Shown piece by piece: positions 1 to 64,000 of a DNA stretch of 64,000 bases. The stretch is taken from NCBI GenBank assembly GCA_965277715.1, contig OZ255836.1, forward strand, positions 2,048,001-2,112,000, read 5' to 3'. This DNA comes from Gammaproteobacteria bacterium. GTDB taxonomy: Bacteria; Pseudomonadota; Gammaproteobacteria; JBCCGL01. The position numbers were made by a program, and so were the translations under genes. Under the pieces are notes generated by a model. The model did no database searches. It saw nothing but the letters and a program-made list of their open reading frames with translations, and was not told where the DNA came from. Numbering within the stretch: the first letter of the stretch is position 1; each line of letters starts with the position of its first letter.

Positions 1-133
1 GCAAACGGCGCAGGCTGTTGCTCATCGCAGGCTGGCTCAAGCCCAGTTGATCGGCTGCCTTGGTTACATTCCGCTCGCGCAGCAACACATCGAGGTACTC
101 CAATAAATTTAAATCAACCTTAGTTTTATTCAT
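1..133 (-). CDS. LysR-family transcriptional regulator, N-terminal HTH (partial, runs off the window edge)
   Basis: Manual translation from ATG at 133: MNKTKVDLNLLEYLDVLLRERNVTKAADQLGLSQPAMSNSLRRL, a typical LysR HTH; divergent from aceA. Not in the ORF track. Confidence 0.9.
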   Translation of the reverse strand, partial: MNKTKVDLNLLEYLDVLLRERNVTKAADQLGLSQPAMSNSLRRL

Positions 134-143
134 CCTATGAATA
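127..143. promoter_or_regulatory. Putative LysR-type T-N11-A palindromic operator
   Basis: TATTCAT-CCT-ATGAATA, a perfect 7-bp inverted repeat overlapping the lysR start codon in the lysR/aceA divergent region. Confidence 0.5.
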
Positions 144-232
144 GTAGATATAACTTCCATTTATTTCAATTATAGAAAGCCGCCACATAGTATGGGCAAA
201 AAATTTATCCCGATAACTTATAGGCGCTTAGC

Positions 233-1828
233 ATGACCCAATACCAAAATGACATTAGTTCAGTGACCGCGACCTGCACCGCACAAGGCGATAGCTGGAA
301 CGCGATCAACCCCGAATCTGTTGCCCGTATGCGGGCACAAAACCGCTTCAAAACCGGGCTGAATATTGCTCAATACACCGCCGATATCATGCGTGCCGAT
401 ATGCAAGCCTACGACGCCGATTCATCACAGTACACACAATCACTCGGCTGCTGGCACGGTTTTATTGCCCAGCAAAAAATGATCGCGATAAAAAAACACC
501 AGAAGACCACCAAAAAATCGTATATCTATTTATCCGGTTGGATGATCGCTGCATTGCGGTCTGAGTTTGGCCCATTACCCGATCAGTCGATGCACGAAAA
601 AACCACCGTTCCAGAACTCATTGAGGAAATTTACACCTACCTGCGCCAGGCAGATGCCCGTGAACTGGGTGGTTTGTTCCGCCAACTGGACGCGGCACGT
701 GCCGCCGGTGACAGCGCCAAAGAAAGCGCTATCCAACACCAGATCGATAACCACGAAACGCATGTTGTACCTATTATCGCCGACATTGATGCCGGATTTG
801 GCAATGAAGAGGCAACGTATCTATTGGCCAAGAAGTTGATCGAAGCGGGCGCCTGTTGCCTGCAGATTGAGAACCAGGTTTCAGATGTTAAGCAGTGCGG
901 ACACCAGGATGGAAAAGTCACGGTGCCACACGAGGATTTCATTGCCAAGATCAACGCAATCCGCTATGCCTTTATGGAGCTTGGCATCGAAAACGGTATT
1001 ATCGTTGCACGTACAGATTCGCTGGGCGCAGGGTTGACCCAGAAGATTCCCGTATCCACCACTGAAGGTGATTTGGCGTCAAAATACAATGCATTTCTCG
1101 AAGCGACCCCGGTTGAATCACTCGATGACATCAACAACGGCGATATGGTCATCAAGCAAGGCGGCCAGCTAATGAAGCCGGTTCGTCTACCGAATGGTTT
1201 AGTCCGCTTTAAAGCGGGCAGTGGTGCCGATCGCTGTGTGCTCGATGGCATTACCGCACTGCGAAATGGTGCTGATATGTTATGGATCGAAACTGAAAAA
1301 CCCCACCTTGGGCAGATCGGCGGCATGATTAACCAGATTCGCGAAGTCATTCCGAATGCGAAGCTCCTGTATAACAACAGCCCATCGTTCAACTGGACAA
1401 TCAACTTCCGGCAACAGGTGTTCGATGCCTGGTCAGAAGCCGGTAAAGACGTTTCAGCTTACGACCGCGATGCGCTAATGGATGCGCGCTACGACGCAAC
1501 AGAACTGGCCACCGCAGCCGATGACCGGATTCGTTCATTTCAGGCTGATGCAGCGCGTGAAGCGGGTGTTTTCCACCACCTGATTACCCTGCCAACCTAT
1601 CACACGGCAGCGCTATCGACCGATACTCTGGCAAAAGATTACTTTGGCGATGAAGGGATGCTGGGCTACGTTAAAGAAGTACAGCGCCAGGAAATCCGCT
1701 TAGGTGTCGCCTGTGTCAAGCACCAGAATATGGCGGGTTCTGATATGGGTGATGATCACAAGGAGTACTTTTCAGGTGCACAGGCGCTGAAGGCATCCGG
1801 TAAAGACAATACGATGAATCAATTCTAA
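233..1828 (+). CDS. aceA: Isocitrate lyase (531-aa type)
   Basis: KQCGHQDGK catalytic loop, DIDAGFG, YLSGW, LWIETEKP and YNNSPSFNW motifs. Confidence 0.96.
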   Translation: MTQYQNDISSVTATCTAQGDSWNAINPESVARMRAQNRFKTGLNIAQYTADIMRADMQAYDADSSQYTQSLGCWHGFIAQQKMIAIKKHQKTTKKSYIYLSGWMIAALRSEFGPLPDQSMHEKTTVPELIEEIYTYLRQADARELGGLFRQLDAARAAGDSAKESAIQHQIDNHETHVVPIIADIDAGFGNEEATYLLAKKLIEAGACCLQIENQVSDVKQCGHQDGKVTVPHEDFIAKINAIRYAFMELGIENGIIVARTDSLGAGLTQKIPVSTTEGDLASKYNAFLEATPVESLDDINNGDMVIKQGGQLMKPVRLPNGLVRFKAGSGADRCVLDGITALRNGADMLWIETEKPHLGQIGGMINQIREVIPNAKLLYNNSPSFNWTINFRQQVFDAWSEAGKDVSAYDRDALMDARYDATELATAADDRIRSFQADAAREAGVFHHLITLPTYHTAALSTDTLAKDYFGDEGMLGYVKEVQRQEIRLGVACVKHQNMAGSDMGDDHKEYFSGAQALKASGKDNTMNQF

Positions 1829-1855
1829 TCGTCTTTTCTCTTTGTTGTTTTTGGT

Positions 1856-1884
1856 AGGGCGGAATTATTTTCCGCCCTTTTTTT
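1856..1884 (+). terminator. Rho-independent terminator after aceA
   Basis: AGGGCGGAA-ttatt-TTCCGCCCT hairpin followed by a T run. Confidence 0.85.
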
Positions 1885-1896
1885 GTGGGTGAAACG

Positions 1897-2481
1897 TTAG
1901 TGTGTGGCCCTGTCACCCCAAATATCCTTCAAACGCGCATCACGGCCACAGCTCCAACGATAAAACTTGTAACGCGCCGGGTTGTTTTTGTAATAGTCCT
2001 GATGATAGCTTTCATCACCACTAATTGGATAAAACGTCGATACCGGTAAAATCGGCGTCACCACTTTTTGATCGGGAAACATCGCGATCACCTTCTCTTT
2101 CGATGCCTCCGCCAACTCACGCTCCGCCTCATTGCCGACAAAAATTGCACTGAGATAGCTATGGCCTTTATCGCAAAACTGCCCACGGTTATCAAAGGGA
2201 TCAATATTCACCCAATAGTGATCGAGAATATCCTGATAGCTGAGCACACCGGGATCGTACGTCACCTCCACCGCCTCGTAGTGGCCACTGTGATCACCGT
2301 TATATTTGGGGTTTGGCAATGTACCGCCCGTAAACCCGGAAACAACATCACTCACGCCTTTAAGCGCTTCAAAATCCGACTCCATACACCAAAAACAGCC
2401 ACCGGCGAGTATCGCCTTATCGGCCAGCGCAATATTCGACAAGGTGAATGCCAGTACAACAGATAACATTATTTTTTTCAT
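1897..2481 (-). CDS. msrA: Peptide-methionine (S)-S-oxide reductase, exported
   Basis: AGGCFWCME motif, GHYEAV, ESYHQDYY; N-terminal signal peptide. Confidence 0.95.
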   Translation of the reverse strand: MKKIMLSVVLAFTLSNIALADKAILAGGCFWCMESDFEALKGVSDVVSGFTGGTLPNPKYNGDHSGHYEAVEVTYDPGVLSYQDILDHYWVNIDPFDNRGQFCDKGHSYLSAIFVGNEAERELAEASKEKVIAMFPDQKVVTPILPVSTFYPISGDESYHQDYYKNNPARYKFYRWSCGRDARLKDIWGDRATH

Positions 2482-2601
2482 ATGAATTCCAAAACGGTAT
2501 TAAAGCCTGCTAAGGGAATATTTCCTGCGGGATTAAAAGACAAGAGAGGCCCGTGCTTATTAAAATATTCGGGTTAGAGCACCAATTTCAAACCAGACTC
2601 T

Positions 2602-3534
2602 TTACTCTTCACCCGCCGCCAACAAAACCCCCACATGCGCACTGGCACTGCGCCCCAGCGCCGACAACGCATATCCACCCTCCAGTGTGGAGACAATCCG
2701 CCCGCCAGAAAATTCCTCTGCAACAGCACACAATTCACGGCTCACCCAGGCGTAATCATCATCTTCCAGCATCAACCCGGCCAGACCATCTTCGCGGTGC
2801 GCATCAAAGCCTGCTGAGATAAACAGGATTTCCGGGCGAAAAGCGCGCAACGCCGGCAACCAGTGATCGACAACCGCCTGACGAAATACAGCGCTATCGC
2901 TCCCCGCTGCCAATGGCACATTGACACGCTGCCCGGCTACCGACGGCAAATAACCACCGGGGTAGTACGGGTGTTGAAAGGTAGAGCAAAACAGAACCTT
3001 TTCATTATTCTGGAGAATTTGTTCAGTGCCATTGCCATGATGGACATCAAAATCGACAATCGCCACGCGCTCCAGCGCATAGGTCTCAATCGCATGTAAA
3101 GCGGCAATCGCGATATTATTAAACAGACAAAAACCCATCGAGCGATCATGTTCGGCGTGGTGACCCGGTGGGCGCACGTTGCAAAACGCATTATTGACCT
3201 CGCCCCGCATTACGCTGTCAGTCGCCTCTACCACTGCACCCGCAGCGCGTTTGGCAGCTTCCAGTGTGTGCGGGTTCATCGCCGTATCCGGGTCAATACT
3301 GACCAGCCCTTCGTCAGGCGCCATATCGATAACACGGTCAATATGCTCACGCTGATGGGCAAGCCCTAGCGATGCCGTAGACGCTTCAGGTGCTTCGATG
3401 TGTAGCAGTTGATCAAACAGGCCCGTTTTCTGCAAAGCCGCTTCGACAGCGGCGATGCGCTGCGGTGATTCAGGGTGCCCACTGCTCATCTGGTGTAAGC
3501 CACACACAGGGTGGGTTATATAAGCTGTCGTCAT
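2602..3534 (-). CDS. Histone deacetylase-family amidohydrolase
   Basis: HPESPQR, RPPGHHA, GFCLFNN, DFDVHHGNGT, SAGFDAH and LEGGY motifs. Confidence 0.93.
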   Translation of the reverse strand: MTTAYITHPVCGLHQMSSGHPESPQRIAAVEAALQKTGLFDQLLHIEAPEASTASLGLAHQREHIDRVIDMAPDEGLVSIDPDTAMNPHTLEAAKRAAGAVVEATDSVMRGEVNNAFCNVRPPGHHAEHDRSMGFCLFNNIAIAALHAIETYALERVAIVDFDVHHGNGTEQILQNNEKVLFCSTFQHPYYPGGYLPSVAGQRVNVPLAAGSDSAVFRQAVVDHWLPALRAFRPEILFISAGFDAHREDGLAGLMLEDDDYAWVSRELCAVAEEFSGGRIVSTLEGGYALSALGRSASAHVGVLLAAGEE

Positions 3535-3553
3535 AGGGAAGTTACTCTTTAGA

Positions 3554-4216
3554 TTACTTGCGGGTGAGCATAAACACCTGCTCGGTCAGTGTATCCAGGC
3601 CACGTTCGCTTAGATTACCGACAATATCCGGCCCATTGGATTCAGCCAGCTTGACAACATCAAAGTGGCCGACGAAGAGTGTATTCACCTCACTTTCAGG
3701 AATAGAAAACGGCGGCCCGTTCATTTTGTGCTCGTCGTAAACCATGGTAATCAACAACATCTTACAACCGCTTTTGACTATATCGGCCAAGTGCTGCGCG
3801 TAGCGAATACGCAGTGGTGTCGGCAGTGCGACCAGAGAAGCACGATCAAAAATACCGGCGACACCTTCTAGGTCACGTGCTGTCAGTGCAAAAAAATCGC
3901 CGCATAGTAACACTGTGCGTTCGCTACTGTAACGCGTGAAGGTTGTTTGTTGAACAATATCAGGGGTTATGCCCTGCCCGTTAAAAAAGCCCTGCACGGC
4001 AATATCACTCAGTTCAATACCCAGCACGGCGTGCCGCTCTGCCAGCCAGCACATATCGAGGCTCTTGCCACACAAAGGCACAAATACCTGATCACCAGCC
4101 GGAATGGCCAGCTTTGGCCAAAAGTTTTTGAGGCGCGAATTAATTTTTTCCTGGTGAAACCCGATCTGGTTTTTCGCCCATTTAGCGTGCCAGAATTGAT
4201 CATCTACAATTTTCAA
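3554..4216 (-). CDS. tpm: Thiopurine S-methyltransferase
   Basis: FWHAKW..QIGFH, VFVPLCGKSLDM, FDRASLVAL, GPPF motifs. Confidence 0.92.
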   Translation of the reverse strand: MKIVDDQFWHAKWAKNQIGFHQEKINSRLKNFWPKLAIPAGDQVFVPLCGKSLDMCWLAERHAVLGIELSDIAVQGFFNGQGITPDIVQQTTFTRYSSERTVLLCGDFFALTARDLEGVAGIFDRASLVALPTPLRIRYAQHLADIVKSGCKMLLITMVYDEHKMNGPPFSIPESEVNTLFVGHFDVVKLAESNGPDIVGNLSERGLDTLTEQVFMLTRK

Positions 4217-4481
4217 TGCCTTACCTACCGCTAAAAAGTGTCAAAAAACGACTGCACTCGCAACGTTTCCCAACCCCTTGTTATCAACTAAACCTAAAAT
4301 TCACCCTTCATCTTTTTAAAACCCACCACCTATCCTTGAAAAGAGTAATCTAGGATAATACCAAAACTAATGGCTTGGCCAACCCAATTTCCGGGTAAAA
4401 TTGACCTGGAAAACGCAGTTCAGCGCTTCCCGGGATAAAAGCCATTCAGGCTACCAACAACATAGATTAAGGCAACCACCG

Positions 4482-5735
4482 ATGGCTTTGTACCTAAAAC
4501 TGCTCGAAAATAATTTTAAACAGGGCATTCTCCACCTCACCCTACCCGATGGCAAAACGCATACCTTTGGCAATAGCGGACCAGAGGCCCACTGGGTATT
4601 TAACGATATGAAGGCCTTGATGCGTGTGGCGCGCGACTGGGAATTTGAGCTGGGAGAGACGTATATGCAGCAGGGCTGGGATCTACGCGATTGCAGCCTG
4701 TACGACTTGGTCAGCGTACTGCGTCTGAATTTTTCTGAGTACGCCCCGAGCAAATGGCTACAGCCCTTTGTACGCGTGTTGCAGCAGTGGAACAAGGTGT
4801 CGCGCAGCTACAGCAATGTGGCCCACCACTACGACCTCGACGAGGCATTTTTTAACCTGTTTCTGGACGATGAGATGCATTACTCCTGCGCCTATTACCC
4901 GGATGACAGCTATGATATTCACAGCGCACAACAGGCCAAGTGCGAGCATATCGCCAGGAAACTAATGCTCAAACCGGGGATGGAAGTGTTAGATATTGGC
5001 TGCGGCTGGGGTAGCCTGGCGCTTCATCTGGCCGAGCATCACGGCGCCAAAGTCGTCGGTATTACCCTGTCAAAATCACAGCTTGAAGTAGCCAATCGTC
5101 GCGCCAAACAGCGCGGGCTGGAAAAGCAGGTGCGCTTTGAATTGTGCGATTACCGCGAACACACACAACAATACGATCGCATTGTCAGCGTCGGCATGTT
5201 CGAGCACGTTGGCACGCCTTTTTACACAACCTATTTTAATTGCATCAATCACTGCTTGCGCGACGACGGTGCAGCGCTGGTGCATACAGTAGGCCGCAGT
5301 GGCCCCCCCGGTGTTACCAACGCGTGGATACTCAAATACATCTTCCCCGGTGGCAGCATGCCCGCACTCTCCGAGGTCGCCACCAGCATTGAAAAATCGA
5401 CATTAAAACTGACCGATGTCGAAGTATTGCGCATTCACTACGCCAACACATTGCGCGACTGGAACAGCCGTTTTCAGGTGCACCGTGACAGCGTGCGCGA
5501 ACAGCGCGGTGAAGACTTTTGTCGCATGTGGGAATTTTATATGACCACCTGCGAGGTCGCTTTTCGACACTCAGATCTAGTGGTATTTCAACTGCAAATA
5601 ACCAAACAACACGGTGTAGTGCCAATCACACGCGACTACCTGCACCCGAATCCACTGCTGGAGAAAATGCCCTGCAACAACCAGTCGATACCTGTTGCAC
5701 AGCCCGAAGCAGAACCGGGGGCCATCGCCTCCTGA
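4482..5735 (+). CDS. cfa: Cyclopropane-fatty-acyl-phospholipid synthase family SAM methyltransferase
   Basis: AHHYDL, YSCAY, VLDIGCGWG, VSVGMFEHVG, YIFPGG, RMWEFY; ATG at 4482 preferred over the TTG at 4401. Confidence 0.9.
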   Translation: MALYLKLLENNFKQGILHLTLPDGKTHTFGNSGPEAHWVFNDMKALMRVARDWEFELGETYMQQGWDLRDCSLYDLVSVLRLNFSEYAPSKWLQPFVRVLQQWNKVSRSYSNVAHHYDLDEAFFNLFLDDEMHYSCAYYPDDSYDIHSAQQAKCEHIARKLMLKPGMEVLDIGCGWGSLALHLAEHHGAKVVGITLSKSQLEVANRRAKQRGLEKQVRFELCDYREHTQQYDRIVSVGMFEHVGTPFYTTYFNCINHCLRDDGAALVHTVGRSGPPGVTNAWILKYIFPGGSMPALSEVATSIEKSTLKLTDVEVLRIHYANTLRDWNSRFQVHRDSVREQRGEDFCRMWEFYMTTCEVAFRHSDLVVFQLQITKQHGVVPITRDYLHPNPLLEKMPCNNQSIPVAQPEAEPGAIAS

Positions 5736-5869
5736 AAGACTATAAAGGAAACCAAACCGATAAATAGGAACGTGCACGAAATAACTTCCGGGGGTTTGCA
5801 CACGACCCCTAAGCAATCTGCACAGCGACAGAAACCGAAAACACAAATAAATAAACAATCTCGCCAGAT

Positions 5870-7738
5870 TCAAAAAATCAAATTCAACATGGTTAAACTC
5901 ACCAGCAAAAATAATATCGTCATCCCACTACCCGCACGCATAAAATCTTTCACTCGATAACCCGCCGGTCCCATAACCAAGGCATTAACCTGATGCGTGG
6001 GAATCAAAAACGAATTCGACGTAGCAATCGCCACAGTCAAGGCAAACACCGCCGGATTAGCGCCAACACCGAGGGCAATATTCACAGCCAACGGCACCAG
6101 CAACACCGTAGCCCCGACATTCGACATAACCAATGTAAAAAATGTCGCCAGCACCGCAACCGCCGTTTGCAATACCCACACGGGCACATCACCCAGCAAC
6201 CGCAGAGTATGCTGCGCAATCCAGGCAGCCGTCCCACTGGTCTCAACCACCATACCCAGCGGAATCAAACTGGCCAGCAAAAAAACTGTTTTCCAGCTCA
6301 CCGCCTCATAAGCTTCATCGATACTCAATACACCGGACACAATCATACCCACAGCACCAACCAGCAAGGAGATTGAAAGGCGCAAGTCGGAAAATAAAAT
6401 CAACCCCAAGGCGATAACAAAAAATAACAGAGCAAAGGGTTCTTTGGCCGGGCGCAATTCTTCGTGAGGGTATTCAGTGGTAACAATCACAAAATTACGA
6501 TTGGTTTTCAGCCGCGCCAGGTTACTCCATTCGGTGTGTACCACCAATGTATCGCCAGACTGGAAGGGTAGATCACGCACTCCCTCGCCTTCGCGGATGG
6601 TGTCTTCGCCACGGCGGATAGCCAAACAGGAAATACCATAGGTTTTACGCATCCACACATCGCGGGCCGACTTGCCGACCAAATCTGAACTGGGAGGAAT
6701 AACAATTTCAGCAATACCGGCCTTGGTCGGCACGAGCACATCAGAAAAAATCTCCAGATCACTGCTGACACTCAGGTTATTGTGTTTTTCAAAAATATCG
6801 ACCGCATCGGGGCCGCCAATGATCGCCAGTGCATCACCGGCCTGGATGCCCACATCACGCGCCAGCGTACCCGCACCAATACGAAACGTATCACCTGCGC
6901 GCAAACCGACCACGCGAACCTTCTGCGGCCCTTCAACCTCATCGAGCATTGCACCAATCAATGGACTGCCTACCGGTACGCGCACCTCGTGCAGGGCATA
7001 GCCGATGCCATAGGTCTTTTGAAAGTAATCGGTGGTATCGCTCACTTCTATCTCTTCTGAGCGCTCAGTGGGCAGTACATAACGCCCCATGTAAACAAAA
7101 TACAAGATACCGGTGATGATCAGTGCCACGCCAATCGGTGTTACAGAAAACAGTGAAAACGTCGCCATTTGCTGACTGGCAGGCAGGGTTTCATTGGTGG
7201 TCAGCAATAAATCATTGAGCAGGATCAATGGGCTGGAACCCACCATCGTCATGGTGCCACCAAGAATGGCGCAAAACCCCATTGGCATCAGCAAACGTGA
7301 GATGGAGATTCCCGTGCGCGCCGAAATACGGCTGACCACGGGCAGAAAGAGCGCGGCGGCACCCACATTTTGCATAAAGCTGGAAACAACCCCAACGGTG
7401 CCGGAAATCAATGGAACGATGCGCTGCTCGGTCAGGCCGCCGTATTTCAGCAATACGCTGGCCACATCACTCATAATGCCTGCCTTGTCCAGCCCTGCAC
7501 CGATCACCATCACCGCCATAATGGAAATAACCGCGTTGCTGGAGAACCCTTTGAATAAGTCCTGCGGGTCGACGATTTCCTCAAGCCCAGGCACCAGTGA
7601 TGTCAGCCCCAGCAACACCATCACAATAATGGCGGCAACATCGACACGCACCACTTCAAACACAAACAGGTAGACGGTCAGTGCCAAAAAGCCCAATACC
7701 ACCATCATTTCGGTGGTCAATACCAATGTTTCGTTCAT
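5870..7738 (-). CDS. SLC13/DASS-family permease with TrkA-C domains
   Basis: Two hydrophobic halves, SSFMQNVGA, MSNVGA, PTHQVNALVMGPAGY; central soluble domains. Confidence 0.88.
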   Translation of the reverse strand: MNETLVLTTEMMVVLGFLALTVYLFVFEVVRVDVAAIIVMVLLGLTSLVPGLEEIVDPQDLFKGFSSNAVISIMAVMVIGAGLDKAGIMSDVASVLLKYGGLTEQRIVPLISGTVGVVSSFMQNVGAAALFLPVVSRISARTGISISRLLMPMGFCAILGGTMTMVGSSPLILLNDLLLTTNETLPASQQMATFSLFSVTPIGVALIITGILYFVYMGRYVLPTERSEEIEVSDTTDYFQKTYGIGYALHEVRVPVGSPLIGAMLDEVEGPQKVRVVGLRAGDTFRIGAGTLARDVGIQAGDALAIIGGPDAVDIFEKHNNLSVSSDLEIFSDVLVPTKAGIAEIVIPPSSDLVGKSARDVWMRKTYGISCLAIRRGEDTIREGEGVRDLPFQSGDTLVVHTEWSNLARLKTNRNFVIVTTEYPHEELRPAKEPFALLFFVIALGLILFSDLRLSISLLVGAVGMIVSGVLSIDEAYEAVSWKTVFLLASLIPLGMVVETSGTAAWIAQHTLRLLGDVPVWVLQTAVAVLATFFTLVMSNVGATVLLVPLAVNIALGVGANPAVFALTVAIATSNSFLIPTHQVNALVMGPAGYRVKDFMRAGSGMTILFLLVSLTMLNLIF

Positions 7739-7784
7739 TATGTGCCTGTGTACCCCGAATATTTAACGCATTTGGTTCGGCAAC

Positions 7785-8489
7785 CTAAGACCGTCGTCGA
7801 TAAAGCAGATCCCACACTCCGTGACCCAAGGCTCTGCCACGCCTTTCAAAACGCGTCTCAATACGGTAATCCGGCATCGGTGAGTAATGCACCTCACCGC
7901 CCAGATTAACCAACTGCGGGTGGGCATTGAGTACTTCAAGCATATGCTCGGCGTAATCCTGCCAGTCGGTGGCGGCGTGAAACACTCCCCCTGGTATCAA
8001 TTTATCTGCCAACAGTGCGGCAAATTCAGCATTGACGATGCGGCGTTTATGGTGGCGTTTTTTGTGCCAGGGATCAGGAAATAATAATAATATCCGTTCA
8101 ATCGTGTTATCAGCGACCTGGTCGGTTAAAAACTGAACGGCATCATCCATGATAACCCGTATATTGGTGAGCGCATTAGCCCGCATATGGTGTAGCAACC
8201 GCCCCACACCAGGGCGGTGCACTTCTGCGCCAATAAAATTTATTGCAGGCATCAGTGTCGCCAGGCGCAGCAGCATATCGCCATTGCCAAAACCAATTTC
8301 CAACCAAATCGGCGCCGGGCGGGCAAAACCGTTTGTCTCACCTGCGGCAATCGATTGCTGGCTATCGACACTGTATTGAGGCAAAAGTGATACCAGCGCG
8401 GCACTCTGCGTATCGGTCATTCGGCCTTTACGCAATACAAAGCTGCGAATCGGGCGCGCCGTTTCGCCCGGTTGTGATGGGGTATTCAG
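7785..8489 (-). CDS. trmB: tRNA (guanine-N7)-methyltransferase
   Basis: LEIGFGNG, EVHRPG, FPDPWHKKRHHKRR, ATDW, TRFERRG; the conserved IRSFV precedes the track start at 8435, so the start is placed at a CTG at 8489 (uncertain). Confidence 0.93.
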   Translation of the reverse strand: MNTPSQPGETARPIRSFVLRKGRMTDTQSAALVSLLPQYSVDSQQSIAAGETNGFARPAPIWLEIGFGNGDMLLRLATLMPAINFIGAEVHRPGVGRLLHHMRANALTNIRVIMDDAVQFLTDQVADNTIERILLLFPDPWHKKRHHKRRIVNAEFAALLADKLIPGGVFHAATDWQDYAEHMLEVLNAHPQLVNLGGEVHYSPMPDYRIETRFERRGRALGHGVWDLLYRRRS

Positions 8490-8502
8490 TGTACTTTCCG
8501 AT

Positions 8503-10125
8503 TTAATTTACGATCTTAGTTTGCTCGCGCAACACAAATTTCTGAATTTTTCCGGTCGATGTTTTCGGCAGAGGACCAAACACAACGGTTTTGGGTATTT
8601 TGAAGCGCGCCATATTATTGCGACAGAAGGCAATGATCTCATCGGCGCTGCACACTTCGCCGTCACGCAGGGTGACAAATGCACAGGGTACTTCGCCCCA
8701 CTTTTCATCCGCTTTGGCGACCACCGCTGCCTCAAGTATCCGGGGGTGCCGATAAAGGGTCTCCTCGACTTCCAGCGTGGAGATGTTTTCACCACCGGAG
8801 ATGATAATGTCTTTGGCTCGGTCTTTCACCTCGATATAACCATCGGCGTGTTGCACGGCGAGGTCACCACTGTGAAACCAGCCACCGGAAAACGCCGCTT
8901 CGCTGGCGGTGGGGTTTTTCAAATACCCTTTCATGACGGTGTTACCACGGATCATCAGTTCACCGATGGTTTTTCCGTCACGCGGCACATCGTCCAGCGT
9001 TTCGGCGTGTTTTACTGAGGCGTCCTCCAGTGTCAGGTAGTGAATGCCCTGCCGGGCCATACGCGCCGAGCGCTGTTGCAACGCAAGGCCTTCCCAGTCG
9101 TCCTGGGGCAGGCAGAATGTCGCCGGGCCGTAGGTTTCGGTCAAGCCGTAGGCGTGAACCACCTGAAACCCCAGGGCTTCCATCGCCTCGATCACCGCCG
9201 ATGGTGGTGCGGCGCCACCTGTCATAATCCCGACGGGTGATGACGGGCGGATTTTCACTTCATCCGGTGCATTGGCCAGCATGTTCAATACAATGGGGGC
9301 GCCACACATATGCGTCACCTGGTTGTCACGTATCGAGGCGAAGATTAACGCCGGGTCGACTTTGCGCAAACACACATGAGTCGCCATTGCCGCTGTGACG
9401 CCCCAGGTAAATGTCCAGCCATCACAGTGAAACATGGGCAGCGTCCATAAGTAGGCCGCGTGTTTATTCAGCCCCATGGTGACCAAATTACCCATGGCAT
9501 TCAGGTAGGCACCACGGTGGTGGTAAACACAGCCCTTGGGGTTGCCGGTGGTACCGGAGGTATACAGCAGTGACAGCGCCTGCCACTCGTCGTCCAGCGG
9601 CGGTGGGGAAAAGTGTTCATCACCCTCTGCCAACAGGGCCTCGTAATCGGTCTCACCCAGCAACTCACCGCCGTCAGCAAGTGGGTCATTGATATCGATC
9701 ACCGTGATTTTACGGTTCACTAATGCCAGCGCCTGCCTAATGGTGGGTGAAAATTCCCGGTCAGTCAGCAGCACGTTGGATTCGGCGTGATCGAGTATAA
9801 ACGCGATGGTTTTGGCATCGAGGCGGGTGTTCAGGGAATTCAGCACCGCCCCAATCATCGGCACACCATTATGTGCCTCTAACATTTCGGGGGTGTTGGC
9901 ACCCATAATCGACACACAGTCCCCCACGGCCACACCGCGTTGCTGCAAAGCCGAGCCGAGCTGACAACTGCGCGCCCAAAATTGCCGATAGCTATAGCGG
10001 CGATCAGCGTGAATAATCGCGGTGTGATCCGGCACAACCGCCGCTGCGCGACGCAGAAAACTCACTGGTGACAACGCGACAAAATTCGCCGCGTTTTTTT
10101 CAAGCTGATGGGAAAAAACTGACAT
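8503..10125 (-). CDS. AMP-forming acyl-CoA synthetase
   Basis: YTSGTTGNPKG, YGLTETYGP, GWFHSGD, DRAKDIIISGGENIS, LPKTSTGKIQK. Confidence 0.93.
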   Translation of the reverse strand: MSVFSHQLEKNAANFVALSPVSFLRRAAAVVPDHTAIIHADRRYSYRQFWARSCQLGSALQQRGVAVGDCVSIMGANTPEMLEAHNGVPMIGAVLNSLNTRLDAKTIAFILDHAESNVLLTDREFSPTIRQALALVNRKITVIDINDPLADGGELLGETDYEALLAEGDEHFSPPPLDDEWQALSLLYTSGTTGNPKGCVYHHRGAYLNAMGNLVTMGLNKHAAYLWTLPMFHCDGWTFTWGVTAAMATHVCLRKVDPALIFASIRDNQVTHMCGAPIVLNMLANAPDEVKIRPSSPVGIMTGGAAPPSAVIEAMEALGFQVVHAYGLTETYGPATFCLPQDDWEGLALQQRSARMARQGIHYLTLEDASVKHAETLDDVPRDGKTIGELMIRGNTVMKGYLKNPTASEAAFSGGWFHSGDLAVQHADGYIEVKDRAKDIIISGGENISTLEVEETLYRHPRILEAAVVAKADEKWGEVPCAFVTLRDGEVCSADEIIAFCRNNMARFKIPKTVVFGPLPKTSTGKIQKFVLREQTKIVN

Positions 10126-10419
10126 GAATCACTCCAAGTATTTTTATACACCGAGGCTATACCAACGCATCGGTGCCGATATGCGTAAAGAGGGTAGCTT
10201 AACGCTATTGTTCCCGATGATACGTCTCGATAATACGGCGCTCTGTGGCGTTTTAAGACACCCTCTAAGCGGCGTATTATTGCGCTAAACGCAAACAATT
10301 TCATCAACGCAACTTCTGACCGGAACATTGTTATTTTTTGTTAGTCAACGGTATGCAGACACGTTACCATTACCTGCGTATTTTCCTATCAACTCACACA
10401 ATCCAAGGCATCACACTCT

Positions 10420-10899
10420 ATGACTATTTCAGTTGGCGACAAATTACCTGCCTGCACTTTTAGCTATATGGGCGACTCCGGCCCGGTTAACATCACTACC
10501 GATGAGGTTTTCTCAGGTAAGAAAGTGGTGCTGTTTGCCCTTCCCGGCGCCTTTACCCCCACCTGCTCGGCTGCCCACCTGCCAGGGTTTGTCGTTAGCG
10601 CCGATGATTTTTTTGCCAAAGGCGTGGATACGATTATCTGCCTGTCTGTGAATGATGCGTTTGTTATGGGCGCCTGGGGCAAACAGCAAAATGCCGATAA
10701 TATTTTAATGCTCGCCGACGGCAGTGCCGATTTTGCCAGGGCAACTGGCTTGGAGCTGGACCTGACCTCACGGGGTATGGGGGTTCGCTCTGACCGCTAC
10801 GCGATGATTGTCGACGATGGGATAGTGTCTGTTTTAAACCGGGAGGCCCCCGGCAAACTGGAGGTCAGTAACGCAGAGACAATGCTCGCTGCTTTGTAG
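10420..10899 (+). CDS. Peroxiredoxin, Prx5 type
   Basis: PGAFTPTCS..HLPG, SVNDAFVM, RSDRYAM. Confidence 0.93.
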   Translation: MTISVGDKLPACTFSYMGDSGPVNITTDEVFSGKKVVLFALPGAFTPTCSAAHLPGFVVSADDFFAKGVDTIICLSVNDAFVMGAWGKQQNADNILMLADGSADFARATGLELDLTSRGMGVRSDRYAMIVDDGIVSVLNREAPGKLEVSNAETMLAAL

Positions 10900-10928
10900 T
10901 CTCTACCTATACACCAATCAGTCTGCAG

Positions 10929-11267
10929 CTAACCACTATCCAGTAGCTGTTCTACATCACACACCTGCGCAATCTGGCGCAGGCTGTCCGGTAAGTTCAA
11001 TAAGGTCAACGCTACCTTGTCAGCGTGGGCGCGTGCACGCCACTCCAGCAAGAGTGCCATGCCCGCACTGTTGCAGGTGTCAACTGCCGCCAGATCGACA
11101 ACAATCTCACTGTGGCCGGAAAAACGGGGCTGTGAATCCGACAAAAGCTCTGAAGCTAACAAAAGCTCTGGCACCGTGACAAAATTCAAGGCGCCCTGTA
11201 GGGCAAAACACCCCCCACCCTGGTCGACTAAGCGGGCCGTTGCCTGTGTAGTAGGTGACGCTGACAT
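10929..11267 (-). CDS. mlaB: STAS-domain protein of the Mla system
   Basis: VDLAAVDTCNSAGMALLLEW STAS motif; last gene of the mla operon; ATG at 11267 preferred. Confidence 0.8.
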   Translation of the reverse strand: MSASPTTQATARLVDQGGGCFALQGALNFVTVPELLLASELLSDSQPRFSGHSEIVVDLAAVDTCNSAGMALLLEWRARAHADKVALTLLNLPDSLRQIAQVCDVEQLLDSG

Positions 11268-11271
11268 GCGC

Positions 11272-11898
11272 TTATTTGCCTGCATTTTTTTCGGTGAGTT
11301 CGGCAATTAAGCCGTCGATGCCATTGCTGTTGATTTTACGGGTAAACCCGGTGCGGTAATTGGTGACCAGGCTGATACCATCGATAAGGATATCGTAAAT
11401 TTTCCAGCTACCCTTGTTGAGTAGCTTGTAATAAATGGGAATCGCCGCCCCACCCGTGGGGGTAAACTGCGAACGCACCTGGGCGCGGTCTTCCCGCTTG
11501 CCCTCACGGTACGGCAGGAATTCGATGCGCTGACCAGAATACTGTGTTAACGATTTGCTGTAGGTATTCAACAACAGTTGACGGAATTGTTCGGTTAACG
11601 CCCGCTTTTGTGTCGCGCTGGCTTTTCGCCAGTTTTTGCCCACCGCCAGTTTTGTCATCGAGATAAAATCGATATTAGGTGTAATATGCGTATCGATTAT
11701 CTTCTGTAAAAAAGCGCCATCGGTTCTGATGCGCTCGCTATTTTCATCCAGTATTTGCAGTACCTTCTCTGTACTGTCGACGACCAGTGCCTGCGCCGGG
11801 TGCCGGTCTGTGGCAAGCCCGGCTGTACACCATAAAACCACCAGGAAGGCGGTCATTGCTCTAATAATTATATTCGGCACTATTGCCCGCGTATTCAT
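11272..11898 (-). CDS. mlaC: Phospholipid-binding periplasmic protein
   Basis: Signal peptide, LAVGKNWR, WKIYDILIDGISLVTNYR. Confidence 0.92.
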   Translation of the reverse strand: MNTRAIVPNIIIRAMTAFLVVLWCTAGLATDRHPAQALVVDSTEKVLQILDENSERIRTDGAFLQKIIDTHITPNIDFISMTKLAVGKNWRKASATQKRALTEQFRQLLLNTYSKSLTQYSGQRIEFLPYREGKREDRAQVRSQFTPTGGAAIPIYYKLLNKGSWKIYDILIDGISLVTNYRTGFTRKINSNGIDGLIAELTEKNAGK

Positions 11899-11928
11899 TT
11901 GGTAATCTCCAGGTTGTTATAGATCGGG

Positions 11929-12390
11929 TTATTCACTCGCCTTGTCGAACAGGAACTGACCAATAATCTGTTCCAGTACCAATGCAGATTGGGTCAAGGT
12001 AATTTCGCTCTCGTTTTCCAGATAGTCCTCTTCAGCACCCGGCTCCAAACCGATGTACTGCTCCCCCAATAAGCCCGCTGTAAAAATACTGGCGGTCGTG
12101 TCTATGGGAAAAGCACTGTATTGTTTATCCAGTTTGAGGGTCACCCGTGCCTGGTAGGAAACTTCATCGTAACCAATATCAACCACCCGCCCCACCAATA
12201 CACCACCTGCGCGCACGGGTGCACGGACTTTCAACCCACCGATATTTTCAAAATACGCCGAGACCTTATACCCCCCACTACCACTACCAAAGCTGCTGAG
12301 ATTGCTCACCTGCATCGCCAGCATTACCAGCGCAGCAAAGCCCAGTGCCATAAACAGGCCGACTAAAATTTCTATCTTACGCGTTGTCAT
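11929..12390 (-). CDS. mlaD: MCE-domain outer-membrane lipid asymmetry protein
   Basis: EILVGLF TM, FENIGGLKVRAPV, TAGLLGEQYI, TQSALVLE; ATG at 12390 preferred. Confidence 0.94.
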   Translation of the reverse strand: MTTRKIEILVGLFMALGFAALVMLAMQVSNLSSFGSGSGGYKVSAYFENIGGLKVRAPVRAGGVLVGRVVDIGYDEVSYQARVTLKLDKQYSAFPIDTTASIFTAGLLGEQYIGLEPGAEEDYLENESEITLTQSALVLEQIIGQFLFDKASE

Positions 12391-12444
12391 TTCATTAACC
12401 TTAATTATCAAGCACTGTAATCATTCAGCCTAATATCGTTTTCA

Positions 12445-12582
12445 TTTGTAACCGTTCAGCTCACGCCTGTTTTGCCCGAGTTCAAGGCGAGAGGGCGCAG
12501 TTTACACGTGTAAATGAGCACGCCGAACGCCCAAACAGCCAAAATTGGCACATCGGGCAGGCGTGAGCTGAACGGTTACAAA
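12445..12582. mobile_element. MITE-like element with a perfect 25-bp terminal inverted repeat
   Basis: TTTGTAACCGTTCAGCTCACGCCTG (12445-12469) and CAGGCGTGAGCTGAACGGTTACAAA (12558-12582); non-coding interior; the mlaE TAA stop lies inside the right repeat. Confidence 0.7.
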
Positions 12583-13370
12583 GCACTAAACATTAGGGCG
12601 GTCAGTACAAAATCCAGCCCCAGTATCGATAGTGATGCATGCACCACTGTGCGTGTGGTAGCACGACTGACCCCCTCCGATGTCGGCAGGCAATCGCTAC
12701 CTTCAAAAATGGCAATCCAGGTCACCACTACACCAAAAACGATACTTTTAATCATCCCATTAAGCACGTCTTTATACAGATCGACATTTGCCTGCATCTG
12801 CGACCAGAAGGCCCCTTCATCCACACTCAGCAGAGGCACCCCCACCATATAGGCGCCGATGACGGCAATCGAACTGAATATCGCCGCCAACATCGGCAGT
12901 GACAAAATCCCCGCCAGAAAACGGGGTGCAAACACACGTTTATAAGGGTCTACAGCCATCATCTCCAGGCCGGACAACTGTTCGGTAGCCTTCATCAAAC
13001 CAATTTCGGCGGTCAATGCAGACCCGGCTCTCCCGGCGTAGAGCAGCGCCGATACGACCGGCCCCAGTTCGCGCACCAGCGTCAGCGACACCAATACACC
13101 GAGTGATTCCTCGGCACCAAAATCGACCAGGGTATAGTAGCCCTGTAGGGCCAATACCATGCCGACAAACAATCCCGCCACCAAAATAATGACCAGTGTC
13201 AGTACACCTACGGAGTGAACCTGTTGTACCACCAACCGAAAACGGCCCAGCGCTGCCGGGCAGGCAAGCAACACCGACCACAGAAACAAGTGGGCGCGCC
13301 CAAGCCGTTCGAAAAACCCGATGCCGCGATGGCCCAGGCGCTGCAGTGCATTAAGGATTATGGCGATCAT
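12576..13370 (-). CDS. mlaE: Mla ABC transporter permease
   Basis: RELGPV, AGRAGSALTAEIGLMKATEQL, ATTRTVV. Confidence 0.96.
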   Translation of the reverse strand: MIAIILNALQRLGHRGIGFFERLGRAHLFLWSVLLACPAALGRFRLVVQQVHSVGVLTLVIILVAGLFVGMVLALQGYYTLVDFGAEESLGVLVSLTLVRELGPVVSALLYAGRAGSALTAEIGLMKATEQLSGLEMMAVDPYKRVFAPRFLAGILSLPMLAAIFSSIAVIGAYMVGVPLLSVDEGAFWSQMQANVDLYKDVLNGMIKSIVFGVVVTWIAIFEGSDCLPTSEGVSRATTRTVVHASLSILGLDFVLTALMFSAL

Positions 13371-14248
13371 CTGGCACTCCCCGCCAGCCCAGGACGCAGA
13401 CCAGGTGTAGACAAGTACAAATCGTCACAGTAATCAGCGGCGGGGTATTGGAACGGCACCGGGCCGTCTGCCTCGCCAAAAACAAACTGCCGAACCCAGG
13501 CAGACTGGCTGTTGCGCAACGCCTCCGGTGTGCCGTGCTCGACCACCACGCCATTGGAGATAACGTACACTTCATCGGCAATCGACAGGGTTTCTGCCAC
13601 ATCGTGCGAGACGATGATACTGGTCAGGCCCAAGGCATCGTTGACTGTGCGAATCAGTTTTACCAGAACGCCCATCGAGATGGGATCCTGGCCGGTAAAG
13701 GGCTCATCGTACAAAATCATCATGGGGTCCAGCATCAATGCACGCGCCAATGCAACCCGGCGTGCCATCCCTCCCGACAATTCGGCGGGCATCAGATTGC
13801 GCGCACCGCGCAACCCCACCGAGTGCAGACGCGTCAGCACCAGATGGCGAATCAATGCCTCAGAAAGACGTGTGTGCTCGCGCAGTGGGAAGGCGACGTT
13901 GTCGTAGACACTCAAATCGGTGAGTAGAGCACCGCTCTGAAACAGCATGCCCATGCGTTTGCGCAGGGTATACAGCTCATTGCGTGGTAGCTGGTGAACG
14001 TTTTGTCCATCGACATTGACACGCCCTGACAGAGGGGTCAACTGGGCGCTAATCAGTTTCAGCAGGGTGGTTTTACCACTGCCACTCGGCCCCATAATTG
14101 CGGTCACCTTGCCGCGTGGTATATCCATATCGACACCATTAAATATCGTCCGCTGGCCACGTGAAAAAACCAAATCGCGTATCTGCACCAGTGTGTTTTG
14201 TTGTTCGGTTCCCGGCTGTGGGGGCATATCGGTCAAAATAGTCGGCAC
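13367..14248 (-). CDS. mlaF: Mla ABC transporter ATPase
   Basis: GPSGSGKT, FQSGAL, LSGGMARRVALARA, YDEPFTGQDP, DGPVPFQYP. Confidence 0.95.
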   Translation of the reverse strand: MPTILTDMPPQPGTEQQNTLVQIRDLVFSRGQRTIFNGVDMDIPRGKVTAIMGPSGSGKTTLLKLISAQLTPLSGRVNVDGQNVHQLPRNELYTLRKRMGMLFQSGALLTDLSVYDNVAFPLREHTRLSEALIRHLVLTRLHSVGLRGARNLMPAELSGGMARRVALARALMLDPMMILYDEPFTGQDPISMGVLVKLIRTVNDALGLTSIIVSHDVAETLSIADEVYVISNGVVVEHGTPEALRNSQSAWVRQFVFGEADGPVPFQYPAADYCDDLYLSTPGLRPGLAGSAR

Positions 14249-14377
14249 GCTATTATAAAGTCCGGCACAGTGTGTCTATCCCGTTCGCTTTCGTCAATAT
14301 ACAGAATTATCCGCTGAGCGCCTCCTAACCACCCAGTAACGCCTGTATATTAATTTTTCTGGTCACTCTAGGCTTAT

Positions 14378-15181
14378 ATGGATACACTTTTCAGTATTCG
14401 TTTGGAGGTCGTACCATTGTTGGTTAAACGCATCAGTATTATTTTTACCCTGGTAGTGGGTTTGCTACTCAATGCCTGTGCCAGCGTCCCTGGCGAGCCG
14501 AGTGAGCAAGACCCGTGGGAGGGATTTAACCGTTCCATTTACAGTTTTAATGAAGGCGTTGACAGGTTCTTTTTAAAGCCAATTGCAGAAACCTACCGCG
14601 ATATTACCCCGGATATCATACAAACCGGTGTCAGTAACTTTTTCAGTAATCTCGGCGATCTACTGGTGATCATCAACGATCTGCTCCAGTTGAAATTTGA
14701 GCAGACTGCCCAGGATATTGCGCGCTTCTTACTTAACTCGACCATCGGATTTGTTGGTGTTTTTGATGTCGCCACACCGCTGGGCCTGCCAAAACACGAT
14801 GAGGATTTTGGCCAGACACTGGGGTACTGGGGCGTCGGCAGCGGCCCCTACCTGGTATTGCCACTGCTGGGTCCCAGTTCACTACGCGATGCGGGTGGTC
14901 TTGTCGTCGATTATTCGATTAACCCTGTGCGCAACGTTGACGACAGCGACGATCAGTTGGCACTGGATATTGCCAGTATCATCAATACCCGCACCCGCTT
15001 ATTGCGGGCAGAGGAGATATTGGATACCGCCATCCTGGGTGATGATGACCGCTACAGCTTCTTCCGCGATGCCTGGTTGTCACGGCGCAACAATCAGGTA
15101 TACGACGGCAACCCTCCCGACGAGGGTGATGACCTGGATGCGTTAGACGAACTGGACGAACTCGATGCCCTCGATCAATAA
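14378..15181 (+). CDS. mlaA: VacJ/MlaA lipoprotein
   Basis: Lipobox LNAC, DPWEGFNR, EDFGQTLGYWGVGSGPYLVLPLLGPS; start may be slightly downstream. Confidence 0.93.
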   Translation: MDTLFSIRLEVVPLLVKRISIIFTLVVGLLLNACASVPGEPSEQDPWEGFNRSIYSFNEGVDRFFLKPIAETYRDITPDIIQTGVSNFFSNLGDLLVIINDLLQLKFEQTAQDIARFLLNSTIGFVGVFDVATPLGLPKHDEDFGQTLGYWGVGSGPYLVLPLLGPSSLRDAGGLVVDYSINPVRNVDDSDDQLALDIASIINTRTRLLRAEEILDTAILGDDDRYSFFRDAWLSRRNNQVYDGNPPDEGDDLDALDELDELDALDQ

Positions 15182-15200
15182 ACCGTCCCGGTCATAACGG

Positions 15201-16172
15201 ATGAACAGCGAAAAAATCAAACAGCTGGGCGTCGCCGTCATTCGTACCGAGGCCAATGCTATCGGCGCCCTCGAAGCACGTATTGACGATGCCTTTGTAA
15301 ATGCCTGTGGTTTACTGTATGGGTGTCATGGTCGCATTGTTGTCAGCGGTATGGGTAAGTCCGGTCATATTGGCGGCAAAATCGCCGCCACCCTGGCCAG
15401 CACGGGTAGCCCGGCGTTCTTTGTCCACCCCGGTGAGGCCAGTCATGGCGATCTGGGTATGATTTGCACGGACGATGTGCTGATCGCACTGTCCAACTCA
15501 GGTGAAACACAGGAGCTGTTAGCCATTGCCCCCATCGTCCACCGCCGGGGTATTCCATTGATTGCATTGACCGGCAATCCGCAGTCGAGCCTTGCGGAAC
15601 TGGCCAATGTACATATCGATACCAGCGTGGCCAGTGAAGCCTGCCCGTTGGGTTTGGCCCCTACTGCCAGTACCACAGCCTGCCTGGCGATGGGAGACGC
15701 CTTAGCCATCGCACTGCTGGAGCGGCGCGGTTTTACCCCGGATGACTTCGCCCGCTCACACCCCGGCGGCACACTGGGCCGCAGGCTGTTGTTACACGTG
15801 AGCGATATTATGCGCAGCGGTGATAAAATACCCCGAGTCGCCTCCGGCAGCACACTGGGTAGCTCGTTACTGGAAATGTCGCAAAAAGGGCTGGGTATGA
15901 CCGTCGTTGTCGATCACGGGCAACACGCTATCGGGGTGTTCACTGATGGTGATCTGCGCCGCACGCTGGATCAAAGTATCGACGTACACCACACCAACGT
16001 GGATCAATTAATGACACGTGACTTCAAAAAAATACACGCCACTGACCTGGCCGCCGATGCCCTGCAGCTGATGCAGACCAACAAGATCACCTGCGTGCTG
16101 GTGATTGATGAGCACAACGCGCTACAAGGCGTATTGCATATGCACGACCTGCTCAATGCAGGCGTGGTGTAA
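15201..16172 (+). CDS. kdsD: Arabinose-5-phosphate isomerase (SIS plus CBS)
   Basis: GMGKSGHIG, HPGEASHGDLG, SNSGET, HPGGTLG, CBS pair. Confidence 0.95.
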   Translation: MNSEKIKQLGVAVIRTEANAIGALEARIDDAFVNACGLLYGCHGRIVVSGMGKSGHIGGKIAATLASTGSPAFFVHPGEASHGDLGMICTDDVLIALSNSGETQELLAIAPIVHRRGIPLIALTGNPQSSLAELANVHIDTSVASEACPLGLAPTASTTACLAMGDALAIALLERRGFTPDDFARSHPGGTLGRRLLLHVSDIMRSGDKIPRVASGSTLGSSLLEMSQKGLGMTVVVDHGQHAIGVFTDGDLRRTLDQSIDVHHTNVDQLMTRDFKKIHATDLAADALQLMQTNKITCVLVIDEHNALQGVLHMHDLLNAGVV

Positions 16173-16212
16173 CCTACATTAAGCGGATAACGGTAAGAGG
16201 CCCACAGTTTTA

Positions 16213-16749
16213 ATGTCCGATAACGCACACACTCTGCAACAACAGCTCGCCGCAATAAGGGTACTTATTTTCGACGTTGACGGTGTGCTCACCGATGGCG
16301 GGCTGATCGTCGGTAACAACGGCGAGGAGTACAAACGATTTCACTCACGTGACGGTCACGGTATCAAAATGTTGCAAGCCAGCGGCGTTGATATTGCCAT
16401 CATCACCGGGAGAAGCTCCGGTATTGTCACCCACCGTTGTAACGAACTGGGTGTCGAACATGTCTACCAGGGCTGCCGGGATAAACGTATTGCCTTTCAG
16501 GCACTGAGAGACAAACTGTCACTCGACAGGGGTCAATTTGCGTACATGGGGGATGATGTGGTCGATCTGCCGGTGATGCGCCAGGTGGGTATGGCGATGG
16601 CAGTGGCCGATGCGCACGCACTGGTTAAGCAGCACGCACACTGGGTTAGTCAATATAATGGCGGCCAGGGGGCAGCACGCGAAGCCTGTGAGGCGATCAT
16701 GCAGGCACGCGGCACACTCGATAATATCTTGAACAGCTACCTGCACTAA
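16213..16749 (+). CDS. kdsC: KDO-8-phosphate phosphatase
   Basis: FDVDGVLTDG, DGHGIK, YMGDDVVDLP, GAARE. Confidence 0.95.
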   Translation: MSDNAHTLQQQLAAIRVLIFDVDGVLTDGGLIVGNNGEEYKRFHSRDGHGIKMLQASGVDIAIITGRSSGIVTHRCNELGVEHVYQGCRDKRIAFQALRDKLSLDRGQFAYMGDDVVDLPVMRQVGMAMAVADAHALVKQHAHWVSQYNGGQGAAREACEAIMQARGTLDNILNSYLH

Positions 16750-16800
16750 AAACCGCCGTTGAACTCATTACTTACCCGTTAAATCAGACGACTGTTCACC

Positions 16801-17370
16801 GTGAAAATTCTCCGCAGCTTAGTTGTTATACTGCTATTAATTATCGCTTTACTGTCCTGGCAGGGCTGGCGAATACCTGAGCAGACAAGCGACGGGACAG
16901 TAGCGATGGCGGCACTCAAATCCGACTACTATCTGGAAGCGTTTACCATCCATACATTGACCGATACCGGGCAGCTCAAGCACCGGTTATCCGGCGCGAC
17001 CCTCACCCATTACCCACACGATGACACGGCGTATATCGATGCGCTGCAGCTCCTCTTGAAACGCCCTGCACAGGCCGACTGGTTGGTATCCTCAGAGCGT
17101 GGCTGGTTGTCCTCCGGGGCCACTCAGGTGAATTTGCTGGGTAAAGTGGTTATGATACGCGACACCGCACCGGATGCGCCCGGTATGCGTATTGACTCGC
17201 GGGATATGCGCCTGGATACACCGATGAACACGATAGCAACCGACGAAGGTGTCGTCATTGTCTCAGACCGCTGGAAGGCCCAGGGCACGGGCTTGCGTGG
17301 CAACACCGAATCCGGGGACTTTACTCTACTCGCCAATGTGATATTTACCTATGCACCGCCACCTATTTAA
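16801..17370 (+). CDS. lptC: LPS export protein LptC
   Basis: N-terminal TM, beta-rich body, position between kdsC and lptA. Confidence 0.85.
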   Translation: MKILRSLVVILLLIIALLSWQGWRIPEQTSDGTVAMAALKSDYYLEAFTIHTLTDTGQLKHRLSGATLTHYPHDDTAYIDALQLLLKRPAQADWLVSSERGWLSSGATQVNLLGKVVMIRDTAPDAPGMRIDSRDMRLDTPMNTIATDEGVVIVSDRWKAQGTGLRGNTESGDFTLLANVIFTYAPPPI

Positions 17371-17890
17371 TCCCTCCCTTTCGCTTAAATCAATCATCGC
17401 TTTGTGGCTTGGTGCAGTACTGGCCTGTGCACCGTTGGTTCACGTCACCGCGATGGAATCCGACAAACAGCAGCCTGTGGTTGTCACCGCCGACCGCTCC
17501 GAATACAGCGAAGCGCTACAGCAGCAAACCCTGATCGGCAATGTATTCGTCATGCAGGGCAGCTTGAAAGTGCGCGCCGATAAAATCATTATCTACTTAA
17601 AAGCAGGGGCACTCGACCACTTTGACGCCAGCGGCCAGCCGACCACCTTTGAACAGCTCGATGACAATAACCAACTCGTCACCGGCCAGGCCAATCGTAT
17701 CGAGTATTCAGCCACTTCTGACCAGGCTGTATTCACGGGTGCCGCCAAATTGGAAAATCCAAAACAAAGCCTGAGCGGGAATCGCATCGACTACAATATG
17801 GCAACCCAGGCCGCCAGTGCTGAAATGGATGAAGCGGGTAAACAACAAGTGCATATTATTATTCAACCCTCCACTAACCAAAACCAATGA
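17351..17890 (+). CDS. lptA: LPS transport periplasmic protein LptA
   Basis: [27 protein letters not shown]; OstA-like. Confidence 0.88.
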
Positions 17891-18612
17891 CCGTATTGCG
17901 CGTTTGCAACTTACGCAAACACTACAAGAAGCGCGAAATTCTAAAAACCGTCTCCCTGTCGGTTGAAAAAGGCGAAGTGGTGGGCCTGCTCGGCCCCAAT
18001 GGTGCAGGAAAAACCACCTGTTTCTATAGCATAGTCGGCCTGGTTAAACCTGACGGCGGCGATATATTGCTGGGTGAGGAATCGATTACCGACCTGCCGA
18101 TGCACGCACGTGCGCAGCTCGGTATTGGTTATCTGCCACAGGAAGCCTCCGTATTTCGCAAGCTCAGTGTCGCCGATAATATCAATGCCGTACTCGAATT
18201 GCGCCCAACGTTGAACCGCGAAGCGCGGCGACAACGTCTGACATCCCTGTTACAGGAATTTCAAATCAGCCATCTCCACGATGCCAAAGGCATCAGCCTG
18301 TCTGGTGGTGAGCGGCGCCGTGTTGAGATTGCCCGTGCGTTGGCAACCGACCCCCACTTCATACTGCTCGACGAGCCCTTTGCCGGCGTAGACCCTATCT
18401 CGGTCATCGATATTCAAAATATCATCAGACACCTGCGTGACCGGGATATAGGCATACTGATTACCGATCACAATGTACGTGAAACACTGGGTATCTGTAA
18501 CCGGGCTTATATCCTTGGTGACGGGCAGCTTATCTGTGCCGGAAGCCCCGATGAGATTCTCTCAAACCAGCGCGTTAAAGAAATATATTTAGGCGATAAT
18601 TTTTCTCTGTAG
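17887..18612 (+). CDS. lptB: LPS export ABC ATPase
   Basis: [51 protein letters not shown]. Confidence 0.97.
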
Positions 18613-18746
18613 CGGGCTATCAGCATTCCACTGAAAACCACGCTTCCCTAAACTCCATATATTTACTTGTGTGCAAGTTAATACACGGGGCCTAGAACAG
18701 AGGTAGTCATTGTAATTTTTAGCAACCCCCTGGCAGCAGACCTGGT

Positions 18747-18762
18747 TGGCATCAGTATTGCA
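18747..18762 (+). promoter_or_regulatory. Sigma-54 -24/-12 consensus site upstream of rpoN
   Basis: TGGCATCAGTATTGCA fits TGGCA-N6-TTGCA with exact GG-N10-GC spacing, about 115 bp before the rpoN ATG. Confidence 0.65.
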
Positions 18763-18876
18763 TCACACCTAAAAAAACGCAGTTGAGTCGTAGTGAATAT
18801 ATTTTTCATAATAGATTCAATTGATTATTCAGTTTAATTCTTTCATGTCGATAACAACGCGCTATACTTGGGCTAA

Positions 18877-20403
18877 ATGAAACAAACGCTACAACTCAAA
18901 ATTGGTCAGCAACTGGCCATGACGCCTCAGTTGCAACAGGCAATACGCCTGTTGCAACTCTCCACTCTCGAACTGCAAACTGAAATACAAGAAGCCCTTG
19001 AAGCCAACCCAATGCTCGAAGCCCAGGACGAGGCGCAAAACCAGGCACACGATACAGGCGACGACAAAATCGATAGCGCCCCAAGTGACGCATCGACAGG
19101 TGCAAACACTGAAAACCGCGAAGCCACAAGCGAGGATCAGGAGCCAGGCCCACAAGACCTGGGGCAAAACAACGACACAATCCCCGATGAGCTGCCGGTG
19201 GACAGTGGTTGGGATGATATTTACGAACCCGCCTACACCAGCACGGCACAAAGTAGCAGCGAATCGACCCGCGACTTCACCGAATACCACAGCGATGGCG
19301 ACATTTCACTGCGCGATCACCTATTGGAACAGATTAACCTGCGACCACTCAGTGAGAAAGACACTGCAATCGCTGAGGCACTGATCGATGCCATTGATGC
19401 CAACGGTTACCTGACCGAAAACCTTGAGGATATTCTGCAAGGGCTGAATCGCGGTATCAACGACCCCGCTGATATTAACGAGCACGATGAAATCGAGGCG
19501 ATAATGCGCCTGATTCAACAGCTTGACCCGCAAGGGTGTGGCGCACGCGATGCGAGCGAGTGCATGCTGCTGCAGCTACAACAAATGGCGCCCACCACCA
19601 AAGGCCTACAGGACGCACTGCTGATTGTCAGCCAACACCTCCCGCTGCTGGCTGCGCACGATTACGCAAAACTAAAACGACACACCAGGCTCAATGATGA
19701 AGCCCTGTTTACTGCCGTTTCGCTGATCAAGTCACTCAACCCGCGCCCCGGCAATAAAATCATCTCAGGTGACCCGCAATACATTGTTCCCGATGTGTTT
19801 GTGCACAAAGACAAAGGTCTCTGGCGAGTTGAACTAAACCCGGATATCGCCCCCAAAATTGGTATTAACCAGCTCTACTCAGGCATGATTAAACGCGCCG
19901 ATAAAAGTGAAGACAACACCTTTCTGCGCAATCATTTACAGGAGGCCCGCTGGTTTATTAAGAGTCTGCAGAGCCGTAACGAAACACTGCTGCGGGTAGC
20001 CACTGCTATCGTCGCCCGTCAACGGGGGTTTCTCGAATACGGTGAAGAGGCGATGAAACCCATGGTGCTGCGCGACATTGCCGAGCAACTGGAAATGCAC
20101 GAATCGACTATCTCGCGGGTTACCACGCAAAAGTTTATGCACACGCCCCGTGGCATTTTCGAATTCAAGTACTTTTTCTCCAGCCACGTTACCACGACCG
20201 CTGGGGGTGAGTGTTCAGCCACCGCGATTCGTGCAATGATACGCAAGCTGATCGATGCAGAAAGCGCACAAAAGCCACTTAGCGATAGCAAAATTGCCAG
20301 CATACTGGTTGATAGCGGCATTAATGTGGCCCGCCGTACCGTGGCCAAATACCGCGAGGGGATGACCATCCCCCCTTCTAACGAGCGCAAGCGGTTAAGC
20401 TGA
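18877..20403 (+). CDS. rpoN: RNA polymerase sigma-54 factor
   Basis: MTPQLQQAIRLLQLS region I, HESTISR HTH, ARRTVAKYRE RpoN box. Confidence 0.98.
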   Translation: MKQTLQLKIGQQLAMTPQLQQAIRLLQLSTLELQTEIQEALEANPMLEAQDEAQNQAHDTGDDKIDSAPSDASTGANTENREATSEDQEPGPQDLGQNNDTIPDELPVDSGWDDIYEPAYTSTAQSSSESTRDFTEYHSDGDISLRDHLLEQINLRPLSEKDTAIAEALIDAIDANGYLTENLEDILQGLNRGINDPADINEHDEIEAIMRLIQQLDPQGCGARDASECMLLQLQQMAPTTKGLQDALLIVSQHLPLLAAHDYAKLKRHTRLNDEALFTAVSLIKSLNPRPGNKIISGDPQYIVPDVFVHKDKGLWRVELNPDIAPKIGINQLYSGMIKRADKSEDNTFLRNHLQEARWFIKSLQSRNETLLRVATAIVARQRGFLEYGEEAMKPMVLRDIAEQLEMHESTISRVTTQKFMHTPRGIFEFKYFFSSHVTTTAGGECSATAIRAMIRKLIDAESAQKPLSDSKIASILVDSGINVARRTVAKYREGMTIPPSNERKRLS

Positions 20404-20620
20404 TTAAGCTATACAAATAAACAATTTTTTGGCCACACTATTACGTGGCTATTTTCGCCAGTTCAGCGACAATGAGGGTTTGAAATATACCGATGATACA
20501 CAACCAAACAACTTGGCCTGGAGGTACCCTGTAGTACATTATTATCGGCTGTCACCGACAAATATCGCGTATTTCAAACTCACTGTGTGCGGGTACTGGC
20601 ATCAACATGAGGAGGAAAGT

Positions 20621-20947
20621 ATGAATCTGACAGTTACAGGCCGTCACCTTGATGTGACACCCTCGCTAAAACATTATATTGGCGAAAAAATGGATAGGCT
20701 TGAACGACACTTTGACAACGTCACCGACATACGCGTGATTCTTAGCGTGGAAAAACTCCGGCAAAAAGTAGAGGCGACGATTAACCTGAGCGGTGGTAAA
20801 ATACACGCCGAAACAGTAGATAACGATATGTATGCGGCGATTGATTTACTAACCGATAAGCTTGACCGGCAGGTTATTAAATACAAAGAAAAAACCAAGG
20901 ATCACCATCGCAGAGAAAAAATCGCCGAAGAATTGTTATCCGAGTAA
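20621..20947 (+). CDS. hpf: Ribosome hibernation promoting factor
   Basis: MNLTVTGRHLDVT...DMYAAIDLLTDKLDRQ; strong RBS GAGGAGG before ATG 20621. Confidence 0.95.
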   Translation: MNLTVTGRHLDVTPSLKHYIGEKMDRLERHFDNVTDIRVILSVEKLRQKVEATINLSGGKIHAETVDNDMYAAIDLLTDKLDRQVIKYKEKTKDHHRREKIAEELLSE

Positions 20948-20969
20948 TTAAAAATACACAACCATCGCC

Positions 20970-20998
20970 ATCCTGGTGGCACCATTACCCACCAGGAT
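20970..20998 (+). other. Intergenic stem-loop between hpf and ptsN
   Basis: ATCCTGGTGG...CCACCAGGAT 10-bp inverted repeat; no clear U-tract. Confidence 0.4.
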
Positions 20999-21048
20999 AG
21001 CGTTTACCCTCTAACAATGATCAACATCGTTATTCAAACACCCCTCTT

Positions 21049-21510
21049 ATGATTGACATCGCCTCACTGCTCCACCCCGGTAGAATCCTCTGTCAACACA
21101 CTGGCAGCAGCAAGAAAAAGATACTGGAAACCGTGAGTGGGCTGTTGGGAAAATGCCTGCCAGACGATATAGGGCAAACCCTGTTCGAGGCGCTGCTAAA
21201 GCGTGAGCGACTGGGGAGCACAGGTCTGGGGATGGGCATTGCCCTGCCACACGGTAGAATTGCAACACTGCAAAGCCCACTCGCCGCAGTCGTCACGCTA
21301 CGATCCGGTGTCGACTTCGATGCGCTTGATGGCGCACCGGTGAATATCGTCTTCGCGCTGGCAATGCCGGAAAACTGTGATAATCAACACCTAAAGATCC
21401 TCGCTGGCCTGGCCGAGATGTTCAGCGATCCGGTTTTGTGCGAAACGCTGCGCAGTGCCGGATCGGCAACAGACATCTATCAGCGGCTAAGCCACTGGCA
21501 AACAGGCTGA
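21049..21510 (+). CDS. ptsN: PTS EIIA (Ntr/fructose-type)
   Basis: RERLGSTGLGMGIALPHGR, HLKILA. Confidence 0.9.
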   Translation: MIDIASLLHPGRILCQHTGSSKKKILETVSGLLGKCLPDDIGQTLFEALLKRERLGSTGLGMGIALPHGRIATLQSPLAAVVTLRSGVDFDALDGAPVNIVFALAMPENCDNQHLKILAGLAEMFSDPVLCETLRSAGSATDIYQRLSHWQTG

Positions 21511-21542
21511 GCCTTAATGCACCACACCACTAAGCCAAGCCA

Positions 21543-22484
21543 TTGAGCACTTCACTCACCGTCGAATCGCTGTTTAATGCACAAACCAGTGCTTTAAACT
21601 TAGCGTGGGTTGCTGGAAAAATCGCCGCCAACCGGGAAATCGGTCGCAATCAGATCCGTGGCAAACGCCCATCATTGATTGGTTACCTGAACCTAATTCG
21701 CCCCAATCGCATCCAGATTGTCGGCATCCCGGAATTCCACTACCTGCAAGCGCACGGCCTGCATGTCGATGCAGGCGAGGTGTGTCAACTGTTCCAAAAC
21801 GACAGCAATATCATTATATTCAGCGACGCTCAGGACATCCCCGAGAACTACTATCGCCTGGCTGACCAGCACCAGGTGGCCCTGATGCACACCCCGCTGC
21901 CAGGGCATGAACTCATCAGCTCACTACAGCACTTTATCGCCCAGAGCCTCGCCGAGCGCATGACCCTGCACGGCGTATTTATGGATGTGCTCGGCATCGG
22001 TGTATTAATCACAGGTGACAGCAGTGTGGGCAAGAGCGAGCTGGCCCTGGAGCTGGTTACACGCGGCCACAGCCTGGTTGCCGACGATGCGCCCGAGTTC
22101 ACCCGCATTGCGCACCATACACTGGAGGGTAGCTGTCCACCGATACTGCGCGACCTTCTCGAAGTACGTGGCCTGGGAATCCTCAACATTCACAAAATGT
22201 ACGGTGATTCGAGTACACGCTATCGAAAGATCATCAAATTAATCGTCCATCTCCACCCTATCAACAGTCAAAAAATGCCCGCCTATGACCGGCTCTCAGG
22301 CGCACAGGGCATCACCACCATACTCGATGTACCGATTACCCGTATTACCATTCCGGTAGCCCCTGGTCGCAACCTGGCGGTATTGGTCGAGGCCGGTGTG
22401 CGCAATTATCTACTGCGCAAGGACGGTTACAATGCCGGTGAGCACCTTATCGACCGGCAGGCAAAAGCCCTGCGTGCGCCATGA
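21543..22484 (+). CDS. hprK: HPr kinase/phosphorylase
   Basis: LHGVFM, GDSSVGKSELALEL, LVADD, LEVRGLGI, PVAPGRNLA. Confidence 0.95.
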   Translation: MSTSLTVESLFNAQTSALNLAWVAGKIAANREIGRNQIRGKRPSLIGYLNLIRPNRIQIVGIPEFHYLQAHGLHVDAGEVCQLFQNDSNIIIFSDAQDIPENYYRLADQHQVALMHTPLPGHELISSLQHFIAQSLAERMTLHGVFMDVLGIGVLITGDSSVGKSELALELVTRGHSLVADDAPEFTRIAHHTLEGSCPPILRDLLEVRGLGILNIHKMYGDSSTRYRKIIKLIVHLHPINSQKMPAYDRLSGAQGITTILDVPITRITIPVAPGRNLAVLVEAGVRNYLLRKDGYNAGEHLIDRQAKALRAP

Positions 22485-23338
22485 AACTCACCATCGTTAG
22501 CGGTCTGTCCGGCTCCGGCAAAAGTGTCGCCCTGCACACACTGGAAGATGAGGGGTATTATTGCATTGATAACCTGCCCGCCAGCCTATTGCCCGATCTA
22601 ATGGGCCAATTGCACAACGCGCAGCTAACACTTTACGAACACATCGCGGTGGGGCTTGACGCACGTAGCGAATCCCGCGATTTACAGGTATTTCCCAGGG
22701 TATTACAGCAACTGCGGGATGCCGGCATAACAGTGGAGATTCTGTTTTTACAAACACACACAGAGACACTGATTCGTCGCTTTAGCGAGACCCGCCGCAA
22801 ACACCCCCTATCCAGTCATCAACAACCGTTGGTTGCCGCTATAGAAATGGAAAAACACCTGCTGGCTGAACTAATCGACCAGGCTGATATGATTATTGAT
22901 ACGACCCGGCTCAACCTGCACCAGTTGCGCCAGCAAATCGCCCGCGTCGTTGTCGGGCAGCGCAATAACAGCATGTCATTGTTGTTTCAGTCGTTCGGTT
23001 TTAAATACGGGCTGCCGGGTGATAGTGACTTTGTTTTCGATGCCCGCTGTTTACCCAATCCACACTGGGACCTGACCCTACGGGCAAAAACCGGGCGCGA
23101 CAAAGCCGTTATCGATTTCCTGCAACAGCACGAAACCGTTGAACAGATGTTCAATTCGGTGCACGGTTTTCTCAATACCTGGATACCTACTTTCAACGCA
23201 GAGAATAGGGCTTATTTGACGGTCTCGATCGGTTGTACCGGTGGCCAACACCGATCTGTGTACATGGTCGAGCGTTTGTATCACACATTTTCCGTACAGG
23301 CAGACAATGTTTTACTGCGCCACCGCGAGCTCGGTTAA
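22481..23338 (+). CDS. rapZ: RNase adapter RapZ
   Basis: SGLSGSGKS, RRFSETRRKHP, SFGFKYG, FDARCLPNP, IGCTGGQHRSV. Confidence 0.96.
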   Translation: MKLTIVSGLSGSGKSVALHTLEDEGYYCIDNLPASLLPDLMGQLHNAQLTLYEHIAVGLDARSESRDLQVFPRVLQQLRDAGITVEILFLQTHTETLIRRFSETRRKHPLSSHQQPLVAAIEMEKHLLAELIDQADMIIDTTRLNLHQLRQQIARVVVGQRNNSMSLLFQSFGFKYGLPGDSDFVFDARCLPNPHWDLTLRAKTGRDKAVIDFLQQHETVEQMFNSVHGFLNTWIPTFNAENRAYLTVSIGCTGGQHRSVYMVERLYHTFSVQADNVLLRHRELG

Positions 23339-23361
23339 CACCTTAGAGCAATAGACATACC

Positions 23362-23631
23362 ATGAAATCGAGCGAAATAGAGATCATCAACAAACTCGGC
23401 CTGCACGCACGCGCAGCCGCCAAGCTGGTCAAACTATGCGCTGAATTCAGTAGCGAAATACACATTGGCACGCCCGGTAAAATGGTCAATGGCAAAAGCA
23501 TTATGGGGATAATGATGTTGGCAGCGGCAAAAGGCACAACGCTGACTGTCAGCGCCCAGGGTAACGATGAAGACATGGCCCACGATGCCTTGTGCAAGCT
23601 GATTGAAGCGCGTTTTGGTGAAGATGAATAA
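23362..23631 (+). CDS. ptsH: HPr/NPr phosphocarrier
   Basis: NKLGLHARAA (His15), KSIMG (Ser46). Confidence 0.9.
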   Translation: MKSSEIEIINKLGLHARAAAKLVKLCAEFSSEIHIGTPGKMVNGKSIMGIMMLAAAKGTTLTVSAQGNDEDMAHDALCKLIEARFGEDE

Positions 23632-23697
23632 CAACCCTCACTCAATTTATTACGGCGGGCCTGTTACGGCACAGGCGATACCCCTGGTGCAACCATC

Positions 23698-25452
23698 GTG
23701 AGCCTACTGTTTAATGGCCTCGGTGTTTCCCGTGGCATCGCGATTGGCCGGGTACACCACCTGCAGCGCGATGAAATCGAAATCGATGAAATACACCTGG
23801 CATCGCAAAATATCCCCGCTGAAATTGCCCGCTTCAAACGGGCCGTCGACACGGCTAAACAACAACTGCACGACATTTGTAACAACATCCCGCTCACGCT
23901 GAATGTAGAGATCAGCGCCTTTATCGAAACCCACCTGTTGATGCTCGACGACGACATGCTCGCCGAGGGCACGACACATATTATTCAGGATAGGCAATGC
24001 AACGCCGAGTGGGCACTCAAACTACAAATGGAAACCATCGGGCAGGTTTTTGATGCCATGGAAGACGACTATCTGGCCACACGCAAAGACGATATCAGCC
24101 ACGTTATTCAACGCATATTGCGCGCCCTGCACAATACTGAAACACCGTGCCATGAGAACAACCCGCAAACCTGGCAGGGGCAAATCGTCCTCGCCGATGA
24201 CCTGACACCAGCGGACACTATTCTTATGCAACATCACGGTGTCGCCGGGTTTGTCACCGAATCGGGTGGCCCCTTGTCACACACGGCGATACTCGCACGC
24301 AGCCTGAATATCCCCGCGATTGTCGGCCTGCACAGCGCACAGCGTTACATTCGCGACGGGGAGACCGTCATTGTCGATGGCACACTCGGCCTGTTACTGG
24401 CGGAGCCCAGTGAAACCGCCATCACCCACTTCACCGATAAAAAGAACCGTTACCTGCGCCAGCGACGGGCGCTCAACCACCTCAAGAGCGCACCGGCCAT
24501 CACCCTCTGTGGTGTCGATATTACCCTGCAAACAAATATCGAAACAGAGGAGGACGTACGCGCACTCAAACGCGTTAATGCGAGCGGTGTCGGCCTGTAC
24601 CGTACCGAATTTTTATACATGAACCGCCAGCACCTGCCCAGTGAGGAGGAACACTACAAAAATTACCTGAAAATTGTGCGCGCCCTCAAAGGCGCGCCAT
24701 TGACCATACGCACTGTTGACATTGGTGCCGACAAAGAAATTCAAACAGAAAAAACCGGGGTACTCACACACAACCCCGCACTCGGGCTGCGGGGTGTGCG
24801 CCGCTGCCTGAATGAACCTGACATTTTTATACCGCAGCTACGGGCTATTTTGCGCGCTTCAGCCAAGGGACCAATCAATATATTATTTCCCATGCTGACC
24901 AACATCGATGAAGTTGTGCAGTTGCGTCGCTTAATCGACACGACCAGGCAGGCACTGCACGAAGAGGGATACAAGTACGATAAAAATATTCCACTGGGTG
25001 GTATGATCGAAGTGCCCGCTGCCGCAATAGTGGTTTCACAGTTTGCGCAGCACCTCGATTTTATTTCAATTGGCACCAACGACCTGATTCAATACACACT
25101 GGCCATCGACCGGACTGATGATCAGGTTAATTACCTCTACGACCCCTTGCACCCCGCCGTCCTCGGTTTGATCGCCTCAATCATTAAAGCGGGAAACAGC
25201 GCTAACATCCCGGTTTCAATGTGTGGGGAAATGGCCGGTGACACACGTTATACACGGTTACTGCTGGCATTGGGGCTGCGTAACTTTAGTATGCCTGCAA
25301 ACTCTGTACTGGAAGTAAAAAGTGTCATCAACGGTAGTAATATTGCACACCTTGGTCGAAAGGCACGCAAAATTGCCAACTGTGCCAATCCGCTGGAACA
25401 AAGCCAGTTACTGGACAAACTCAATAGCGGCTGTGATGTGCTGGCGATCTGA
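23698..25452 (+). CDS. ptsI: PEP-protein phosphotransferase (Enzyme I, no GAF domain)
   Basis: SHTAILARS, GLYRTEFL, NPALGLRG, SIGTNDLIQY, MCGEMAGD. Confidence 0.94.
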   Translation: MSLLFNGLGVSRGIAIGRVHHLQRDEIEIDEIHLASQNIPAEIARFKRAVDTAKQQLHDICNNIPLTLNVEISAFIETHLLMLDDDMLAEGTTHIIQDRQCNAEWALKLQMETIGQVFDAMEDDYLATRKDDISHVIQRILRALHNTETPCHENNPQTWQGQIVLADDLTPADTILMQHHGVAGFVTESGGPLSHTAILARSLNIPAIVGLHSAQRYIRDGETVIVDGTLGLLLAEPSETAITHFTDKKNRYLRQRRALNHLKSAPAITLCGVDITLQTNIETEEDVRALKRVNASGVGLYRTEFLYMNRQHLPSEEEHYKNYLKIVRALKGAPLTIRTVDIGADKEIQTEKTGVLTHNPALGLRGVRRCLNEPDIFIPQLRAILRASAKGPINILFPMLTNIDEVVQLRRLIDTTRQALHEEGYKYDKNIPLGGMIEVPAAAIVVSQFAQHLDFISIGTNDLIQYTLAIDRTDDQVNYLYDPLHPAVLGLIASIIKAGNSANIPVSMCGEMAGDTRYTRLLLALGLRNFSMPANSVLEVKSVINGSNIAHLGRKARKIANCANPLEQSQLLDKLNSGCDVLAI

Positions 25453-25457
25453 AGCCA

Positions 25458-26819
25458 ATGTCTGAACCAACCAGAATCATCCAAACAGACGAGCACCTGA
25501 CCGAGCTGTCAAGAATTCTCGAAAGCGGTACGATTTCCGCCGCCAAGCGTTTGATGAACGCATTACACCCCGCTGAAATTGCCGACCTTTTAGAATCACT
25601 GCCGCAATCACAGCGCATGCTGTTGTGGGAGATTGTCGATGACCAGATAGAGGGTGACATCCTGCTGGAAGTTGGCGATGAAGTGCGTGGCACGCTACTG
25701 CGCACCCTGGAGGTCGGTGAAATCCGCGCTATTACAGAAAGCCTTGACCTCGATGATCTCGCTGATTTTGTCCAATCATTACCCGACAAACTCATCGATG
25801 AAACCCTGCAGGGCATGGACAAACAAAACCGGCAACGCTTAGACACTGTACTCTCCTACCCTGAAGACAGTGCCGGTGGTTTAATGAACCTCGATACTGT
25901 CACAGTACGCGCCGATGTGACCCTCGATGTCGTGCTGCGCTATCTGCGCCTCAAAGGCGAGCTGCCTCAACACACCGACCGTTTGATTGTCGTAGACCGT
26001 TACGACCATTACCAGGGCGTACTCGGTCTACGCCACCTGCTAACCTGCGACCCGGATACAACCGTCGCTCAGTTGATGCGGAGCAATGTGCCCCCTATTC
26101 TGGCTGATGTGCCCGCCACACAGGTTGCACGCCTGTTTGAAGATCACGACCTGATATCGGCCGCTGTTGTCGATAACACCGGCAAGTTACTCGGGCGCAT
26201 CACCGTCGACGATGTGCTCGATGTCATCCGCGACGAGGCAGAACAATCCCTGCTCAGCATGGCGGGGCTAAACCAGGAGGATGACACCTTTTCCCCCGCG
26301 ATGCGCAGCGCACGCCGCCGGGCAATATGGCTCGGTGTCAACCTGGCCACCGCCCTACTCGCCGCCTGGGTGATTGGACAATTCCAGGCAACCCTCGAAG
26401 AAATTGTCGCGCTGGCCATCTTAATGCCCATCGTCGCCAGCATGGGCGGGATTGCAGGCAGTCAAACGCTGACGCTGGTTATCCGTGGACAGGCGCTGGG
26501 GCAAATAAGCCGTGCCAACACCCGCTGGTTACTCAACAAAGAACTACTGGTCTCATTAATTAACGGTGCCATCTGGGCAACCGTTGTCGCTGTGGTTGCC
26601 TTCTGTTGGTTTGGCGACTACCGAATCGGCCTGATTATTGGCATAGCCCTGGTAATCAACCTATTGTTTGCCACACTCTCCGGTGTATTTATTCCTCTGC
26701 TATTACGCGGCCTGCACATCGACCCGGCACTGGCAGGCGGCGTGATACTCACAACCATTACAGACGTGGTTGGTTTCGTGGCTTTTCTGGGGCTGGCGAG
26801 CTTATTCTTACTCGGCTAA
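25458..26819 (+). CDS. mgtE: Magnesium transporter MgtE
   Basis: LHPAEIADLLE, CBS pair, ASMGGIAGSQT, DPALAGGVILTTITD. Confidence 0.95.
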   Translation: MSEPTRIIQTDEHLTELSRILESGTISAAKRLMNALHPAEIADLLESLPQSQRMLLWEIVDDQIEGDILLEVGDEVRGTLLRTLEVGEIRAITESLDLDDLADFVQSLPDKLIDETLQGMDKQNRQRLDTVLSYPEDSAGGLMNLDTVTVRADVTLDVVLRYLRLKGELPQHTDRLIVVDRYDHYQGVLGLRHLLTCDPDTTVAQLMRSNVPPILADVPATQVARLFEDHDLISAAVVDNTGKLLGRITVDDVLDVIRDEAEQSLLSMAGLNQEDDTFSPAMRSARRRAIWLGVNLATALLAAWVIGQFQATLEEIVALAILMPIVASMGGIAGSQTLTLVIRGQALGQISRANTRWLLNKELLVSLINGAIWATVVAVVAFCWFGDYRIGLIIGIALVINLLFATLSGVFIPLLLRGLHIDPALAGGVILTTITDVVGFVAFLGLASLFLLG

Positions 26820-26847
26820 GGACCAAGAGGCAATAATCGACAGAGAG

Positions 26848-27000
26848 TTATCCACAGACTGGAAAATATTTTCCCAAACAGCGTATATTTCACTAATAGT
26901 CAAATATCTCATAGGCTTATAACTAAAGAAAATAAATTATCTATAGCTTATAAAAATGTTGTCATAGTGTTTTACACACAAACACAGGTAGTTACCCACA
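26848..27000 (+). promoter_or_regulatory. DnaA-box cluster upstream of nrdJ
   Basis: Perfect TTATCCACA at 26848-26856; near matches TTACACACA (26972-26980) and TTACCCACA (26992-27000); candidate TTGACG-N16-GATAAT promoter follows at 27030-27057. Confidence 0.5.
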
Positions 27001-27105
27001 GCACACAGTGGTTGCTTACCAAGCAGCGCTTGACGGTCAGTTCTGAGTACCGATAATTAAGAAAAATTGCCGATGGGTGGGTCAAGATAAGATTCACATT
27101 ATCAA

Positions 27106-27153
27106 ACACATTATGTTGTGTTTCATCGCCTTTTAGACTACCTTATGTGGTGT
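27106..27153 (+). promoter_or_regulatory. Tandem NrdR boxes
   Basis: ACACATTATGTTGTGT (27106-27121) and CTACCTTATGTGGTGT (27138-27153) resemble acaCwAtATaTwGtgt; starts are 32 bp apart; upstream of RNR genes. Confidence 0.75.
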
Positions 27154-27340
27154 TTGGTGCAGCCGCACTCTAACGCACTCAAAAGATAGAAGAGACACGA
27201 AAAACCCCCTACGGGGCAGCCCAAAGAAACACTCTCATGCCTTGTTACTCACTTCTATTGTCGAAATACACTGTGGCAAACAGCCGCATATAAACAATCG
27301 CCGTGAGTTGTATAAAACACAGCCGGTGTGGAATTAATGT

Positions 27341-29506
27341 ATGAAAAATGGCAATTTAATTGCAATCAGCTCCAATAAAACAGCTTCACAGTTTGAACAC
27401 GTCCCTCTACAGGCGGCATCGCTGGATATATGGGACAAGAAATACCGACTAAAATCACGCGACGGTGAGGTTATTGACGTTGACATCGACGGTTCTTATC
27501 AGCGCATTGCACGCGCCCTATCCGATGTGGAGGCACGCCCGGAATTACAGGCTGAATGGTATGAAAAGTTTCTGTGGGCATTGCGCCATGGTGTTATTCC
27601 GGCAGGCCGCATCGTATCCAATGCGGGTGCAATGGCACATAAACCGGCAACATCGACCATCAACTGTACAGTATCCGGTACGATTGAAGACTCTATGGAC
27701 GATATTCTTAACAAAGTCCACGAAGCCGGACTAACCCTCAAGGCAGGCTGTGGTATCGGCTATGATTTTTCTACCCTGCGCCCTAAAGGGGCCTATGTTT
27801 CAGGTGCTGGCGCGCACACATCGGGACCGCTGTCCTTTATGGATATCTACGACCGTATGTGTTTCACCGTATCCAGCGCGGGGGGGCGCCGTGGTGCACA
27901 AATGGGCACGTTTGATGTACGCCACCCGGACGTACTCGATTTTATCCGCGCCAAACGTGAAGATGGTCGCCTCAGGCAATTCAACCTGTCACTACTGATT
28001 ACCGAAGATTTCATTCAAGCGGTTAAACAGGATGCCGATTGGCAACTCGCCTTCCCAATACAATCCAGTGAAGCCGATGAAGACGACAGCCTGTTGAAAA
28101 GTGACCGCATCATCTGGCGTGAATGGCCAACGCACAAAGGCCTGGTACTCAACGAGACCGGGCTGGTCGCGTGTAAAGTATTCACCCGTATTCGTGCGCA
28201 ACGGTTGTGGGATGTCATCATGTCATCCACCTACGACTATGCCGAGCCGGGTTTTATCCTGATTGATAAAGTCAACGAAATGAACAACAACTGGTTTTGT
28301 GAAGACATTCGCGCAACCAATCCCTGTGGAGAACAGCCTCTACCACCTTACGGTTCATGCCTGCTCGGTTCGATCAACCTCACCCGCTTTGTACAACACC
28401 CATTTACCGAGCACGCCCGCTTCGATTGGGATAACTACCGCAAAGTCGTCGCAATCTTCACCCGCATGCTGGACAATGTTGTCGAAATTAATGGCTTGCC
28501 ACTGGCAGGGCAAAGCGATGAAATTCTGCGCAAGCGTCGCCACGGCATGGGCTACCTTGGTCTGGGTTCGACGATCACCATGCTGTGCATGGCGTATGGT
28601 TCACAGGAATCACTCGAATTTACCGAACAAATCACCCGCGAGCTTGCGATTACCGGCTGGCAAACATCCCTCGACCTCGCCACTGAAAAAGGCCCAGCGC
28701 CTATTATGCTGGAAACGTTTACCGTCGATGCAGAGATGTTGCGTAAGCGCCCGGAAATGAAACGCGACGGCTACAAACTGGGGGACAAAGTGAGCGGGCG
28801 GGTATTACACGCCAAATACAGTCGCTACATGCAGCGTATCGCCGAGCAAGAACCTGAACTGGTCGAAGCCTTGGCGGAAACCGGCGCACGCTTCACGCAC
28901 CATAGCTCAATTGCTCCCACAGGCACTATTTCCCTGTCACTGGCCAATAATGCCAGCAATGGCATCGAGCCAAGCTTTGCTCATCACTATGCACGCAACG
29001 TTATTCGCGAAGGTAAAAAGAGCAAAGAAAAAGTCGATGTCTACTCGTTTGAATTACTCGCCTATCGACAATTGATCAATGCCGATGCTGCACCCAGTAG
29101 CGATGAACCAGACAATATGTTACCTCATTACTTCATCACCTCAGACGACATTAAACCCAGGCAACACGTCGACATTCAAGCGGCGGCGCAAAAATGGATC
29201 GACTCATCAATTTCAAAAACAGCCAATATCCCAACCGATTTTGCCTACGAGGATTTTAAAGAAATTTATATGTACGCCTATGAAAAAGGCCTAAAAGGGT
29301 GCACCACCTTTCGCTTCAACCCAGAGGCTTTTCAGGGCGTGCTAGTAAAGGAGGAAGACCTCAAAAACACACTGTATGAATTTCAGCTCGAAGACGGTAC
29401 AACACTCAAAGTAAAAGGCAACGAAGAGATCGAATACGATGGTGAAATTCACTCTGCCGCCAACCTCTATGATGCATTAAAAGAAGGCTATTACGGAAAA
29501 CTGTAA
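27341..29506 (+). CDS. nrdJa: Adenosylcobalamin-dependent (class II) ribonucleotide reductase, large subunit
   Basis: PAGRI.SNAG, STINCTVS, GGRRGAQM, ATNPCGEQPL, SIAPTGTIS, GLKGCTTFR. Confidence 0.95.
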   Translation: MKNGNLIAISSNKTASQFEHVPLQAASLDIWDKKYRLKSRDGEVIDVDIDGSYQRIARALSDVEARPELQAEWYEKFLWALRHGVIPAGRIVSNAGAMAHKPATSTINCTVSGTIEDSMDDILNKVHEAGLTLKAGCGIGYDFSTLRPKGAYVSGAGAHTSGPLSFMDIYDRMCFTVSSAGGRRGAQMGTFDVRHPDVLDFIRAKREDGRLRQFNLSLLITEDFIQAVKQDADWQLAFPIQSSEADEDDSLLKSDRIIWREWPTHKGLVLNETGLVACKVFTRIRAQRLWDVIMSSTYDYAEPGFILIDKVNEMNNNWFCEDIRATNPCGEQPLPPYGSCLLGSINLTRFVQHPFTEHARFDWDNYRKVVAIFTRMLDNVVEINGLPLAGQSDEILRKRRHGMGYLGLGSTITMLCMAYGSQESLEFTEQITRELAITGWQTSLDLATEKGPAPIMLETFTVDAEMLRKRPEMKRDGYKLGDKVSGRVLHAKYSRYMQRIAEQEPELVEALAETGARFTHHSSIAPTGTISLSLANNASNGIEPSFAHHYARNVIREGKKSKEKVDVYSFELLAYRQLINADAAPSSDEPDNMLPHYFITSDDIKPRQHVDIQAAAQKWIDSSISKTANIPTDFAYEDFKEIYMYAYEKGLKGCTTFRFNPEAFQGVLVKEEDLKNTLYEFQLEDGTTLKVKGNEEIEYDGEIHSAANLYDALKEGYYGKL

Positions 29507-29571
29507 CCTCGATATCACGATAAAATGACCCTTACAATTTCAGTTCCAGGCATAACCACAGGCACAACACC

Positions 29572-30291
29572 ATGACCACCAAGATTGGTAAAAAAATTGT
29601 CGGCTACCGGGTTGCTCCCCAAGATGAAAAAGCTGCAGCAACCGCTTCAAATACGCAAACATCGCCCATCAAAACGGCCGATGTTATCCATATGCATGAA
29701 AGCGTGGTACGACCGGAGATGCTTATCGGCTCCACCTATAAGGTCAAAACACCGGAAAATGTATCGCAACATGCGCTCTACATTACCATTAACGACATTG
29801 TGCTCAATCAAGGCACCGAACACGAATTGCGCCGTCCGTTTGAAGTGTTCATCAACTCCAAGAGTATGGATCATTTTCAGTGGATTGTAGCGCTGACACG
29901 CATTATTTCTGCGGTATTTCGCAAAGGCGGAGATGTTACATTCCTGGTTGAAGAGCTACGTTCAGTATTTGATCCCAGCGGGGGTTATTGGAAAAAGGGA
30001 GGCAAATTTATGCCTTCATTGGTCGCTGAAATTGGCGATGTAATCGAACAGCATATGATTCAAATTGGCCTGATTAAATCACCTCACCTGGACCAACACC
30101 AAAAAAAACTTATCGACGATAAACGTGCCGAATTTGAACTGACAGCCTCGCCCGGTAACGACGATACACCTGACCAGGAAGCGCTGTTTCCCGCCAGCGC
30201 GTCTCTGTGTCGACAATGCAGTACCAAAGCCGTGGTACTAATGGACGGTTGCATGACCTGCCTGAACTGCGGTGACTCCAAATGCGGATAG
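29572..30291 (+). CDS. nrdJb: Class II RNR second subunit (TSCPD domain, C-terminal Cys cluster)
   Basis: ALYITINDI, RRPFEVFINSK, VFRKGGD, C-terminal CRQC...GCMTCLNCGDSKCG. Confidence 0.93.
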   Translation: MTTKIGKKIVGYRVAPQDEKAAATASNTQTSPIKTADVIHMHESVVRPEMLIGSTYKVKTPENVSQHALYITINDIVLNQGTEHELRRPFEVFINSKSMDHFQWIVALTRIISAVFRKGGDVTFLVEELRSVFDPSGGYWKKGGKFMPSLVAEIGDVIEQHMIQIGLIKSPHLDQHQKKLIDDKRAEFELTASPGNDDTPDQEALFPASASLCRQCSTKAVVLMDGCMTCLNCGDSKCG

Positions 30292-30338
30292 ATGCATACA
30301 CCTCCTACTCCTCAATCCTATAGCTGTGGAGATTTGAA

Positions 30339-30584
30339 ATGAAATGCCATAACTGCACTACCACTATGGATCTCACCCGCTCAGCTTCCAGTGAACGCAG
30401 TAAAACGCAGTGGTATCGATGCCCAGTATGCCACTCCGAGCACATGAGCACCCGCCTGTCGATTGATGAAGATCAGCGGTACATGGACTTAGACCCATAC
30501 AGCAACTTCATAACCGCCAATAACCAGCACATCAACGCAAACGATGAGAGTAACTTTAAACTCAGACAGCTAGACTATCATTAA
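30339..30584 (+). CDS. Small zinc-ribbon-like hypothetical protein
   Basis: CHNC...CPVC pairs; GGAG RBS before the ATG. Confidence 0.6.
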   Translation: MKCHNCTTTMDLTRSASSERSKTQWYRCPVCHSEHMSTRLSIDEDQRYMDLDPYSNFITANNQHINANDESNFKLRQLDYH

Positions 30585-30591
30585 CCCTCAA

Positions 30592-30909
30592 AAGAAAGCT
30601 ATGCACTTAAACCCATTTTACCCAGATGAATACTTGTGGAACTTAGGAGGTGTTTACTAAAGCCTGAAACAATACCAAGATGCCATCAATACTATTGATC
30701 AAATGAATAACCCCATCACAGGAAACCGTATTCTTACAGCCAGCTATACCCAATTTGGTGAAATAGAAAAGGCCCGGCAAAGTGCACAAAAAATACTCTC
30801 AGCACATCCAGATTTTTCACTGGATGAATGGACCAAAATGATGCCAGATAAACATATGGAAGACACTATGCATTTTATCGAGGGACTCAGTAAAACTGGA
30901 TTACACTAA
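30592..30909 (+). pseudogene. C-terminal remnant of a cyclase-TolB-TPR paralog
   Basis: KKAMHLNPFYPDEYLWNLGGVY*SLKQY...HPDFSL...PDK...IEGL aligns with the C-terminus of 33235..35001; in-frame TAA at 30658-30660; 5' part missing. Confidence 0.88.
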
Positions 30910-30987
30910 TCACAAGTAGCATTATGAGCAATATGTACTAATATTTATTTTTAACATACGCCTAAATATCGCGGTCAGGATTTCCCG

Positions 30988-31626
30988 ATGAACCAACAAA
31001 CCACCGAAAGCACTCAACATTTCTACTTAAAGCCCTTTACGGCTGACCATTTGGCACAAGTTGCCGAGTGGTACGAAAACATTGATGATTTATCCATGAT
31101 TGAAAGCAAGGTGCCGGTACCGGTGAATGTCCAGTCACTTGAAAAAGCCTGGCATCACAACCTTTCACAAACAGAACCCCAAACCAGTTACATATTCTTT
31201 ATAGTGAGTAAGAGTAGCGAGCCGATAGGATATGTCGGCTTGCAGGACATAAATTATGCGCATGGGAATAGCGTGGTTTTTATCTATGTAAGAAAAGATA
31301 AGCGCTATTGCGGCATTGGGTTACGGTCTGTTGCATTAATGCTTGACCTGGCCTACGACCAACTGCGGTTACATCGGGGTACCACCTACGTTTATACGCA
31401 CAATACCCCTTCAGTAGCACTACTACAGCGTTGTGGATTTATCGATGAAGGGCGTATGCGGGAAGCCTGCTTCGTTGATGGAAAACACAATGATGTTAGG
31501 ATAGTAGGGATATTGGCAAAGGAATGGCATGCATTGAGAGAATCACTAAGCGATTCGCTTAGTCGACAAATGATTGTTTCAATTGGCAATAACGTAGATA
31601 ATAGATGGAATTGGCCTTCGGTATAA
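30988..31626 (+). CDS. GNAT acetyltransferase (RimJ/RimL-like)
   Basis: IGYVGL, RYCGIG, HNTPSVALLQRCGFIDEGRMRE acetyl-CoA-binding pattern. Confidence 0.85.
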   Translation: MNQQTTESTQHFYLKPFTADHLAQVAEWYENIDDLSMIESKVPVPVNVQSLEKAWHHNLSQTEPQTSYIFFIVSKSSEPIGYVGLQDINYAHGNSVVFIYVRKDKRYCGIGLRSVALMLDLAYDQLRLHRGTTYVYTHNTPSVALLQRCGFIDEGRMREACFVDGKHNDVRIVGILAKEWHALRESLSDSLSRQMIVSIGNNVDNRWNWPSV

Positions 31627-31650
31627 GCAAAATATTTATTGAGTAATCCA

Positions 31651-31744
31651 CTAGGAGTCTGTCGGATTCAGGACTGCTCTACTGCGGAAAAGTCGATTTG
31701 GCCCTTTCCCTCGCTACCAGCGCCTAAACCCGACAGACTCCTAG
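31651..31744. mobile_element. 94-bp MITE with CTAG ends
   Basis: CTAGGAGTCTGTCGG (31651-31665) and CCGACAGACTCCTAG (31730-31744) perfect inverted repeat; homolog at 42753-42890. Confidence 0.8.
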
Positions 31745-31767
31745 CATTCGTTTGAGGGGATTTTTTG

Positions 31768-32038
31768 GTGACTAGTTGTAGCAATAATAAAAACAAGCGA
31801 GAGCTAAAAGCTATTTTATTTGCAGACGTGGCCAACTACACCCTTTCAACCCAAATGATGCTGATATTATGGCCGATATGGCTGATGCACTTGGACATGC
31901 AGGGCGTTCATATGCAAAAAAATACTTAAATCCCATCCAAATTTTTCACTTAAACACTGGATATCAATGATACCAGACAAGTCTCCTGATGACTCAGCGC
32001 ATTTTGTTGAAGGACTTCGAAAAGCAGGTTTATCATAG
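31768..32038 (+). pseudogene. Internally deleted cyclase-TolB-TPR paralog
   Basis: Three joined pieces: MTSCSNNKNKRELKAILFADVANYT / NPNDADIMADMADALGHAG / HPNFSLKHW...PDK...VEGLRKAGLS*, matching the start, a TPR segment and the end of 33235..35001. Confidence 0.9.
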
Positions 32039-32315
32039 TTGGTAAAAGGTAAATGTTATGCACCGACCAATGTATAACACTTACCATAACTACATACTAT
32101 TTAGCCCCCTCCCTTCAACCTAGCCCCACTTACTCTAGCCCCACTAGATTGCATCTGTTCCTGAGCTAACCTTGATAAACGCGTATCCCCCTCATCTAAA
32201 AGCTGTTTGTGCTCTGATCGACGTACCTTGTCAACCGCCGTGTTGAGGTGTGCGCTTATGTGATAACGATCATCCTATATTCCGCAGTTAAAATTGTTTA
32301 TATTTCTCCAAGTAT

Positions 32316-33060
32316 TTGAAAATTTTTAGAAAAGCTATGAAATTATCCGATTCATCCGTTCACCCAAAGAGTGAAGAAAAAAACTCACCGAAAACGGGCT
32401 TATCAGAAGCGATAGAAGGTCAGCTTGAAGTAGATACCTACGCAGGTAAAGTGTTTGTAGAGTGGGCCCCGGATTCGGCGGTAACGCCATTAGGTCAACT
32501 GCCCTTTTTCATCCACTTTCTCAAGTGGGAAGAGCGTTTTGATCCGTGGGTGGAGGTTTGTCCGCTGAGTGATAGGAGCAACAATGCACCGGCTAAACGA
32601 GATGTATTAGGCAGCCTGTTTTTATCGATACTGTCTGGGCATAGACGGTATGCGCATTTAGCGACGTTGCAAGCAGATCGGGTGAACACGAAGTTATTGG
32701 GTATGGATAAAGTGGTGAGTGATGATTCGGCGATCCGTACCTTACAAAAGATGCCGGAAGAAGCGTCTATCCACTGGTTGCAGGAACACCTGCTAAGCAG
32801 TTGTGATCCCCTGCTACGCTAGCCGTGGATACTGGGTGTGGATGTCACGGTAAAGCCGCTGTATGGCAGTCAGGAAGGAGCGAAAGTCGGTTACAACCCC
32901 CACAAACCCGGGAGGCCTTCACACACGTATCATAACCTACCTTATAGCGAGTTTACGGTTGGTGTTGGAAGTGGAAGTACAAGCAGGCAATCAAAGTGTA
33001 GCGTGTTATTGCGCACCGGGTTTACTGGAGCTGTTGGATCGTTTGCCCGAGGGCTGCGTA
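32316..33060 (+). mobile_element. IS1380-like DDE transposase pseudogene (truncated)
   Basis: VTPLGQLPFF, SILSGHRRYAH, DVTVKPLYG.QEGA.VGYNPHKPGRPSH; in-frame TAG at 32820-32822, frameshift near 32933, 3' half missing. Confidence 0.8.
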
Positions 33061-33234
33061 ATAAATATTTATCGTATTGCTGAAAAAAAAATACCGTAGC
33101 AACATTCACAAACTCAAGGGCAAGATCTCTCAAAAAACACTTTGTTTTTTCTATTGCTTGTATACAATCTGGATATTAGAATATACCTATTTTAACTTAG
33201 CAAACCCACTAGCACCCATCTGGAAGATTCTTTA

Positions 33235-35001
33235 GTGGCACATAACAACAAAAATAAACGAGAACTGAAAGCAATCCTATTTGCCGATGTAGTAGGCTAC
33301 ACGCGCCTAATGCAAGACAATGAAGAAGCAACTCATGTAGCAACCACCGAACTAGTCGATATTTTCACAAAGGGTTGCGATAAACTGGGTGGCGAAATGC
33401 TTGAAATAAGAGGCGATGGTATCTTTGCATTATTCACCAGTGCTATAAACTCAGTTCGGTTTGCAGATAAAACACAAGACCTTATCGAAAAACATAATCA
33501 AAAATACGAAGAGCATCGAAAAATACGTTTCCGTATAGGCATTCACTTAGGTGATGTTGTAAAAAATAATAAACACTATTATGGAGACAGTATCAATATC
33601 GCCTCACGCATTGAGGGTTTAGCCGATCCAGGTGGCGTGTGTATTTCCAGCGCAATATACGAACAAGTTAAAAGTAACGGTAGTTTTGGTTACGAATACC
33701 TCGGACCGAAAAAATTAAAAAATGTTACTGAGCCTATTAATACCTACCGAATTGTTAAGGATACAAATACAGCCACTCTTGTAGCAAGCCCACGAGACCC
33801 AGAAGAGAGAAAACAACTTATACCAGAGGAAATTCGACCTTCCGTTGCTGTTTTACCATTTAAAAACACTGATGGAAATCCAGCATTTGATTACTTTCCT
33901 GACGGTATAACTGAAGATATTATTACCAACCTATCCAGGTTTCATAATTTGTTTGTAATCGCACGGAGCTCTTCATTTGTATACAAGAATAGTGTCTTAC
34001 CTGCAAAAGTTATCGGAAGAGAGTTGAACGTTCGCTATCTAGTAGATGGTACTGTTCGCCTAGCAAATAACCGCGTCAGAGTTTCTGTCCAGCTAGTAGA
34101 CACAGACAAAGGTTCAACTATTTGGGCAGATAAATACGATCGCAGTCTTGATTATATTTTTGAGGTGCAAGATGAAATATCGGCAATTATTTGTAATATT
34201 ACTGCCGTCAAAATTGAAAAAGAAGAACGTGCCCGCTCATCACATGTCTTACCTGCAAACTTACACGCTTATGAGTATGTTCTCCAGGGTCAGCAACAAA
34301 TATATTTATATACAAGAAAAAGCGTTAGCTCGGCTCGCAAACTTTATGAATCAGCTATAAAGTATGATCCTCGCTATGCAAGAGCATTTGCATCAATGTC
34401 ACGCACTTTAAACCTAGAATGGCGATATTCATGGTCAAATAACCCAGAAGAGTCACTATCACGTGCACTTGACCTTGCTAAACAAGCTGTTTCAATGGAT
34501 GATAGCGACGCGAGAGGGCATTCTGAACTTGGTTTTGTGTACCTCTATAAAAAAGAACATGACCTATCTATTAATGCCTATGAAAAAGCTCGCATCATCA
34601 ATCCAAATGATGCTGATATTATGGCGGATATGGCTGACGCTCTTGTCCATTCAGGCAAACCTGAAGAAGCTCTAAAAATAATAAAAAAAGCTATGCACTT
34701 AAACCCATTTTATCCTGACCAGTATTTGTGGCACCTAAGCGGAGCACAGTTCAAACTAAAACAATATAGAGATGTTATATCTACAGTAAATAAAGCAAAT
34801 AACCCAACAGAAGGAGAGAGATTACTCGCAGCTAGTTTTGCCCACCTCGGCGACCTAGATAAAGCTAAGTGGTATGCCAACCGAGTTTTAGAAGCTCACC
34901 CGAATTTTTCTTTAAGGCATTGGCAAGAAATACTTCCCGACAAATACGAGGAAGATGCAAAGCACTATATCGAAGGCTTACACATGGCAGGCCTTCGATA
35001 A
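33235..35001 (+). CDS. Class III adenylate/guanylate cyclase with TolB-like and TPR domains
   Basis: AILFADVVGYT, EIRGDG, FRIGIHLGDV, YGDSINIASRIE; PSVAVLPF..DGITEDIITNLSRF TolB-N-like; C-terminal TPRs; AT-rich. Confidence 0.92.
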   Translation: MAHNNKNKRELKAILFADVVGYTRLMQDNEEATHVATTELVDIFTKGCDKLGGEMLEIRGDGIFALFTSAINSVRFADKTQDLIEKHNQKYEEHRKIRFRIGIHLGDVVKNNKHYYGDSINIASRIEGLADPGGVCISSAIYEQVKSNGSFGYEYLGPKKLKNVTEPINTYRIVKDTNTATLVASPRDPEERKQLIPEEIRPSVAVLPFKNTDGNPAFDYFPDGITEDIITNLSRFHNLFVIARSSSFVYKNSVLPAKVIGRELNVRYLVDGTVRLANNRVRVSVQLVDTDKGSTIWADKYDRSLDYIFEVQDEISAIICNITAVKIEKEERARSSHVLPANLHAYEYVLQGQQQIYLYTRKSVSSARKLYESAIKYDPRYARAFASMSRTLNLEWRYSWSNNPEESLSRALDLAKQAVSMDDSDARGHSELGFVYLYKKEHDLSINAYEKARIINPNDADIMADMADALVHSGKPEEALKIIKKAMHLNPFYPDQYLWHLSGAQFKLKQYRDVISTVNKANNPTEGERLLAASFAHLGDLDKAKWYANRVLEAHPNFSLRHWQEILPDKYEEDAKHYIEGLHMAGLR

Positions 35002-35080
35002 GATTATAAGCTAGTGCACTGAAAGTCAGTGACTTTGATAAAGCTATTTTCCCGCCAAATAGAATACATGCTGTAGACAG

Positions 35081-35530
35081 CTAACTACCTTTTACATGCA
35101 TGCCTTTTACATTCATGCCGCTAGTTTTCAGTTGCTGGTTAGCTGATAGGACAGGTGCCAAAAGTATTTCCTCAAACGCTCCTGTCTCTAAATCTAACCG
35201 AATAGAAAAATCCGCTTTATCATATGTCCAGACACGAATTCCAGCCTGCTCAATCTCTAACTCAGGGTCTGGTTCAATAACAGTCCCTGCCTCAGCCGGT
35301 GTTTGCCCATCCCCGTGCACCATAAAAATGGCAGGACGAGGCATATCATAGTAATGCCCTTCATACTCAAAGCCATAGACACGCGCCAATTGAGCATTTT
35401 CAGCGGACAATTGGCTTTGCAAAGCAGTTGTCGCCCCAGCACCTTGAGAACTCGCCCCTTCAAGCTTTAGATCGGTTACCACTCGCCCGTATAGACGAAT
35501 CACAGATTGATTCAGTAATGTTTCACTCAT
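35081..35530 (-). CDS. Hypothetical protein with C-terminal GMxVK repeats; candidate YcaO/TfuA substrate
   Basis: Last gene of the ycaO operon with AAGGAAA RBS; ends SGMNVKGMHVKGS. Confidence 0.75.
   Translation of the reverse strand: MSETLLNQSVIRLYGRVVTDLKLEGASSQGAGATTALQSQLSAENAQLARVYGFEYEGHYYDMPRPAIFMVHGDGQTPAEAGTVIEPDPELEIEQAGIRVWTYDKADFSIRLDLETGAFEEILLAPVLSANQQLKTSGMNVKGMHVKGS
35090..35119 (-). repeat. 15-bp tandem repeat encoding GMNVK/GMHVK
   Basis: Minus-strand GGCATGAATGTAAAA-GGCATGCATGTAAAA, one mismatch. Confidence 0.85.
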
Positions 35531-35561
35531 TAGTGTTTCCTTCTTTCGGTTTGTTGTTAAA

Positions 35562-36932
35562 TTAGTGTCGCAAGTTTAACCGCGCCCGCTGAACTCTTTC
35601 GTAATACGTTAGTCGGCTGTTATTTTCAGCCAACTCAGTCGGTTGCAGCTGTAGTATACGCGTGGAGTGCATGTGGCTTGTGATCTCACCAGGCGCTTCA
35701 AACTGTGGCCCAGCTTCTATTAAGCCGACACCTCTACGCGTTGTATTATGTATTATAATTTCTTTATATGCCCCTTCTGTGTATTCACAATCCACATTAA
35801 TAAGGGCTTCAACTACATCAGCATACCTAAGACACTGAGGTGATAATCTCAAACAGACTCTGGCGAGATAAGTGCCTACAGTATCACGTGCATCCATTAA
35901 TGACTGCTTAAAACCCAGCGGATCAGCCGCAAAGGCACGATCAAAGCCTACCTGGACAAGGTATTGTTTTTCTGGCACATATTCATGTTCATGTGCGAAT
36001 TCTTTTAATGGCTGGCTAATCAACTGCCTCGATAACAATATTTCCTGAAAAATATCGACAAAGATATCAAATATAGCCCCTGTCAGTGGCTGCCCTAACG
36101 CATGTTCATCACTCCAACCATCAACAAAATTCCGCATAGTCAATGTGTTAGCCGCCAGCCTAATTTGCTCATTTCTGGAGAGTTCGGCTATCCGGTTTAG
36201 CCTGTTTAGCGAATACAAATTGCCCGAGGTATTTTCCAGCAATTCATCCAATATCGAGTCAAAGTGCATCACCGCAATAATGGCCGTTAAATCCGCCGCC
36301 GATTCATGGAACCCATAGTATTCGCCTGTTTGATTTTCCGGCTCAGGTACACCCACCTGGCTATAAATAATGCCATGGCCTATCTCGTGTGCAATAACGT
36401 CAAAATTCAGGCAAAAATGACTAAAAAAGCCATCCTCCGTCGTATGGGAACCCGCCTCCATAAACCCGTAACCAATCTGCGCATTTGGAAAGTGCGGCAG
36501 TATCGCCAACTCAAGGCGGTCATAATGGTGATCAAAATGCCAGGGTATAGAGCAGCCGAAATACTGCTCCCAAACATCTAAGGTGAACCGCGCACAACCG
36601 AATAAGTGCGCCAGTTTAAATTCGTGGGAGTCAACTGGGATGTGATCAAAGTGGCCGTGCTTGTCTGGCATTGCAGGTGGATAAATATCCCCCGTCCACG
36701 GGGGCAACAGTAGATAAGAACCGTAGCTGCCACTGTGGCAACCATATTCCTTCACTTTATCAATAGGGTATAACGCATACATTCGATCATCAGCCGGGCC
36801 TGGACCAACCGTTCCAGCCGGGCAGGAAATGTATACCTGTTCCGGTTCATTATCTGCATCGACAAATGGAGCCTGTGGAAACAACCGAAACCGTGTCCCA
36901 CCTGAATCATTATATTGAACTACCTTGTCCAT
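35562..36932 (-). CDS. Gluzincin (M4/M36-like) zinc metallopeptidase
   Basis: NFDVIAHEIGH (HExxH), GFHESAAD third ligand, DEHALG; no signal peptide. Confidence 0.8.
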   Translation of the reverse strand: MDKVVQYNDSGGTRFRLFPQAPFVDADNEPEQVYISCPAGTVGPGPADDRMYALYPIDKVKEYGCHSGSYGSYLLLPPWTGDIYPPAMPDKHGHFDHIPVDSHEFKLAHLFGCARFTLDVWEQYFGCSIPWHFDHHYDRLELAILPHFPNAQIGYGFMEAGSHTTEDGFFSHFCLNFDVIAHEIGHGIIYSQVGVPEPENQTGEYYGFHESAADLTAIIAVMHFDSILDELLENTSGNLYSLNRLNRIAELSRNEQIRLAANTLTMRNFVDGWSDEHALGQPLTGAIFDIFVDIFQEILLSRQLISQPLKEFAHEHEYVPEKQYLVQVGFDRAFAADPLGFKQSLMDARDTVGTYLARVCLRLSPQCLRYADVVEALINVDCEYTEGAYKEIIIHNTTRRGVGLIEAGPQFEAPGEITSHMHSTRILQLQPTELAENNSRLTYYERVQRARLNLRH

Positions 36933-36980
36933 ATTATTTTTTGATCTGCCTTATATTATTTATAGCTTCCGCACACCTTT

Positions 36981-38354
36981 TTACTGGCTTTCCCGTTTCA
37001 TTGCAAGCTCAAAAAAGTGCTGTTTTTTTACCAATTGGTAAAAATCCTCGCGCCGATGGAGGCCTATTTGCAGTAAATAATCATCAAGGTTAGCTGGAAT
37101 GCCCTTACCCAATTTTGACTCAAAATACCAGGCAAGTAATTGCGCAGGCACGATATCAGACGCTAGTTCACCAGAAATACAAGCGGCCCGCTTCGCTTCA
37201 GCACACGCTTTGAGCGCATTATACTCACCACTAAGGCGCAGTTCGTTTAACAACAAATGAACACTCTCATCATCCAGGTCATTCTCAACCGCTTTGCACA
37301 ACTGCTCATCCTGCAAAGCCTGTTGCAGGTTTTCTAGCGTCCAGTTATTTTGTTCAATCCACTGGTCAAGCTGAACACGCGTATACAACCCCAAGTTTTC
37401 CCGCCATGCTTGCAGCTGTTGGCACATTTGCCTGTCACCAATTGCTATGCGTTTGCGCCCCGCCTCGTGCAACGCCAGTTTTTTAAGACGAGCACGCAAC
37501 ATAACCTGACGATAATGTAATGGCGCCAACCTGAGTTCATCGATAATGAGCTGCTCTATACCAGCAACAAGTTGCTTACTCTCTACATGCGATTTTTCCG
37601 CTTTACCTGCCAGTGCATGCCCTGTTACAACGCTATCCCACGCCACTGTCCATTCAAATGCATAGTCGCAACGCATCGGAGCGGCTTCAGAGGAAGAAAA
37701 CGCTGCCAATGCCGCCAACAAAGCTTCAGCATCCTGACATTTTAAGTCCTGCTCCCCTCCCGGCAACCAACGTTCAAATGCCGACAACATATGCGCTTCA
37801 GCACCTGCCTGCTTCGCTGCGGCTACCACACACAACCATTGGCGTTTTTGATAAAAAATAGACTTTGCTGCCGCAATTAACAAATCCGCATCCTGCTTAC
37901 TCACCACTGATTCAGTCAGCGCACGACTTACGGTCGCACGGACATTGACCATAGGAAGAGATAATGACAAGTAGCCCAACTCTGCAGGGCCGTGTAATAC
38001 AGCTACTTCATCATCGTCTTCAAGCACACCATCGCGATAACAGGCAAAAATTTCACCCACACCCCGCATACCGAATGAATGCAATTCAGCAGCGCGCAAC
38101 GCCCCCATACTACTGGCACCAAACACATGAATACCACGCGACATAGCCCAAAGAATTTCTTTGTGCCATACGGAGGGAACACCCTCAAAATAACCATCGA
38201 TGATGGCTATCACATCAGGTGCTGTCTGTGCTGCACGGTACACATCCCCCTGCGAAACTGGGGCTTGCCATTCAACACCTTGCACCGCTTCAACCGCATC
38301 ACGGGAAATACTCGGCCCGGAAAATACAATAGTTTTCACTTGTACTTCATTCAC
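36981..38354 (-). CDS. tfuA: TfuA-like protein with long C-terminal extension
   Basis: IVFSGPS, QGDV, IDGYFEGVPSVWHKEIL, GASSMGALRAAEL, DDDEVAVLHGP, NVRAT. Confidence 0.93.
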   Translation of the reverse strand: MNEVQVKTIVFSGPSISRDAVEAVQGVEWQAPVSQGDVYRAAQTAPDVIAIIDGYFEGVPSVWHKEILWAMSRGIHVFGASSMGALRAAELHSFGMRGVGEIFACYRDGVLEDDDEVAVLHGPAELGYLSLSLPMVNVRATVSRALTESVVSKQDADLLIAAAKSIFYQKRQWLCVVAAAKQAGAEAHMLSAFERWLPGGEQDLKCQDAEALLAALAAFSSSEAAPMRCDYAFEWTVAWDSVVTGHALAGKAEKSHVESKQLVAGIEQLIIDELRLAPLHYRQVMLRARLKKLALHEAGRKRIAIGDRQMCQQLQAWRENLGLYTRVQLDQWIEQNNWTLENLQQALQDEQLCKAVENDLDDESVHLLLNELRLSGEYNALKACAEAKRAACISGELASDIVPAQLLAWYFESKLGKGIPANLDDYLLQIGLHRREDFYQLVKKQHFFELAMKRESQ

Positions 38355-38401
38355 ATTAGCCCGCTATCCCATCCTAAAGAAAGTGTGCAAAGTGCTATGC
38401 A

Positions 38402-39259
38402 TCATAGTTTTTTCTTCTTATCCCGCCAGAACTCCATTTTCTTATATTTATAGTACAGGCTGTTCCCCAAAACCTCACGGGCATCCCAGGTTCTATCTCT
38501 CAGTGCAGGCCCCAGTTTATGCAAATCTGGAATACCATAGGCGCCTGCATCGTTCTCGATAATTTCTTTCTTTATTTTATCAAAATAGTGTGTTTCATTA
38601 TCACCCCATATAGATAGATCTTTACGACCGATAAAACCATATATCTGATCGATAACTTCTCCTGGCTTGGCAATTAAATCTTTTCTCTCTACCAGTAGAA
38701 GGTTTTTTTTACTTTTACTTAAATATGTTTTTTTAAGATTTGCATAACACCAACCAACGCTAGTGGGAATAGTCGGGTTCATCATTAACAGGCAGCGATT
38801 TTCATCGCTCAGTTTTTTATGCTCATTCAGCAGTTGTGCATCAATAAATGAATTGTGGTCGGGATTTTTTCGTATCAGCATAAGAAAGGACGCCAGGCAA
38901 TCTGTAATATTATCGACAGTACAGATTACTTTCATCTCCTCTTGTAAAATTTCCCTGGCAGCGTCAATAGGGTCTTTCATATGCCAGGCCCACGATTTAT
39001 CAAAAATATGCGTTTCCTCCCTGTGTTGATACATACCATCCCGCACACTGCGCCATAGATTTGGCAGTTGATCCGGGTGTTTATAAGCTTTCAGTGTTAC
39101 TGCGTTTTTCCGCCACTTGATCAAAATCTCGCTGATGATTTCACTCAATGGAGAAGCCGGAGAAACATGCATATTTTTATTTTGATTCAGGATTTCACCT
39201 AAAACTGTACTGCCGGTTCTTGGCAGCCCTGCCAGGTAATAATATTTCTTTTGCTTCAC
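38402..39259 (-). CDS. PAPS-dependent sulfotransferase family protein
   Basis: N-terminal LAGLPRTGSTVLGEILNQN 5'-PSB loop, DKS motif; more AT-rich than its neighbours. Confidence 0.8.
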   Translation of the reverse strand: MKQKKYYYLAGLPRTGSTVLGEILNQNKNMHVSPASPLSEIISEILIKWRKNAVTLKAYKHPDQLPNLWRSVRDGMYQHREETHIFDKSWAWHMKDPIDAAREILQEEMKVICTVDNITDCLASFLMLIRKNPDHNSFIDAQLLNEHKKLSDENRCLLMMNPTIPTSVGWCYANLKKTYLSKSKKNLLLVERKDLIAKPGEVIDQIYGFIGRKDLSIWGDNETHYFDKIKKEIIENDAGAYGIPDLHKLGPALRDRTWDAREVLGNSLYYKYKKMEFWRDKKKKL

Positions 39260-39337
39260 ATTTAACTCGCTTGAATTTACAACGTTACCCTGCTTATTCT
39301 TGCAATCGTACTTTCACTTTGTGCAATCTGCAACGCC

Positions 39338-40591
39338 TCATAAAGTAGCCTGCACCTCGCGAGCACGCGCTCCAGGGATATAATCATCATCATGCGGACC
39401 TTCAAGCCCAGGGATGACAATTCTTACCACTGGAATATTGAACGTTGGTTTAGTGAGATTAATACAAATCACTTCGTCTATTTCAATACGACGCAACTGG
39501 GTTAGCATCCAGTCAACATCTTCCTGAAAGGTGGAAAACTGTCGACTGTCGATGGTGGCAAAATCAACACACCCATTACCCTGCCCGGCAATATTGCGAA
39601 ACACCCGGTTTTTTTCCTGCAGCCTTGCCTGTGTAAATTCAGCATGGGTTAAATCGTCACGCGATCCGGCAATATAGGTTGTGCGCACTTGCACGGCTTC
39701 AGTAAGCGCCCGCACCAGCGCAATCGATTTACTCGGGTGACACCCGGCGCCCAACCCAGGGTGTGCTATAGGGTTGCGTTCATCAAGCAATACACACTCA
39801 AAACAGGCAACACCTGTATCACTACTAATATCCCAAACCGTTATCGATAGATCGGCTGTATGCAACTGCTCAATCAAGCGACGACAAAGCATATCATCCA
39901 CTGAACCAAGATCAAGTTTATCTGCATCGCGCCCCAGTTTACTTTTTTGGTGCCATAGGCTGCTCGCATCGCGTTCAATCACTTCACATATCGCATGCGA
40001 TACCGCCTCCAGGTAGTGGTTACCCGATGCCAGGCCATTACTACTCTGTGCAAAGCACCCACTGCCAGAAGGCGATGGGTGGTTATAGCAGGTATGCACA
40101 ATTTCATAGGGCAACCAAGTGTTTTTTGTATCGAGAAGGTTGCTGCCTTCAATCCATAAAATAGGCCATGTTGGTTGATACCGACTGCCGCACATTGCCG
40201 GCAAGCGGTCAATGTTGACTAAATGCTGGTTATCCGACAGATCATCAAAGCTACCCAGCTTTAGTGGAAGTTCAATGTGCTCAGCATGCCACGACTCAAC
40301 TGATTCCATCAGCCCTGAAGCTTTGGCGGCGTCTAATGTCAACCCTTTCCCTTGGGAAACGGCAATAGAGCGGGAATTAGGGCGGCATACCATCACCACC
40401 GGTATACCAATACGATCCAATCCGGTAACGTTGGCGATGCGTGTGATACCCATTACAGGCATAAACGGCATTACATTGGCCAGTGTTTCTGCCGGTTCAA
40501 TCAGAAGGTGTGCACCGGTTTGGTAGCATTTTTCCGCACGCTCTAATGCTATTGGAGGGTATTGTTGTGGAGATTCAGTATGCTTTGGCAT
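39338..40591 (-). CDS. ycaO: YcaO-family protein (TfuA-associated, thioamide-forming type)
   Basis: GITRIANVTGLDRIGIP, SQGKG, MESVE, SSNGLASGN, EVIERDA, RALTEAVQ.R...IAGSRDDL, PVVRIVIPGLE. Confidence 0.95.
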   Translation of the reverse strand: MPKHTESPQQYPPIALERAEKCYQTGAHLLIEPAETLANVMPFMPVMGITRIANVTGLDRIGIPVVMVCRPNSRSIAVSQGKGLTLDAAKASGLMESVESWHAEHIELPLKLGSFDDLSDNQHLVNIDRLPAMCGSRYQPTWPILWIEGSNLLDTKNTWLPYEIVHTCYNHPSPSGSGCFAQSSNGLASGNHYLEAVSHAICEVIERDASSLWHQKSKLGRDADKLDLGSVDDMLCRRLIEQLHTADLSITVWDISSDTGVACFECVLLDERNPIAHPGLGAGCHPSKSIALVRALTEAVQVRTTYIAGSRDDLTHAEFTQARLQEKNRVFRNIAGQGNGCVDFATIDSRQFSTFQEDVDWMLTQLRRIEIDEVICINLTKPTFNIPVVRIVIPGLEGPHDDDYIPGARAREVQATL

Positions 40592-40724
40592 CGCGTTGTA
40601 CTGTGTTTAACTCTGTCATCCGCACAGCAGGCCCGTGGCATGAAAGACTGTCAATAAACCATCCACATTCGATGTCAACCAGGCTACACTTGAAAGTACA
40701 AGACAGATCTATCAAGCAGACAAA

Positions 40725-40943
40725 GTGCATAAACTCACCTTTGAGCTATCGATCAGTAGCGATCAATGGCTACATTATTACGCAGGCCACGCCAATGCAG
40801 TGCGTGTTGTGGCCGACAACGGCAAATCACTACAACTACCCGCCAGCGCACTGCGCCCGTTTATTTTGCACAATGGTATACACGGTCGATTTGTCGTGCG
40901 TTTTGACCAATACAATAAGCTATTGGGTATTAATCGTTTATAG
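40725..40943 (+). CDS. DUF2835-like small protein
   Basis: YYAGHANAVRV...GKSLQLPASALRPF...GIHGRF pattern. Confidence 0.75.
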   Translation: MHKLTFELSISSDQWLHYYAGHANAVRVVADNGKSLQLPASALRPFILHNGIHGRFVVRFDQYNKLLGINRL

Positions 40944-40984
40944 AGAGTGTACAATAACTGGTTTTACATTTTACGGTATCACAC

Positions 40985-41272
40985 ATGAGCCAACTCCAGC
41001 TTTCCGCAGAACTCGTTCGCCAACTCCACCAATCACTGGCCGACCATGACGATAATGCCGAAGACCCCGGTGTAGCCGCACAATATATGGCAGCCATTAT
41101 TGGCTTCTTACTTGGTGAACAGGATATGCCAGACACACAAAAGGAGGAGATACTTGAACAGTTGTTTGCCTTTGCAAAGCATGTTGCAAATGACGTTAGC
41201 CAACAGAAAAAAGCCCCTCCAGCTCCTCCACCACAAAATGCATTTGGTGTATGGAAACCTGGCATGAGCTAA
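40985..41272 (+). CDS. Conserved hypothetical protein
   Basis: Helical 95-aa ORF ending AFGVWKPG; in line with neighbouring genes. Confidence 0.7.
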   Translation: MSQLQLSAELVRQLHQSLADHDDNAEDPGVAAQYMAAIIGFLLGEQDMPDTQKEEILEQLFAFAKHVANDVSQQKKAPPAPPPQNAFGVWKPGMS

Positions 41273-41337
41273 ACCCATACATGAATTTGTTTTTTTCCCT
41301 ATAGTTATTTCCCCTTTCCAGATCGAGTATCTCTCTA

Positions 41338-41616
41338 ATGTCACAAGCCAGCGCACGCCATATCTTGGTCAACAGCGAAGAACAATGCAATACACTGAAA
41401 CAACAAATCATCGATGGTGCTGATTTTGCCGCTGTCGCCGCCGAGCACTCACAGTGCCCTTCTGGCAAGCAGGGCGGTGAACTTGGCACTTTTTCACCTG
41501 GCCAGATGGTACGTGAATTTGATACTGTCGTATTTAACGAGGCAGTGGGTGAAGTGCATGGCCCGGTACAAACACAGTTCGGCTACCACCTGATCGAAAC
41601 CACCTCACGTACCTGA
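41338..41616 (+). CDS. ppiC: Parvulin peptidyl-prolyl isomerase
   Basis: ASARHILV, HSQCPSG..GGELG.F.PGQMV, TQFGYHLI. Confidence 0.95.
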   Translation: MSQASARHILVNSEEQCNTLKQQIIDGADFAAVAAEHSQCPSGKQGGELGTFSPGQMVREFDTVVFNEAVGEVHGPVQTQFGYHLIETTSRT

Positions 41617-41641
41617 GCAATTTGTCATAACAGGCACCAAC

Positions 41642-42346
41642 ATGACCGAGACCGTCTTTTACCAGGATAGCTACGCCACCCACTGCGATGCACATATCAC
41701 AGCGATCACTGATAATACGATTACGCTTGATCGCACTGTTTTTTACCCGATGGGAGGCGGCCAACCCGGTGATACCGGCACACTGATCAGCCAGAGTGGG
41801 GAACATATTGCCGTTACCGATACCCGAAAAGAAGGAGACGATATTGTCCACTGGGTGGAAGTCGATTTATCAACCATTGCTGTCGGTGATCATATTACTG
41901 CCGAAATAGACTGGGTTCGTCGGCACCGCCATATGCGCATGCACACTTGCCTGCACCTGCTATGTTCGCTGATTGATGCCCCCGTAACCGGTGGCTCTGT
42001 TGCCGCCGACAAAGCACGGCTGGATTTTGATTTACCCGAATCCACACTCGATAAGGAAGCTCTGAACACATCGCTAAAACAGCTAATCGATAACGATCAT
42101 ACTATTAGTATTGAATGGATTAGTGACAAAGCGCTGGAACAACAACCAGAGTTGGTGCGCACCATGTCAGTTAAGCCTCCCACAGGGCATGGCAAAGTAC
42201 GACTAATCAATATCGAGAATGTAGATCTACAACCTTGTGGCGGCACGCATTTGCAATCCACTGGTGAAATTGGCGCAGTGCGCGTACGTAAGATCGAAAA
42301 AAAGGGCAAACAGAACCGGCGCGTGATTCTGGTATTTGACGAATAA
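41642..42346 (+). CDS. Alanyl-tRNA editing protein (AlaX)
   Basis: FYPMGGGQPGD, HMRMHTCLH, QPCGGTH. Confidence 0.92.
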   Translation: MTETVFYQDSYATHCDAHITAITDNTITLDRTVFYPMGGGQPGDTGTLISQSGEHIAVTDTRKEGDDIVHWVEVDLSTIAVGDHITAEIDWVRRHRHMRMHTCLHLLCSLIDAPVTGGSVAADKARLDFDLPESTLDKEALNTSLKQLIDNDHTISIEWISDKALEQQPELVRTMSVKPPTGHGKVRLINIENVDLQPCGGTHLQSTGEIGAVRVRKIEKKGKQNRRVILVFDE

Positions 42347-42383
42347 AGCGCCACTTGCTAAAGCTATGCACTGCGTCGCCCTA

Positions 42384-42705
42384 TTACTCGCCCAACAAAG
42401 GTAACCTCAGTGCCAGGCTGAGGCACCCAGGGAATAACTGCGACAACCCCAATGAAAGCACGGCAAAACCAGCGCCAATTAAAAATACCATAGCAGGTGA
42501 AACCAACCACAAAAGCAATAAACCCGGGCACTTCACGCAAACTTTGTAAAATACCAATCTCGGCGCCGGTAAACTGCGCCTGCTCAACGGCAAAATTATT
42601 CAGCAATGTCTGCCAGGCAGCAAAAGAAAACGGCACCGCTGCAGCCATCAGGTACAGCAAGCACTCTGGTGACTTCCAGTTTTTCAAAAAGGAGATAAAA
42701 ACCAC
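42384..42705 (-). pseudogene. Internally deleted MFS-type transporter
   Basis: N-terminal LLNNFAVE...GILQSLREVPGFIAF joined out of frame near 42510 to a C-terminal-type LWLVSPAMVFLIGAGFAVLSL helix; far too short for an MFS protein. Confidence 0.7.
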
Positions 42706-42752
42706 TATCGTTCCCCACTAAGACTTAAGAGCAAGTCTAACAGGCTGTTTAT

Positions 42753-42890
42753 CAGAAGCCTGTCGGGTTTAGGTACTCGTAGCGAGGAAAAGACCGGATT
42801 GAATCATTTTTTGCGCACTGTTGAGGTGCACAAAAAAGGGCCAAATCAGCTTTTCCATAGTAAAACAGCATTGAATCCGGCAGGCGCCTG
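42753..42890. mobile_element. Longer, degenerate copy of the 31651 MITE (opposite orientation)
   Basis: GCCTGTCGGGTTTAGG..GTAGCGAGG and AAAGGGCCAAATC..CTTTTCC..TGAATCCG match the reverse complement of 31651-31744, with an extra central hairpin TTTTTTGCGCAC...GTGCACAAAAAA. Confidence 0.72.
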
Positions 42891-42897
42891 CCATTGA

Positions 42898-43968
42898 TTA
42901 AAACAAAGGTAACTGCACCATCTCATAGATAGACACTGGCACCAGGCCCGACACACTGACACCGAGCAAACGCACCGGCTTATTGGCGACATCTGTCCTT
43001 TCCAGCAACAGCGGCAAACGAGACAACATGTCCTCTGCACAACAAATCCGACTGGCTAACGAATGGCTACGCGTCACCAACTGAAAATCTGCATAGCGTA
43101 CTTTGATCGTCAGTGTGCGCGCTGTAAGGCTTTTAGACAGTAAACCATCGGCCACCTGAATAGCCAACTGTTCAAGCTGATCTAACATCTTTTCAGGTCG
43201 GGTTAAATCGACTTGAAAGGTCGTCTCCGAACCAATTGACTGCCGTTGACGAGCGTGCTCGACAAGCCGGTTATCGATACCACGGGCTATATTAAAATAA
43301 TACTGTGCCGACCTGCCAAAATGTGCCTGTAATTCCACTAATGACCAAGCGCGCAAATCGGCACCCGTTTCAATGCCCAGCTGGTGCATTTTCGCCTCAG
43401 TTACACGCCCCACCCCATGAAACCTTGCAATAGGTAGACTGGCGACAAACGCCTCACCCTGCTCCGGCAAAATGACAGTCAACCCATCGGGTTTATTCAT
43501 TGCAGAGGCAATCTTGGCAAAAAACTTGTTGTAGGATACGCCCGCAGATGCCGTCAGTCCCGTCGCAGCAAAAATCTGCTGCCTGATCGACTGAGCCAAG
43601 CGGGTAGCAGACCCTTGGCACTGCTGCACCTCACTGACATCGAGATACGCTTCATCCAGTGACAACGGCTCAACCAGCTCAGTAAAACACCGAAATACAT
43701 GATGAATCGTTGTGGAAACCGCTTTATACACATCAAACCGTGGTTGGATAAAAATCGCCTGCGGGCACAAGCGGTACGCCTGCGCACTTGGCATCGCCGA
43801 ATGAACACCAAACTGGCGTGCCTCATAACTACACGCTGCAACTACCCCACGGCTGTGCGGCTTACCACCCACGACAACAGGCTTCCCCCTATATGCAGGA
43901 TTATCACGCTGTTCCACAGAAGCGTAATATGCATCCATGTCGATATGTAAGATCTTGCGTTGGTTCAC
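42898..43968 (-). CDS. dinB: DNA polymerase IV
   Basis: RKILHIDMDAYYASVE, CSYEARQFGVHSAM, LSLDEAYLD, KIASAMNKPDG, VRLLGV; GTG at 43968 preferred. Confidence 0.96.
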   Translation of the reverse strand: MNQRKILHIDMDAYYASVEQRDNPAYRGKPVVVGGKPHSRGVVAACSYEARQFGVHSAMPSAQAYRLCPQAIFIQPRFDVYKAVSTTIHHVFRCFTELVEPLSLDEAYLDVSEVQQCQGSATRLAQSIRQQIFAATGLTASAGVSYNKFFAKIASAMNKPDGLTVILPEQGEAFVASLPIARFHGVGRVTEAKMHQLGIETGADLRAWSLVELQAHFGRSAQYYFNIARGIDNRLVEHARQRQSIGSETTFQVDLTRPEKMLDQLEQLAIQVADGLLSKSLTARTLTIKVRYADFQLVTRSHSLASRICCAEDMLSRLPLLLERTDVANKPVRLLGVSVSGLVPVSIYEMVQLPLF

Positions 43969-44381
43969 AGTACTATTTAACCTAAAAGCCTCAGTTGAGT
44001 GCAAAAAAGCTGTGTAAGCATAGGCACGCACGGAAAGGTTTAAAGGTTCAAGACTTGGAACCACCCTTACTTACTGGGCTGTTTGTATCATTTTTGCACT
44101 ATCTATAAGCAACATTTGCTGTATCTAGAGCAATATTTGCACAAAATATGTTGCCAAAAAACAACAAAAATAAAAAAAAGCAGTAAATAAAAATAGGAAA
44201 ACAACTACAACCTATTGATAAACAATGAATAAACAACAAAAAGAGGCCATCTAAATATATTTCCACATAGGCTGTTGCATTTTAGATACAAGCCTTCTAT
44301 ATTTCGCACCGTGGTTGTGAAGCCACTTCCAAATAATTTTTTCTGATTAGTTTTGTTATAAACAAACCGAAGGAAACACAT

Positions 44382-45527
44382 ATGAATTTTAAAAAAACTG
44401 CAATTGCACTGGCTGTTGCCAGTGTTGCTGCCACACCGATAATTGCATCGGCTGATGGTAGTGTTTATGCCTCTGCACGTATTGGTTTACAGTACTTAGA
44501 TGGAGGTGAAAACCGTAACGGTGATAGTGTTAACGAAACCACCGATAGCGAAATAACTGTTCGTAGTTATGCAGCTCGTTTGGGCTTTAAAGGCGAAACC
44601 GAAATTGGAAATGGTTGGTCTGGTTGGGGTCGTTATGAGCTTGAAGTACTAACTGATGCAGCGAGAGATAACACCTCTCAGGATGCTACGTTTAGACGCC
44701 GTCATGCTGTTGCTGGCCTTAAAAGTGAACATAACAATATCTATGTAGGACAAACCTCACATACTTGGTATAACCATATTGTTGGACCTGCCGATTATCC
44801 TTGGTGGGGTTCTGGTTACGCATTGGTAAAATACGATATTCGTGAGGACAATGGCATCACTTATAATGGTAGTTTTGGCGTTGTAGAGTTTGGGATTACT
44901 GGTTTTTTTCAACCTGATAACCTTGGCGGTAACTTAAGTAGCAGCGGTGATTCCGAAGTACTTGATGAATACCAGTTGGCAATTTCCTTTAATATAGGTT
45001 CTAGTGTACGTCTTGGTCTTGGTCTTGCAGGCGCATTAGGTGATTTTGAAAATACTGGTTCTCCTGCTGTTGCTGCTGTTCCTGCTAATACAACAAACGG
45101 AGATGGTATTCCAAACACAGCAGGTTCTGAAGCTGTTGATCCTGTTCCTGCCACTGCTGTAGAAGATGAACCTATTATAGGTGTTTCTCTTAGTATTGAT
45201 CTTGGTTCAGTAAATCTTGCTGGCAACTATCAAACTCAGAGCCTGAATGGTGGTGGTGACAATAACAGTATCTCACTCAACGTAGCGCTATATGACTTCA
45301 ACATTCACTATGAATCAGTGGATTTTGGAAACAGTAGCACAGCTAACACAGCTTTAAATACTAGCAATTTAAATGTTGATCAAACAAGCCTGACTTTGGG
45401 TTATACCTTAAACCTCGGCCCTCGAACTTTGATATGGTTCGAATTACAGCAGCTTGATCGTGATACTGTTAACGATAATGATGATAGGACGATTGGCCGT
45501 GCTACACTGAAATACGATATTCTGTAA
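44382..45527 (+). CDS. Gram-negative porin
   Basis: Signal peptide, ARLGFKGETEIGNG..GWGRYEL, alternating beta strands, C-terminal LKYDIL. Confidence 0.88.
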   Translation: MNFKKTAIALAVASVAATPIIASADGSVYASARIGLQYLDGGENRNGDSVNETTDSEITVRSYAARLGFKGETEIGNGWSGWGRYELEVLTDAARDNTSQDATFRRRHAVAGLKSEHNNIYVGQTSHTWYNHIVGPADYPWWGSGYALVKYDIREDNGITYNGSFGVVEFGITGFFQPDNLGGNLSSSGDSEVLDEYQLAISFNIGSSVRLGLGLAGALGDFENTGSPAVAAVPANTTNGDGIPNTAGSEAVDPVPATAVEDEPIIGVSLSIDLGSVNLAGNYQTQSLNGGGDNNSISLNVALYDFNIHYESVDFGNSSTANTALNTSNLNVDQTSLTLGYTLNLGPRTLIWFELQQLDRDTVNDNDDRTIGRATLKYDIL

Positions 45528-45553
45528 AATCTAGTTTTTACATTGTATTTCTT

Positions 45554-45583
45554 GAAAAGGCTCCTTAGGGAGCCTTTTCTTTT
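45554..45583 (+). terminator. Rho-independent terminator after the porin gene
   Basis: GAAAAGGCTCC-ttag-GGAGCCTTTTC followed by T residues. Confidence 0.88.
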
Positions 45584-45711
45584 GGTTTTACAGGTATCAT
45601 ATGGAATGGAAGGAAGCAAATCTACTCCGTAACATATAAGCTCTAACACCTAACATTTATCTTATTCAACTACAACCAACACTGAAACAAGCAAAAAACT
45701 AAAAAATATAA

Positions 45712-45891
45712 TTTTTTGGTATTTCTTCACAGAAACCACTACGAAATAGCGTTATATTGAAATTACAGGGATGCTCCAAAAGACTTTAAAATCAGCGGAT
45801 AGTAAATGGATATATCACCAGGGATAAGCTTATGGGCAGGGAGGCCCACTACCTCTAGATCAAAAACGCACAATAGAACCTGCAAATCACC
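45712..45891 (+). repeat. About 180-bp non-coding direct repeat, copy 1
   Basis: Homologous to 46481-46661 and 47319-47504. Confidence 0.9.
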
Positions 45892-45934
45892 GTTGCTGGC
45901 ATATCAAATTCAACTCTTCTATACTTCAGAAATC

Positions 45935-46465
45935 ATGCGAACCAACCTATTACTATTGATTACCCTATTGATAAATTGCCTGCCAATCTATGCGCAGGCG
46001 GTGGAAGTGGCTCCACGTATTTCAGACCGTGAAATTATAGAGTCACTCGCCAATTTACGCGGCGACATAAAAGAGCTTAAAGCGGGACAACATGCACTAA
46101 GCCAACGTATTGATGATATGAATCAGCGACTAGACCAACGCATTGATGGTATGAATCAGCAATTAGGTCAACGAATTGAGGATATGAGCCAACAACTCAG
46201 TCAGCGCATGAACCTCATTGAAAATCTGATACTTACTATGTTAGCCGCCGTTTTCGCCTTGATTGGTTATATTGTTTGGGATCGCAAAACCGCCATGCGA
46301 CCATTAGAAAACCGTTTAGCCCATATTGAATCAGCGTTGGAGCACGATTTAGAACTGAAATCACCCGAAGGTTCCCGGCTAACAAGGCTTATTCACGCGT
46401 TGAGAGAACTTGCCATTACTGATGAGAAAGTGGCTAGCGTATTACGCAGTTTTTCTCTGCTATAA
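45935..46465 (+). CDS. Membrane-anchored coiled-coil protein with 3 x 11-aa repeats (paralog 1)
   Basis: Start set by identity to the 46706 paralog; signal peptide, QRIDDMNQRLD-type repeats, TM ending IGYIVWDRK. Confidence 0.85.
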   Translation: MRTNLLLLITLLINCLPIYAQAVEVAPRISDREIIESLANLRGDIKELKAGQHALSQRIDDMNQRLDQRIDGMNQQLGQRIEDMSQQLSQRMNLIENLILTMLAAVFALIGYIVWDRKTAMRPLENRLAHIESALEHDLELKSPEGSRLTRLIHALRELAITDEKVASVLRSFSLL

Positions 46466-46480
46466 GCGTAACAAAACAGT

Positions 46481-46661
46481 TTTTTTGGTATTTTTTCACA
46501 GAAACCACTACAGAATAACGTAATATGGAAACTACAGGGACGCTCCAAAGGATTTTAAAACCAGCGGATAGTAAATGGACATATATTATCAGGGACAAAC
46601 TTATGGGCAGGGAGGCCCATTACCTCTAGATCAAAAACGCACAATAGAACCTGCAAGTCAC
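46481..46661 (+). repeat. About 180-bp non-coding direct repeat, copy 2
   Basis: Homologous to copies 1 and 3. Confidence 0.9.
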
Positions 46662-46705
46662 TGTTGCTGGCATATCAAATTTAACTCTTCTATACTTCAG
46701 AAATC

Positions 46706-47302
46706 ATGCGAACCAACCTATTACTATTGATTACCCTATTGATAAATTGCCTGCCAATCTATGCGCAGGCGGTGGAAGTGGCTCCACGTATTTCAGACCG
46801 TGAAATTATAGAGTCACTCGCCAATTTACGCGGCGACATAAAAGAGCTTAAAGGTGGACAACAGGCACTCAACCAACGCATTGATGGTTTAAACCAACAG
46901 CTAAGCCAACGCATTGATGGTTTAAACCAACAGCTAAGCCAACGCATTGATGGTTTAAACCAACAGCTAAGCCAGCGCATTGATGACATGAATCAACGAC
47001 TAGACCAACGAATTGATGATATGGGTCAACAGCTCAGTCAGCGCATCAACCTTGTTGAAAATTTGATACTGACCATGTTAGCAGCTGTTTTTGGTCTAAT
47101 TGGCTATATTGTTTGGGATCGTAAAACCGCCATGCGGCCATTAGAGAATCGATTAGTCCATATCGAATCAGCACTGGAACACGATTTAGAACTGAAATCC
47201 CCCGAAGGCTCCCGACTAACGAGGCTTATTCACGCGTTGAGAGAACTTGCCGTTACTGATGAGAAAGTGGCTGGGGTATTACGCAGTTTTTCTCTGCTAT
47301 AA
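46706..47302 (+). CDS. Membrane-anchored coiled-coil protein with 5 x 11-aa repeats (paralog 2)
   Basis: Near-identical to paralog 1 but 22 aa longer. Confidence 0.87.
   Translation: MRTNLLLLITLLINCLPIYAQAVEVAPRISDREIIESLANLRGDIKELKGGQQALNQRIDGLNQQLSQRIDGLNQQLSQRIDGLNQQLSQRIDDMNQRLDQRIDDMGQQLSQRINLVENLILTMLAAVFGLIGYIVWDRKTAMRPLENRLVHIESALEHDLELKSPEGSRLTRLIHALRELAVTDEKVAGVLRSFSLL
46874..46972 (+). repeat. Three exact 33-bp tandem units
   Basis: CAACGCATTGATGGTTTAAACCAACAGCTAAGC x3, encoding QRIDGLNQQLS. Confidence 0.95.
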
Positions 47303-47318
47303 GCGTAAAAAAACAGGT

Positions 47319-47504
47319 TTTTTTGGGTATTTTTTCACAGAAACCACCACGAAACAGCATTATATTGAAATTACAGGGACGCTCCAAAGGACTTCAAAAC
47401 CAGCGAATAGTAAACGGACAGATATTCTCAAGGATAAGCTCATGGGCAAGGAGGCCCATTACTTCCAGAACCAAGAAAACAGGCAATAGAACGTGTAAAT
47501 TACC
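47319..47504 (+). repeat. About 180-bp non-coding direct repeat, copy 3 (no paralog gene follows)
   Basis: Homologous to copies 1 and 2; homology stops about 45 bp short of where the ATG would be. Confidence 0.85.
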
Positions 47505-47656
47505 TAAAACCTCACCTTGGTACATGCCATAACACCCGACCAAGCAAACAAACGCAACCAACCCTGTATGTGCGCGCCTCACAGAATATCTTCAACCCGG
47601 TTAACGCGCTCTAATGGGTTCACTATAGAGGGTATCGGAAGTCGCATTGAGTATAG

Positions 47657-50509
47657 TCATCCCGTCCAACCTAACCCAGCAGCAATGCAGTTAATCGAGT
47701 GCAGCAAAGGGCTGCTATCAGGTCGCTGGTGAGTTGATTGTCTAAACTGCCGAATCAGTTCCACTTGGGTATTACTCACTTGATTGATGACCTCAGCGCG
47801 CCGCTCTATGCGGCTTTGGAAGTGCGCGAACCGCGTTGCAATGTGGGGCGCATCAGTGATCGACAAGAGCCGCTTTTTAGTGAGTGTAAACTCCGCTTCA
47901 ACCAGTGAAAAAACCCGCTCGCGCAATTCGGCATCGTCAACCAGCGAGGCGAACCGGGCGGCGACGTTCAGATCGACCTGTGCCAGGGTTTTTTCTACTT
48001 CATCGATAATTAGCCGGAATAAAGCACATTCGGCAAACATTTTTTTCAATAGCTGTTCGCCCGACTCACCGCGCACGGCGATAAATTGACTCAGCCCACT
48101 ACCAACCCCGTACCAGCCGGTGATCATATGACGGTTTTGGCTCCAGGCAAATACCCACGGAATCGCCCGTAGATCGTTGAGTGATGCAACGCCAAAGCGG
48201 CGTGCCGGGCGCGATCCGATGTTCAGCAGTGCTAGCTCTTCTACCGGGCTTGCGGCGCTGTAGTAATCGATCAGGCCCGGCTGCTCAACAAAGCTACGGT
48301 ACGCCGCCAATGAAGCGCCGGACAAAGCTTCCATCGCTTCATTAAACTCAGGGCTGAGTGCACTACCAGGTGATGTTCCGGCCAACAGTGTGTGCTCCAT
48401 TACCGTGGCGGTAAGCAATTCCATTTGATAACGCCCGGTGCCCCGGTTGGCGTATTTTGATGACACTACCTCACCCTGCTCGGTGATGCGGATGCGCCCC
48501 TGTACCGAGCCTGCCGGTTGCGCCAGTATGGCGCGCTCGGTAGGTGCGCCACCACGGCTTACAGATCCCCCTCTGCCATGGAAAAAAGCGATAGCAATGC
48601 CACAGGATTCGGCCACCTGGGTCAAGCCAATCTGCGCTTTGCTGGTTTCCCAGTTCGAGGCTAAGAATCCACCGTCTTTATTCGAGTCAGAATAGCCAAT
48701 CATCACCTCTTGCACACCGCCCAACTCACGCACTGTGCGCCGCAACAGCGGCACGGTGAGGAGTGATTGCATAATGTCGGAGGCCGCCTGTAGATCACCA
48801 ATGGTTTCAAACAGCGGCACAACCATTAGGCTACAGCTCTCAACACCTTGTTCATCAACAAACAAACCGACGTATTTAGCCAAGAGGTAAACGCCTAGAA
48901 TATCGCTGACACTGTGGGTCATGCTGAGTACAAATGCACCAAATGCCTCGCGATCGAAAGTCTCGCGTGAATCGCGCACCAGGTACAGTAGGTTAATCAA
49001 TTCTCTGGCTTCACCGGGCAAATCGTACAACAGCGGCAAACGTTGCAGTGGGGTGGAAAGCTCACTGTGTAACCAATCCAGCCAGGCCGGTGAGTCGAGC
49101 GCTGGCGGGGGCGCCGATGAACGCGTGACCAACGCCCAAACCGCCTGGAGGGTACGGTTGGTGACGTCGGTGTTCTGGCGCACGTCGAGGCGCACGGTAC
49201 GAAACCGGAACGCCTGCACTTCACGGCGCAGCGGGGTGACATAAGCGCTGGCTAGGTCTTTGCAGTGTGCACCGCTCATACCGGCTTCCAGGGTACGCAG
49301 GTCATCGATCAATGCGTCTGCACCGTCATAGGCAAGATGGTTTTTCGCCCCGTCTGTTACTTTACTTGCCGCCCTATTTGTCGCTTGGTCATTATCAATT
49401 CGCTCATTGGCAATCGCCAGATTGGCATCCAGCTTATGTACCATACAGGCAATAAACTGGCGAAATACTTCACCGGGGTTACGGGCGGTAATGACCTCCG
49501 CCTCACCTGTTTCAACCAGTAGATTATCCAGCGCCTGCAAGAACGTGGCGGGCACAGTCAAGGCATTGCGGGTGGCGCTGAGAGTACGCAACAACACACG
49601 AAAGCGCTCGCGATAGTGCTGTAATGCGGCGAGACGATTGGTTTGCAGGGCATTGCGAGTGACGTCACAGTCAACATAGGGGTTGCCGTCCCGATCACCA
49701 CCTATCCAGGAGCCAAACTGGAAAAAGGCGGGCAGCGAAAAGTGAACATCCGGGTAGTGTTGTTTTAACGCCCAGGATAAGGAATCCTGAAGTTCGGGAA
49801 TCAAGCCAAAGATAGTGCCACGAAAAAAGTGCAGCCCCCAAGCCACCTCTTTTTCAACCGCCGGTTTTTCCAGCATCAATTCACCGCTTAGCCACAGCAA
49901 ATCGATTTCGTTGCGCAGGCTATCAATCAGGCGCGTGCGCTCTCGCTCAGTCCAGCGGGTCGATTCCAGATCGACCAGGCGGCGGTAGATACGGCGGTGA
50001 ATTTCCAGCGCAGTAATGCGCCGTGTCTCGGTGGGGTGGGCGGTGACCGTAGGGCAGATGTAGGCTTTGTTAAAAAATTCCTGGAGTTGATCAGCGTCGA
50101 TACCAGCGCGTGCCGCTTTGGCAATAATATGGGCAAATGTGCCGCGCCGCCTGGGCTGGTCAACCTGCTGCCCGTGCTCGCGGCGCAAGCGCATGGCAGC
50201 GTTTTCCTCGGCGATATTCAGCAACTGAAACCAGATACCTTGCACTTGCAGACAATGCAGTAGCTTGTCACTGTCATTGAGCAATGTCGTGGCGTCACCG
50301 CGTAGCTGGGGCAGGATAGCCGGTACGCGCTGGCCAACAACGTCCATCAGCAGCGTGTGTAATTGCTCAACAACGCCCGTCGCGTAGTCGGTCGCCAGGG
50401 TTGCGCCGGGGTCAAGCGATAGCGGGCCAAGTGACAGATGATCAGGCGACAGCGGATTGAGCGGCAGCGGTGCGGCGCCCTGCGCGGTAGTATCATTTAT
50501 GCCAGACAT
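47657..50509 (-). CDS. ppc: Phosphoenolpyruvate carboxylase
   Basis: TAHPTE, SWIGGDRDGNP, VMIGYSDSNKDGG, FHGRGGSVSRGG, LRAIPWVFAWSQ, IAAGLGWTG. Confidence 0.96.
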   Translation of the reverse strand: MSGINDTTAQGAAPLPLNPLSPDHLSLGPLSLDPGATLATDYATGVVEQLHTLLMDVVGQRVPAILPQLRGDATTLLNDSDKLLHCLQVQGIWFQLLNIAEENAAMRLRREHGQQVDQPRRRGTFAHIIAKAARAGIDADQLQEFFNKAYICPTVTAHPTETRRITALEIHRRIYRRLVDLESTRWTERERTRLIDSLRNEIDLLWLSGELMLEKPAVEKEVAWGLHFFRGTIFGLIPELQDSLSWALKQHYPDVHFSLPAFFQFGSWIGGDRDGNPYVDCDVTRNALQTNRLAALQHYRERFRVLLRTLSATRNALTVPATFLQALDNLLVETGEAEVITARNPGEVFRQFIACMVHKLDANLAIANERIDNDQATNRAASKVTDGAKNHLAYDGADALIDDLRTLEAGMSGAHCKDLASAYVTPLRREVQAFRFRTVRLDVRQNTDVTNRTLQAVWALVTRSSAPPPALDSPAWLDWLHSELSTPLQRLPLLYDLPGEARELINLLYLVRDSRETFDREAFGAFVLSMTHSVSDILGVYLLAKYVGLFVDEQGVESCSLMVVPLFETIGDLQAASDIMQSLLTVPLLRRTVRELGGVQEVMIGYSDSNKDGGFLASNWETSKAQIGLTQVAESCGIAIAFFHGRGGSVSRGGAPTERAILAQPAGSVQGRIRITEQGEVVSSKYANRGTGRYQMELLTATVMEHTLLAGTSPGSALSPEFNEAMEALSGASLAAYRSFVEQPGLIDYYSAASPVEELALLNIGSRPARRFGVASLNDLRAIPWVFAWSQNRHMITGWYGVGSGLSQFIAVRGESGEQLLKKMFAECALFRLIIDEVEKTLAQVDLNVAARFASLVDDAELRERVFSLVEAEFTLTKKRLLSITDAPHIATRFAHFQSRIERRAEVINQVSNTQVELIRQFRQSTHQRPDSSPLLHSINCIAAGLGWTG

Positions 50510-50515
50510 GCGCGG

Positions 50516-51487
50516 CTAAACCAGCTTATCGCGTGGGGTTTCACCGTTAAAAAACGCCTGCACATTGTCGATCACGCGCATCCCCATAGCGTAGCGGGTC
50601 TCTTGGGTGGCACTGCCAAGGTGAGGTAACAGTACAACTTTTTCCATCGATAGCAAGGCATCTGACACCTGCGGTTCGCACTCGAATACATCCAGACCCG
50701 CACCGGCAATCTGGCCGCTTTGCAGGGCGTCAATCAGTGCCGCTTCGTCGACTACATCGCCTCGCGCTGTGTTAATCAAGAAGGCCGCTGGTTTCATCGC
50801 TGCAAAAGCATCGGCACCCATCAAGTGATGGGTTTCATCGCCACCTGGGCAATGCAGAGAGACAAAATCGGCCTGTACAAAGACGGCCTGCGCCGATTGA
50901 CAGGGTTGTGCATTCAAGCCCTCAAGCGCCTGTGCAGAGGGTGGAAGGGGGTCGTAAAACACCACGCGCATATTAAAACCGTGCACCGCCCGTGCGGCGA
51001 CTGCGCGAGCGATACGGCCCATGCCGATAAGGCCGAGCGTTTTGCCGCTCACCCGCGTGCCCATCATGTGCGTGGGGCGCCAACCGCTCCACGCTTTGCT
51101 GCGCACGTGGCGTTCACCTTCACCGGCACGGCGTGCCACCATCAGTAGCAAGGTCATGGCCAAATCAGCGGTGCAGTCAGTCAATACCTCGGGGGTATTG
51201 CTGACGGTTAGTCCCACTGCTTTTGCCGCATCCAGATCGATATGGTTAAACCCCACCCCATTACTGCCCAGCATTTTGGCACGCACCGTACTGGCACTCA
51301 GCACTTCGGCATTAATTTTATCACTGACGGTGGGTAACACGGCGTCCGCGTCTTGCAGTGCCTGTTGTAACTCGGTGACCGACATGGGGTGGTCGTCTGT
51401 ATTGAGTTGCGTATCGAACAGTTCACACAACTTAGCCTCAACGCGTTCGTGCCAGCGGCGGGTGACGATTATCTTTGGTTTGCTCAT
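50516..51487 (-). CDS. D-2-hydroxyacid dehydrogenase (glyoxylate/hydroxypyruvate reductase type)
   Basis: NTPEVLT, GLIGMGRI, INTARG, AGLDVFE.EP, LPHLGSAT. Confidence 0.9.
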   Translation of the reverse strand: MSKPKIIVTRRWHERVEAKLCELFDTQLNTDDHPMSVTELQQALQDADAVLPTVSDKINAEVLSASTVRAKMLGSNGVGFNHIDLDAAKAVGLTVSNTPEVLTDCTADLAMTLLLMVARRAGEGERHVRSKAWSGWRPTHMMGTRVSGKTLGLIGMGRIARAVAARAVHGFNMRVVFYDPLPPSAQALEGLNAQPCQSAQAVFVQADFVSLHCPGGDETHHLMGADAFAAMKPAAFLINTARGDVVDEAALIDALQSGQIAGAGLDVFECEPQVSDALLSMEKVVLLPHLGSATQETRYAMGMRVIDNVQAFFNGETPRDKLV

Positions 51488-51538
51488 TTAATCAATTTCC
51501 AGTGTTCAAGTTTAACAGACAGATTCAAGCAAGCAGGT

Positions 51539-51717
51539 TTAAGCCGTCTTAGCGAGCACATGGGCAACCCAGCTACCAAATTCAGAGGGACGGACAATAA
51601 CGCCAATTCCACAATCACGCAAAATTTCGGCCCTTTCATCGGCAGGTTCACCGCTGGCGAAGGCAATCGCACCCGCATACCCCTACGCCGACCTTTCAGT
51701 GCCGTCAGCCCCACAAT
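51539..51717 (-). pseudogene. C-terminal remnant of malate-CoA/succinate-CoA ligase alpha subunit (mtkB/sucD-like)
   Basis: IVGLTALKGRR /frameshift/ GYAGAIAFASGEPADERAEILRDCGIGVIVRPSEFGSWVAHVLAKTA* resembles the IAGxxAPxGRRMGHAGAI C-terminus; phospho-His replaced by Tyr. Confidence 0.8.
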
Positions 51718-53748
51718 TTATAGCAGAGCACCAAGTCGGCTACCCTGATCAATAGCACGCTTTGCATCCAGCTCCGTGGCACGATCAGCCCCACCGATAA
51801 GGTGCACTGATTGATGGCGTTTTTGTAGCGCATTCAGCAATGAACGCTCAGGCTCCTGCCCGGCGCAGACGACAATATGATCGACCGCCAACCGTTGCGG
51901 CTGATCACCATTGAGGATATGCAAACCTTCATCATCAATATGTTGGTAACGAACATTGGCCAACATCTGAATACCTCTGTTTTTCAATTTTGTGCGGTGT
52001 ATCCACCCGGTGGTTTTACCCAGTCGTTTGCCCACACGTTCATCGCGCCGCTGCAACAAATAGATTTGCCTGGGTGATATCGGCTGCACCGGTGCCTGCA
52101 ACCCCGCCCGCTGTTGCAGCGTCTGATCGATACCCCATTCATCGAGAAACGCCTGCCGTTGTGATACCAGTGGCGTTTCACTGTGCGACAGGAAATCCGC
52201 CACATCAAAACCAATCCCACCCGCACCAATAATCGCCACCGAAGGCCCAACAACACGCGCATTTTGCAGCACATCGAGATAACTCAACACCTTGGGATGC
52301 TCAATCCCCGGCAGCGATAAAGCACGCGGTGTAACCCCAGTGGCAATGACGATATGATCAAACTGTTCACCAACCAAGCCATCCACATCAGCGCGCTGAT
52401 TGAGCAATAATGTAACGCCATGCAGCTCAATCTGGCGCTGAAAATAACGCAAGGTATGCGCAAAATCAGACTTACCTGGAATGCGCCTGGCCATATTGAA
52501 CTGCCCGCCTATTTGCCCCGACGCCTCATATAAAGTAACACGGTGTCCACGTTGTGCCAGTACCGTCGCGCACGCCATACCCGCTGGCCCCGCGCCAACA
52601 ACAGCGATATGCCCAGGATGGTGTGTGGGTATGTAGTTGAGTTCGGTTTCATTGCAGGCGCGGGGGTTGACCAGGCACGTTGCGCGCTGCCTGGCAAAGA
52701 TATGATCGAGGCAAGCCTGGTTACAGGCAATACAGGTATTGATTTGATCATCCTTATTATCACGTGCCTTGTTGATAAACGCCGGATCAGCCAGGAACGG
52801 CCTGGCCATCGAAACCATATCCGCTTCTCCCGCCGCTAAAATTTGCTCGGCGAGTTGCGGTGTATTAATGCGGTTAGTCGTGATTACAGGGGTGTGCACA
52901 TGCGCTTTGAGGCGGGCGGTTACCCAGCTAAACACCCCCGGCGGCACTGATGTGGCGATTGTTGGAATCCGTGCCTCGTGCCAACCGACGCCCGCGTTGA
53001 ATAGATCAACACCCGCTTTTTCAAGCTGTATGGCCAGCGCGACAACTTCATCCCAGCTACTGCCATCGCGCACCAGATCAAGCATTGAAAGCCGGAAGAT
53101 AAGCAGAAAATCTTCACCTAACGCGGCACGTGTTCGCTCGACAATCTGGCGTGCAAAACGCGACCGGTGAGCAAAACACCCTCCCCAACGGTCTGTGCGT
53201 TTATTGGTGTGTGCCACCAGAAACTGGTTAATCAGATACCCCTCTGAGCCCATGATCTCGACACCATCGTAACCTGCATCACGTGCCAGTTTCGCGCATT
53301 GCACAAACGCACTAATCTGCCTTTCAATACCCGCAGGGCTTAGTTCACGTGGTGAAAAGGGGGATATCGGTGACGCAATAGGCGACGGTGCCACGCACAG
53401 GGGTGAGTAACCATAGCGCCCCGTGTGCAGGATTTGCATACATATTTTTGCGCCGTGCTGGTGCACGGCACGCGTCAGTAAACGGTGTCTTGGCACCTCC
53501 CAGCGGCGGCTGAGCTTGCCGGCAAACGGGGCAATCCAGCCGGCAATATTCGGCGAGATGCCCCCGGTAACCATTAAACTGACACCACCCTCTGCACGCT
53601 CAGCAAAGTAGGCCGCCAGTTTCTGGTAATCCTTGCGACGATCCTCCATCCCCGTATGCATAGATCCCATAAGTACCCGGTTAGGCAGTGTGGTGGCACC
53701 GATTGTCAGGGATGAGAAAAGATGGGGGAAACGAGGGTGCGGAGTCAT
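51718..53748 (-). CDS. fadH: NADPH-dependent 2,4-dienoyl-CoA reductase
   Basis: NRVLMGSMHTG, EIMGSEGYLINQF, GWHEARIPTIAT, CIACNQACLDH, LGKTTGWIHR. Confidence 0.96.
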   Translation of the reverse strand: MTPHPRFPHLFSSLTIGATTLPNRVLMGSMHTGMEDRRKDYQKLAAYFAERAEGGVSLMVTGGISPNIAGWIAPFAGKLSRRWEVPRHRLLTRAVHQHGAKICMQILHTGRYGYSPLCVAPSPIASPISPFSPRELSPAGIERQISAFVQCAKLARDAGYDGVEIMGSEGYLINQFLVAHTNKRTDRWGGCFAHRSRFARQIVERTRAALGEDFLLIFRLSMLDLVRDGSSWDEVVALAIQLEKAGVDLFNAGVGWHEARIPTIATSVPPGVFSWVTARLKAHVHTPVITTNRINTPQLAEQILAAGEADMVSMARPFLADPAFINKARDNKDDQINTCIACNQACLDHIFARQRATCLVNPRACNETELNYIPTHHPGHIAVVGAGPAGMACATVLAQRGHRVTLYEASGQIGGQFNMARRIPGKSDFAHTLRYFQRQIELHGVTLLLNQRADVDGLVGEQFDHIVIATGVTPRALSLPGIEHPKVLSYLDVLQNARVVGPSVAIIGAGGIGFDVADFLSHSETPLVSQRQAFLDEWGIDQTLQQRAGLQAPVQPISPRQIYLLQRRDERVGKRLGKTTGWIHRTKLKNRGIQMLANVRYQHIDDEGLHILNGDQPQRLAVDHIVVCAGQEPERSLLNALQKRHQSVHLIGGADRATELDAKRAIDQGSRLGALL

Positions 53749-53877
53749 TGGTCGCTCGAAAAAACAGTGGAAAGTAGTTTAATTTAGGATTATGCCACCA
53801 TTCTGTCTGGACTTATTTGATTGGGGTTTATTTTATGGGGGATTATCTATAGTCCATTTACCCAATGGGGATTGACG

Positions 53878-55203
53878 TTAAATCAGGTAATCGACAGAGG
53901 GGGTTTTTTTCATCGCCAAACGCTCGGTTAACCGGGTGGAAAACTGCGTGTAATAATGTGCCTGCATAGCCGGTGACACCTGCTTAAACACTTTCCGGTT
54001 TACAACGCACACAGTGACAGCAGACAACGCCTGAACAGCCGCGATGCTTTTGGCGCGCTTGATAAACCCAGCTTCACCAAAATACTCACCACGGCCAATC
54101 GCCTGCATAAAACAACCGTTACAACGCATCACCAGATCACCGTCGAGAACAATATACAGATTGTCATCAGACACCGCCTGCTCAAGCGCAACCTCACCCG
54201 GCTTATAACTTAATAAGCGACAGGATTTAATCACCACGTCAATATCCGCCTCACCCATGGGTTTAAATAACGCCAGATCCCGCAATGTCTGTCCAGATTC
54301 ATCGGTGCTATTAGTATTAGTAACCGGGCTGGATAACATACTGTCTGCAATAATGGAAATTCCTTCGGCAAATTCGGCGACCGACTGATAGCGTTTATCT
54401 GCATCCTTGTGTAGCGCTTTAGCGAGAATATCTGATAATTCCCGTGGCAGATCGGGGCGAATATCTGACAGACGCGGTGGCGGCTGACTGATGATAGAAC
54501 GAAATAGCGCCTGTATGGTATTGGCTACAAACAACTGTCGGCCTGTAAGCATCTCAAACAACACGGTAGCCAGTGAATAAAGGTCACTCTGCGGTCCCAA
54601 CGCCACACCGAGCACCTGCTCCGGCGACATATAGTTTGGCGTGCCCAACGCCACCCCGGCACTACCGACAAACTCCTGGTGGGTGGAAATGGCAATACCA
54701 AAATCGAGTATTTTCGCCACATTTTGCGGCGTCAGCATAATATTCGATGGCTTAATATCACGGTGAATAATACCCTTGCCATGCGAATAATTGAGTGCCT
54801 GGGCACTCTCGTAAATAATTTCCAGCACTCTGCGGGTCGGCAACGGTGTTCTGCCCTTACCAAACTCAGTCAACTGTGTGCCGGGCACATATTCCATCAC
54901 CAGGTAATTGAGGTTTTTATGAATCCCTCTATCGTACAAAGCGATAATGTGTGGGTGGGCCAGCTTGCTAATAGCCGCCGCTTCTGTAAGAAACGAACGC
55001 TGTGCGGTAGCTGATTTTTTGCTGTCACCATCACTGCCGTTAAATGAAAATTTAATCGCGACTTCGCGGTAGATACTCGGATCGTATCCCTTAAAAACAG
55101 CGCCAAAAGCACCACTCCCCAGGCACTGCCCCAGTTCGTACTGACCAACTTGGTCTGGCACATCAACACCCATTGCCAATTCACGGGTTGCTTTCATTAT
55201 CAC
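53878..55203 (-). CDS. Hanks-type Ser/Thr protein kinase with C-terminal cNMP-binding domain
   Basis: LGSGAFG, VAIK, HRDIKPSN, DFG, GTPNYMSPE; LYIVLDG...GEYFGE. Confidence 0.9.
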   Translation of the reverse strand: MIMKATRELAMGVDVPDQVGQYELGQCLGSGAFGAVFKGYDPSIYREVAIKFSFNGSDGDSKKSATAQRSFLTEAAAISKLAHPHIIALYDRGIHKNLNYLVMEYVPGTQLTEFGKGRTPLPTRRVLEIIYESAQALNYSHGKGIIHRDIKPSNIMLTPQNVAKILDFGIAISTHQEFVGSAGVALGTPNYMSPEQVLGVALGPQSDLYSLATVLFEMLTGRQLFVANTIQALFRSIISQPPPRLSDIRPDLPRELSDILAKALHKDADKRYQSVAEFAEGISIIADSMLSSPVTNTNSTDESGQTLRDLALFKPMGEADIDVVIKSCRLLSYKPGEVALEQAVSDDNLYIVLDGDLVMRCNGCFMQAIGRGEYFGEAGFIKRAKSIAAVQALSAVTVCVVNRKVFKQVSPAMQAHYYTQFSTRLTERLAMKKTPSVDYLI

Positions 55204-55249
55204 TCTAAACCAGTTATCTTAAAAATATCTATTAAACCAATCAGATTTC

Positions 55250-56617
55250 TTAACCGAATTTATCGACAAGACGGCCTAATAGCTTACTGTGTATATCATC
55301 AAACCCACCGTTTGACATGATCACAACATGATCCTGATTTTGTGCATGGCCCATTATCCATTCGGTGATTGTAGGCACATCCGACAATACCTGCACTGTC
55401 GCAGAGGAGACGGTTTTGCACACCCTGTCAAACCCCTCACCAGGGACGCAATGTACCAGAACCTGGTCGGCACAGGCAAAAGATTGCGGCAGTTTTTCAG
55501 TGTGTACCCCCATACGCATACTGTTCGAACGCAGTTCCACCACGGCAATGATCCTACCGCTGGCAATACGCGCCCGCAGTGCCTGCAGGGTTGCCGCAAT
55601 AGCGGTGGGATGGTGGGCAAAATCATCATAAACCGTGATGCCCGCAATACAGGCACGCACTTCCAAACGGCGCTTGACGCCCTGAAACCTGGCCAGAGAA
55701 ATCGCCGCGCTGTCGGGCACCACGCCTGCATGGCGCGCCGCTGCCATAGCCGCCATCGCATTAAGGGCATTGTGTACCCCTGGCATTGTCCACTGTGCCG
55801 TCACGGATGTTCCTTCCGGTGTCACAACCTGTATGCCCCGCTGATCAACGTTGTCTAGCACCCAGGTCGGTTGTTGCGCTGGCACCTGTTCAGAAAAATA
55901 CTCGCGCTCACTCCAACACCCCTGCTCAAGCACTTCAGCAAGCGGCGCATCATCACCATTGATAATAAGCTTACCGTTACCAGGCACCACCCTGATCAGG
56001 TGATGGAACTGCCGCTGGATCGCGGCCAAATCGGGAAATATATCGGCATGGTCAAATTCGAGGTTATTCAACACCAACGTATTCGGGCGGTAATGTACAA
56101 ATTTAGAACGTTTATCGAAGAACGCGGTATCGTATTCGTCAGCTTCAACGACAAAAAAAGGCATTTTACCCAGGCGTGCAGAAAGCCCGAAATTGCTGGC
56201 GATGCCACCAATTAAAAACCCCGGTTGCAAACCGGCATCTTCCAATAGCCAAGTGAGAATACTGCTGGTAGTGGTTTTGCCGTGGGTTCCGGCAACCGCT
56301 AACACCCAGCGCCCCTGCAATACATGATCACCCAGCCACGCAGGGCCAGATGTGTAGGGTATCCCACAGTTGAGCACCCGTTCGACCTCAGGATTACCGC
56401 GTGACAAGGCATTACCTATTACCACCAAATCCACATCAGCGGCAATATTATCTGCGGCATATCCCTCCATCAGGGCAATACCCGCCTCATTCAATTGCGT
56501 GCTCATCGGTGGATATACATTGGCATCCGAGCCACTGACCTCGTGTCCCAGGGTACGCGCAAGCAGCGCGATGCCGCCCATAAACGTGCCACAAATCCCA
56601 CTTATATGTAATTTCAT
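55250..56617 (-). CDS. mpl: Murein tripeptide ligase
   Basis: HISGICGTFMGG, AGTHGKTTT, EADEYDTAFFDKRSKF, DDFAHHPTAI, MSNGGF. Confidence 0.96.
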   Translation of the reverse strand: MKLHISGICGTFMGGIALLARTLGHEVSGSDANVYPPMSTQLNEAGIALMEGYAADNIAADVDLVVIGNALSRGNPEVERVLNCGIPYTSGPAWLGDHVLQGRWVLAVAGTHGKTTTSSILTWLLEDAGLQPGFLIGGIASNFGLSARLGKMPFFVVEADEYDTAFFDKRSKFVHYRPNTLVLNNLEFDHADIFPDLAAIQRQFHHLIRVVPGNGKLIINGDDAPLAEVLEQGCWSEREYFSEQVPAQQPTWVLDNVDQRGIQVVTPEGTSVTAQWTMPGVHNALNAMAAMAAARHAGVVPDSAAISLARFQGVKRRLEVRACIAGITVYDDFAHHPTAIAATLQALRARIASGRIIAVVELRSNSMRMGVHTEKLPQSFACADQVLVHCVPGEGFDRVCKTVSSATVQVLSDVPTITEWIMGHAQNQDHVVIMSNGGFDDIHSKLLGRLVDKFG

Positions 56618-57174
56618 ACTTCACTGACCGGGGCAGTAGATTCAAGTATTGGCGCTGGAAACAAATAATCGGCCACCATTACCACCGTTATCAAATAGGC
56701 AATTGAGACGATAACCCCTACCCTCATACGGATACCGAAGCAGTGACGAAAAATATTTGCTACGACGATCACGCTCCAGAGATACAACCCGAGCAGTATC
56801 AATGACACACTGGTGCTCACCGTATCCCCCGCATCAAGACCATCAGTCGACAGCAATATCGGCCAGAAAGCCAGGTTGAGTAACGCTCCGGTACCGCAAA
56901 GCGCCGCATAGCCCTGTACAAAACGCTCCCGGTGCCCGGTTATTTTCAAACCACCGTATAACAACGCGAATAGCACCAGCATATCCAGCGCGACCCTCGG
57001 CAAAGACTCAGACAACCCATAATGGGATGAGATAACCACGACGTAGCTCAATACCGAGGCAGTCACTGAACCCCAAAATACCGCATAAGTGTTGGGCACC
57101 TGATAAGGCTGGGCACGGAGTAAAACCATTTTAAAATACAGGCAGGTCAGTTGTAAAAAATGCTGCATACACAA
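56614..57174 (-). CDS. Hypothetical integral membrane protein
   Basis: About five hydrophobic segments; stop overlaps the mpl start (ATGA). Confidence 0.75.
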   Translation of the reverse strand: MCMQHFLQLTCLYFKMVLLRAQPYQVPNTYAVFWGSVTASVLSYVVVISSHYGLSESLPRVALDMLVLFALLYGGLKITGHRERFVQGYAALCGTGALLNLAFWPILLSTDGLDAGDTVSTSVSLILLGLYLWSVIVVANIFRHCFGIRMRVGVIVSIAYLITVVMVADYLFPAPILESTAPVSEV

Positions 57175-57314
57175 TCACCGGGTTGGAATAACCCTAATAA
57201 CCAGTTGAGTTGTCGCCAAAGCGTTTAACCAAAGACCTATCGGGTTTAGGCACGCTATAGAAAACAACAACAGGTTCGACTGATTGTTAGGGTAATGTAG
57301 GGCATAATACGTTT

Positions 57315-58355
57315 ATGCAATTGACAATGATACAAGCTGATGACTGGCACTTACACCTGCGTGATGGTGACGCCCTGGCCACCACCGTTGCCCACAGTGC
57401 CGCACAATTTTCCCGTGCATTAATAATGCCCAACTTAAAACCACCCATTACTCAAGTGGTAATGGCGGAGGCATACCAACAACGGATTCTTGCCGCACTC
57501 CCCGAAACAATGTCATTTGAACCGCTGATGACCCTGTATCTAACCGAGTCCACCCCGGTTGAAGAAGCCACCCGCGCTGCGGCATCAAATGTGATCAAAG
57601 CGTTCAAATATTACCCGGCGGGCGCCACCACTAATTCAGATGCCGGTGTGCGCAACCTGGAAAAAATCTACCCCCTGCTGGAAGCAATGCAAACGAGTGG
57701 CCTGGTGCTGTGCCTGCACGGTGAGGTGGTCGACAGTGACGTGGATATTTTTGACCGCGAGAAATTATTTATCGAACGCGCCCTGGTACCGCTGGTAGCG
57801 GCTTTTCCGGCACTAAAAATTGTGCTCGAACATATCACCACAAAAGAGGCGGCAGCGTTTGTGCAGAGCGCCCCCAGCACCGTGGCGGCAACACTGACGC
57901 CGCAGCATTTACTCTACAACCGCAATGCCTTGTTCCAGGGTGGTATTCGCCCACACTATTACTGCCTCCCCATTCTTAAGCGTGAATGTCACCAATTGGC
58001 ACTGGCAGAGGCCGCGCTAAGTGGCAATCCAAAATTCTTTCTTGGCACCGACAGCGCACCCCATACACAAACGACCAAAGAGAGCGACTGCGGCTGTGCC
58101 GGGGTTTACTCTGCACACGCGGCGCTCGCCTTATATGCCGAGTTTTTTGAACAGCACGGCGCATTGGATAAACTGGAGGCATTTGCCAGCCATTTCGGCG
58201 CCGATTTCTACGGCGTGCCGCGCAACACCAGGACAATAACACTGACAAAGAAACCCTGGCGTATCGCCAATGATTACCCACTGGGGCAAGGCAGGCTGAT
58301 TCCATTTCGCGCCGGTGAAACCATGCAATGGTCACTCAGTGGTAGCGGACAATGA
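57315..58355 (+). CDS. pyrC: Dihydroorotase (type II)
   Basis: [40 protein letters not shown]. Confidence 0.97.
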
Positions 58356-58975
58356 GTTACCTGCCCGGAAAAACCACCCGTATCGCCGAGCGTTTCCGTA
58401 GCTACCTACCGGTTGTCGTCGACGTGGAAACTGGCGGCTTTAACCCGGCGACCGATGCGCTACTGGAAATTGCAGCGGTAATTATCAACATGGATCAAGA
58501 CGGAAAACTGATTCCCGGTGAAGTGCGTTCCTCACACGTGATTCCATTTGAAAACGCCAACCTTGAACCAAAATCACTGGAAATCAACGGCATCGACCCC
58601 TGGCACCCGTTGCGTGCTGCGCGCAAAGAAAGCGATGCGTTGGGGCACATCTTTAAACCTATCCGCCAGGCGATAAGCGACAGTGAATGTACGCGTGCCG
58701 TGCTGGTGGGCCACAATGCCTTTTTTGATTTGAGTTTTATCAACGCAGCAGTCAAGCGGACGGGCATCAAGCGCAACCCCTTTCACCCATTCAGCAATTT
58801 TGACACCGTATCACTGGCTGGGTTGGCGTACGGACAAACCGTATTGGCCAAAGCCAGCGAAGCCTCTGGCATTAAATGGAACAATGACGAAGCCCATTCA
58901 GCCGTTTACGATACGCTGCAAACGGCTACATTGTTTTGCAATATTGTCAATTACTGGGAATCGCTGCATCAGTGA
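58352..58975 (+). CDS. rnt: Ribonuclease T
   Basis: [40 protein letters not shown]. Confidence 0.96.
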
Positions 58976-59182
58976 CGGGCGTTAATCTTATGCTGCCAGG
59001 GTTTCGGTCATATCATCTTTGCGTTGCAACAGCGTAACACCCTGCTCCAATACCGCCTTTTTCAGCTCATCGTGGGTATAAAACGTCACCAGATCCAGGT
59101 GTGGTATTGATAAGCCTGACGACACGAGGGACAGGCATCGTCTACACTGGAACGGACTCTCCATCCATCACAAAATGATATA

Positions 59183-60373
59183 GTGGCGGATATGGCCGAC
59201 AACCCCCACAGTAATACGCCTCTGCAGACGGTGCTAGCACAATTACAGGCCGCTGCCGCCCTGCCTTTCGAGCAGGCACACCCAATCCCCGCAGCAGTAA
59301 ACCACTCCCAGGCATTTCTCGAACACGAAAGACAGTGTGTCTTTATGCAGGAATGGGTTTGCGTGGGACGCGTAGACGAAGTAGCCGGGTTTGGCGATTA
59401 CTTAACCCACACAATAGCGGGTGTGCCCATACTGGTAGTGCGCCAAAAAGAGGGGGAGCTGGCCGCTTTCGTGAATGCCTGTGCGCACCGCCAGGCCTGT
59501 TTAATGCCGCACCAAAATGGCCACGCCAAGCAGTTTACCTGTCGCTACCACGCCTGGACTTACGCTTGCAGTGGCCGGTTAATCCGGGCGCCTTATATGG
59601 AAATGAAGGTGGGGTTTGATTCCACGAAACACGGATTACGGCCATTAAACCTGGAAACATGGGAGGGCTTTATCTATGTCTCTATTGCTGAAAAACCGGC
59701 AACCCGGCTAGCCGATGTGCTCGCACCATTGCGCGATAATGTCGTCGGTCGGTTTGATATGGGCTGTTACCAAACCGTGCTGCGGGAAACGATGGTATGG
59801 CAGGCCAACTGGAAAAACCTGATCGAGAATTTCACCGAGAGTTATCACGTACCTATCGCCCACGGCAAAACCTTTGCACAGCATAAAAAACCTCTGACCG
59901 ATTACCACTGCGGTGAAGAGAGTGATTACTACGGCTATCATCAGGCGGCACAACCAAGTAGTACCGGGCCAGGCGCGGCGCACGCAAAAAATGACCGGCT
60001 GACAGGTAAGTGGCGGCGGATGATGGTGGACTTTTGTGTATTTCCCTGCCACCTGGTGACACTGATGCCAGACTATCTTTGGTATATCTCCGTGCAACCG
60101 CTGGGCAGCGATCAAATGCAGGCCACCTGGAGCGTAGCGGTTCCCCCTGAAGTGCTCGCCGATGTGGCTGAATCAGACTACAACAACTGGCTACAGCAGT
60201 TCAAAACGTATATAAATGTCGCCAACGATGAAGACAGGGCATTAGTCGAGGCCCTACATCAAGGCACAAAATCACCTATTCTGCCGGTGGGTACTTATCA
60301 CCCAATCGAGCGCAACCTCTGGCAGTTTTCCCGCTACCTGTCCAGGGTTTGTGGGAACCGACCTCCAACGTGA
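59183..60373 (+). CDS. Rieske non-heme iron oxygenase alpha subunit
   Basis: CAHR...CRYHAW Rieske motif; NWK..ENFTESYHVPIAH iron site; NDED. Confidence 0.92.
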   Translation: MADMADNPHSNTPLQTVLAQLQAAAALPFEQAHPIPAAVNHSQAFLEHERQCVFMQEWVCVGRVDEVAGFGDYLTHTIAGVPILVVRQKEGELAAFVNACAHRQACLMPHQNGHAKQFTCRYHAWTYACSGRLIRAPYMEMKVGFDSTKHGLRPLNLETWEGFIYVSIAEKPATRLADVLAPLRDNVVGRFDMGCYQTVLRETMVWQANWKNLIENFTESYHVPIAHGKTFAQHKKPLTDYHCGEESDYYGYHQAAQPSSTGPGAAHAKNDRLTGKWRRMMVDFCVFPCHLVTLMPDYLWYISVQPLGSDQMQATWSVAVPPEVLADVAESDYNNWLQQFKTYINVANDEDRALVEALHQGTKSPILPVGTYHPIERNLWQFSRYLSRVCGNRPPT

Positions 60374-60422
60374 TTAATTCAGTTTAAGCCCACCTACCGT
60401 ATCTGAGGAAACAGCAATCAAC

Positions 60423-60740
60423 ATGCCGGAAGTCGCATCAAAATTTTTGATCGGGCAAATTATATGGCACACCCGGTTTGACTACCGGGGAGTGATTATC
60501 GATGTAGACCCCGTCTACACCGGCACTGCGCTCTGGTACGAACACGTCGCCTTAAGCCGACCACCTAAAGACAGACCCTGGTATCACGTTTTAGTGGATA
60601 ACGACGAATCGAGCACCTATGTGGCGGAACAGCACCTCAGCCTTGATGCATCGGCTGCCGCCATCCAACACCCGGCTATCGCCCATTATTTTAGTGGTAT
60701 GAAAGGCGGTCGCTACCTACCCAGACAACCGGCCCATTGA
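60423..60740 (+). CDS. hspQ: HspQ/YccV-like protein
   Basis: KFLIGQII.H..FDYRGVIIDVDP, PWYHVLV, YVAEQ. Confidence 0.9.
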   Translation: MPEVASKFLIGQIIWHTRFDYRGVIIDVDPVYTGTALWYEHVALSRPPKDRPWYHVLVDNDESSTYVAEQHLSLDASAAAIQHPAIAHYFSGMKGGRYLPRQPAH

Positions 60741-60822
60741 ATACAATAAACGCATGCTGCACCCGTGGCTTGTGGCTTATACTCACTCATATACTATCAA
60801 CCAGCCGATACTGGGTTCACCT

Positions 60823-61809
60823 ATGAATCAACGCCCGTTAATGATCGACTGCCTGCAATATTGCAACTGGTCGAAAAAGATTTTCCAACAAATGCACGAA
60901 GGCGGCGTAGCGGCTGTGCACGTCACGATCTGTTACCACGAAAATTTTCGTGAAACAGTGGCCAATATCGAACAGTGGAACCGCTGGTTCGAACAGTTCC
61001 CGGAGCTGATTGTGCACGGTAAAAATGCCGATGACGTGCGCCGCGCCCACCGCGAAGGCCGCACAGCGATTATTTTTGGGTTTCAAAACTGCTCTCCAAT
61101 CGAAGACGACTACGGCCTGATAGAAATCGTACACGCACTGGGCGCACGCTTTATGCAATTGTCGTATAACAACCAGAGCCTCCTGGCGACTGGCTGCTAT
61201 GAGGCAGAAGACCCCGGCATCACCCGCTTTGGCAAACAGGCTATCGCCGAAATGAACCGCATCGGGCTGGTGATCGATATGTCACACTCTGCCGAGCGCT
61301 CTACGCTGGAAGCCATTGAGTTATCCACACGCCCGATAGCCATCACCCATGCCAACCCGGCATTCTGGCACCCCGCTTTGCGCAATAAATCGAACGATGT
61401 GCTGCGTGCGCTGGGTGAGTCTGGTGGTATGCTCGGCTTCAGCATGTACCCACACCACCTCAACAACGCCGATAACTGCACACTCGATGACTTTTGCGGC
61501 ATGATCGCCAAGACCGCTGAACTGATGGGTGTCGATTGTATTGGCATCGGTTCCGACCTCTGCCAGGATCAGCCCAACACAGTGGTTGAATGGATGCGCG
61601 TCGGTCGCTGGTCAAAAGCAATCGATTACGGTGAAGGCTCAAAAGACAACGCCGGGTTTCCACCACAACCGACGTGGTTTGAAAATAACCTACACCTGAA
61701 AAATCTGCTGGACGGACTGAAGACCGCCGGATTTGATGACCGTGACACCGCTAAAATAATGGGTGGTAATTGGCTGGCATTTTTTGAAAAATCGTTTGAC
61801 GCGCTATAA
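60823..61809 (+). CDS. Membrane dipeptidase (M19) family protein
   Basis: IDCLQY, GFQN, QLSYN, DMSH, THAN, RNKS, GIGSD; ATG at 60823 preferred. Confidence 0.88.
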   Translation: MNQRPLMIDCLQYCNWSKKIFQQMHEGGVAAVHVTICYHENFRETVANIEQWNRWFEQFPELIVHGKNADDVRRAHREGRTAIIFGFQNCSPIEDDYGLIEIVHALGARFMQLSYNNQSLLATGCYEAEDPGITRFGKQAIAEMNRIGLVIDMSHSAERSTLEAIELSTRPIAITHANPAFWHPALRNKSNDVLRALGESGGMLGFSMYPHHLNNADNCTLDDFCGMIAKTAELMGVDCIGIGSDLCQDQPNTVVEWMRVGRWSKAIDYGEGSKDNAGFPPQPTWFENNLHLKNLLDGLKTAGFDDRDTAKIMGGNWLAFFEKSFDAL

Positions 61810-61826
61810 ACAGACAGGTCTCCACT

Positions 61827-63512
61827 ATGCAAATACCACTGCGCCCACCGGAACAGGTCATGCGCCTGGAACGTATGGGCTGCCGCTACCAGACGCGTAT
61901 CAGCTTTATGCGCTCGCTACTGCGGCGCCTGCGTGAAGAAAACTGGCACATCGAACAAACCCAGGCGAACTGGGACGCCGAGGGATACGGCACCGCTGTG
62001 TACCGCACCACAGGGCCAACGCATTGTTACAGCCTGATCGCCTACTCCAATCACCTCGATGCAGCAGACCGCTCTGACCGCGTTATCGCCGAGAAATGGG
62101 ACGCAGCCTTCACCCTATTCGATGGCAACCCAACACCTGCAGATATCGACCGACTACGGGAAAACGTGCCAAAACAGGAAGCCGGGCGTTGCAGCGCCAG
62201 CGAGCTCACCTTAAGCCGTGCCAACAAAAGCGTGCGCCTGTTCGAGCACGTTGTTGACAGCCTCGCCAACGGTCACCAGCCCAGCCTGGAAATGATCGCA
62301 CAAACCGGCTATCTGATGCGCACGACAGCCGTCTATGGCAACGGCAAATTTGGCCTGTCCGACCGACAGCGCACCTGCCACCGCGAGGCACTTGCCAGCC
62401 CCTATCAGGCCGAATTACTCACCGTATACCTGATTCGCTGCTTTACCCACGATTTGGTAGAGCACGTCGCCCGCTGCCGCAACCCGGAAAAAGCCGTACC
62501 ACTCGACAGACAAACCCGTCGCTACCTCGGTATCGGCAACTCTACCGGGCTTGGTATGGCACCATTTCTCTACCACCATCCACTGCTGATCCACAACTGG
62601 GTCACGGCGGCAGAAACCGCACTGGCAGCCGTTCGCAACGTCGAGCATATTGCCCCCCCTCAACAGCAGGCATTCAAACAGTCACTGACACAGGCACAGC
62701 GCATGTGCACACAATGGAATGTGCCAGACCAACGACAAATGCAGCGCATAGTGCAACTGCGCGCAGACCTTGACAGCCTGGCTGAACAACTGTCCAGTGA
62801 CCACTGGCTCGCAGGCACGCAACCCTGGAACACACTCTATTGCTGGGTCGAGAATACGCTTTCAATAGAAGCGCAAGAGCTGGTAGCCGCCCTGTTAATC
62901 GAAATGCACCCGGAAAAAGTCGACCACCTGGCAACCACAATGGGCACGCGTGATACAGTGGAGATTCAACCGGCAATGGCACTGGGCGAACTGGTAAAAC
63001 TGATCGAAACACACTACGTATGGGCATTAAAAATAGACTTCAATACACCACAGGCAACCCACTTTTTTTGGTACGCCTCAGAGGAAAAGCTCGAACCGCG
63101 TGTTGGTGAGCGCCACCTGGAGCCCGGCGCCGACCGCGAACACAAACTCACCGCAGCACGCGATACCGTCGCCCTGTACAACGACCTTCAATCGTTTCCG
63201 GCACAGCACAGCGTCGCTGAGTTTCTATTAACACACCCCCAACACCGCCATATTGTGCGGCGGATACAAACCCTGGCCAACTACCGCTATGCGGAAATCC
63301 AGGAAAACCTGCTCGGCTCCACCCTGCTGCCAATCGATATGTTGCGCTTCAAACTGGCCTTTTTTGGTGCGACAAAATTTGACCCAAAATCAGACAAATG
63401 GACGCGTATCACCCTGTACCAGGGCGCGCCGCTACCAGACGAAATTGGCCTGGCTGACAGTGACCGCTGGATGTTCCTGCCGCAAGCCCCCAGTGTTGAG
63501 CAGGCCACATGA
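61827..63512 (+). CDS. Conserved hypothetical protein
   Basis: Long ORF with conserved-looking motifs (YLMRTTAVYGNGKFG, GIGNSTGLGMAPFL, EEKLEPR, FDPKSDKW); in an operon with the dipeptidase. Confidence 0.85.
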   Translation: MQIPLRPPEQVMRLERMGCRYQTRISFMRSLLRRLREENWHIEQTQANWDAEGYGTAVYRTTGPTHCYSLIAYSNHLDAADRSDRVIAEKWDAAFTLFDGNPTPADIDRLRENVPKQEAGRCSASELTLSRANKSVRLFEHVVDSLANGHQPSLEMIAQTGYLMRTTAVYGNGKFGLSDRQRTCHREALASPYQAELLTVYLIRCFTHDLVEHVARCRNPEKAVPLDRQTRRYLGIGNSTGLGMAPFLYHHPLLIHNWVTAAETALAAVRNVEHIAPPQQQAFKQSLTQAQRMCTQWNVPDQRQMQRIVQLRADLDSLAEQLSSDHWLAGTQPWNTLYCWVENTLSIEAQELVAALLIEMHPEKVDHLATTMGTRDTVEIQPAMALGELVKLIETHYVWALKIDFNTPQATHFFWYASEEKLEPRVGERHLEPGADREHKLTAARDTVALYNDLQSFPAQHSVAEFLLTHPQHRHIVRRIQTLANYRYAEIQENLLGSTLLPIDMLRFKLAFFGATKFDPKSDKWTRITLYQGAPLPDEIGLADSDRWMFLPQAPSVEQAT

Positions 63513-64000
63513 TCGTCTCTCTGAGTGAACTGGCCGAAATGGCCAAAAAAGCCACCAGCGGTTGTGGTCATCCATTTGGTATTGCCGAGGAAATGGCCTA
63601 CGCCACCCGCTGGCTTTGTGAGCATGGCTTACCCGGCATAGAAATACTAATAGAAGCGCTTGAACAACCGCCATCGTGTGCACCAGGCCTTGAGCGTAAT
63701 GCACAAGGCCTGTGCATTACCCACCCAACAGCCGCCCCCATTTCAGCACTCACCCTGGGGCCATCCATCGCGGATTTACTGATAACGTACGGTGCAGGCG
63801 GAAAAGTGCTCAGCATAAACACCTGCACCCAACCACTGATACTCATCCCTTTTATCGTCAAGGCGGCAAAGACCACCACTGTTCACACGCACTGGACAAC
63901 CGATAACAACACCCAGGTAACCGTTAGCTGTGGCCCCGGGTGTGACCCTGGATGTGACACCGGGGGCACACATATTTTTGCCCATGACACCCAGGCACTC
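63509..64000 (+). CDS. DUF3726-like protein (partial, runs off the window edge)
   Basis: MIVSLSELAEMAKKATSGCGHPFGIAEEMAYATRWLCEHGLPG; ATGA overlap with the upstream gene. Not in the ORF track. Confidence 0.7.
   Translation, partial: MIVSLSELAEMAKKATSGCGHPFGIAEEMAYATRWLCEHGLPGIEILIEALEQPPSCAPGLERNAQGLCITHPTAAPISALTLGPSIADLLITYGAGGKVLSINTCTQPLILIPFIVKAAKTTTVHTHWTTDNNTQVTVSCGPGCDPGCDTGGTHIFAHDTQAL

Follow-up and report, generated by a model that had tools for sequence, protein, structure and literature searches.

A conserved proteobacterial cassette of YcaO, TfuA, a predicted thermolysin-like protein and a repeat-tailed small protein, with an associated nucleotide cyclase

What does an operon that sets YcaO and TfuA beside a protease-like protein and a repeat-tailed small protein do in a gammaproteobacterium, and which of the surrounding genes belong to it? 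The question was raised by a 64 000-nucleotide stretch of contig OZ255836.1 (hereafter the window), in which a sequence-only reading had picked out five close-set minus-strand genes converging on a cyclase gene between housekeeping blocks. All five open reading frames were found on the minus strand, separated by gaps of 31-78 bp: ycaO (39338..40591; 417 aa; PF02624 over its full length, E 5e-75), a sulfotransferase gene (38402..39259; 285 aa), tfuA (36981..38354; 457 aa), the gene for a HExxH protein, Pep (35562..36932; 456 aa), and that for a 149-aa candidate precursor or substrate, p149 (35081..35530). The convergent gene for a class III cyclase-TPR protein (33235..35001; 588 aa) and a GNAT acetyltransferase gene (30988..31626; 212 aa; PF13302, E 1.4e-14) were likewise present on the plus strand. 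The flanks were housekeeping as described, the left one coding for MgtE and a class II ribonucleotide reductase and the right one for an AlaX-like editing protein, DinB and a porin, and the cassette sits between them in an island of lower GC content.

Conservation of the arrangement was analysed with Pep as the scan query. Relatives were located in 430 stretches of a species-genome collection, and neighbours were counted in the best 80 of these loci. TfuA adjoined Pep in 78 and YcaO in 77 of the 80, and a p149-type repeat-tailed protein lay directly behind Pep in 75, while 66 loci had the cyclase and 42 the GNAT. The three loci devoid of YcaO had no room for the gene, and missing TfuA, YcaO or p149 genes all fell at contig ends, except in one truncated cassette (L076). 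An order that recurs in all 80 related loci, as far as their flanks allow, lies far beyond chance. The cyclase was absent from nine loci that had no room for it and from five despite room, and the GNAT from 24 despite room, indicating that neither is obligatory. Where present, the GNAT gene was always upstream of a convergent cyclase gene (42 of 47 convergent forms, none of 19 same-strand forms). Beyond the cassette genes, no other conserved family was found around these 80 loci, there was no dehydrogenase or E1-like partner, and no exporter was conserved around the cassette. A YcaO match at E <= 1e-30 was obtained in 17 of 399 sampled genomes of the class; Pep was found in both genomes whose YcaO was at least 49% identical and in none of the nine examined at 35-39%. 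The window thus contains a single copy of a cassette conserved among proteobacteria, ordered ycaO, tfuA, protease gene and small-protein gene, followed by the cyclase-TPR gene on the same strand or facing it, the facing form having the GNAT gene upstream of the cyclase. This co-conservation supports the earlier proposal of a YcaO/TfuA module, the HExxH protease-like protein being dedicated to it and the repeat-tailed protein its candidate substrate. Pep, p149 and the cyclase recur with YcaO and TfuA, and with the cyclase (and, in the convergent form, the GNAT) co-conserved, the objection that these genes do not co-occur fails. Literature searches found no description of the gene combination, in agreement with the remark that it was not recognisable as a characterised pathway.

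Sequence comparisons of the two modification enzymes pointed to methanogens. The best NCBIfam match of YcaO was TIGR03266, for thioamidation of the McrA glycine (228 bits against a cut-off of 365), and its best solved relative was M. jannaschii MJ1094 (6pe3; E 9.5e-30), with azoline-forming LynD at 7.7e-15. TfuA matched PF07812 over residues 53-171 (E 2.5e-48), NF033432 at 209.6 against a cut-off of 235.2, and the solved TfuA 6xp8 at E 5e-34. By these matches YcaO and TfuA are closest to archaeal thioglycine-forming enzymes, and YcaO is the predicted ATP-dependent backbone-activating enzyme of the cassette. The McrA system, which targets a glycine in a gene-encoded protein, differs from the cassette in that the window enzymes fall below both equivalog cut-offs, the hosts are bacterial, the substrate family is another one, and the window TfuA carries a C-terminal extension of roughly 240 aa beyond the TfuA domain. 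In solved-structure sequences and the Atlas, this extension had no match beyond other long TfuA proteins.

Pep had no family match in Pfam, NCBIfam or PADLOC, and its lack of a match to any curated peptidase family counts against the explanation favoured below. Homologs numbered 1453 at E <= 0.001, and among the 120 listed all source-given names read 'hypothetical protein'. Residues H182, E183 and H186 (of the motif HEIGH, 182-186), E210 and D214 were invariant in 20 of 20 sequences, and GFHES at 207-211 was also invariant. The structural model (pLDDT 69.6, about 130 of 456 residues below 50) matched M36 and M4 proteases in Foldseek (E 7e-6 to 1e-4, TM 0.35-0.59), with a thermolysin-, vibriolysin- or M36-like fold. 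The HExxH motif and a downstream Glu as third ligand are common to Pep, thermolysin-like (M4) enzymes and fungalysin (M36). In contrast to these, Pep has no Pfam peptidase match and no recognisable propeptide, carries an extra N-terminal stretch of about 100 residues that is highly conserved and poorly modelled, and is encoded inside a modification operon. Pep is a predicted cytoplasmic thermolysin-like gluzincin of an unnamed family.

The small protein p149 matched no family in Pfam or NCBIfam. It consists of a conserved N-terminal domain of about 125-128 aa and a tail, and in the window its translation ends, as the earlier reading of a GMxVK-repeat tail had it, in SGMNVK-GMHVK-GS, with two 5-residue units (35084..35122, minus strand). 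The model (pLDDT 75.4) left the tail disordered and gave no Foldseek match at E <= 0.001, the best VIA Z being 3.1. A profile of the N-terminal domain retrieved 587 cluster representatives at E <= 0.001, of which the best 150 were all 133-420 aa long. Clear repeats were present in 102 of these 150, with Gly in 100 and Arg or Lys in 95 of the 102 repeat units; some of the remaining representatives had one or two imperfect units, and the family as seen in the best 150 spans one unit to more than ten. Relatives of p149 carry 4-10 units, with a period of 5 in 61 of 75. Codons were shared by identical peptide units in only 42% of cases, where the codon usage of their own locus predicts 35%, and codon sharing exceeded 90% in none of 70 tails. 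Thus the units are identical as peptide while their synonymous sites are nearly randomised, so that selection, rather than recent duplication, keeps them identical, as expected for a multi-core precursor. Some tails have no basic residue (SGANL type) and some are single-copy, which makes a single product type unlikely.

The explanation that we favour, and as a whole regard as moderately probable, takes in the conserved cassette, a candidate multi-core precursor, a proposed sequence of thioamidation, cleavage and signalling, and a derived copy in the window. The p149-type protein would be the multi-core precursor, and its N-terminal domain may dock the enzymes, a role that is a guess since the domain has no known fold or family. 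YcaO, with TfuA as the supplier of sulfide, would thioamidate the backbone of every tail unit, probably on the near-invariant Gly or beside it, and Pep would then cut the tail into unit-sized peptides. The GNAT, where present, would cap the peptide N-termini, as in the N-acetylated thiovarsolins. As no exporter is conserved, the products probably act inside the cell, and the TPR-cyclase would be the best candidate receiver, tying them to a cyclic-nucleotide signal.

The thiovarsolins offer the nearest parallel to such products. In the part of the published account available to us, they are N-acetylated tripeptides ending in Arg, with a thioamide, that are cut from a repeating core (PMC6511847). 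The thiovarsolin system (VarA/VarY/VarT) shares with the window cassette the adjacent YcaO-TfuA pair and a precursor with a repeating core, its family running from non-repeating to five repeats, and, if our proposal holds, the product type of short Arg-ending peptides with a backbone thioamide and an N-acetyl cap (PMC6511847). Its host, however, is actinobacterial, and by the same partial account the Streptomyces varsoviensis cluster encodes neither the cutting enzymes nor the acetyltransferase, whereas the window cassette has protease-like and acetyltransferase genes on site (PMC6511847). Judged by that description, the thiovarsolin leader is short, where p149 has a conserved domain of about 125 residues; the cluster as described has no cyclase, which the cassette does, and its heme-oxygenase-like, ATP-grasp, amidinotransferase and MFS genes are absent around the window cassette.

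The same genes could instead serve protein modification, the small protein staying whole with its thioamidated tail as the functional part, for example protease-resistant or metal- or polyanion-binding, in parallel to McrA or ribosomal protein uL16, and the HExxH protein acting as a maturation or turnover protease or as a non-catalytic partner. The affinity of YcaO to enzymes modifying whole proteins favours this, as do the lack of a conserved exporter and an N-terminal domain of about 125 aa that is conserved and predicted to fold, which is unusual for a leader. The E. coli-type uL16 YcaO likewise thioamidates the backbone of a folded protein, in Pseudomonadota, recognising it by tertiary structure according to the portion of that study available to us (PMC13063428). 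This type is only a distant match to the window YcaO (NF040716, 33.5 bits against a cut-off of 700). To our knowledge, E. coli has no tfuA gene. We nevertheless consider protein modification unlikely, as strict identity of units over randomised synonymous sites is better explained by many copies of one product than by a structural tail, the adjacent protease has an invariant catalytic zinc site, and unit number varies from one to more than ten across the family, a variation also seen in thiovarsolin precursors as far as their description was available.

A separate doubt concerns the window copy itself, which is derived and partly eroded, with two tail units where relatives have 4-10, a sulfotransferase insert and a rearranged GNAT-cyclase side. 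The two units differ at 1 of 15 bases and are thus nearly identical as DNA. On the rearranged side (all coding remnants on the plus strand), a first cyclase fragment (30592..30909) covers the TPR end at the C-terminus, being 54% identical to cyclase residues 484-587 by tblastn (E 9e-35), and has one in-frame stop. A second (31777..32032) has internal deletions and joins residues 2-23 (82%), 455-475 (81%) and 548-587 (50%) in tblastn. What had been called two dead cyclase paralogs are two cyclase gene fragments, the second of them a patchwork. Between the GNAT gene and the second fragment lies a 94-bp inverted-repeat element (31651..31744) whose 22-nt arms show 91% complementarity. The window has a single copy, but in 4 of 4 metagenome runs sequencing depth over the element was raised 4- to 7-fold and several contigs, differently flanked, ended in it, so that it is a dispersed repeat, MITE-like as previously suggested. 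The proposed IS relic (32316..33083), a broken IS1380-like transposase between the GNAT and cyclase genes, was also confirmed: its 168-aa open reading frame (32316-32822) showed 42% identity over 90% to an annotated transposase (tblastn, E 4e-30), with a match to IS1380 (NF033539, NCBIfam) at E 5.9e-4, far below the cut-off. In our reading the relic reaches 33083, taking in the next open reading frame in another frame.

Sister strains carry a frameshifted tfuA. Of the three non-source runs, X5 and X6 yielded contigs with one extra base near codon 98 of tfuA and a loss of 19 bases at the ycaO stop. This atypical state, with two tail units and a broken tfuA in sister strains, had escaped the sequence-only reading. 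Given the minimal, near-identical tail and the two lesions, the cassette may be losing function in this lineage. A stronger form of that view, in which it is already a decaying remnant that now serves no function here, irrespective of the role of the family in other organisms, would also draw on the foreign gene within the operon, on the cyclase fragments, broken transposase and dispersed repeat that adjoin it, and on its low-GC island. We find this doubtful, as all six cassette open reading frames of the window are full-length with intact catalytic motifs, and the same arrangement is retained in sponge metagenomes from four studies. Furthermore, strain differences are mostly synonymous: among the 40 of 86 differences listed, 21 of 30 coding ones are synonymous and nine are not, and those in Pep and p149 are synonymous in 4 of 4.

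The sulfotransferase (PF00685, E 2e-9, 37.7 bits against a cut-off of 22) had been proposed as a pathway member that might sulfate the product. That it tailors the product of this lineage is quite improbable to us, although the operon encloses its gene, 47 and 78 bp from the neighbouring genes, the stretch from ycaO through the sulfotransferase gene to tfuA is bridged by contigs of three non-source runs, which come from three further studies, and the nearest relatives of the lineage have tails other than its GM[NH]VK. No sulfotransferase was present in the best 80 cassette loci. Its relatives, 62-78% identical, lie outside the cassette, from which its substrate is probably unchanged. Their family neighbourhood, Rsd-IspA-sulfotransferase-porin-Sua5, recurred in both of the genomes inspected and at the majority of 54 metagenome loci (IspA beside it in 40, the porin in 32), with a cassette gene at none of the 54. 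Its GC content is 39.6%, against about 48.5% for the flanking ycaO and tfuA. The gene is a late, window-specific insert from an unrelated conserved neighbourhood and not a cassette member, and it probably rides along without a part in the pathway. Thus, of the overall interpretation offered earlier, the cassette, the protease-like protein, the candidate substrate and the co-conserved cyclase stand, and the sulfotransferase drops out.

The cyclase gene matched PF00211 (50.4 bits) and TPR families, so that the cyclase and TPR parts of the cyclase-TolB-TPR architecture first read here were borne out, whereas the middle part resembled TolB_N only below threshold (17.9 bits, cut-off 22.4; E 0.0034). 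Of 65 cassette cyclases, 64 keep the metal-binding Asp pair, 64 the Asn and all 65 the Arg. Proteins of TIGR04510 (mod_pep_cyc) and TIGR03903 (TOMM kinase/cyclase) similarly place cyclase-homology and repeat domains beside peptide-modifying enzymes, but the window cyclase is a member of neither, scoring 46.7 against a cut-off of 400 and 23.6 against 705.75. A signalling or defence module built around the cyclase, in which YcaO, TfuA and the protease serve as effectors or regulators and not as a biosynthetic line, is most improbable: Pycsar cyclase models match its cyclase domain weakly (best E 2.9e-9), the adenine-specifying Lys at the base-specifying position is missing in 65 of 65 cassette cyclases with the catalytic residues kept, and the cassette lies here in a low-GC island, but the PycC matches do not exceed what class III similarity in general would give, no other cassette protein matches defence models save for a chance-level TfuA match (E 0.0089), and the cyclase is absent from five loci with room for it, while the four core genes occur together essentially without exception.

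The cassette is widespread in bacteria and hitherto undescribed, and its probable role is to make, from the repeat tail of the small protein, peptides that are modified with sulfur and tied to cyclic-nucleotide signalling.

Five head-to-tail open reading frames, spaced by 31-78 bp, occupy positions 35081-40591 of the minus strand of the window. The first encodes a YcaO protein matching PF02624 over its full length (E 5e-75), the second a sulfotransferase (PF00685, E 2e-9) and the third a TfuA protein, whose domain spans residues 53-171 (E 2.5e-48) and is followed by about 240 more. These are followed by a 456-aa HExxH protein, here termed Pep (35562-36932), and a 149-aa repeat-tailed protein, p149 (35081-35530), both of which had no matches in Pfam, NCBIfam or PADLOC. 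Converging on this run is a gene whose 588-aa product combines a class III cyclase domain with TPRs; the middle part of this protein gave a sub-threshold match to TolB_N. The region upstream of the cyclase-TPR gene contains two cyclase fragments, one interrupted by an internal stop (30592-30909) and the other reduced by extensive deletions (31777-32032), together with a GNAT gene (30988-31626), a 94-bp element with inverted repeats (31651-31744) and a transposase relic, also broken (32316-33083); neither the first fragment nor the transposase relic had a significant Pfam match. The gene content had been described accurately by the sequence-only reading, from the reading frames to the inverted repeat and the transposase. 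The island has housekeeping genes on both sides and is poorer in GC than the DNA around it. A scan of 30000-42000 against Rfam found no family, and scans of 30300-41700 gave nothing usable for promoters (8 promoter-like sites, fewer than the 23.6 in shuffles) or terminators (9 sites versus 10.6 in shuffles). None of the runs listed as containing the operon was an RNA data set. The ribonucleotide reductase at 27341-30291 is split over two frames, one for a 721-aa barrel protein and the other for a 239-aa protein that carries a TSCPD domain.

Relatives of Pep were collected by a pattern scan over one genome per species, which matched 430 stretches, and the best 80 loci were kept with 10-kb flanks and searched by tblastn with the window proteins. 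Their hosts include gammaproteobacterial MAGs, Arenicellales, Mesorhizobium, the Roseobacter group and Stappiaceae, among others, and carriers of Pep relatives extend to genera that are cultivable and harmless (e.g. Ruegeria, Roseibium/Labrenzia, Leisingera, Sulfitobacter and Mesorhizobium). TfuA was present at 78 of the 80 loci and YcaO at 77, the two and three remaining loci, respectively, ending too early. The small protein p149 was found at 75 (four end too early, and one lacks it despite room), the cyclase-TPR protein at 66 (nine end too early, five lack it despite room) and GNAT at 42 (of the rest, 14 are cut short and 24 have room but no such gene). The co-occurrence of the peptidase, the 149-aa protein and the cyclase-TPR gene with YcaO and TfuA, which had been put forward for a gene-neighbourhood check, is borne out by these counts. 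All-against-all clustering of the 5106 open reading frames of the 80 loci revealed no further conserved family, and no exporter, sulfur carrier or regulator was conserved around the cassette. The genes ycaO and tfuA were adjacent in all 77 relatives showing both; in the window the inserted sulfotransferase gene is all that separates them, and the two count as neighbours in one operon. Approached from the YcaO side, 17 of 399 sampled genomes of the class had a YcaO match at E <= 1e-30; Pep was found in both genomes whose YcaO was at least 49% identical, but not in any of the nine inspected at 35-39% identity. The cassette is thus conserved across relatives, and the association holds from the Pep side and from the YcaO side.

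Two of the loci look damaged. In L076, the one locus without p149 despite room, the gene is missing because a kinase gene cuts the cassette off, which stops within the 3' end of the Pep gene against a convergent histidine-kinase gene (11246-13837 of that locus). In L051 (10845-11810) the small-protein frame continues from an upstream frame and the tail is lost.

The small proteins share an N-terminal domain with the motifs ETLLS...LFGR, ARIYGFSYEG.YY.L..P.LFLVHG.G and RVWSYDK.D.TIRLD...G.FEQ.LL, followed by a tail of tandem units. The period of the tail is five residues in 61 of 75 relatives, usually with 4-10 copies, and the units include SGARV, SGAKV, GMSAR, GASVR, SGSDLR and SGANL. A profile of the N-domain only retrieved 587 cluster representatives (50% identity) at E <= 0.001 from 1.84 billion proteins. 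The best 150 of these 587 were all 133-420 aa long, and 102 of the 150 had clear repeats, with glycine in the units of 100 and arginine or lysine in those of 95; the remainder of the best 150 mostly carried a lone SG...R-type unit or two to three imperfect ones. Across 70 tails, identical peptide units used the same codon at 42% of positions, compared with 35% expected from the codon usage of each locus, and no tail had more than 90% codon sharing. As the units are identical in peptide and differ as DNA, they are old and are held constant by selection at the peptide level, which is what a multi-copy core would predict. Repeats encoded beside a YcaO-TfuA pair, as in thiovarsolin, are a feature of this family, the window copy itself having only two units.

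The model of the p149 N-domain was of fair quality (pLDDT 75.4), the tail being disordered. Its fold gave no Foldseek matches at E <= 0.001, and in a VIA-align comparison with 48,161 chains the highest Z was 3.1, for co-chaperonins, too weak for use. The domain has been enlarged in several lineages: by about 100 residues past the first strand in Mesorhizobium (L011, L018, L019), by about 250 residues in two Denitrobaculum MAGs (L015, L025), and by 60-150 Ala-rich residues between the HG.G and RVW motifs in several gammaproteobacterial MAGs (L002-L008).

Pep had 1453 homologs at E <= 0.001. Among the 120 listed, most at 48-57% identity, none had a Pfam domain and every name given by the source was 'hypothetical protein'; Pep itself matched no curated peptidase family of Pfam or NCBIfam at E <= 0.01. 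Residues H182, E183, H186, E210 and D214 were invariant in 20 of 20 sequences, giving an HExxH motif with a downstream Glu ligand. The structural model was of moderate quality (pLDDT 69.6) and matched 30 chains in Foldseek at E <= 0.001, the top ones being M36 and M4 proteases (E 7e-6 to 1e-4, probability 1.00) with the two-lobed thermolysin fold; M4 and M36 are MEROPS names for families of thermolysin-like gluzincins. By motif and modelled fold, Pep is thus a predicted thermolysin-like gluzincin. Its first 100 or so residues contain many invariant positions (e.g. P44, G45, P46, P77, P78, W79, G93, H94, F95 and D96), yet pLDDT was below 50 over residues 1-47 and 64-83. A region that is conserved and poorly modelled hints at a partner-dependent fold, and the N-terminal part of Pep may fold only upon a partner. 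A complex prediction of YcaO (20-417), Pep (1-430) and p149, run without controls, scored 0.00 (mark 0.32) and was uninformative either way.

YcaO scored 253.2 bits against PF02624 (cut-off 25.7), covering profile positions 1-325 of 325. Its top-scoring NCBIfam model was the archaeal McrA-glycine thioamidation YcaO TIGR03266, of which, at 228 bits against a cut-off of 365, it is not a member. When compared with solved structures, YcaO matched the thioglycine-forming MJ1094 (E 9.5e-30) and the azoline-forming LynD (E 7.7e-15), and TfuA matched 6xp8 (E 5e-34). TfuA contains the PF07812 domain (163.2 bits, cut-off 30), and its best model, like that of YcaO, was McrA-related, the equivalog NF033432, of which it fell short (209.6, cut-off 235.2). 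Family members are either long (about 440-460 aa, as in the window) or short (about 230 aa); the short type, counted from the table of loci, makes up 18 of 78, mostly in the Roseobacter group and Stappiaceae. The C-terminal extension of the long form (36981-37700 in the window) found nothing among solved-structure sequences (best E 0.88) and, in the Atlas, only other long TfuA proteins (scores 0.76-0.77).

The closest characterised case is thiovarsolin. Passages of PMC6511847 describe a repeating core that is thioamidated by YcaO and TfuA, and from which tripeptides with Arg as last residue are freed and N-acetylated by enzymes of the host. By analogy, the cassette would follow the logic of thiovarsolin. 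The N-domain of the small protein would dock the enzymes, a thioamide would be placed in each tail unit, probably at Gly, Pep would cut the tail into unit-sized peptides and GNAT would cap them. In the same passages the thiovarsolin cluster has no protease of its own and the acetyltransferase is a host enzyme; here, in contrast, a dedicated cytoplasmic thermolysin-like protease would belong to the cassette, as would the acetyltransferase in one sub-type. Since no exporter is conserved, the products probably act in the cytoplasm, where the TPR-cyclase would be the best candidate receiver. The main rival to this scheme is that the whole small protein, and not the cut peptides, is the end product. 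The formation of azolines on the tail was set aside because many units contain no Cys, Ser or Thr (e.g. GGKVG, GMNAR and, in the window, GMNVK) and no dehydrogenase or E1-like partner is conserved around the cassette.

The cyclase domain of the putative receiver (33235-33800 in the window) scored 50.4 bits against PF00211 (cut-off 21.9). Among 65 cassette cyclases, D18, D61 and N121 were each present in 64 and R125 in all 65, as expected of class III; D18/D61 are the metal-binding Asp pair and N121/R125 the transition-state residues. In contrast, the position holding Lys in two solved adenylate cyclases was Lys in none of the 65, being occupied by E, D, Q, N, G, S, A or R (E57 in the window), and the paired Asp position was Asp in only eight (H114 in the window). 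This Lys/Asp pair specifies the base, adenine, in adenylate cyclases, and the window protein does not have the residues that a strict sequence definition of an adenylate cyclase would call for. The substrate specificity of the cassette cyclases may be unusual or variable. The window cyclase is not a peptide modification system cyclase in the sense of TIGR04510 (46.7 bits, cut-off 400). A reading of the cassette as a defence system found little in PADLOC, where among seven proteins the cyclase matched generic PycC-like models only (best E 2.9e-9), TfuA had one chance-level match (E 0.0089) and the other five had none.

GNAT was confined to loci with a convergent cyclase gene, occurring in 42 of 47 such forms and in none of 19 same-strand forms. 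Its presence also tracked the type of tail, although this association is confounded by relatedness of the loci: units of the pattern basic-hydrophobic-small-Gly (e.g. R-V-S-G) were found in 41 of 42 GNAT cassettes, and a basic residue directly before Gly in 0 of 42, as against 12 of 19 GNAT-less same-strand cassettes. The window is an exception, with GNAT present and a tail of the K-G type.

The sulfotransferase, which the sequence-only reading had taken for a member of the pathway, is not part of the cassette. It carries the PF00685 domain (37.7 bits, cut-off 22) but was missing from all 80 cassette loci, and no cassette gene was found near its relatives at 54 metagenome loci. Relatives of the protein were 62-78% identical, except for one 99% match from the same organism. 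A relative was found in one of five cassette-bearing genomes, on another contig, and in one of 400 sampled genomes of the class; in both, its gene is flanked by IspA and a porin gene, and Rsd is on the far side of IspA. At the 54 metagenome loci IspA was present at 40, porin at 32, Rsd at 21 and a Sua5-type gene at 21; the order Rsd, IspA, sulfotransferase, porin, Sua5-type is conserved in many marine metagenome contigs (L083, L084, L106-L152). These envelope-related neighbours suggest a cell-surface target for the sulfotransferase family. The GC content of the gene is 39.6%, compared with about 48.5% for ycaO and tfuA. A related porin gene lies 5 kb away in the window, from which IspA, Rsd and Sua5 are absent.

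The cassette stretch was recovered in sponge-metagenome runs of four studies. Contigs of three runs outside the possible source study bridged YcaO, sulfotransferase and TfuA, and the insertion is therefore fixed in this lineage. Contigs of two of these three runs (X5, X6) had an extra C at 38061, at a run of four C (38062-38065), predicted to throw tfuA out of frame around codon 98, and a 19-base loss (39336-39355) that removes the ycaO stop codon. A third (X4) had neither of these changes and a 3-base loss at 39383. Of the 30 coding differences listed between strains, 21 were synonymous (40 differences were listed, with 46 more beyond them). In the window the two tail units differ at 1 of 15 bases. 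From the tfuA frameshift, the loss of the ycaO stop and the two-unit tail, the window copy is read as derived and possibly eroding. The 94-bp element, called a MITE when first noticed, has 22-nt arms that are 91% complementary, a 4- to 7-fold excess of depth and at least 4-6 different flanks per run in 4 of 4 runs; it combines inverted-repeat termini with multiple copies, as a MITE does, and belongs to the small dispersed repeats of the organism or its community.

That this gene combination is not a recognised, characterised pathway agrees with the outcome of the literature search, in which no description of it was found. To our knowledge, the characterised thioamide peptides of YcaO/TfuA systems are nearly all actinobacterial. 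In passages of the genome-mining study PMC8120280, most 'TfuA-related' clusters are proteobacterial and uncharacterised; the cassette architecture is not mentioned in those passages, and the supplements may list it as an unnamed 'TfuA-related' family. The TfuA passages of PMC8939145 and PMC9426513 deal with other systems. The cassette is a large and sharply defined piece of uncharacterised proteobacterial TfuA space, and offers four subjects for study: a precursor domain whose fold has no match, a dedicated protease, an acetyltransferase confined to a sub-type, and a link to a cyclase with an unusual pocket, so that a connection between peptide modification and cyclic nucleotides is open to direct testing. 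The window itself is a natural experiment, in which a sponge-associated lineage holds a cassette that has gained a foreign gene and is seemingly eroding. It is a rather unlikely extension of the scheme that the cassette forms a self-contained cytoplasmic peptide-to-nucleotide circuit, in which thioamidated unit peptides, cut from the multi-copy precursor, would stay in the cell and act as ligands for the TPR domain of the neighbouring cyclase. As the canonical adenine-reading Lys is lost from every cassette cyclase examined, that cyclase might in this reading make a second messenger other than cAMP. If true, a ribosomally encoded, sulfur-modified peptide would serve as an internal signal, and not as an antibiotic or quorum signal.

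Follow-up and report, generated by a model that had tools for sequence, protein, structure and literature searches.

What do the TfuA-YcaO pairs encoded in proteobacterial genomes act upon? Clusters for these enzymes are very common in the Proteobacteria, and a survey that counted more than 1,000 of them names no products in the portion of its text that is available, where the known TfuA-YcaO natural products are all ascribed to Actinobacteria (PMC8120280). The question is posed directly by a locus in the gammaproteobacterial DNA analyzed here, a stretch of 64,000 nucleotides referred to as the window, in which a YcaO/TfuA operon closes with the gene for a 149-residue protein, pre149, that ends in a short tandem repeat. 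The features of the locus are collected in Table 1.

Table 1. Features of the pre149 locus, in window coordinates.
Feature	Position	Strand	Basis
GNAT acetyltransferase (Acetyltransf_3)	30988..31626	(+)	PF13302, 1.4e-14
Class III nucleotidyl cyclase + middle domain + TPR, 588 aa	33235..35001	(+)	PF00211, 2.6e-13, and TPR families
pre149, repeat-tailed protein, 149 aa	35081..35530	(-)	ORF call; ATG start, stop included
Two tandem 15-nt units, GMNVK and GMHVK	35090..35119	(-)	sequence, Tandem Repeats Finder, AF2
N-domain of pre149, residues 1-132, acidic, conserved	35135..35530	(-)	alignments and AF2 model
HExxH...E protein, 456 aa, thermolysin/fungalysin-like fold	35562..36932	(-)	alignment, AF2, Foldseek
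Long TfuA, 457 aa	36981..38354	(-)	PF07812, 2.5e-48, residues 53-171
Sulfotransferase, between ycaO and tfuA	38402..39259	(-)	PF00685, 1.9e-9
YcaO, TfuA-associated type	39338..40591	(-)	PF02624, 5.2e-75

Upstream of pre149, on the same strand, lie the genes for YcaO, a sulfotransferase, TfuA and a 456-residue HExxH protein, in that order and with gaps of 31-78 nt. The gap between pre149 and the gene before it is 31 nt, a Shine-Dalgarno-like AGGA stands 8 nt upstream of the ATG, and pre149 is the last gene of the operon, not the first. The cyclase-TPR gene is convergent with pre149. The outer flanks consist of housekeeping genes, with rpoN, hprK, rapZ, ptsP, mgtE and RNR on one side and an alaX-like gene, dinB, a porin gene and ppc on the other. 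The window island contains neither an exporter nor a ThiS-like or cNMP-binding gene, and the cluster proteins carry no signal-like or membrane-like segment; all of them look cytoplasmic. Scans of positions 34800-41000 returned 1 promoter-like site where 10.8 were expected and 5 terminator-like sites where 5.9 were expected.

A preliminary description of this DNA had reported the open reading frame, its C-terminus (LKTS-GMNVK-GMHVK-GS) and the 15-bp repeat that encodes it, together with a globular, acidic head and a basic tail, and each of these points was reproduced. The two 15-nt units occupy positions 35119-35105 and 35104-35090 and are a single base apart (AAT vs CAT). Tandem Repeats Finder places the repeat at 35088-35119, with a period of 15, 2.1 copies, 94% matches and a score of 57; two copies of a 15-mer are, by themselves, weak evidence of a repeat. 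Residues 1-132 include 20 acidic and 8 basic residues, and residues 133-149 include none that are acidic and 3 that are basic. The AlphaFold2 model of pre149, built from a 48-row alignment, has a mean pLDDT of 70 and a pTM of 0.66. It consists of a beta-rich core, for which the means over 10-residue blocks are 82-89, followed by a C-terminal helix, and residues 133-149 fall below 50. On these values we read the head as folded and the tail as probably disordered.

The pre149 family is sizeable and unannotated. A word-seeded search returned 20 relatives with 36-69% identity, all of them unnamed or labeled 'hypothetical'. When 1.84 billion representatives were searched with an HMM, 651 clusters (at 50% identity) were found at E<=1e-3, 489 at E<=1e-10 and 242 at E<=1e-30. 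With one genome scanned per species, relatives appeared in 273 stretches, and the best 80 of these 273 loci were used for all of the locus analyses below. They come mostly from Alphaproteobacteria (Mesorhizobium, Ruegeria, Roseovarius, Paracoccus, Rhizobium and Anderseniella), with a few gammaproteobacterial MAGs among them. Of 401 genomes in an even sampling of alphaproteobacterial species, 9 contained a family member, and a metagenome scan for near relatives gave six loci at about 40% identity, none of them close. RefSeq labels the homologues of pre149, and likewise the 456-residue protein, as 'hypothetical protein'.

We found no description of the pre149 family in full-text searches of a mainly open-access literature. 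These clusters may already figure, without names, among the gene cluster families listed in the supplements of the survey; in the available portion of its text the words 'repeat' and 'cyclase' do not occur (PMC8120280). The tiarin preprint was considered as well, and its available text concerns trifolitoxin-type short precursors, which are a different family.

The head has no known structural or family match. Searches of pre149 against Pfam found no family, and searches against NCBIfam found none at E<=0.01, the NHLP and Nif11 leader models included. With the head model, Foldseek returned no PDB match at E<=1e-3, the best Z from VIA-align among 48,161 chains was 3.1 (GroES), with no chain at Z>=5, and the ESM Atlas offered no usable match. 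The head is nonetheless strongly conserved, as the preliminary description had anticipated. Among 48 sequences, 12 columns are invariant and 10 nearly so; the conserved columns include G15, A49, G58, V71-H72-G73, W101, D104, D107 and G117, and the invariant residues include His, Asp, Tyr and Trp. These residues are retained in the clade that has no YcaO/TfuA (described below), with the exception of G53, which is replaced by Ala in 9 of 9 sequences, and also in Paracoccus, which has no protease. The head must therefore do more than guide YcaO. Against the proposal that it is a leader or recognition domain, it is not an NHLP or Nif11 leader, and its conservation, whichever partner is missing, exceeds the needs of a passive leader.

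The tail repeats begin after a conserved (I/L)LL motif. Between 1 and about 10 tandem units of 4-9 residues are present, so the expectation that repeat number would vary among homologues was borne out. At least two units occur in 75 of the 80 loci and at least three in 65, in the same place as in the window, and the window repeat is therefore no chance event. Homologues had been expected to keep the repeat tail, which holds for those 75 loci but not for the other 5, nor for 36 of 148 representative proteins in which no clear repeat was found by our own criterion; some members carry an apparent single unit. In the 112 representatives with repeats, the period is 5 (70 proteins), 7 (29), 8 (6), 4 (3), 9 (2) or 6 (2), and thus differs from five in 42. 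The units are contiguous, with no spacers, and most, though not all, contain a basic residue. They were described at the outset as anchored by Gly, and Gly is indeed present in 90 of the 95 distinct units. The units typically read [S/R/G]-G-[A/M]-x-[V/A] or S-G-x-x-x-R-x. Examples are SGAKV x5-7 in Ruegeria and Roseovarius, GMSAR or GMNAR x6-7 in Mesorhizobium and SGKRV x3 in the closest gammaproteobacterial MAGs; other tails carry GGKVG x9, SGAHARI x5, SGSDLRT x3, GANL x6 or YSGGKA x5. The final residue of the tail is Asp in 89 and Glu in 13 of the 148 representatives.

The peptide sequence of the units is under selection. All pairs of units within the same protein were compared codon by codon across the 80 loci, and 2380 synonymous differences were counted against 121 that were non-synonymous. 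In 45 loci all of the differences between units are synonymous; one locus, with seven copies of SGAKV, has 75 synonymous and 0 non-synonymous differences (L013). These counts are not independent and many of the loci are related, but every clade shows the same picture. Identical DNA would be expected from recent slippage, which therefore does not account for the matching units; the cell keeps multiple copies of one peptide. The two units in the window are an exception, with 1 non-synonymous and 0 synonymous differences.

The partners of pre149 were determined by tblastn of the window proteins against the 80 loci. Matches were obtained in 80 loci for pre149, 74 for the HExxH protein, 73 for the cyclase-TPR protein, 68 for TfuA, 66 for YcaO and 1 for the sulfotransferase. 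When only informative loci are counted, that is, those not cut by a contig end near the gene in question, YcaO is present in 66 of 75 (L023, L047, L048, L056 and L061 left out), the HExxH protein in 74 of 78 (L023 and L056 left out) and the cyclase in 73 of 77 (L038, L047 and L056 left out). The gene order YcaO-TfuA-HExxH-pre149 is conserved. An ORF census of five reference loci identified a GNAT acetyltransferase as the sole further widely conserved neighbor. It occurs in 22 of the 80 loci, each time beside the cyclase, and the GNAT in the window is an orthologue of that in locus L009 (37% identity, 2e-52). The protease, the cyclase and the GNAT had not been named in the preliminary description. 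No conserved exporter, C39-peptidase ABC exporter with a Gly-Gly motif, or effector gene was found in the loci or in the window. The single locus with a sulfotransferase match has it about 7 kb away. The window gene has a GC content of 0.38-0.41, vs 0.44-0.51 in its neighbors, and has no counterpart in L001 or L007, the closest loci; for these reasons we take it to be a recent lineage-specific insertion into the window operon.

It had been asked whether pre149 homologues always lie near ycaO/tfuA. They lie no more than 4 kb downstream of these genes in 66 of 75 informative loci, but nine full-length loci from Rhizobium and some Mesorhizobium have the arrangement cyclase-HExxH-pre149 and no YcaO/TfuA within 10 kb. 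In a FastTree phylogeny of the HExxH protein with midpoint rooting, the nine fall into a single clade, itself nested among clades that carry YcaO, and one loss of YcaO/TfuA is the simplest reading. Five genomes of this clade were searched for TfuA; in four it is encoded elsewhere, in short forms of 248-400 residues, and in the fifth (G004), which is a draft and so leaves absence unproven, no match was found. The tails of the clade are still perfect (GRSGS x6) or else degenerate. As the clade keeps head, repeats, protease and cyclase, the link to YcaO/TfuA is not obligatory. The four loci with no cyclase, whose units are 6-mers of the RADxxx type, are a separate clade in which YcaO/TfuA are retained along with head, repeats and protease. 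The HExxH protein is absent from three Paracoccus loci, which do have YcaO/TfuA and pre149, and from L014; the Paracoccus kondratievae locus has two extra adjacent hypothetical genes for which no Pfam family was found. It follows from these exceptions that each partner can be lost singly while the head is conserved throughout.

The YcaO of the window passes the cut-off of the YcaO kinase-domain model TIGR00702. It scores best against the model for McrA-glycine thioamidation, TIGR03266, at 228 bits, below the cut-off of 365, and its nearest relative of solved structure is MJ1094 (PDB 6pe3, 9.5e-30). TfuA scores 209.6 bits against NF033432, below the cut-off of 235.2, and matches PDB 6xp8 at 5e-34 over residues 7-213 only. 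The C-terminal extension of about 240 residues is common to most orthologues, but L049, L053 and L063 lack it; no PDB sequence match to it was found, and the Atlas returned other long TfuA clusters only (score 0.77). By these comparisons the two proteins are closest to thioamide-forming pairs. A paper on uL16 describes TfuA as the hydrolase through which sulfide is handed on from a ThiS-like carrier (PMC13063428).

The 456-residue HExxH protein matched no family in Pfam or NCBIfam, and no signal peptide, TM segment or propeptide was detected in it. It has more than 1,400 homologues, all of them unnamed, and an alignment of 36 sequences shows no variation at H182, E183, H186 and E210. Comparison of its sequence profile with the PDB gave spurious repeat matches only. 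Its AF2 model (pLDDT 85, pTM 0.87) matched 28 PDB entries in Foldseek at E<=1e-3, with 10-13% identity. The top 19 are M36 or M4 peptidases, headed by 7qfy, 4k90, 3nqx, 1bqb and 4tnl (E 2e-6 to 7e-6), and fungalysin (M36) and vibriolysin, aureolysin and thermolysin (M4) are among the matches. The protein thus has the thermolysin-type fold together with the zinc ligands. We read it as a thermolysin-like zinc peptidase of an undescribed family, predicted to be cytoplasmic because neither a signal peptide nor a propeptide is present. A prediction of its complex with pre149 scored 0.00 in two runs for which controls were not folded, and is neutral on binding.

At least 90% of 73 orthologues of the cyclase retain its residues D18, G60, D61, N121 and R125. 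We take the pair of Asp residues to be metal-binding and the Asn and Arg to be the catalytic residues of a class III enzyme. A role in cyclase-based (Pycsar) defense was considered and set aside; the matches to PycC domains are weak (best 2.9e-9), as they would be for any class III cyclase, and there is no conserved cNMP effector. PADLOC detected no defense system.

We propose that the cluster acts on pre149 as a ribosomally made substrate that resembles a RiPP precursor with multiple cores, the repeats of which would be thioamidated and then cut out. We hold this reading with middling confidence, and it could equally well prove wrong. The folded, acidic head of about 130 residues would act as a scaffold or recognition domain, and the disordered run of short, nearly identical units containing Gly would supply the cores. 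YcaO would activate backbone amides within the units at the expense of ATP, and TfuA would provide sulfide equivalents for the formation of thioamides. The thermolysin-like peptidase would cut the tail from the head, between the units, or both, and several copies of one thioamidated peptide of 4-9 residues would be released. The TPR-cyclase may couple the system to cyclic-nucleotide signaling, either as a regulator or as a sensor. The sulfotransferase, found in this operon only, would be a lineage-specific addition. The GNAT would be another such addition; its presence fits N-acetylation of the kind found in the thiovarsolins, and self-protection, for which MccE is an example, is equally possible.

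The predicted disorder of the tail is usual for substrates of YcaO enzymes. Also in accord with a TfuA-YcaO thioamidated RiPP, the YcaO and TfuA genes are adjacent and a candidate ribosomal precursor is inherited with them; as in a multi-core precursor, the putative cores are in tandem and their number differs between relatives. Other facts point away from a RiPP. The proteins all look cytoplasmic, there is no conserved exporter, and the substrate gene closes the operon. The units abut with no spacer or recognition sequence, unlike those of most multi-core precursors, and the tail in the window has two units only, which are one residue apart. The conserved head, the constant TPR-cyclase and the survival of the system in one clade that lacks YcaO/TfuA also do not suit a plain RiPP. 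Together with the lack of an exporter, these last facts keep alive two readings, one with pre149 as a working partner of the cyclase and a bolder one with the released peptides as signals for its TPR domain.

In one of these, pre149 is itself a working protein, its attached tail (thioamidated or not) a repeated binding motif (for example, for the TPR region of the cyclase) that the protease trims or destroys as a switch, and the whole system an intracellular cyclic-nucleotide signaling module. We regard this as possible but doubtful. The cyclase is as constant as any other partner, its catalytic Asp, Asn and Arg are conserved, and in Rhizobium it is co-directional with and adjacent to the remaining genes, in the order cyclase-HExxH-pre149. 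The strong conservation of the head whichever partner is missing, the lack of a conserved exporter and the retention of repeats in the clade with no YcaO/TfuA all speak for a working protein. TPR domains can bind acidic C-termini through a carboxylate clamp, and by analogy the 102 of 148 tails that end in Asp or Glu could suit such a site. However, unit lengths of 4-9 residues and the diversity of unit sequences between clades are odd for a single binding groove, and the four cyclase-less loci of one clade have kept all of the other components. A related reading is that of a proteobacterial peptide signal, in which the protease would cut the tail into many copies of one short oligopeptide, usually thioamidated, and this peptide would be bound by the TPR region of the cyclase and converted to a cyclic-nucleotide signal. 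The RRNPP systems of Gram-positive bacteria are the analogy here, and thioamidation would then give protease resistance and lineage specificity; we consider this reading unlikely.

It is also conceivable that YcaO and TfuA modify something other than the tail, either a Gly of the head, in the manner of McrA, or an unlinked protein, so that the tail would serve the protease only, as a pseudo-substrate, an inhibitor or a degradation tag. The invariant Gly residues of the head (G15, G58, G73 and G117), the fact that both enzymes score best against the McrA-glycine thioamidation models, and the persistence of the protease-pre149 pairing where YcaO/TfuA are absent speak for this arrangement. Both scores are, however, below the equivalog cut-offs, and the Gly residues of the head are conserved equally in the clade with no YcaO/TfuA and hence are not explained by thioamidation. 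Paracoccus, moreover, keeps YcaO/TfuA and pre149 where there is no protease for the tail to serve, and a degradation tag has no need of strict identity between its units; a target outside the tail thus appears quite improbable. The tail could finally be an unmodified structural element, a pentapeptide-repeat beta-helix or low-complexity sequence, with no functional meaning in the synteny with YcaO/TfuA. Pentapeptide repeats have the consensus A(D/N)LXX, to which units such as SGANL conform, and some homologous tails pass the PF00805 model, at 20.8-22.8 bits for a cut-off of 20.2 (PF00805 is listed for homologue P0009). The window protein does not match this model, units of 4, 6, 7, 8 or 9 residues in 42 of the 112 repeat-bearing representatives make a helix with five residues per side impossible, a stable helix needs more than one to ten units, and the tail is modeled as disordered. 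A functionless synteny would also not account for a gene order that holds across Alpha- and Gammaproteobacteria. We judge this last reading to be highly improbable.

The closest precedent for a reading of the pre149 repeats as thioamidated cores is the thiovarsolin pathway. Its available description concerns Streptomyces varsoviensis, in which VarA is the precursor, VarY the YcaO protein and VarT the TfuA protein; precursors carry none to five repeats, and the thiovarsolins are N-acetylated Ala-Pro-Arg tripeptides with one thioamide (PMC6511847). As far as that text goes, the two systems share a TfuA-YcaO cluster and a precursor with a repeating core whose copy number varies within the family, and the thiovarsolins exemplify small, Arg-containing, N-acetylated thioamidated peptides made as several copies per precursor. 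The thiovarsolin system differs, within the same text, in being actinobacterial, in its short precursor with an ordinary leader and imperfect repeats, and in having no thermolysin-like peptidase, TPR-cyclase or folded head of 130 residues, whereas pre149, from proteobacterial hosts, has mostly identical units that directly adjoin one another.

The YcaO-TfuA pair that acts on McrA in methanogens is the best-scoring relative of the window pair, and its target is a Gly, the residue that recurs in the pre149 units. The window pair differs in its sub-cut-off scores, in its bacterial host, which has no McrA, and in the extra C-terminal region of TfuA. NHLP and Nif11 precursors share with pre149 the concept of a short, modified core at the C-terminus that is preceded by a large N-terminal region; pre149 matches neither family, has a conserved beta-rich fold and is not accompanied by a Gly-Gly motif and a C39-peptidase ABC exporter. 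The HExxH protein resembles thermolysin (M4) and fungalysin (M36) in the HExxH motif, the downstream Glu and the overall fold, and is unlike them in its lack of a family-model match, signal peptide and propeptide and in its low identity. Many tails resemble PF00805 proteins in having 5-residue units with a small, a polar and a hydrophobic residue, but few pass the threshold, and the number and the 4-9-residue length of the units set the tails apart.

The pre149 family is a concrete candidate for the substrate of a large group of proteobacterial TfuA-YcaO clusters. Precursor finders designed for short ORFs miss it because its members are 150-420 residues long and are labeled 'hypothetical protein'. 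Three features are unusual, namely the head with no matching fold, the thermolysin-like cytoplasmic peptidase that no family model covers and the constant link to a TPR-cyclase. Should the cluster yield multiple copies of small thioamidated peptides, these would represent a new class of proteobacterial RiPPs. Tractable hosts are available in Paracoccus denitrificans, Rhizobium leguminosarum, Mesorhizobium and Ruegeria.

The stretch from 33200 to 40600 is present in 9 sequencing runs from 4 studies, three of which are labeled sponge metagenome; no RNA run is listed among the 9. Contigs from three of the runs (X3, X4 and X5) bridge pre149 and have no insertion or deletion in the repeat, so the two-unit tail is stable in these populations. 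In runs X5 and X7 a C4 tract of tfuA is longer by one C (behind 38061), and 19 nt are deleted at the stop codon of ycaO. Should these changes be real, some populations may be losing thioamidation.

The sulfotransferase gene that separates ycaO from tfuA in the window (see the table below) has a GC content of 0.38-0.41, which is below that of the adjoining genes, and neither L001 nor L007, the nearest of the related loci, carries it. The encoded protein could be an additional tailoring enzyme or a passenger.

Features of the window and of one related locus
Feature	Location	Strand	Remark
68-aa ORF	window 30703-30909	+	48% identity (2e-23) to the final 66 residues of the cyclase-TPR protein
ORF fragments of 168, 81 and 78 aa	window 32316-33099	+	between the GNAT and cyclase genes
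Sulfotransferase gene	window 38402-39259	-	inserted between ycaO and tfuA
Crp/Fnr-family regulator (annotated)	L094 7493-8173, Paracoccus kondratievae plasmid		separated by 1.3 kb from that locus's pre149 homologue

The 68-aa ORF is placed directly upstream of the GNAT gene and, judged by its sequence match, looks like the leftover of a second gene for the class III cyclase with TPR repeats (cyclase-TPR). The GNAT and cyclase genes lie side by side in related loci; the three ORF fragments found between them in the window may be remnants of an insertion element. The two fragments that were scanned matched no Pfam family.

Contigs of X5 and X7, sponge-metagenome runs from two studies, carry an additional C within a C4 run of tfuA at 38061, which would shift the reading frame near codon 98, and a 19-nt deletion at 39336-39354 that spans the stop codon of ycaO. 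Neither variant was found in the contigs of X3 and X4. Further contigs of the same runs align to parts of the cyclase gene (33794-34655) with 85-90% identity and show diverged stretches equal in length to those of the window. These matches suggest that paralogous cyclase-TPR genes are present within one genome or community.

Among the homologues of the repeat-tailed protein pre149, a sub-family of 270-420 aa (P0197, P0208, P0223, P0246, P0156 and, in Mesorhizobium, loci including L024) has 100-250 aa inserted between the first strand and the remainder of the head, and a Pfam scan of this insertion returned no family. Residue 53 of pre149 (window about 35372-35374) is glycine in 91% of the 65 YcaO-linked homologues and alanine in all nine homologues of the clade that is without YcaO and TfuA. 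The alanine may reflect a single event, since these nine belong to one clade.

The regulator annotated in L094 is possibly a reader of the cyclase product. In L014, a 5.4-kb contig of a gammaproteobacterial MAG, tfuA and the pre149 gene look as if they had been fused by a deletion, because the match to TfuA stops at residue 307, the pre149 homologue begins at residue 39, and no HExxH gene lies between them.
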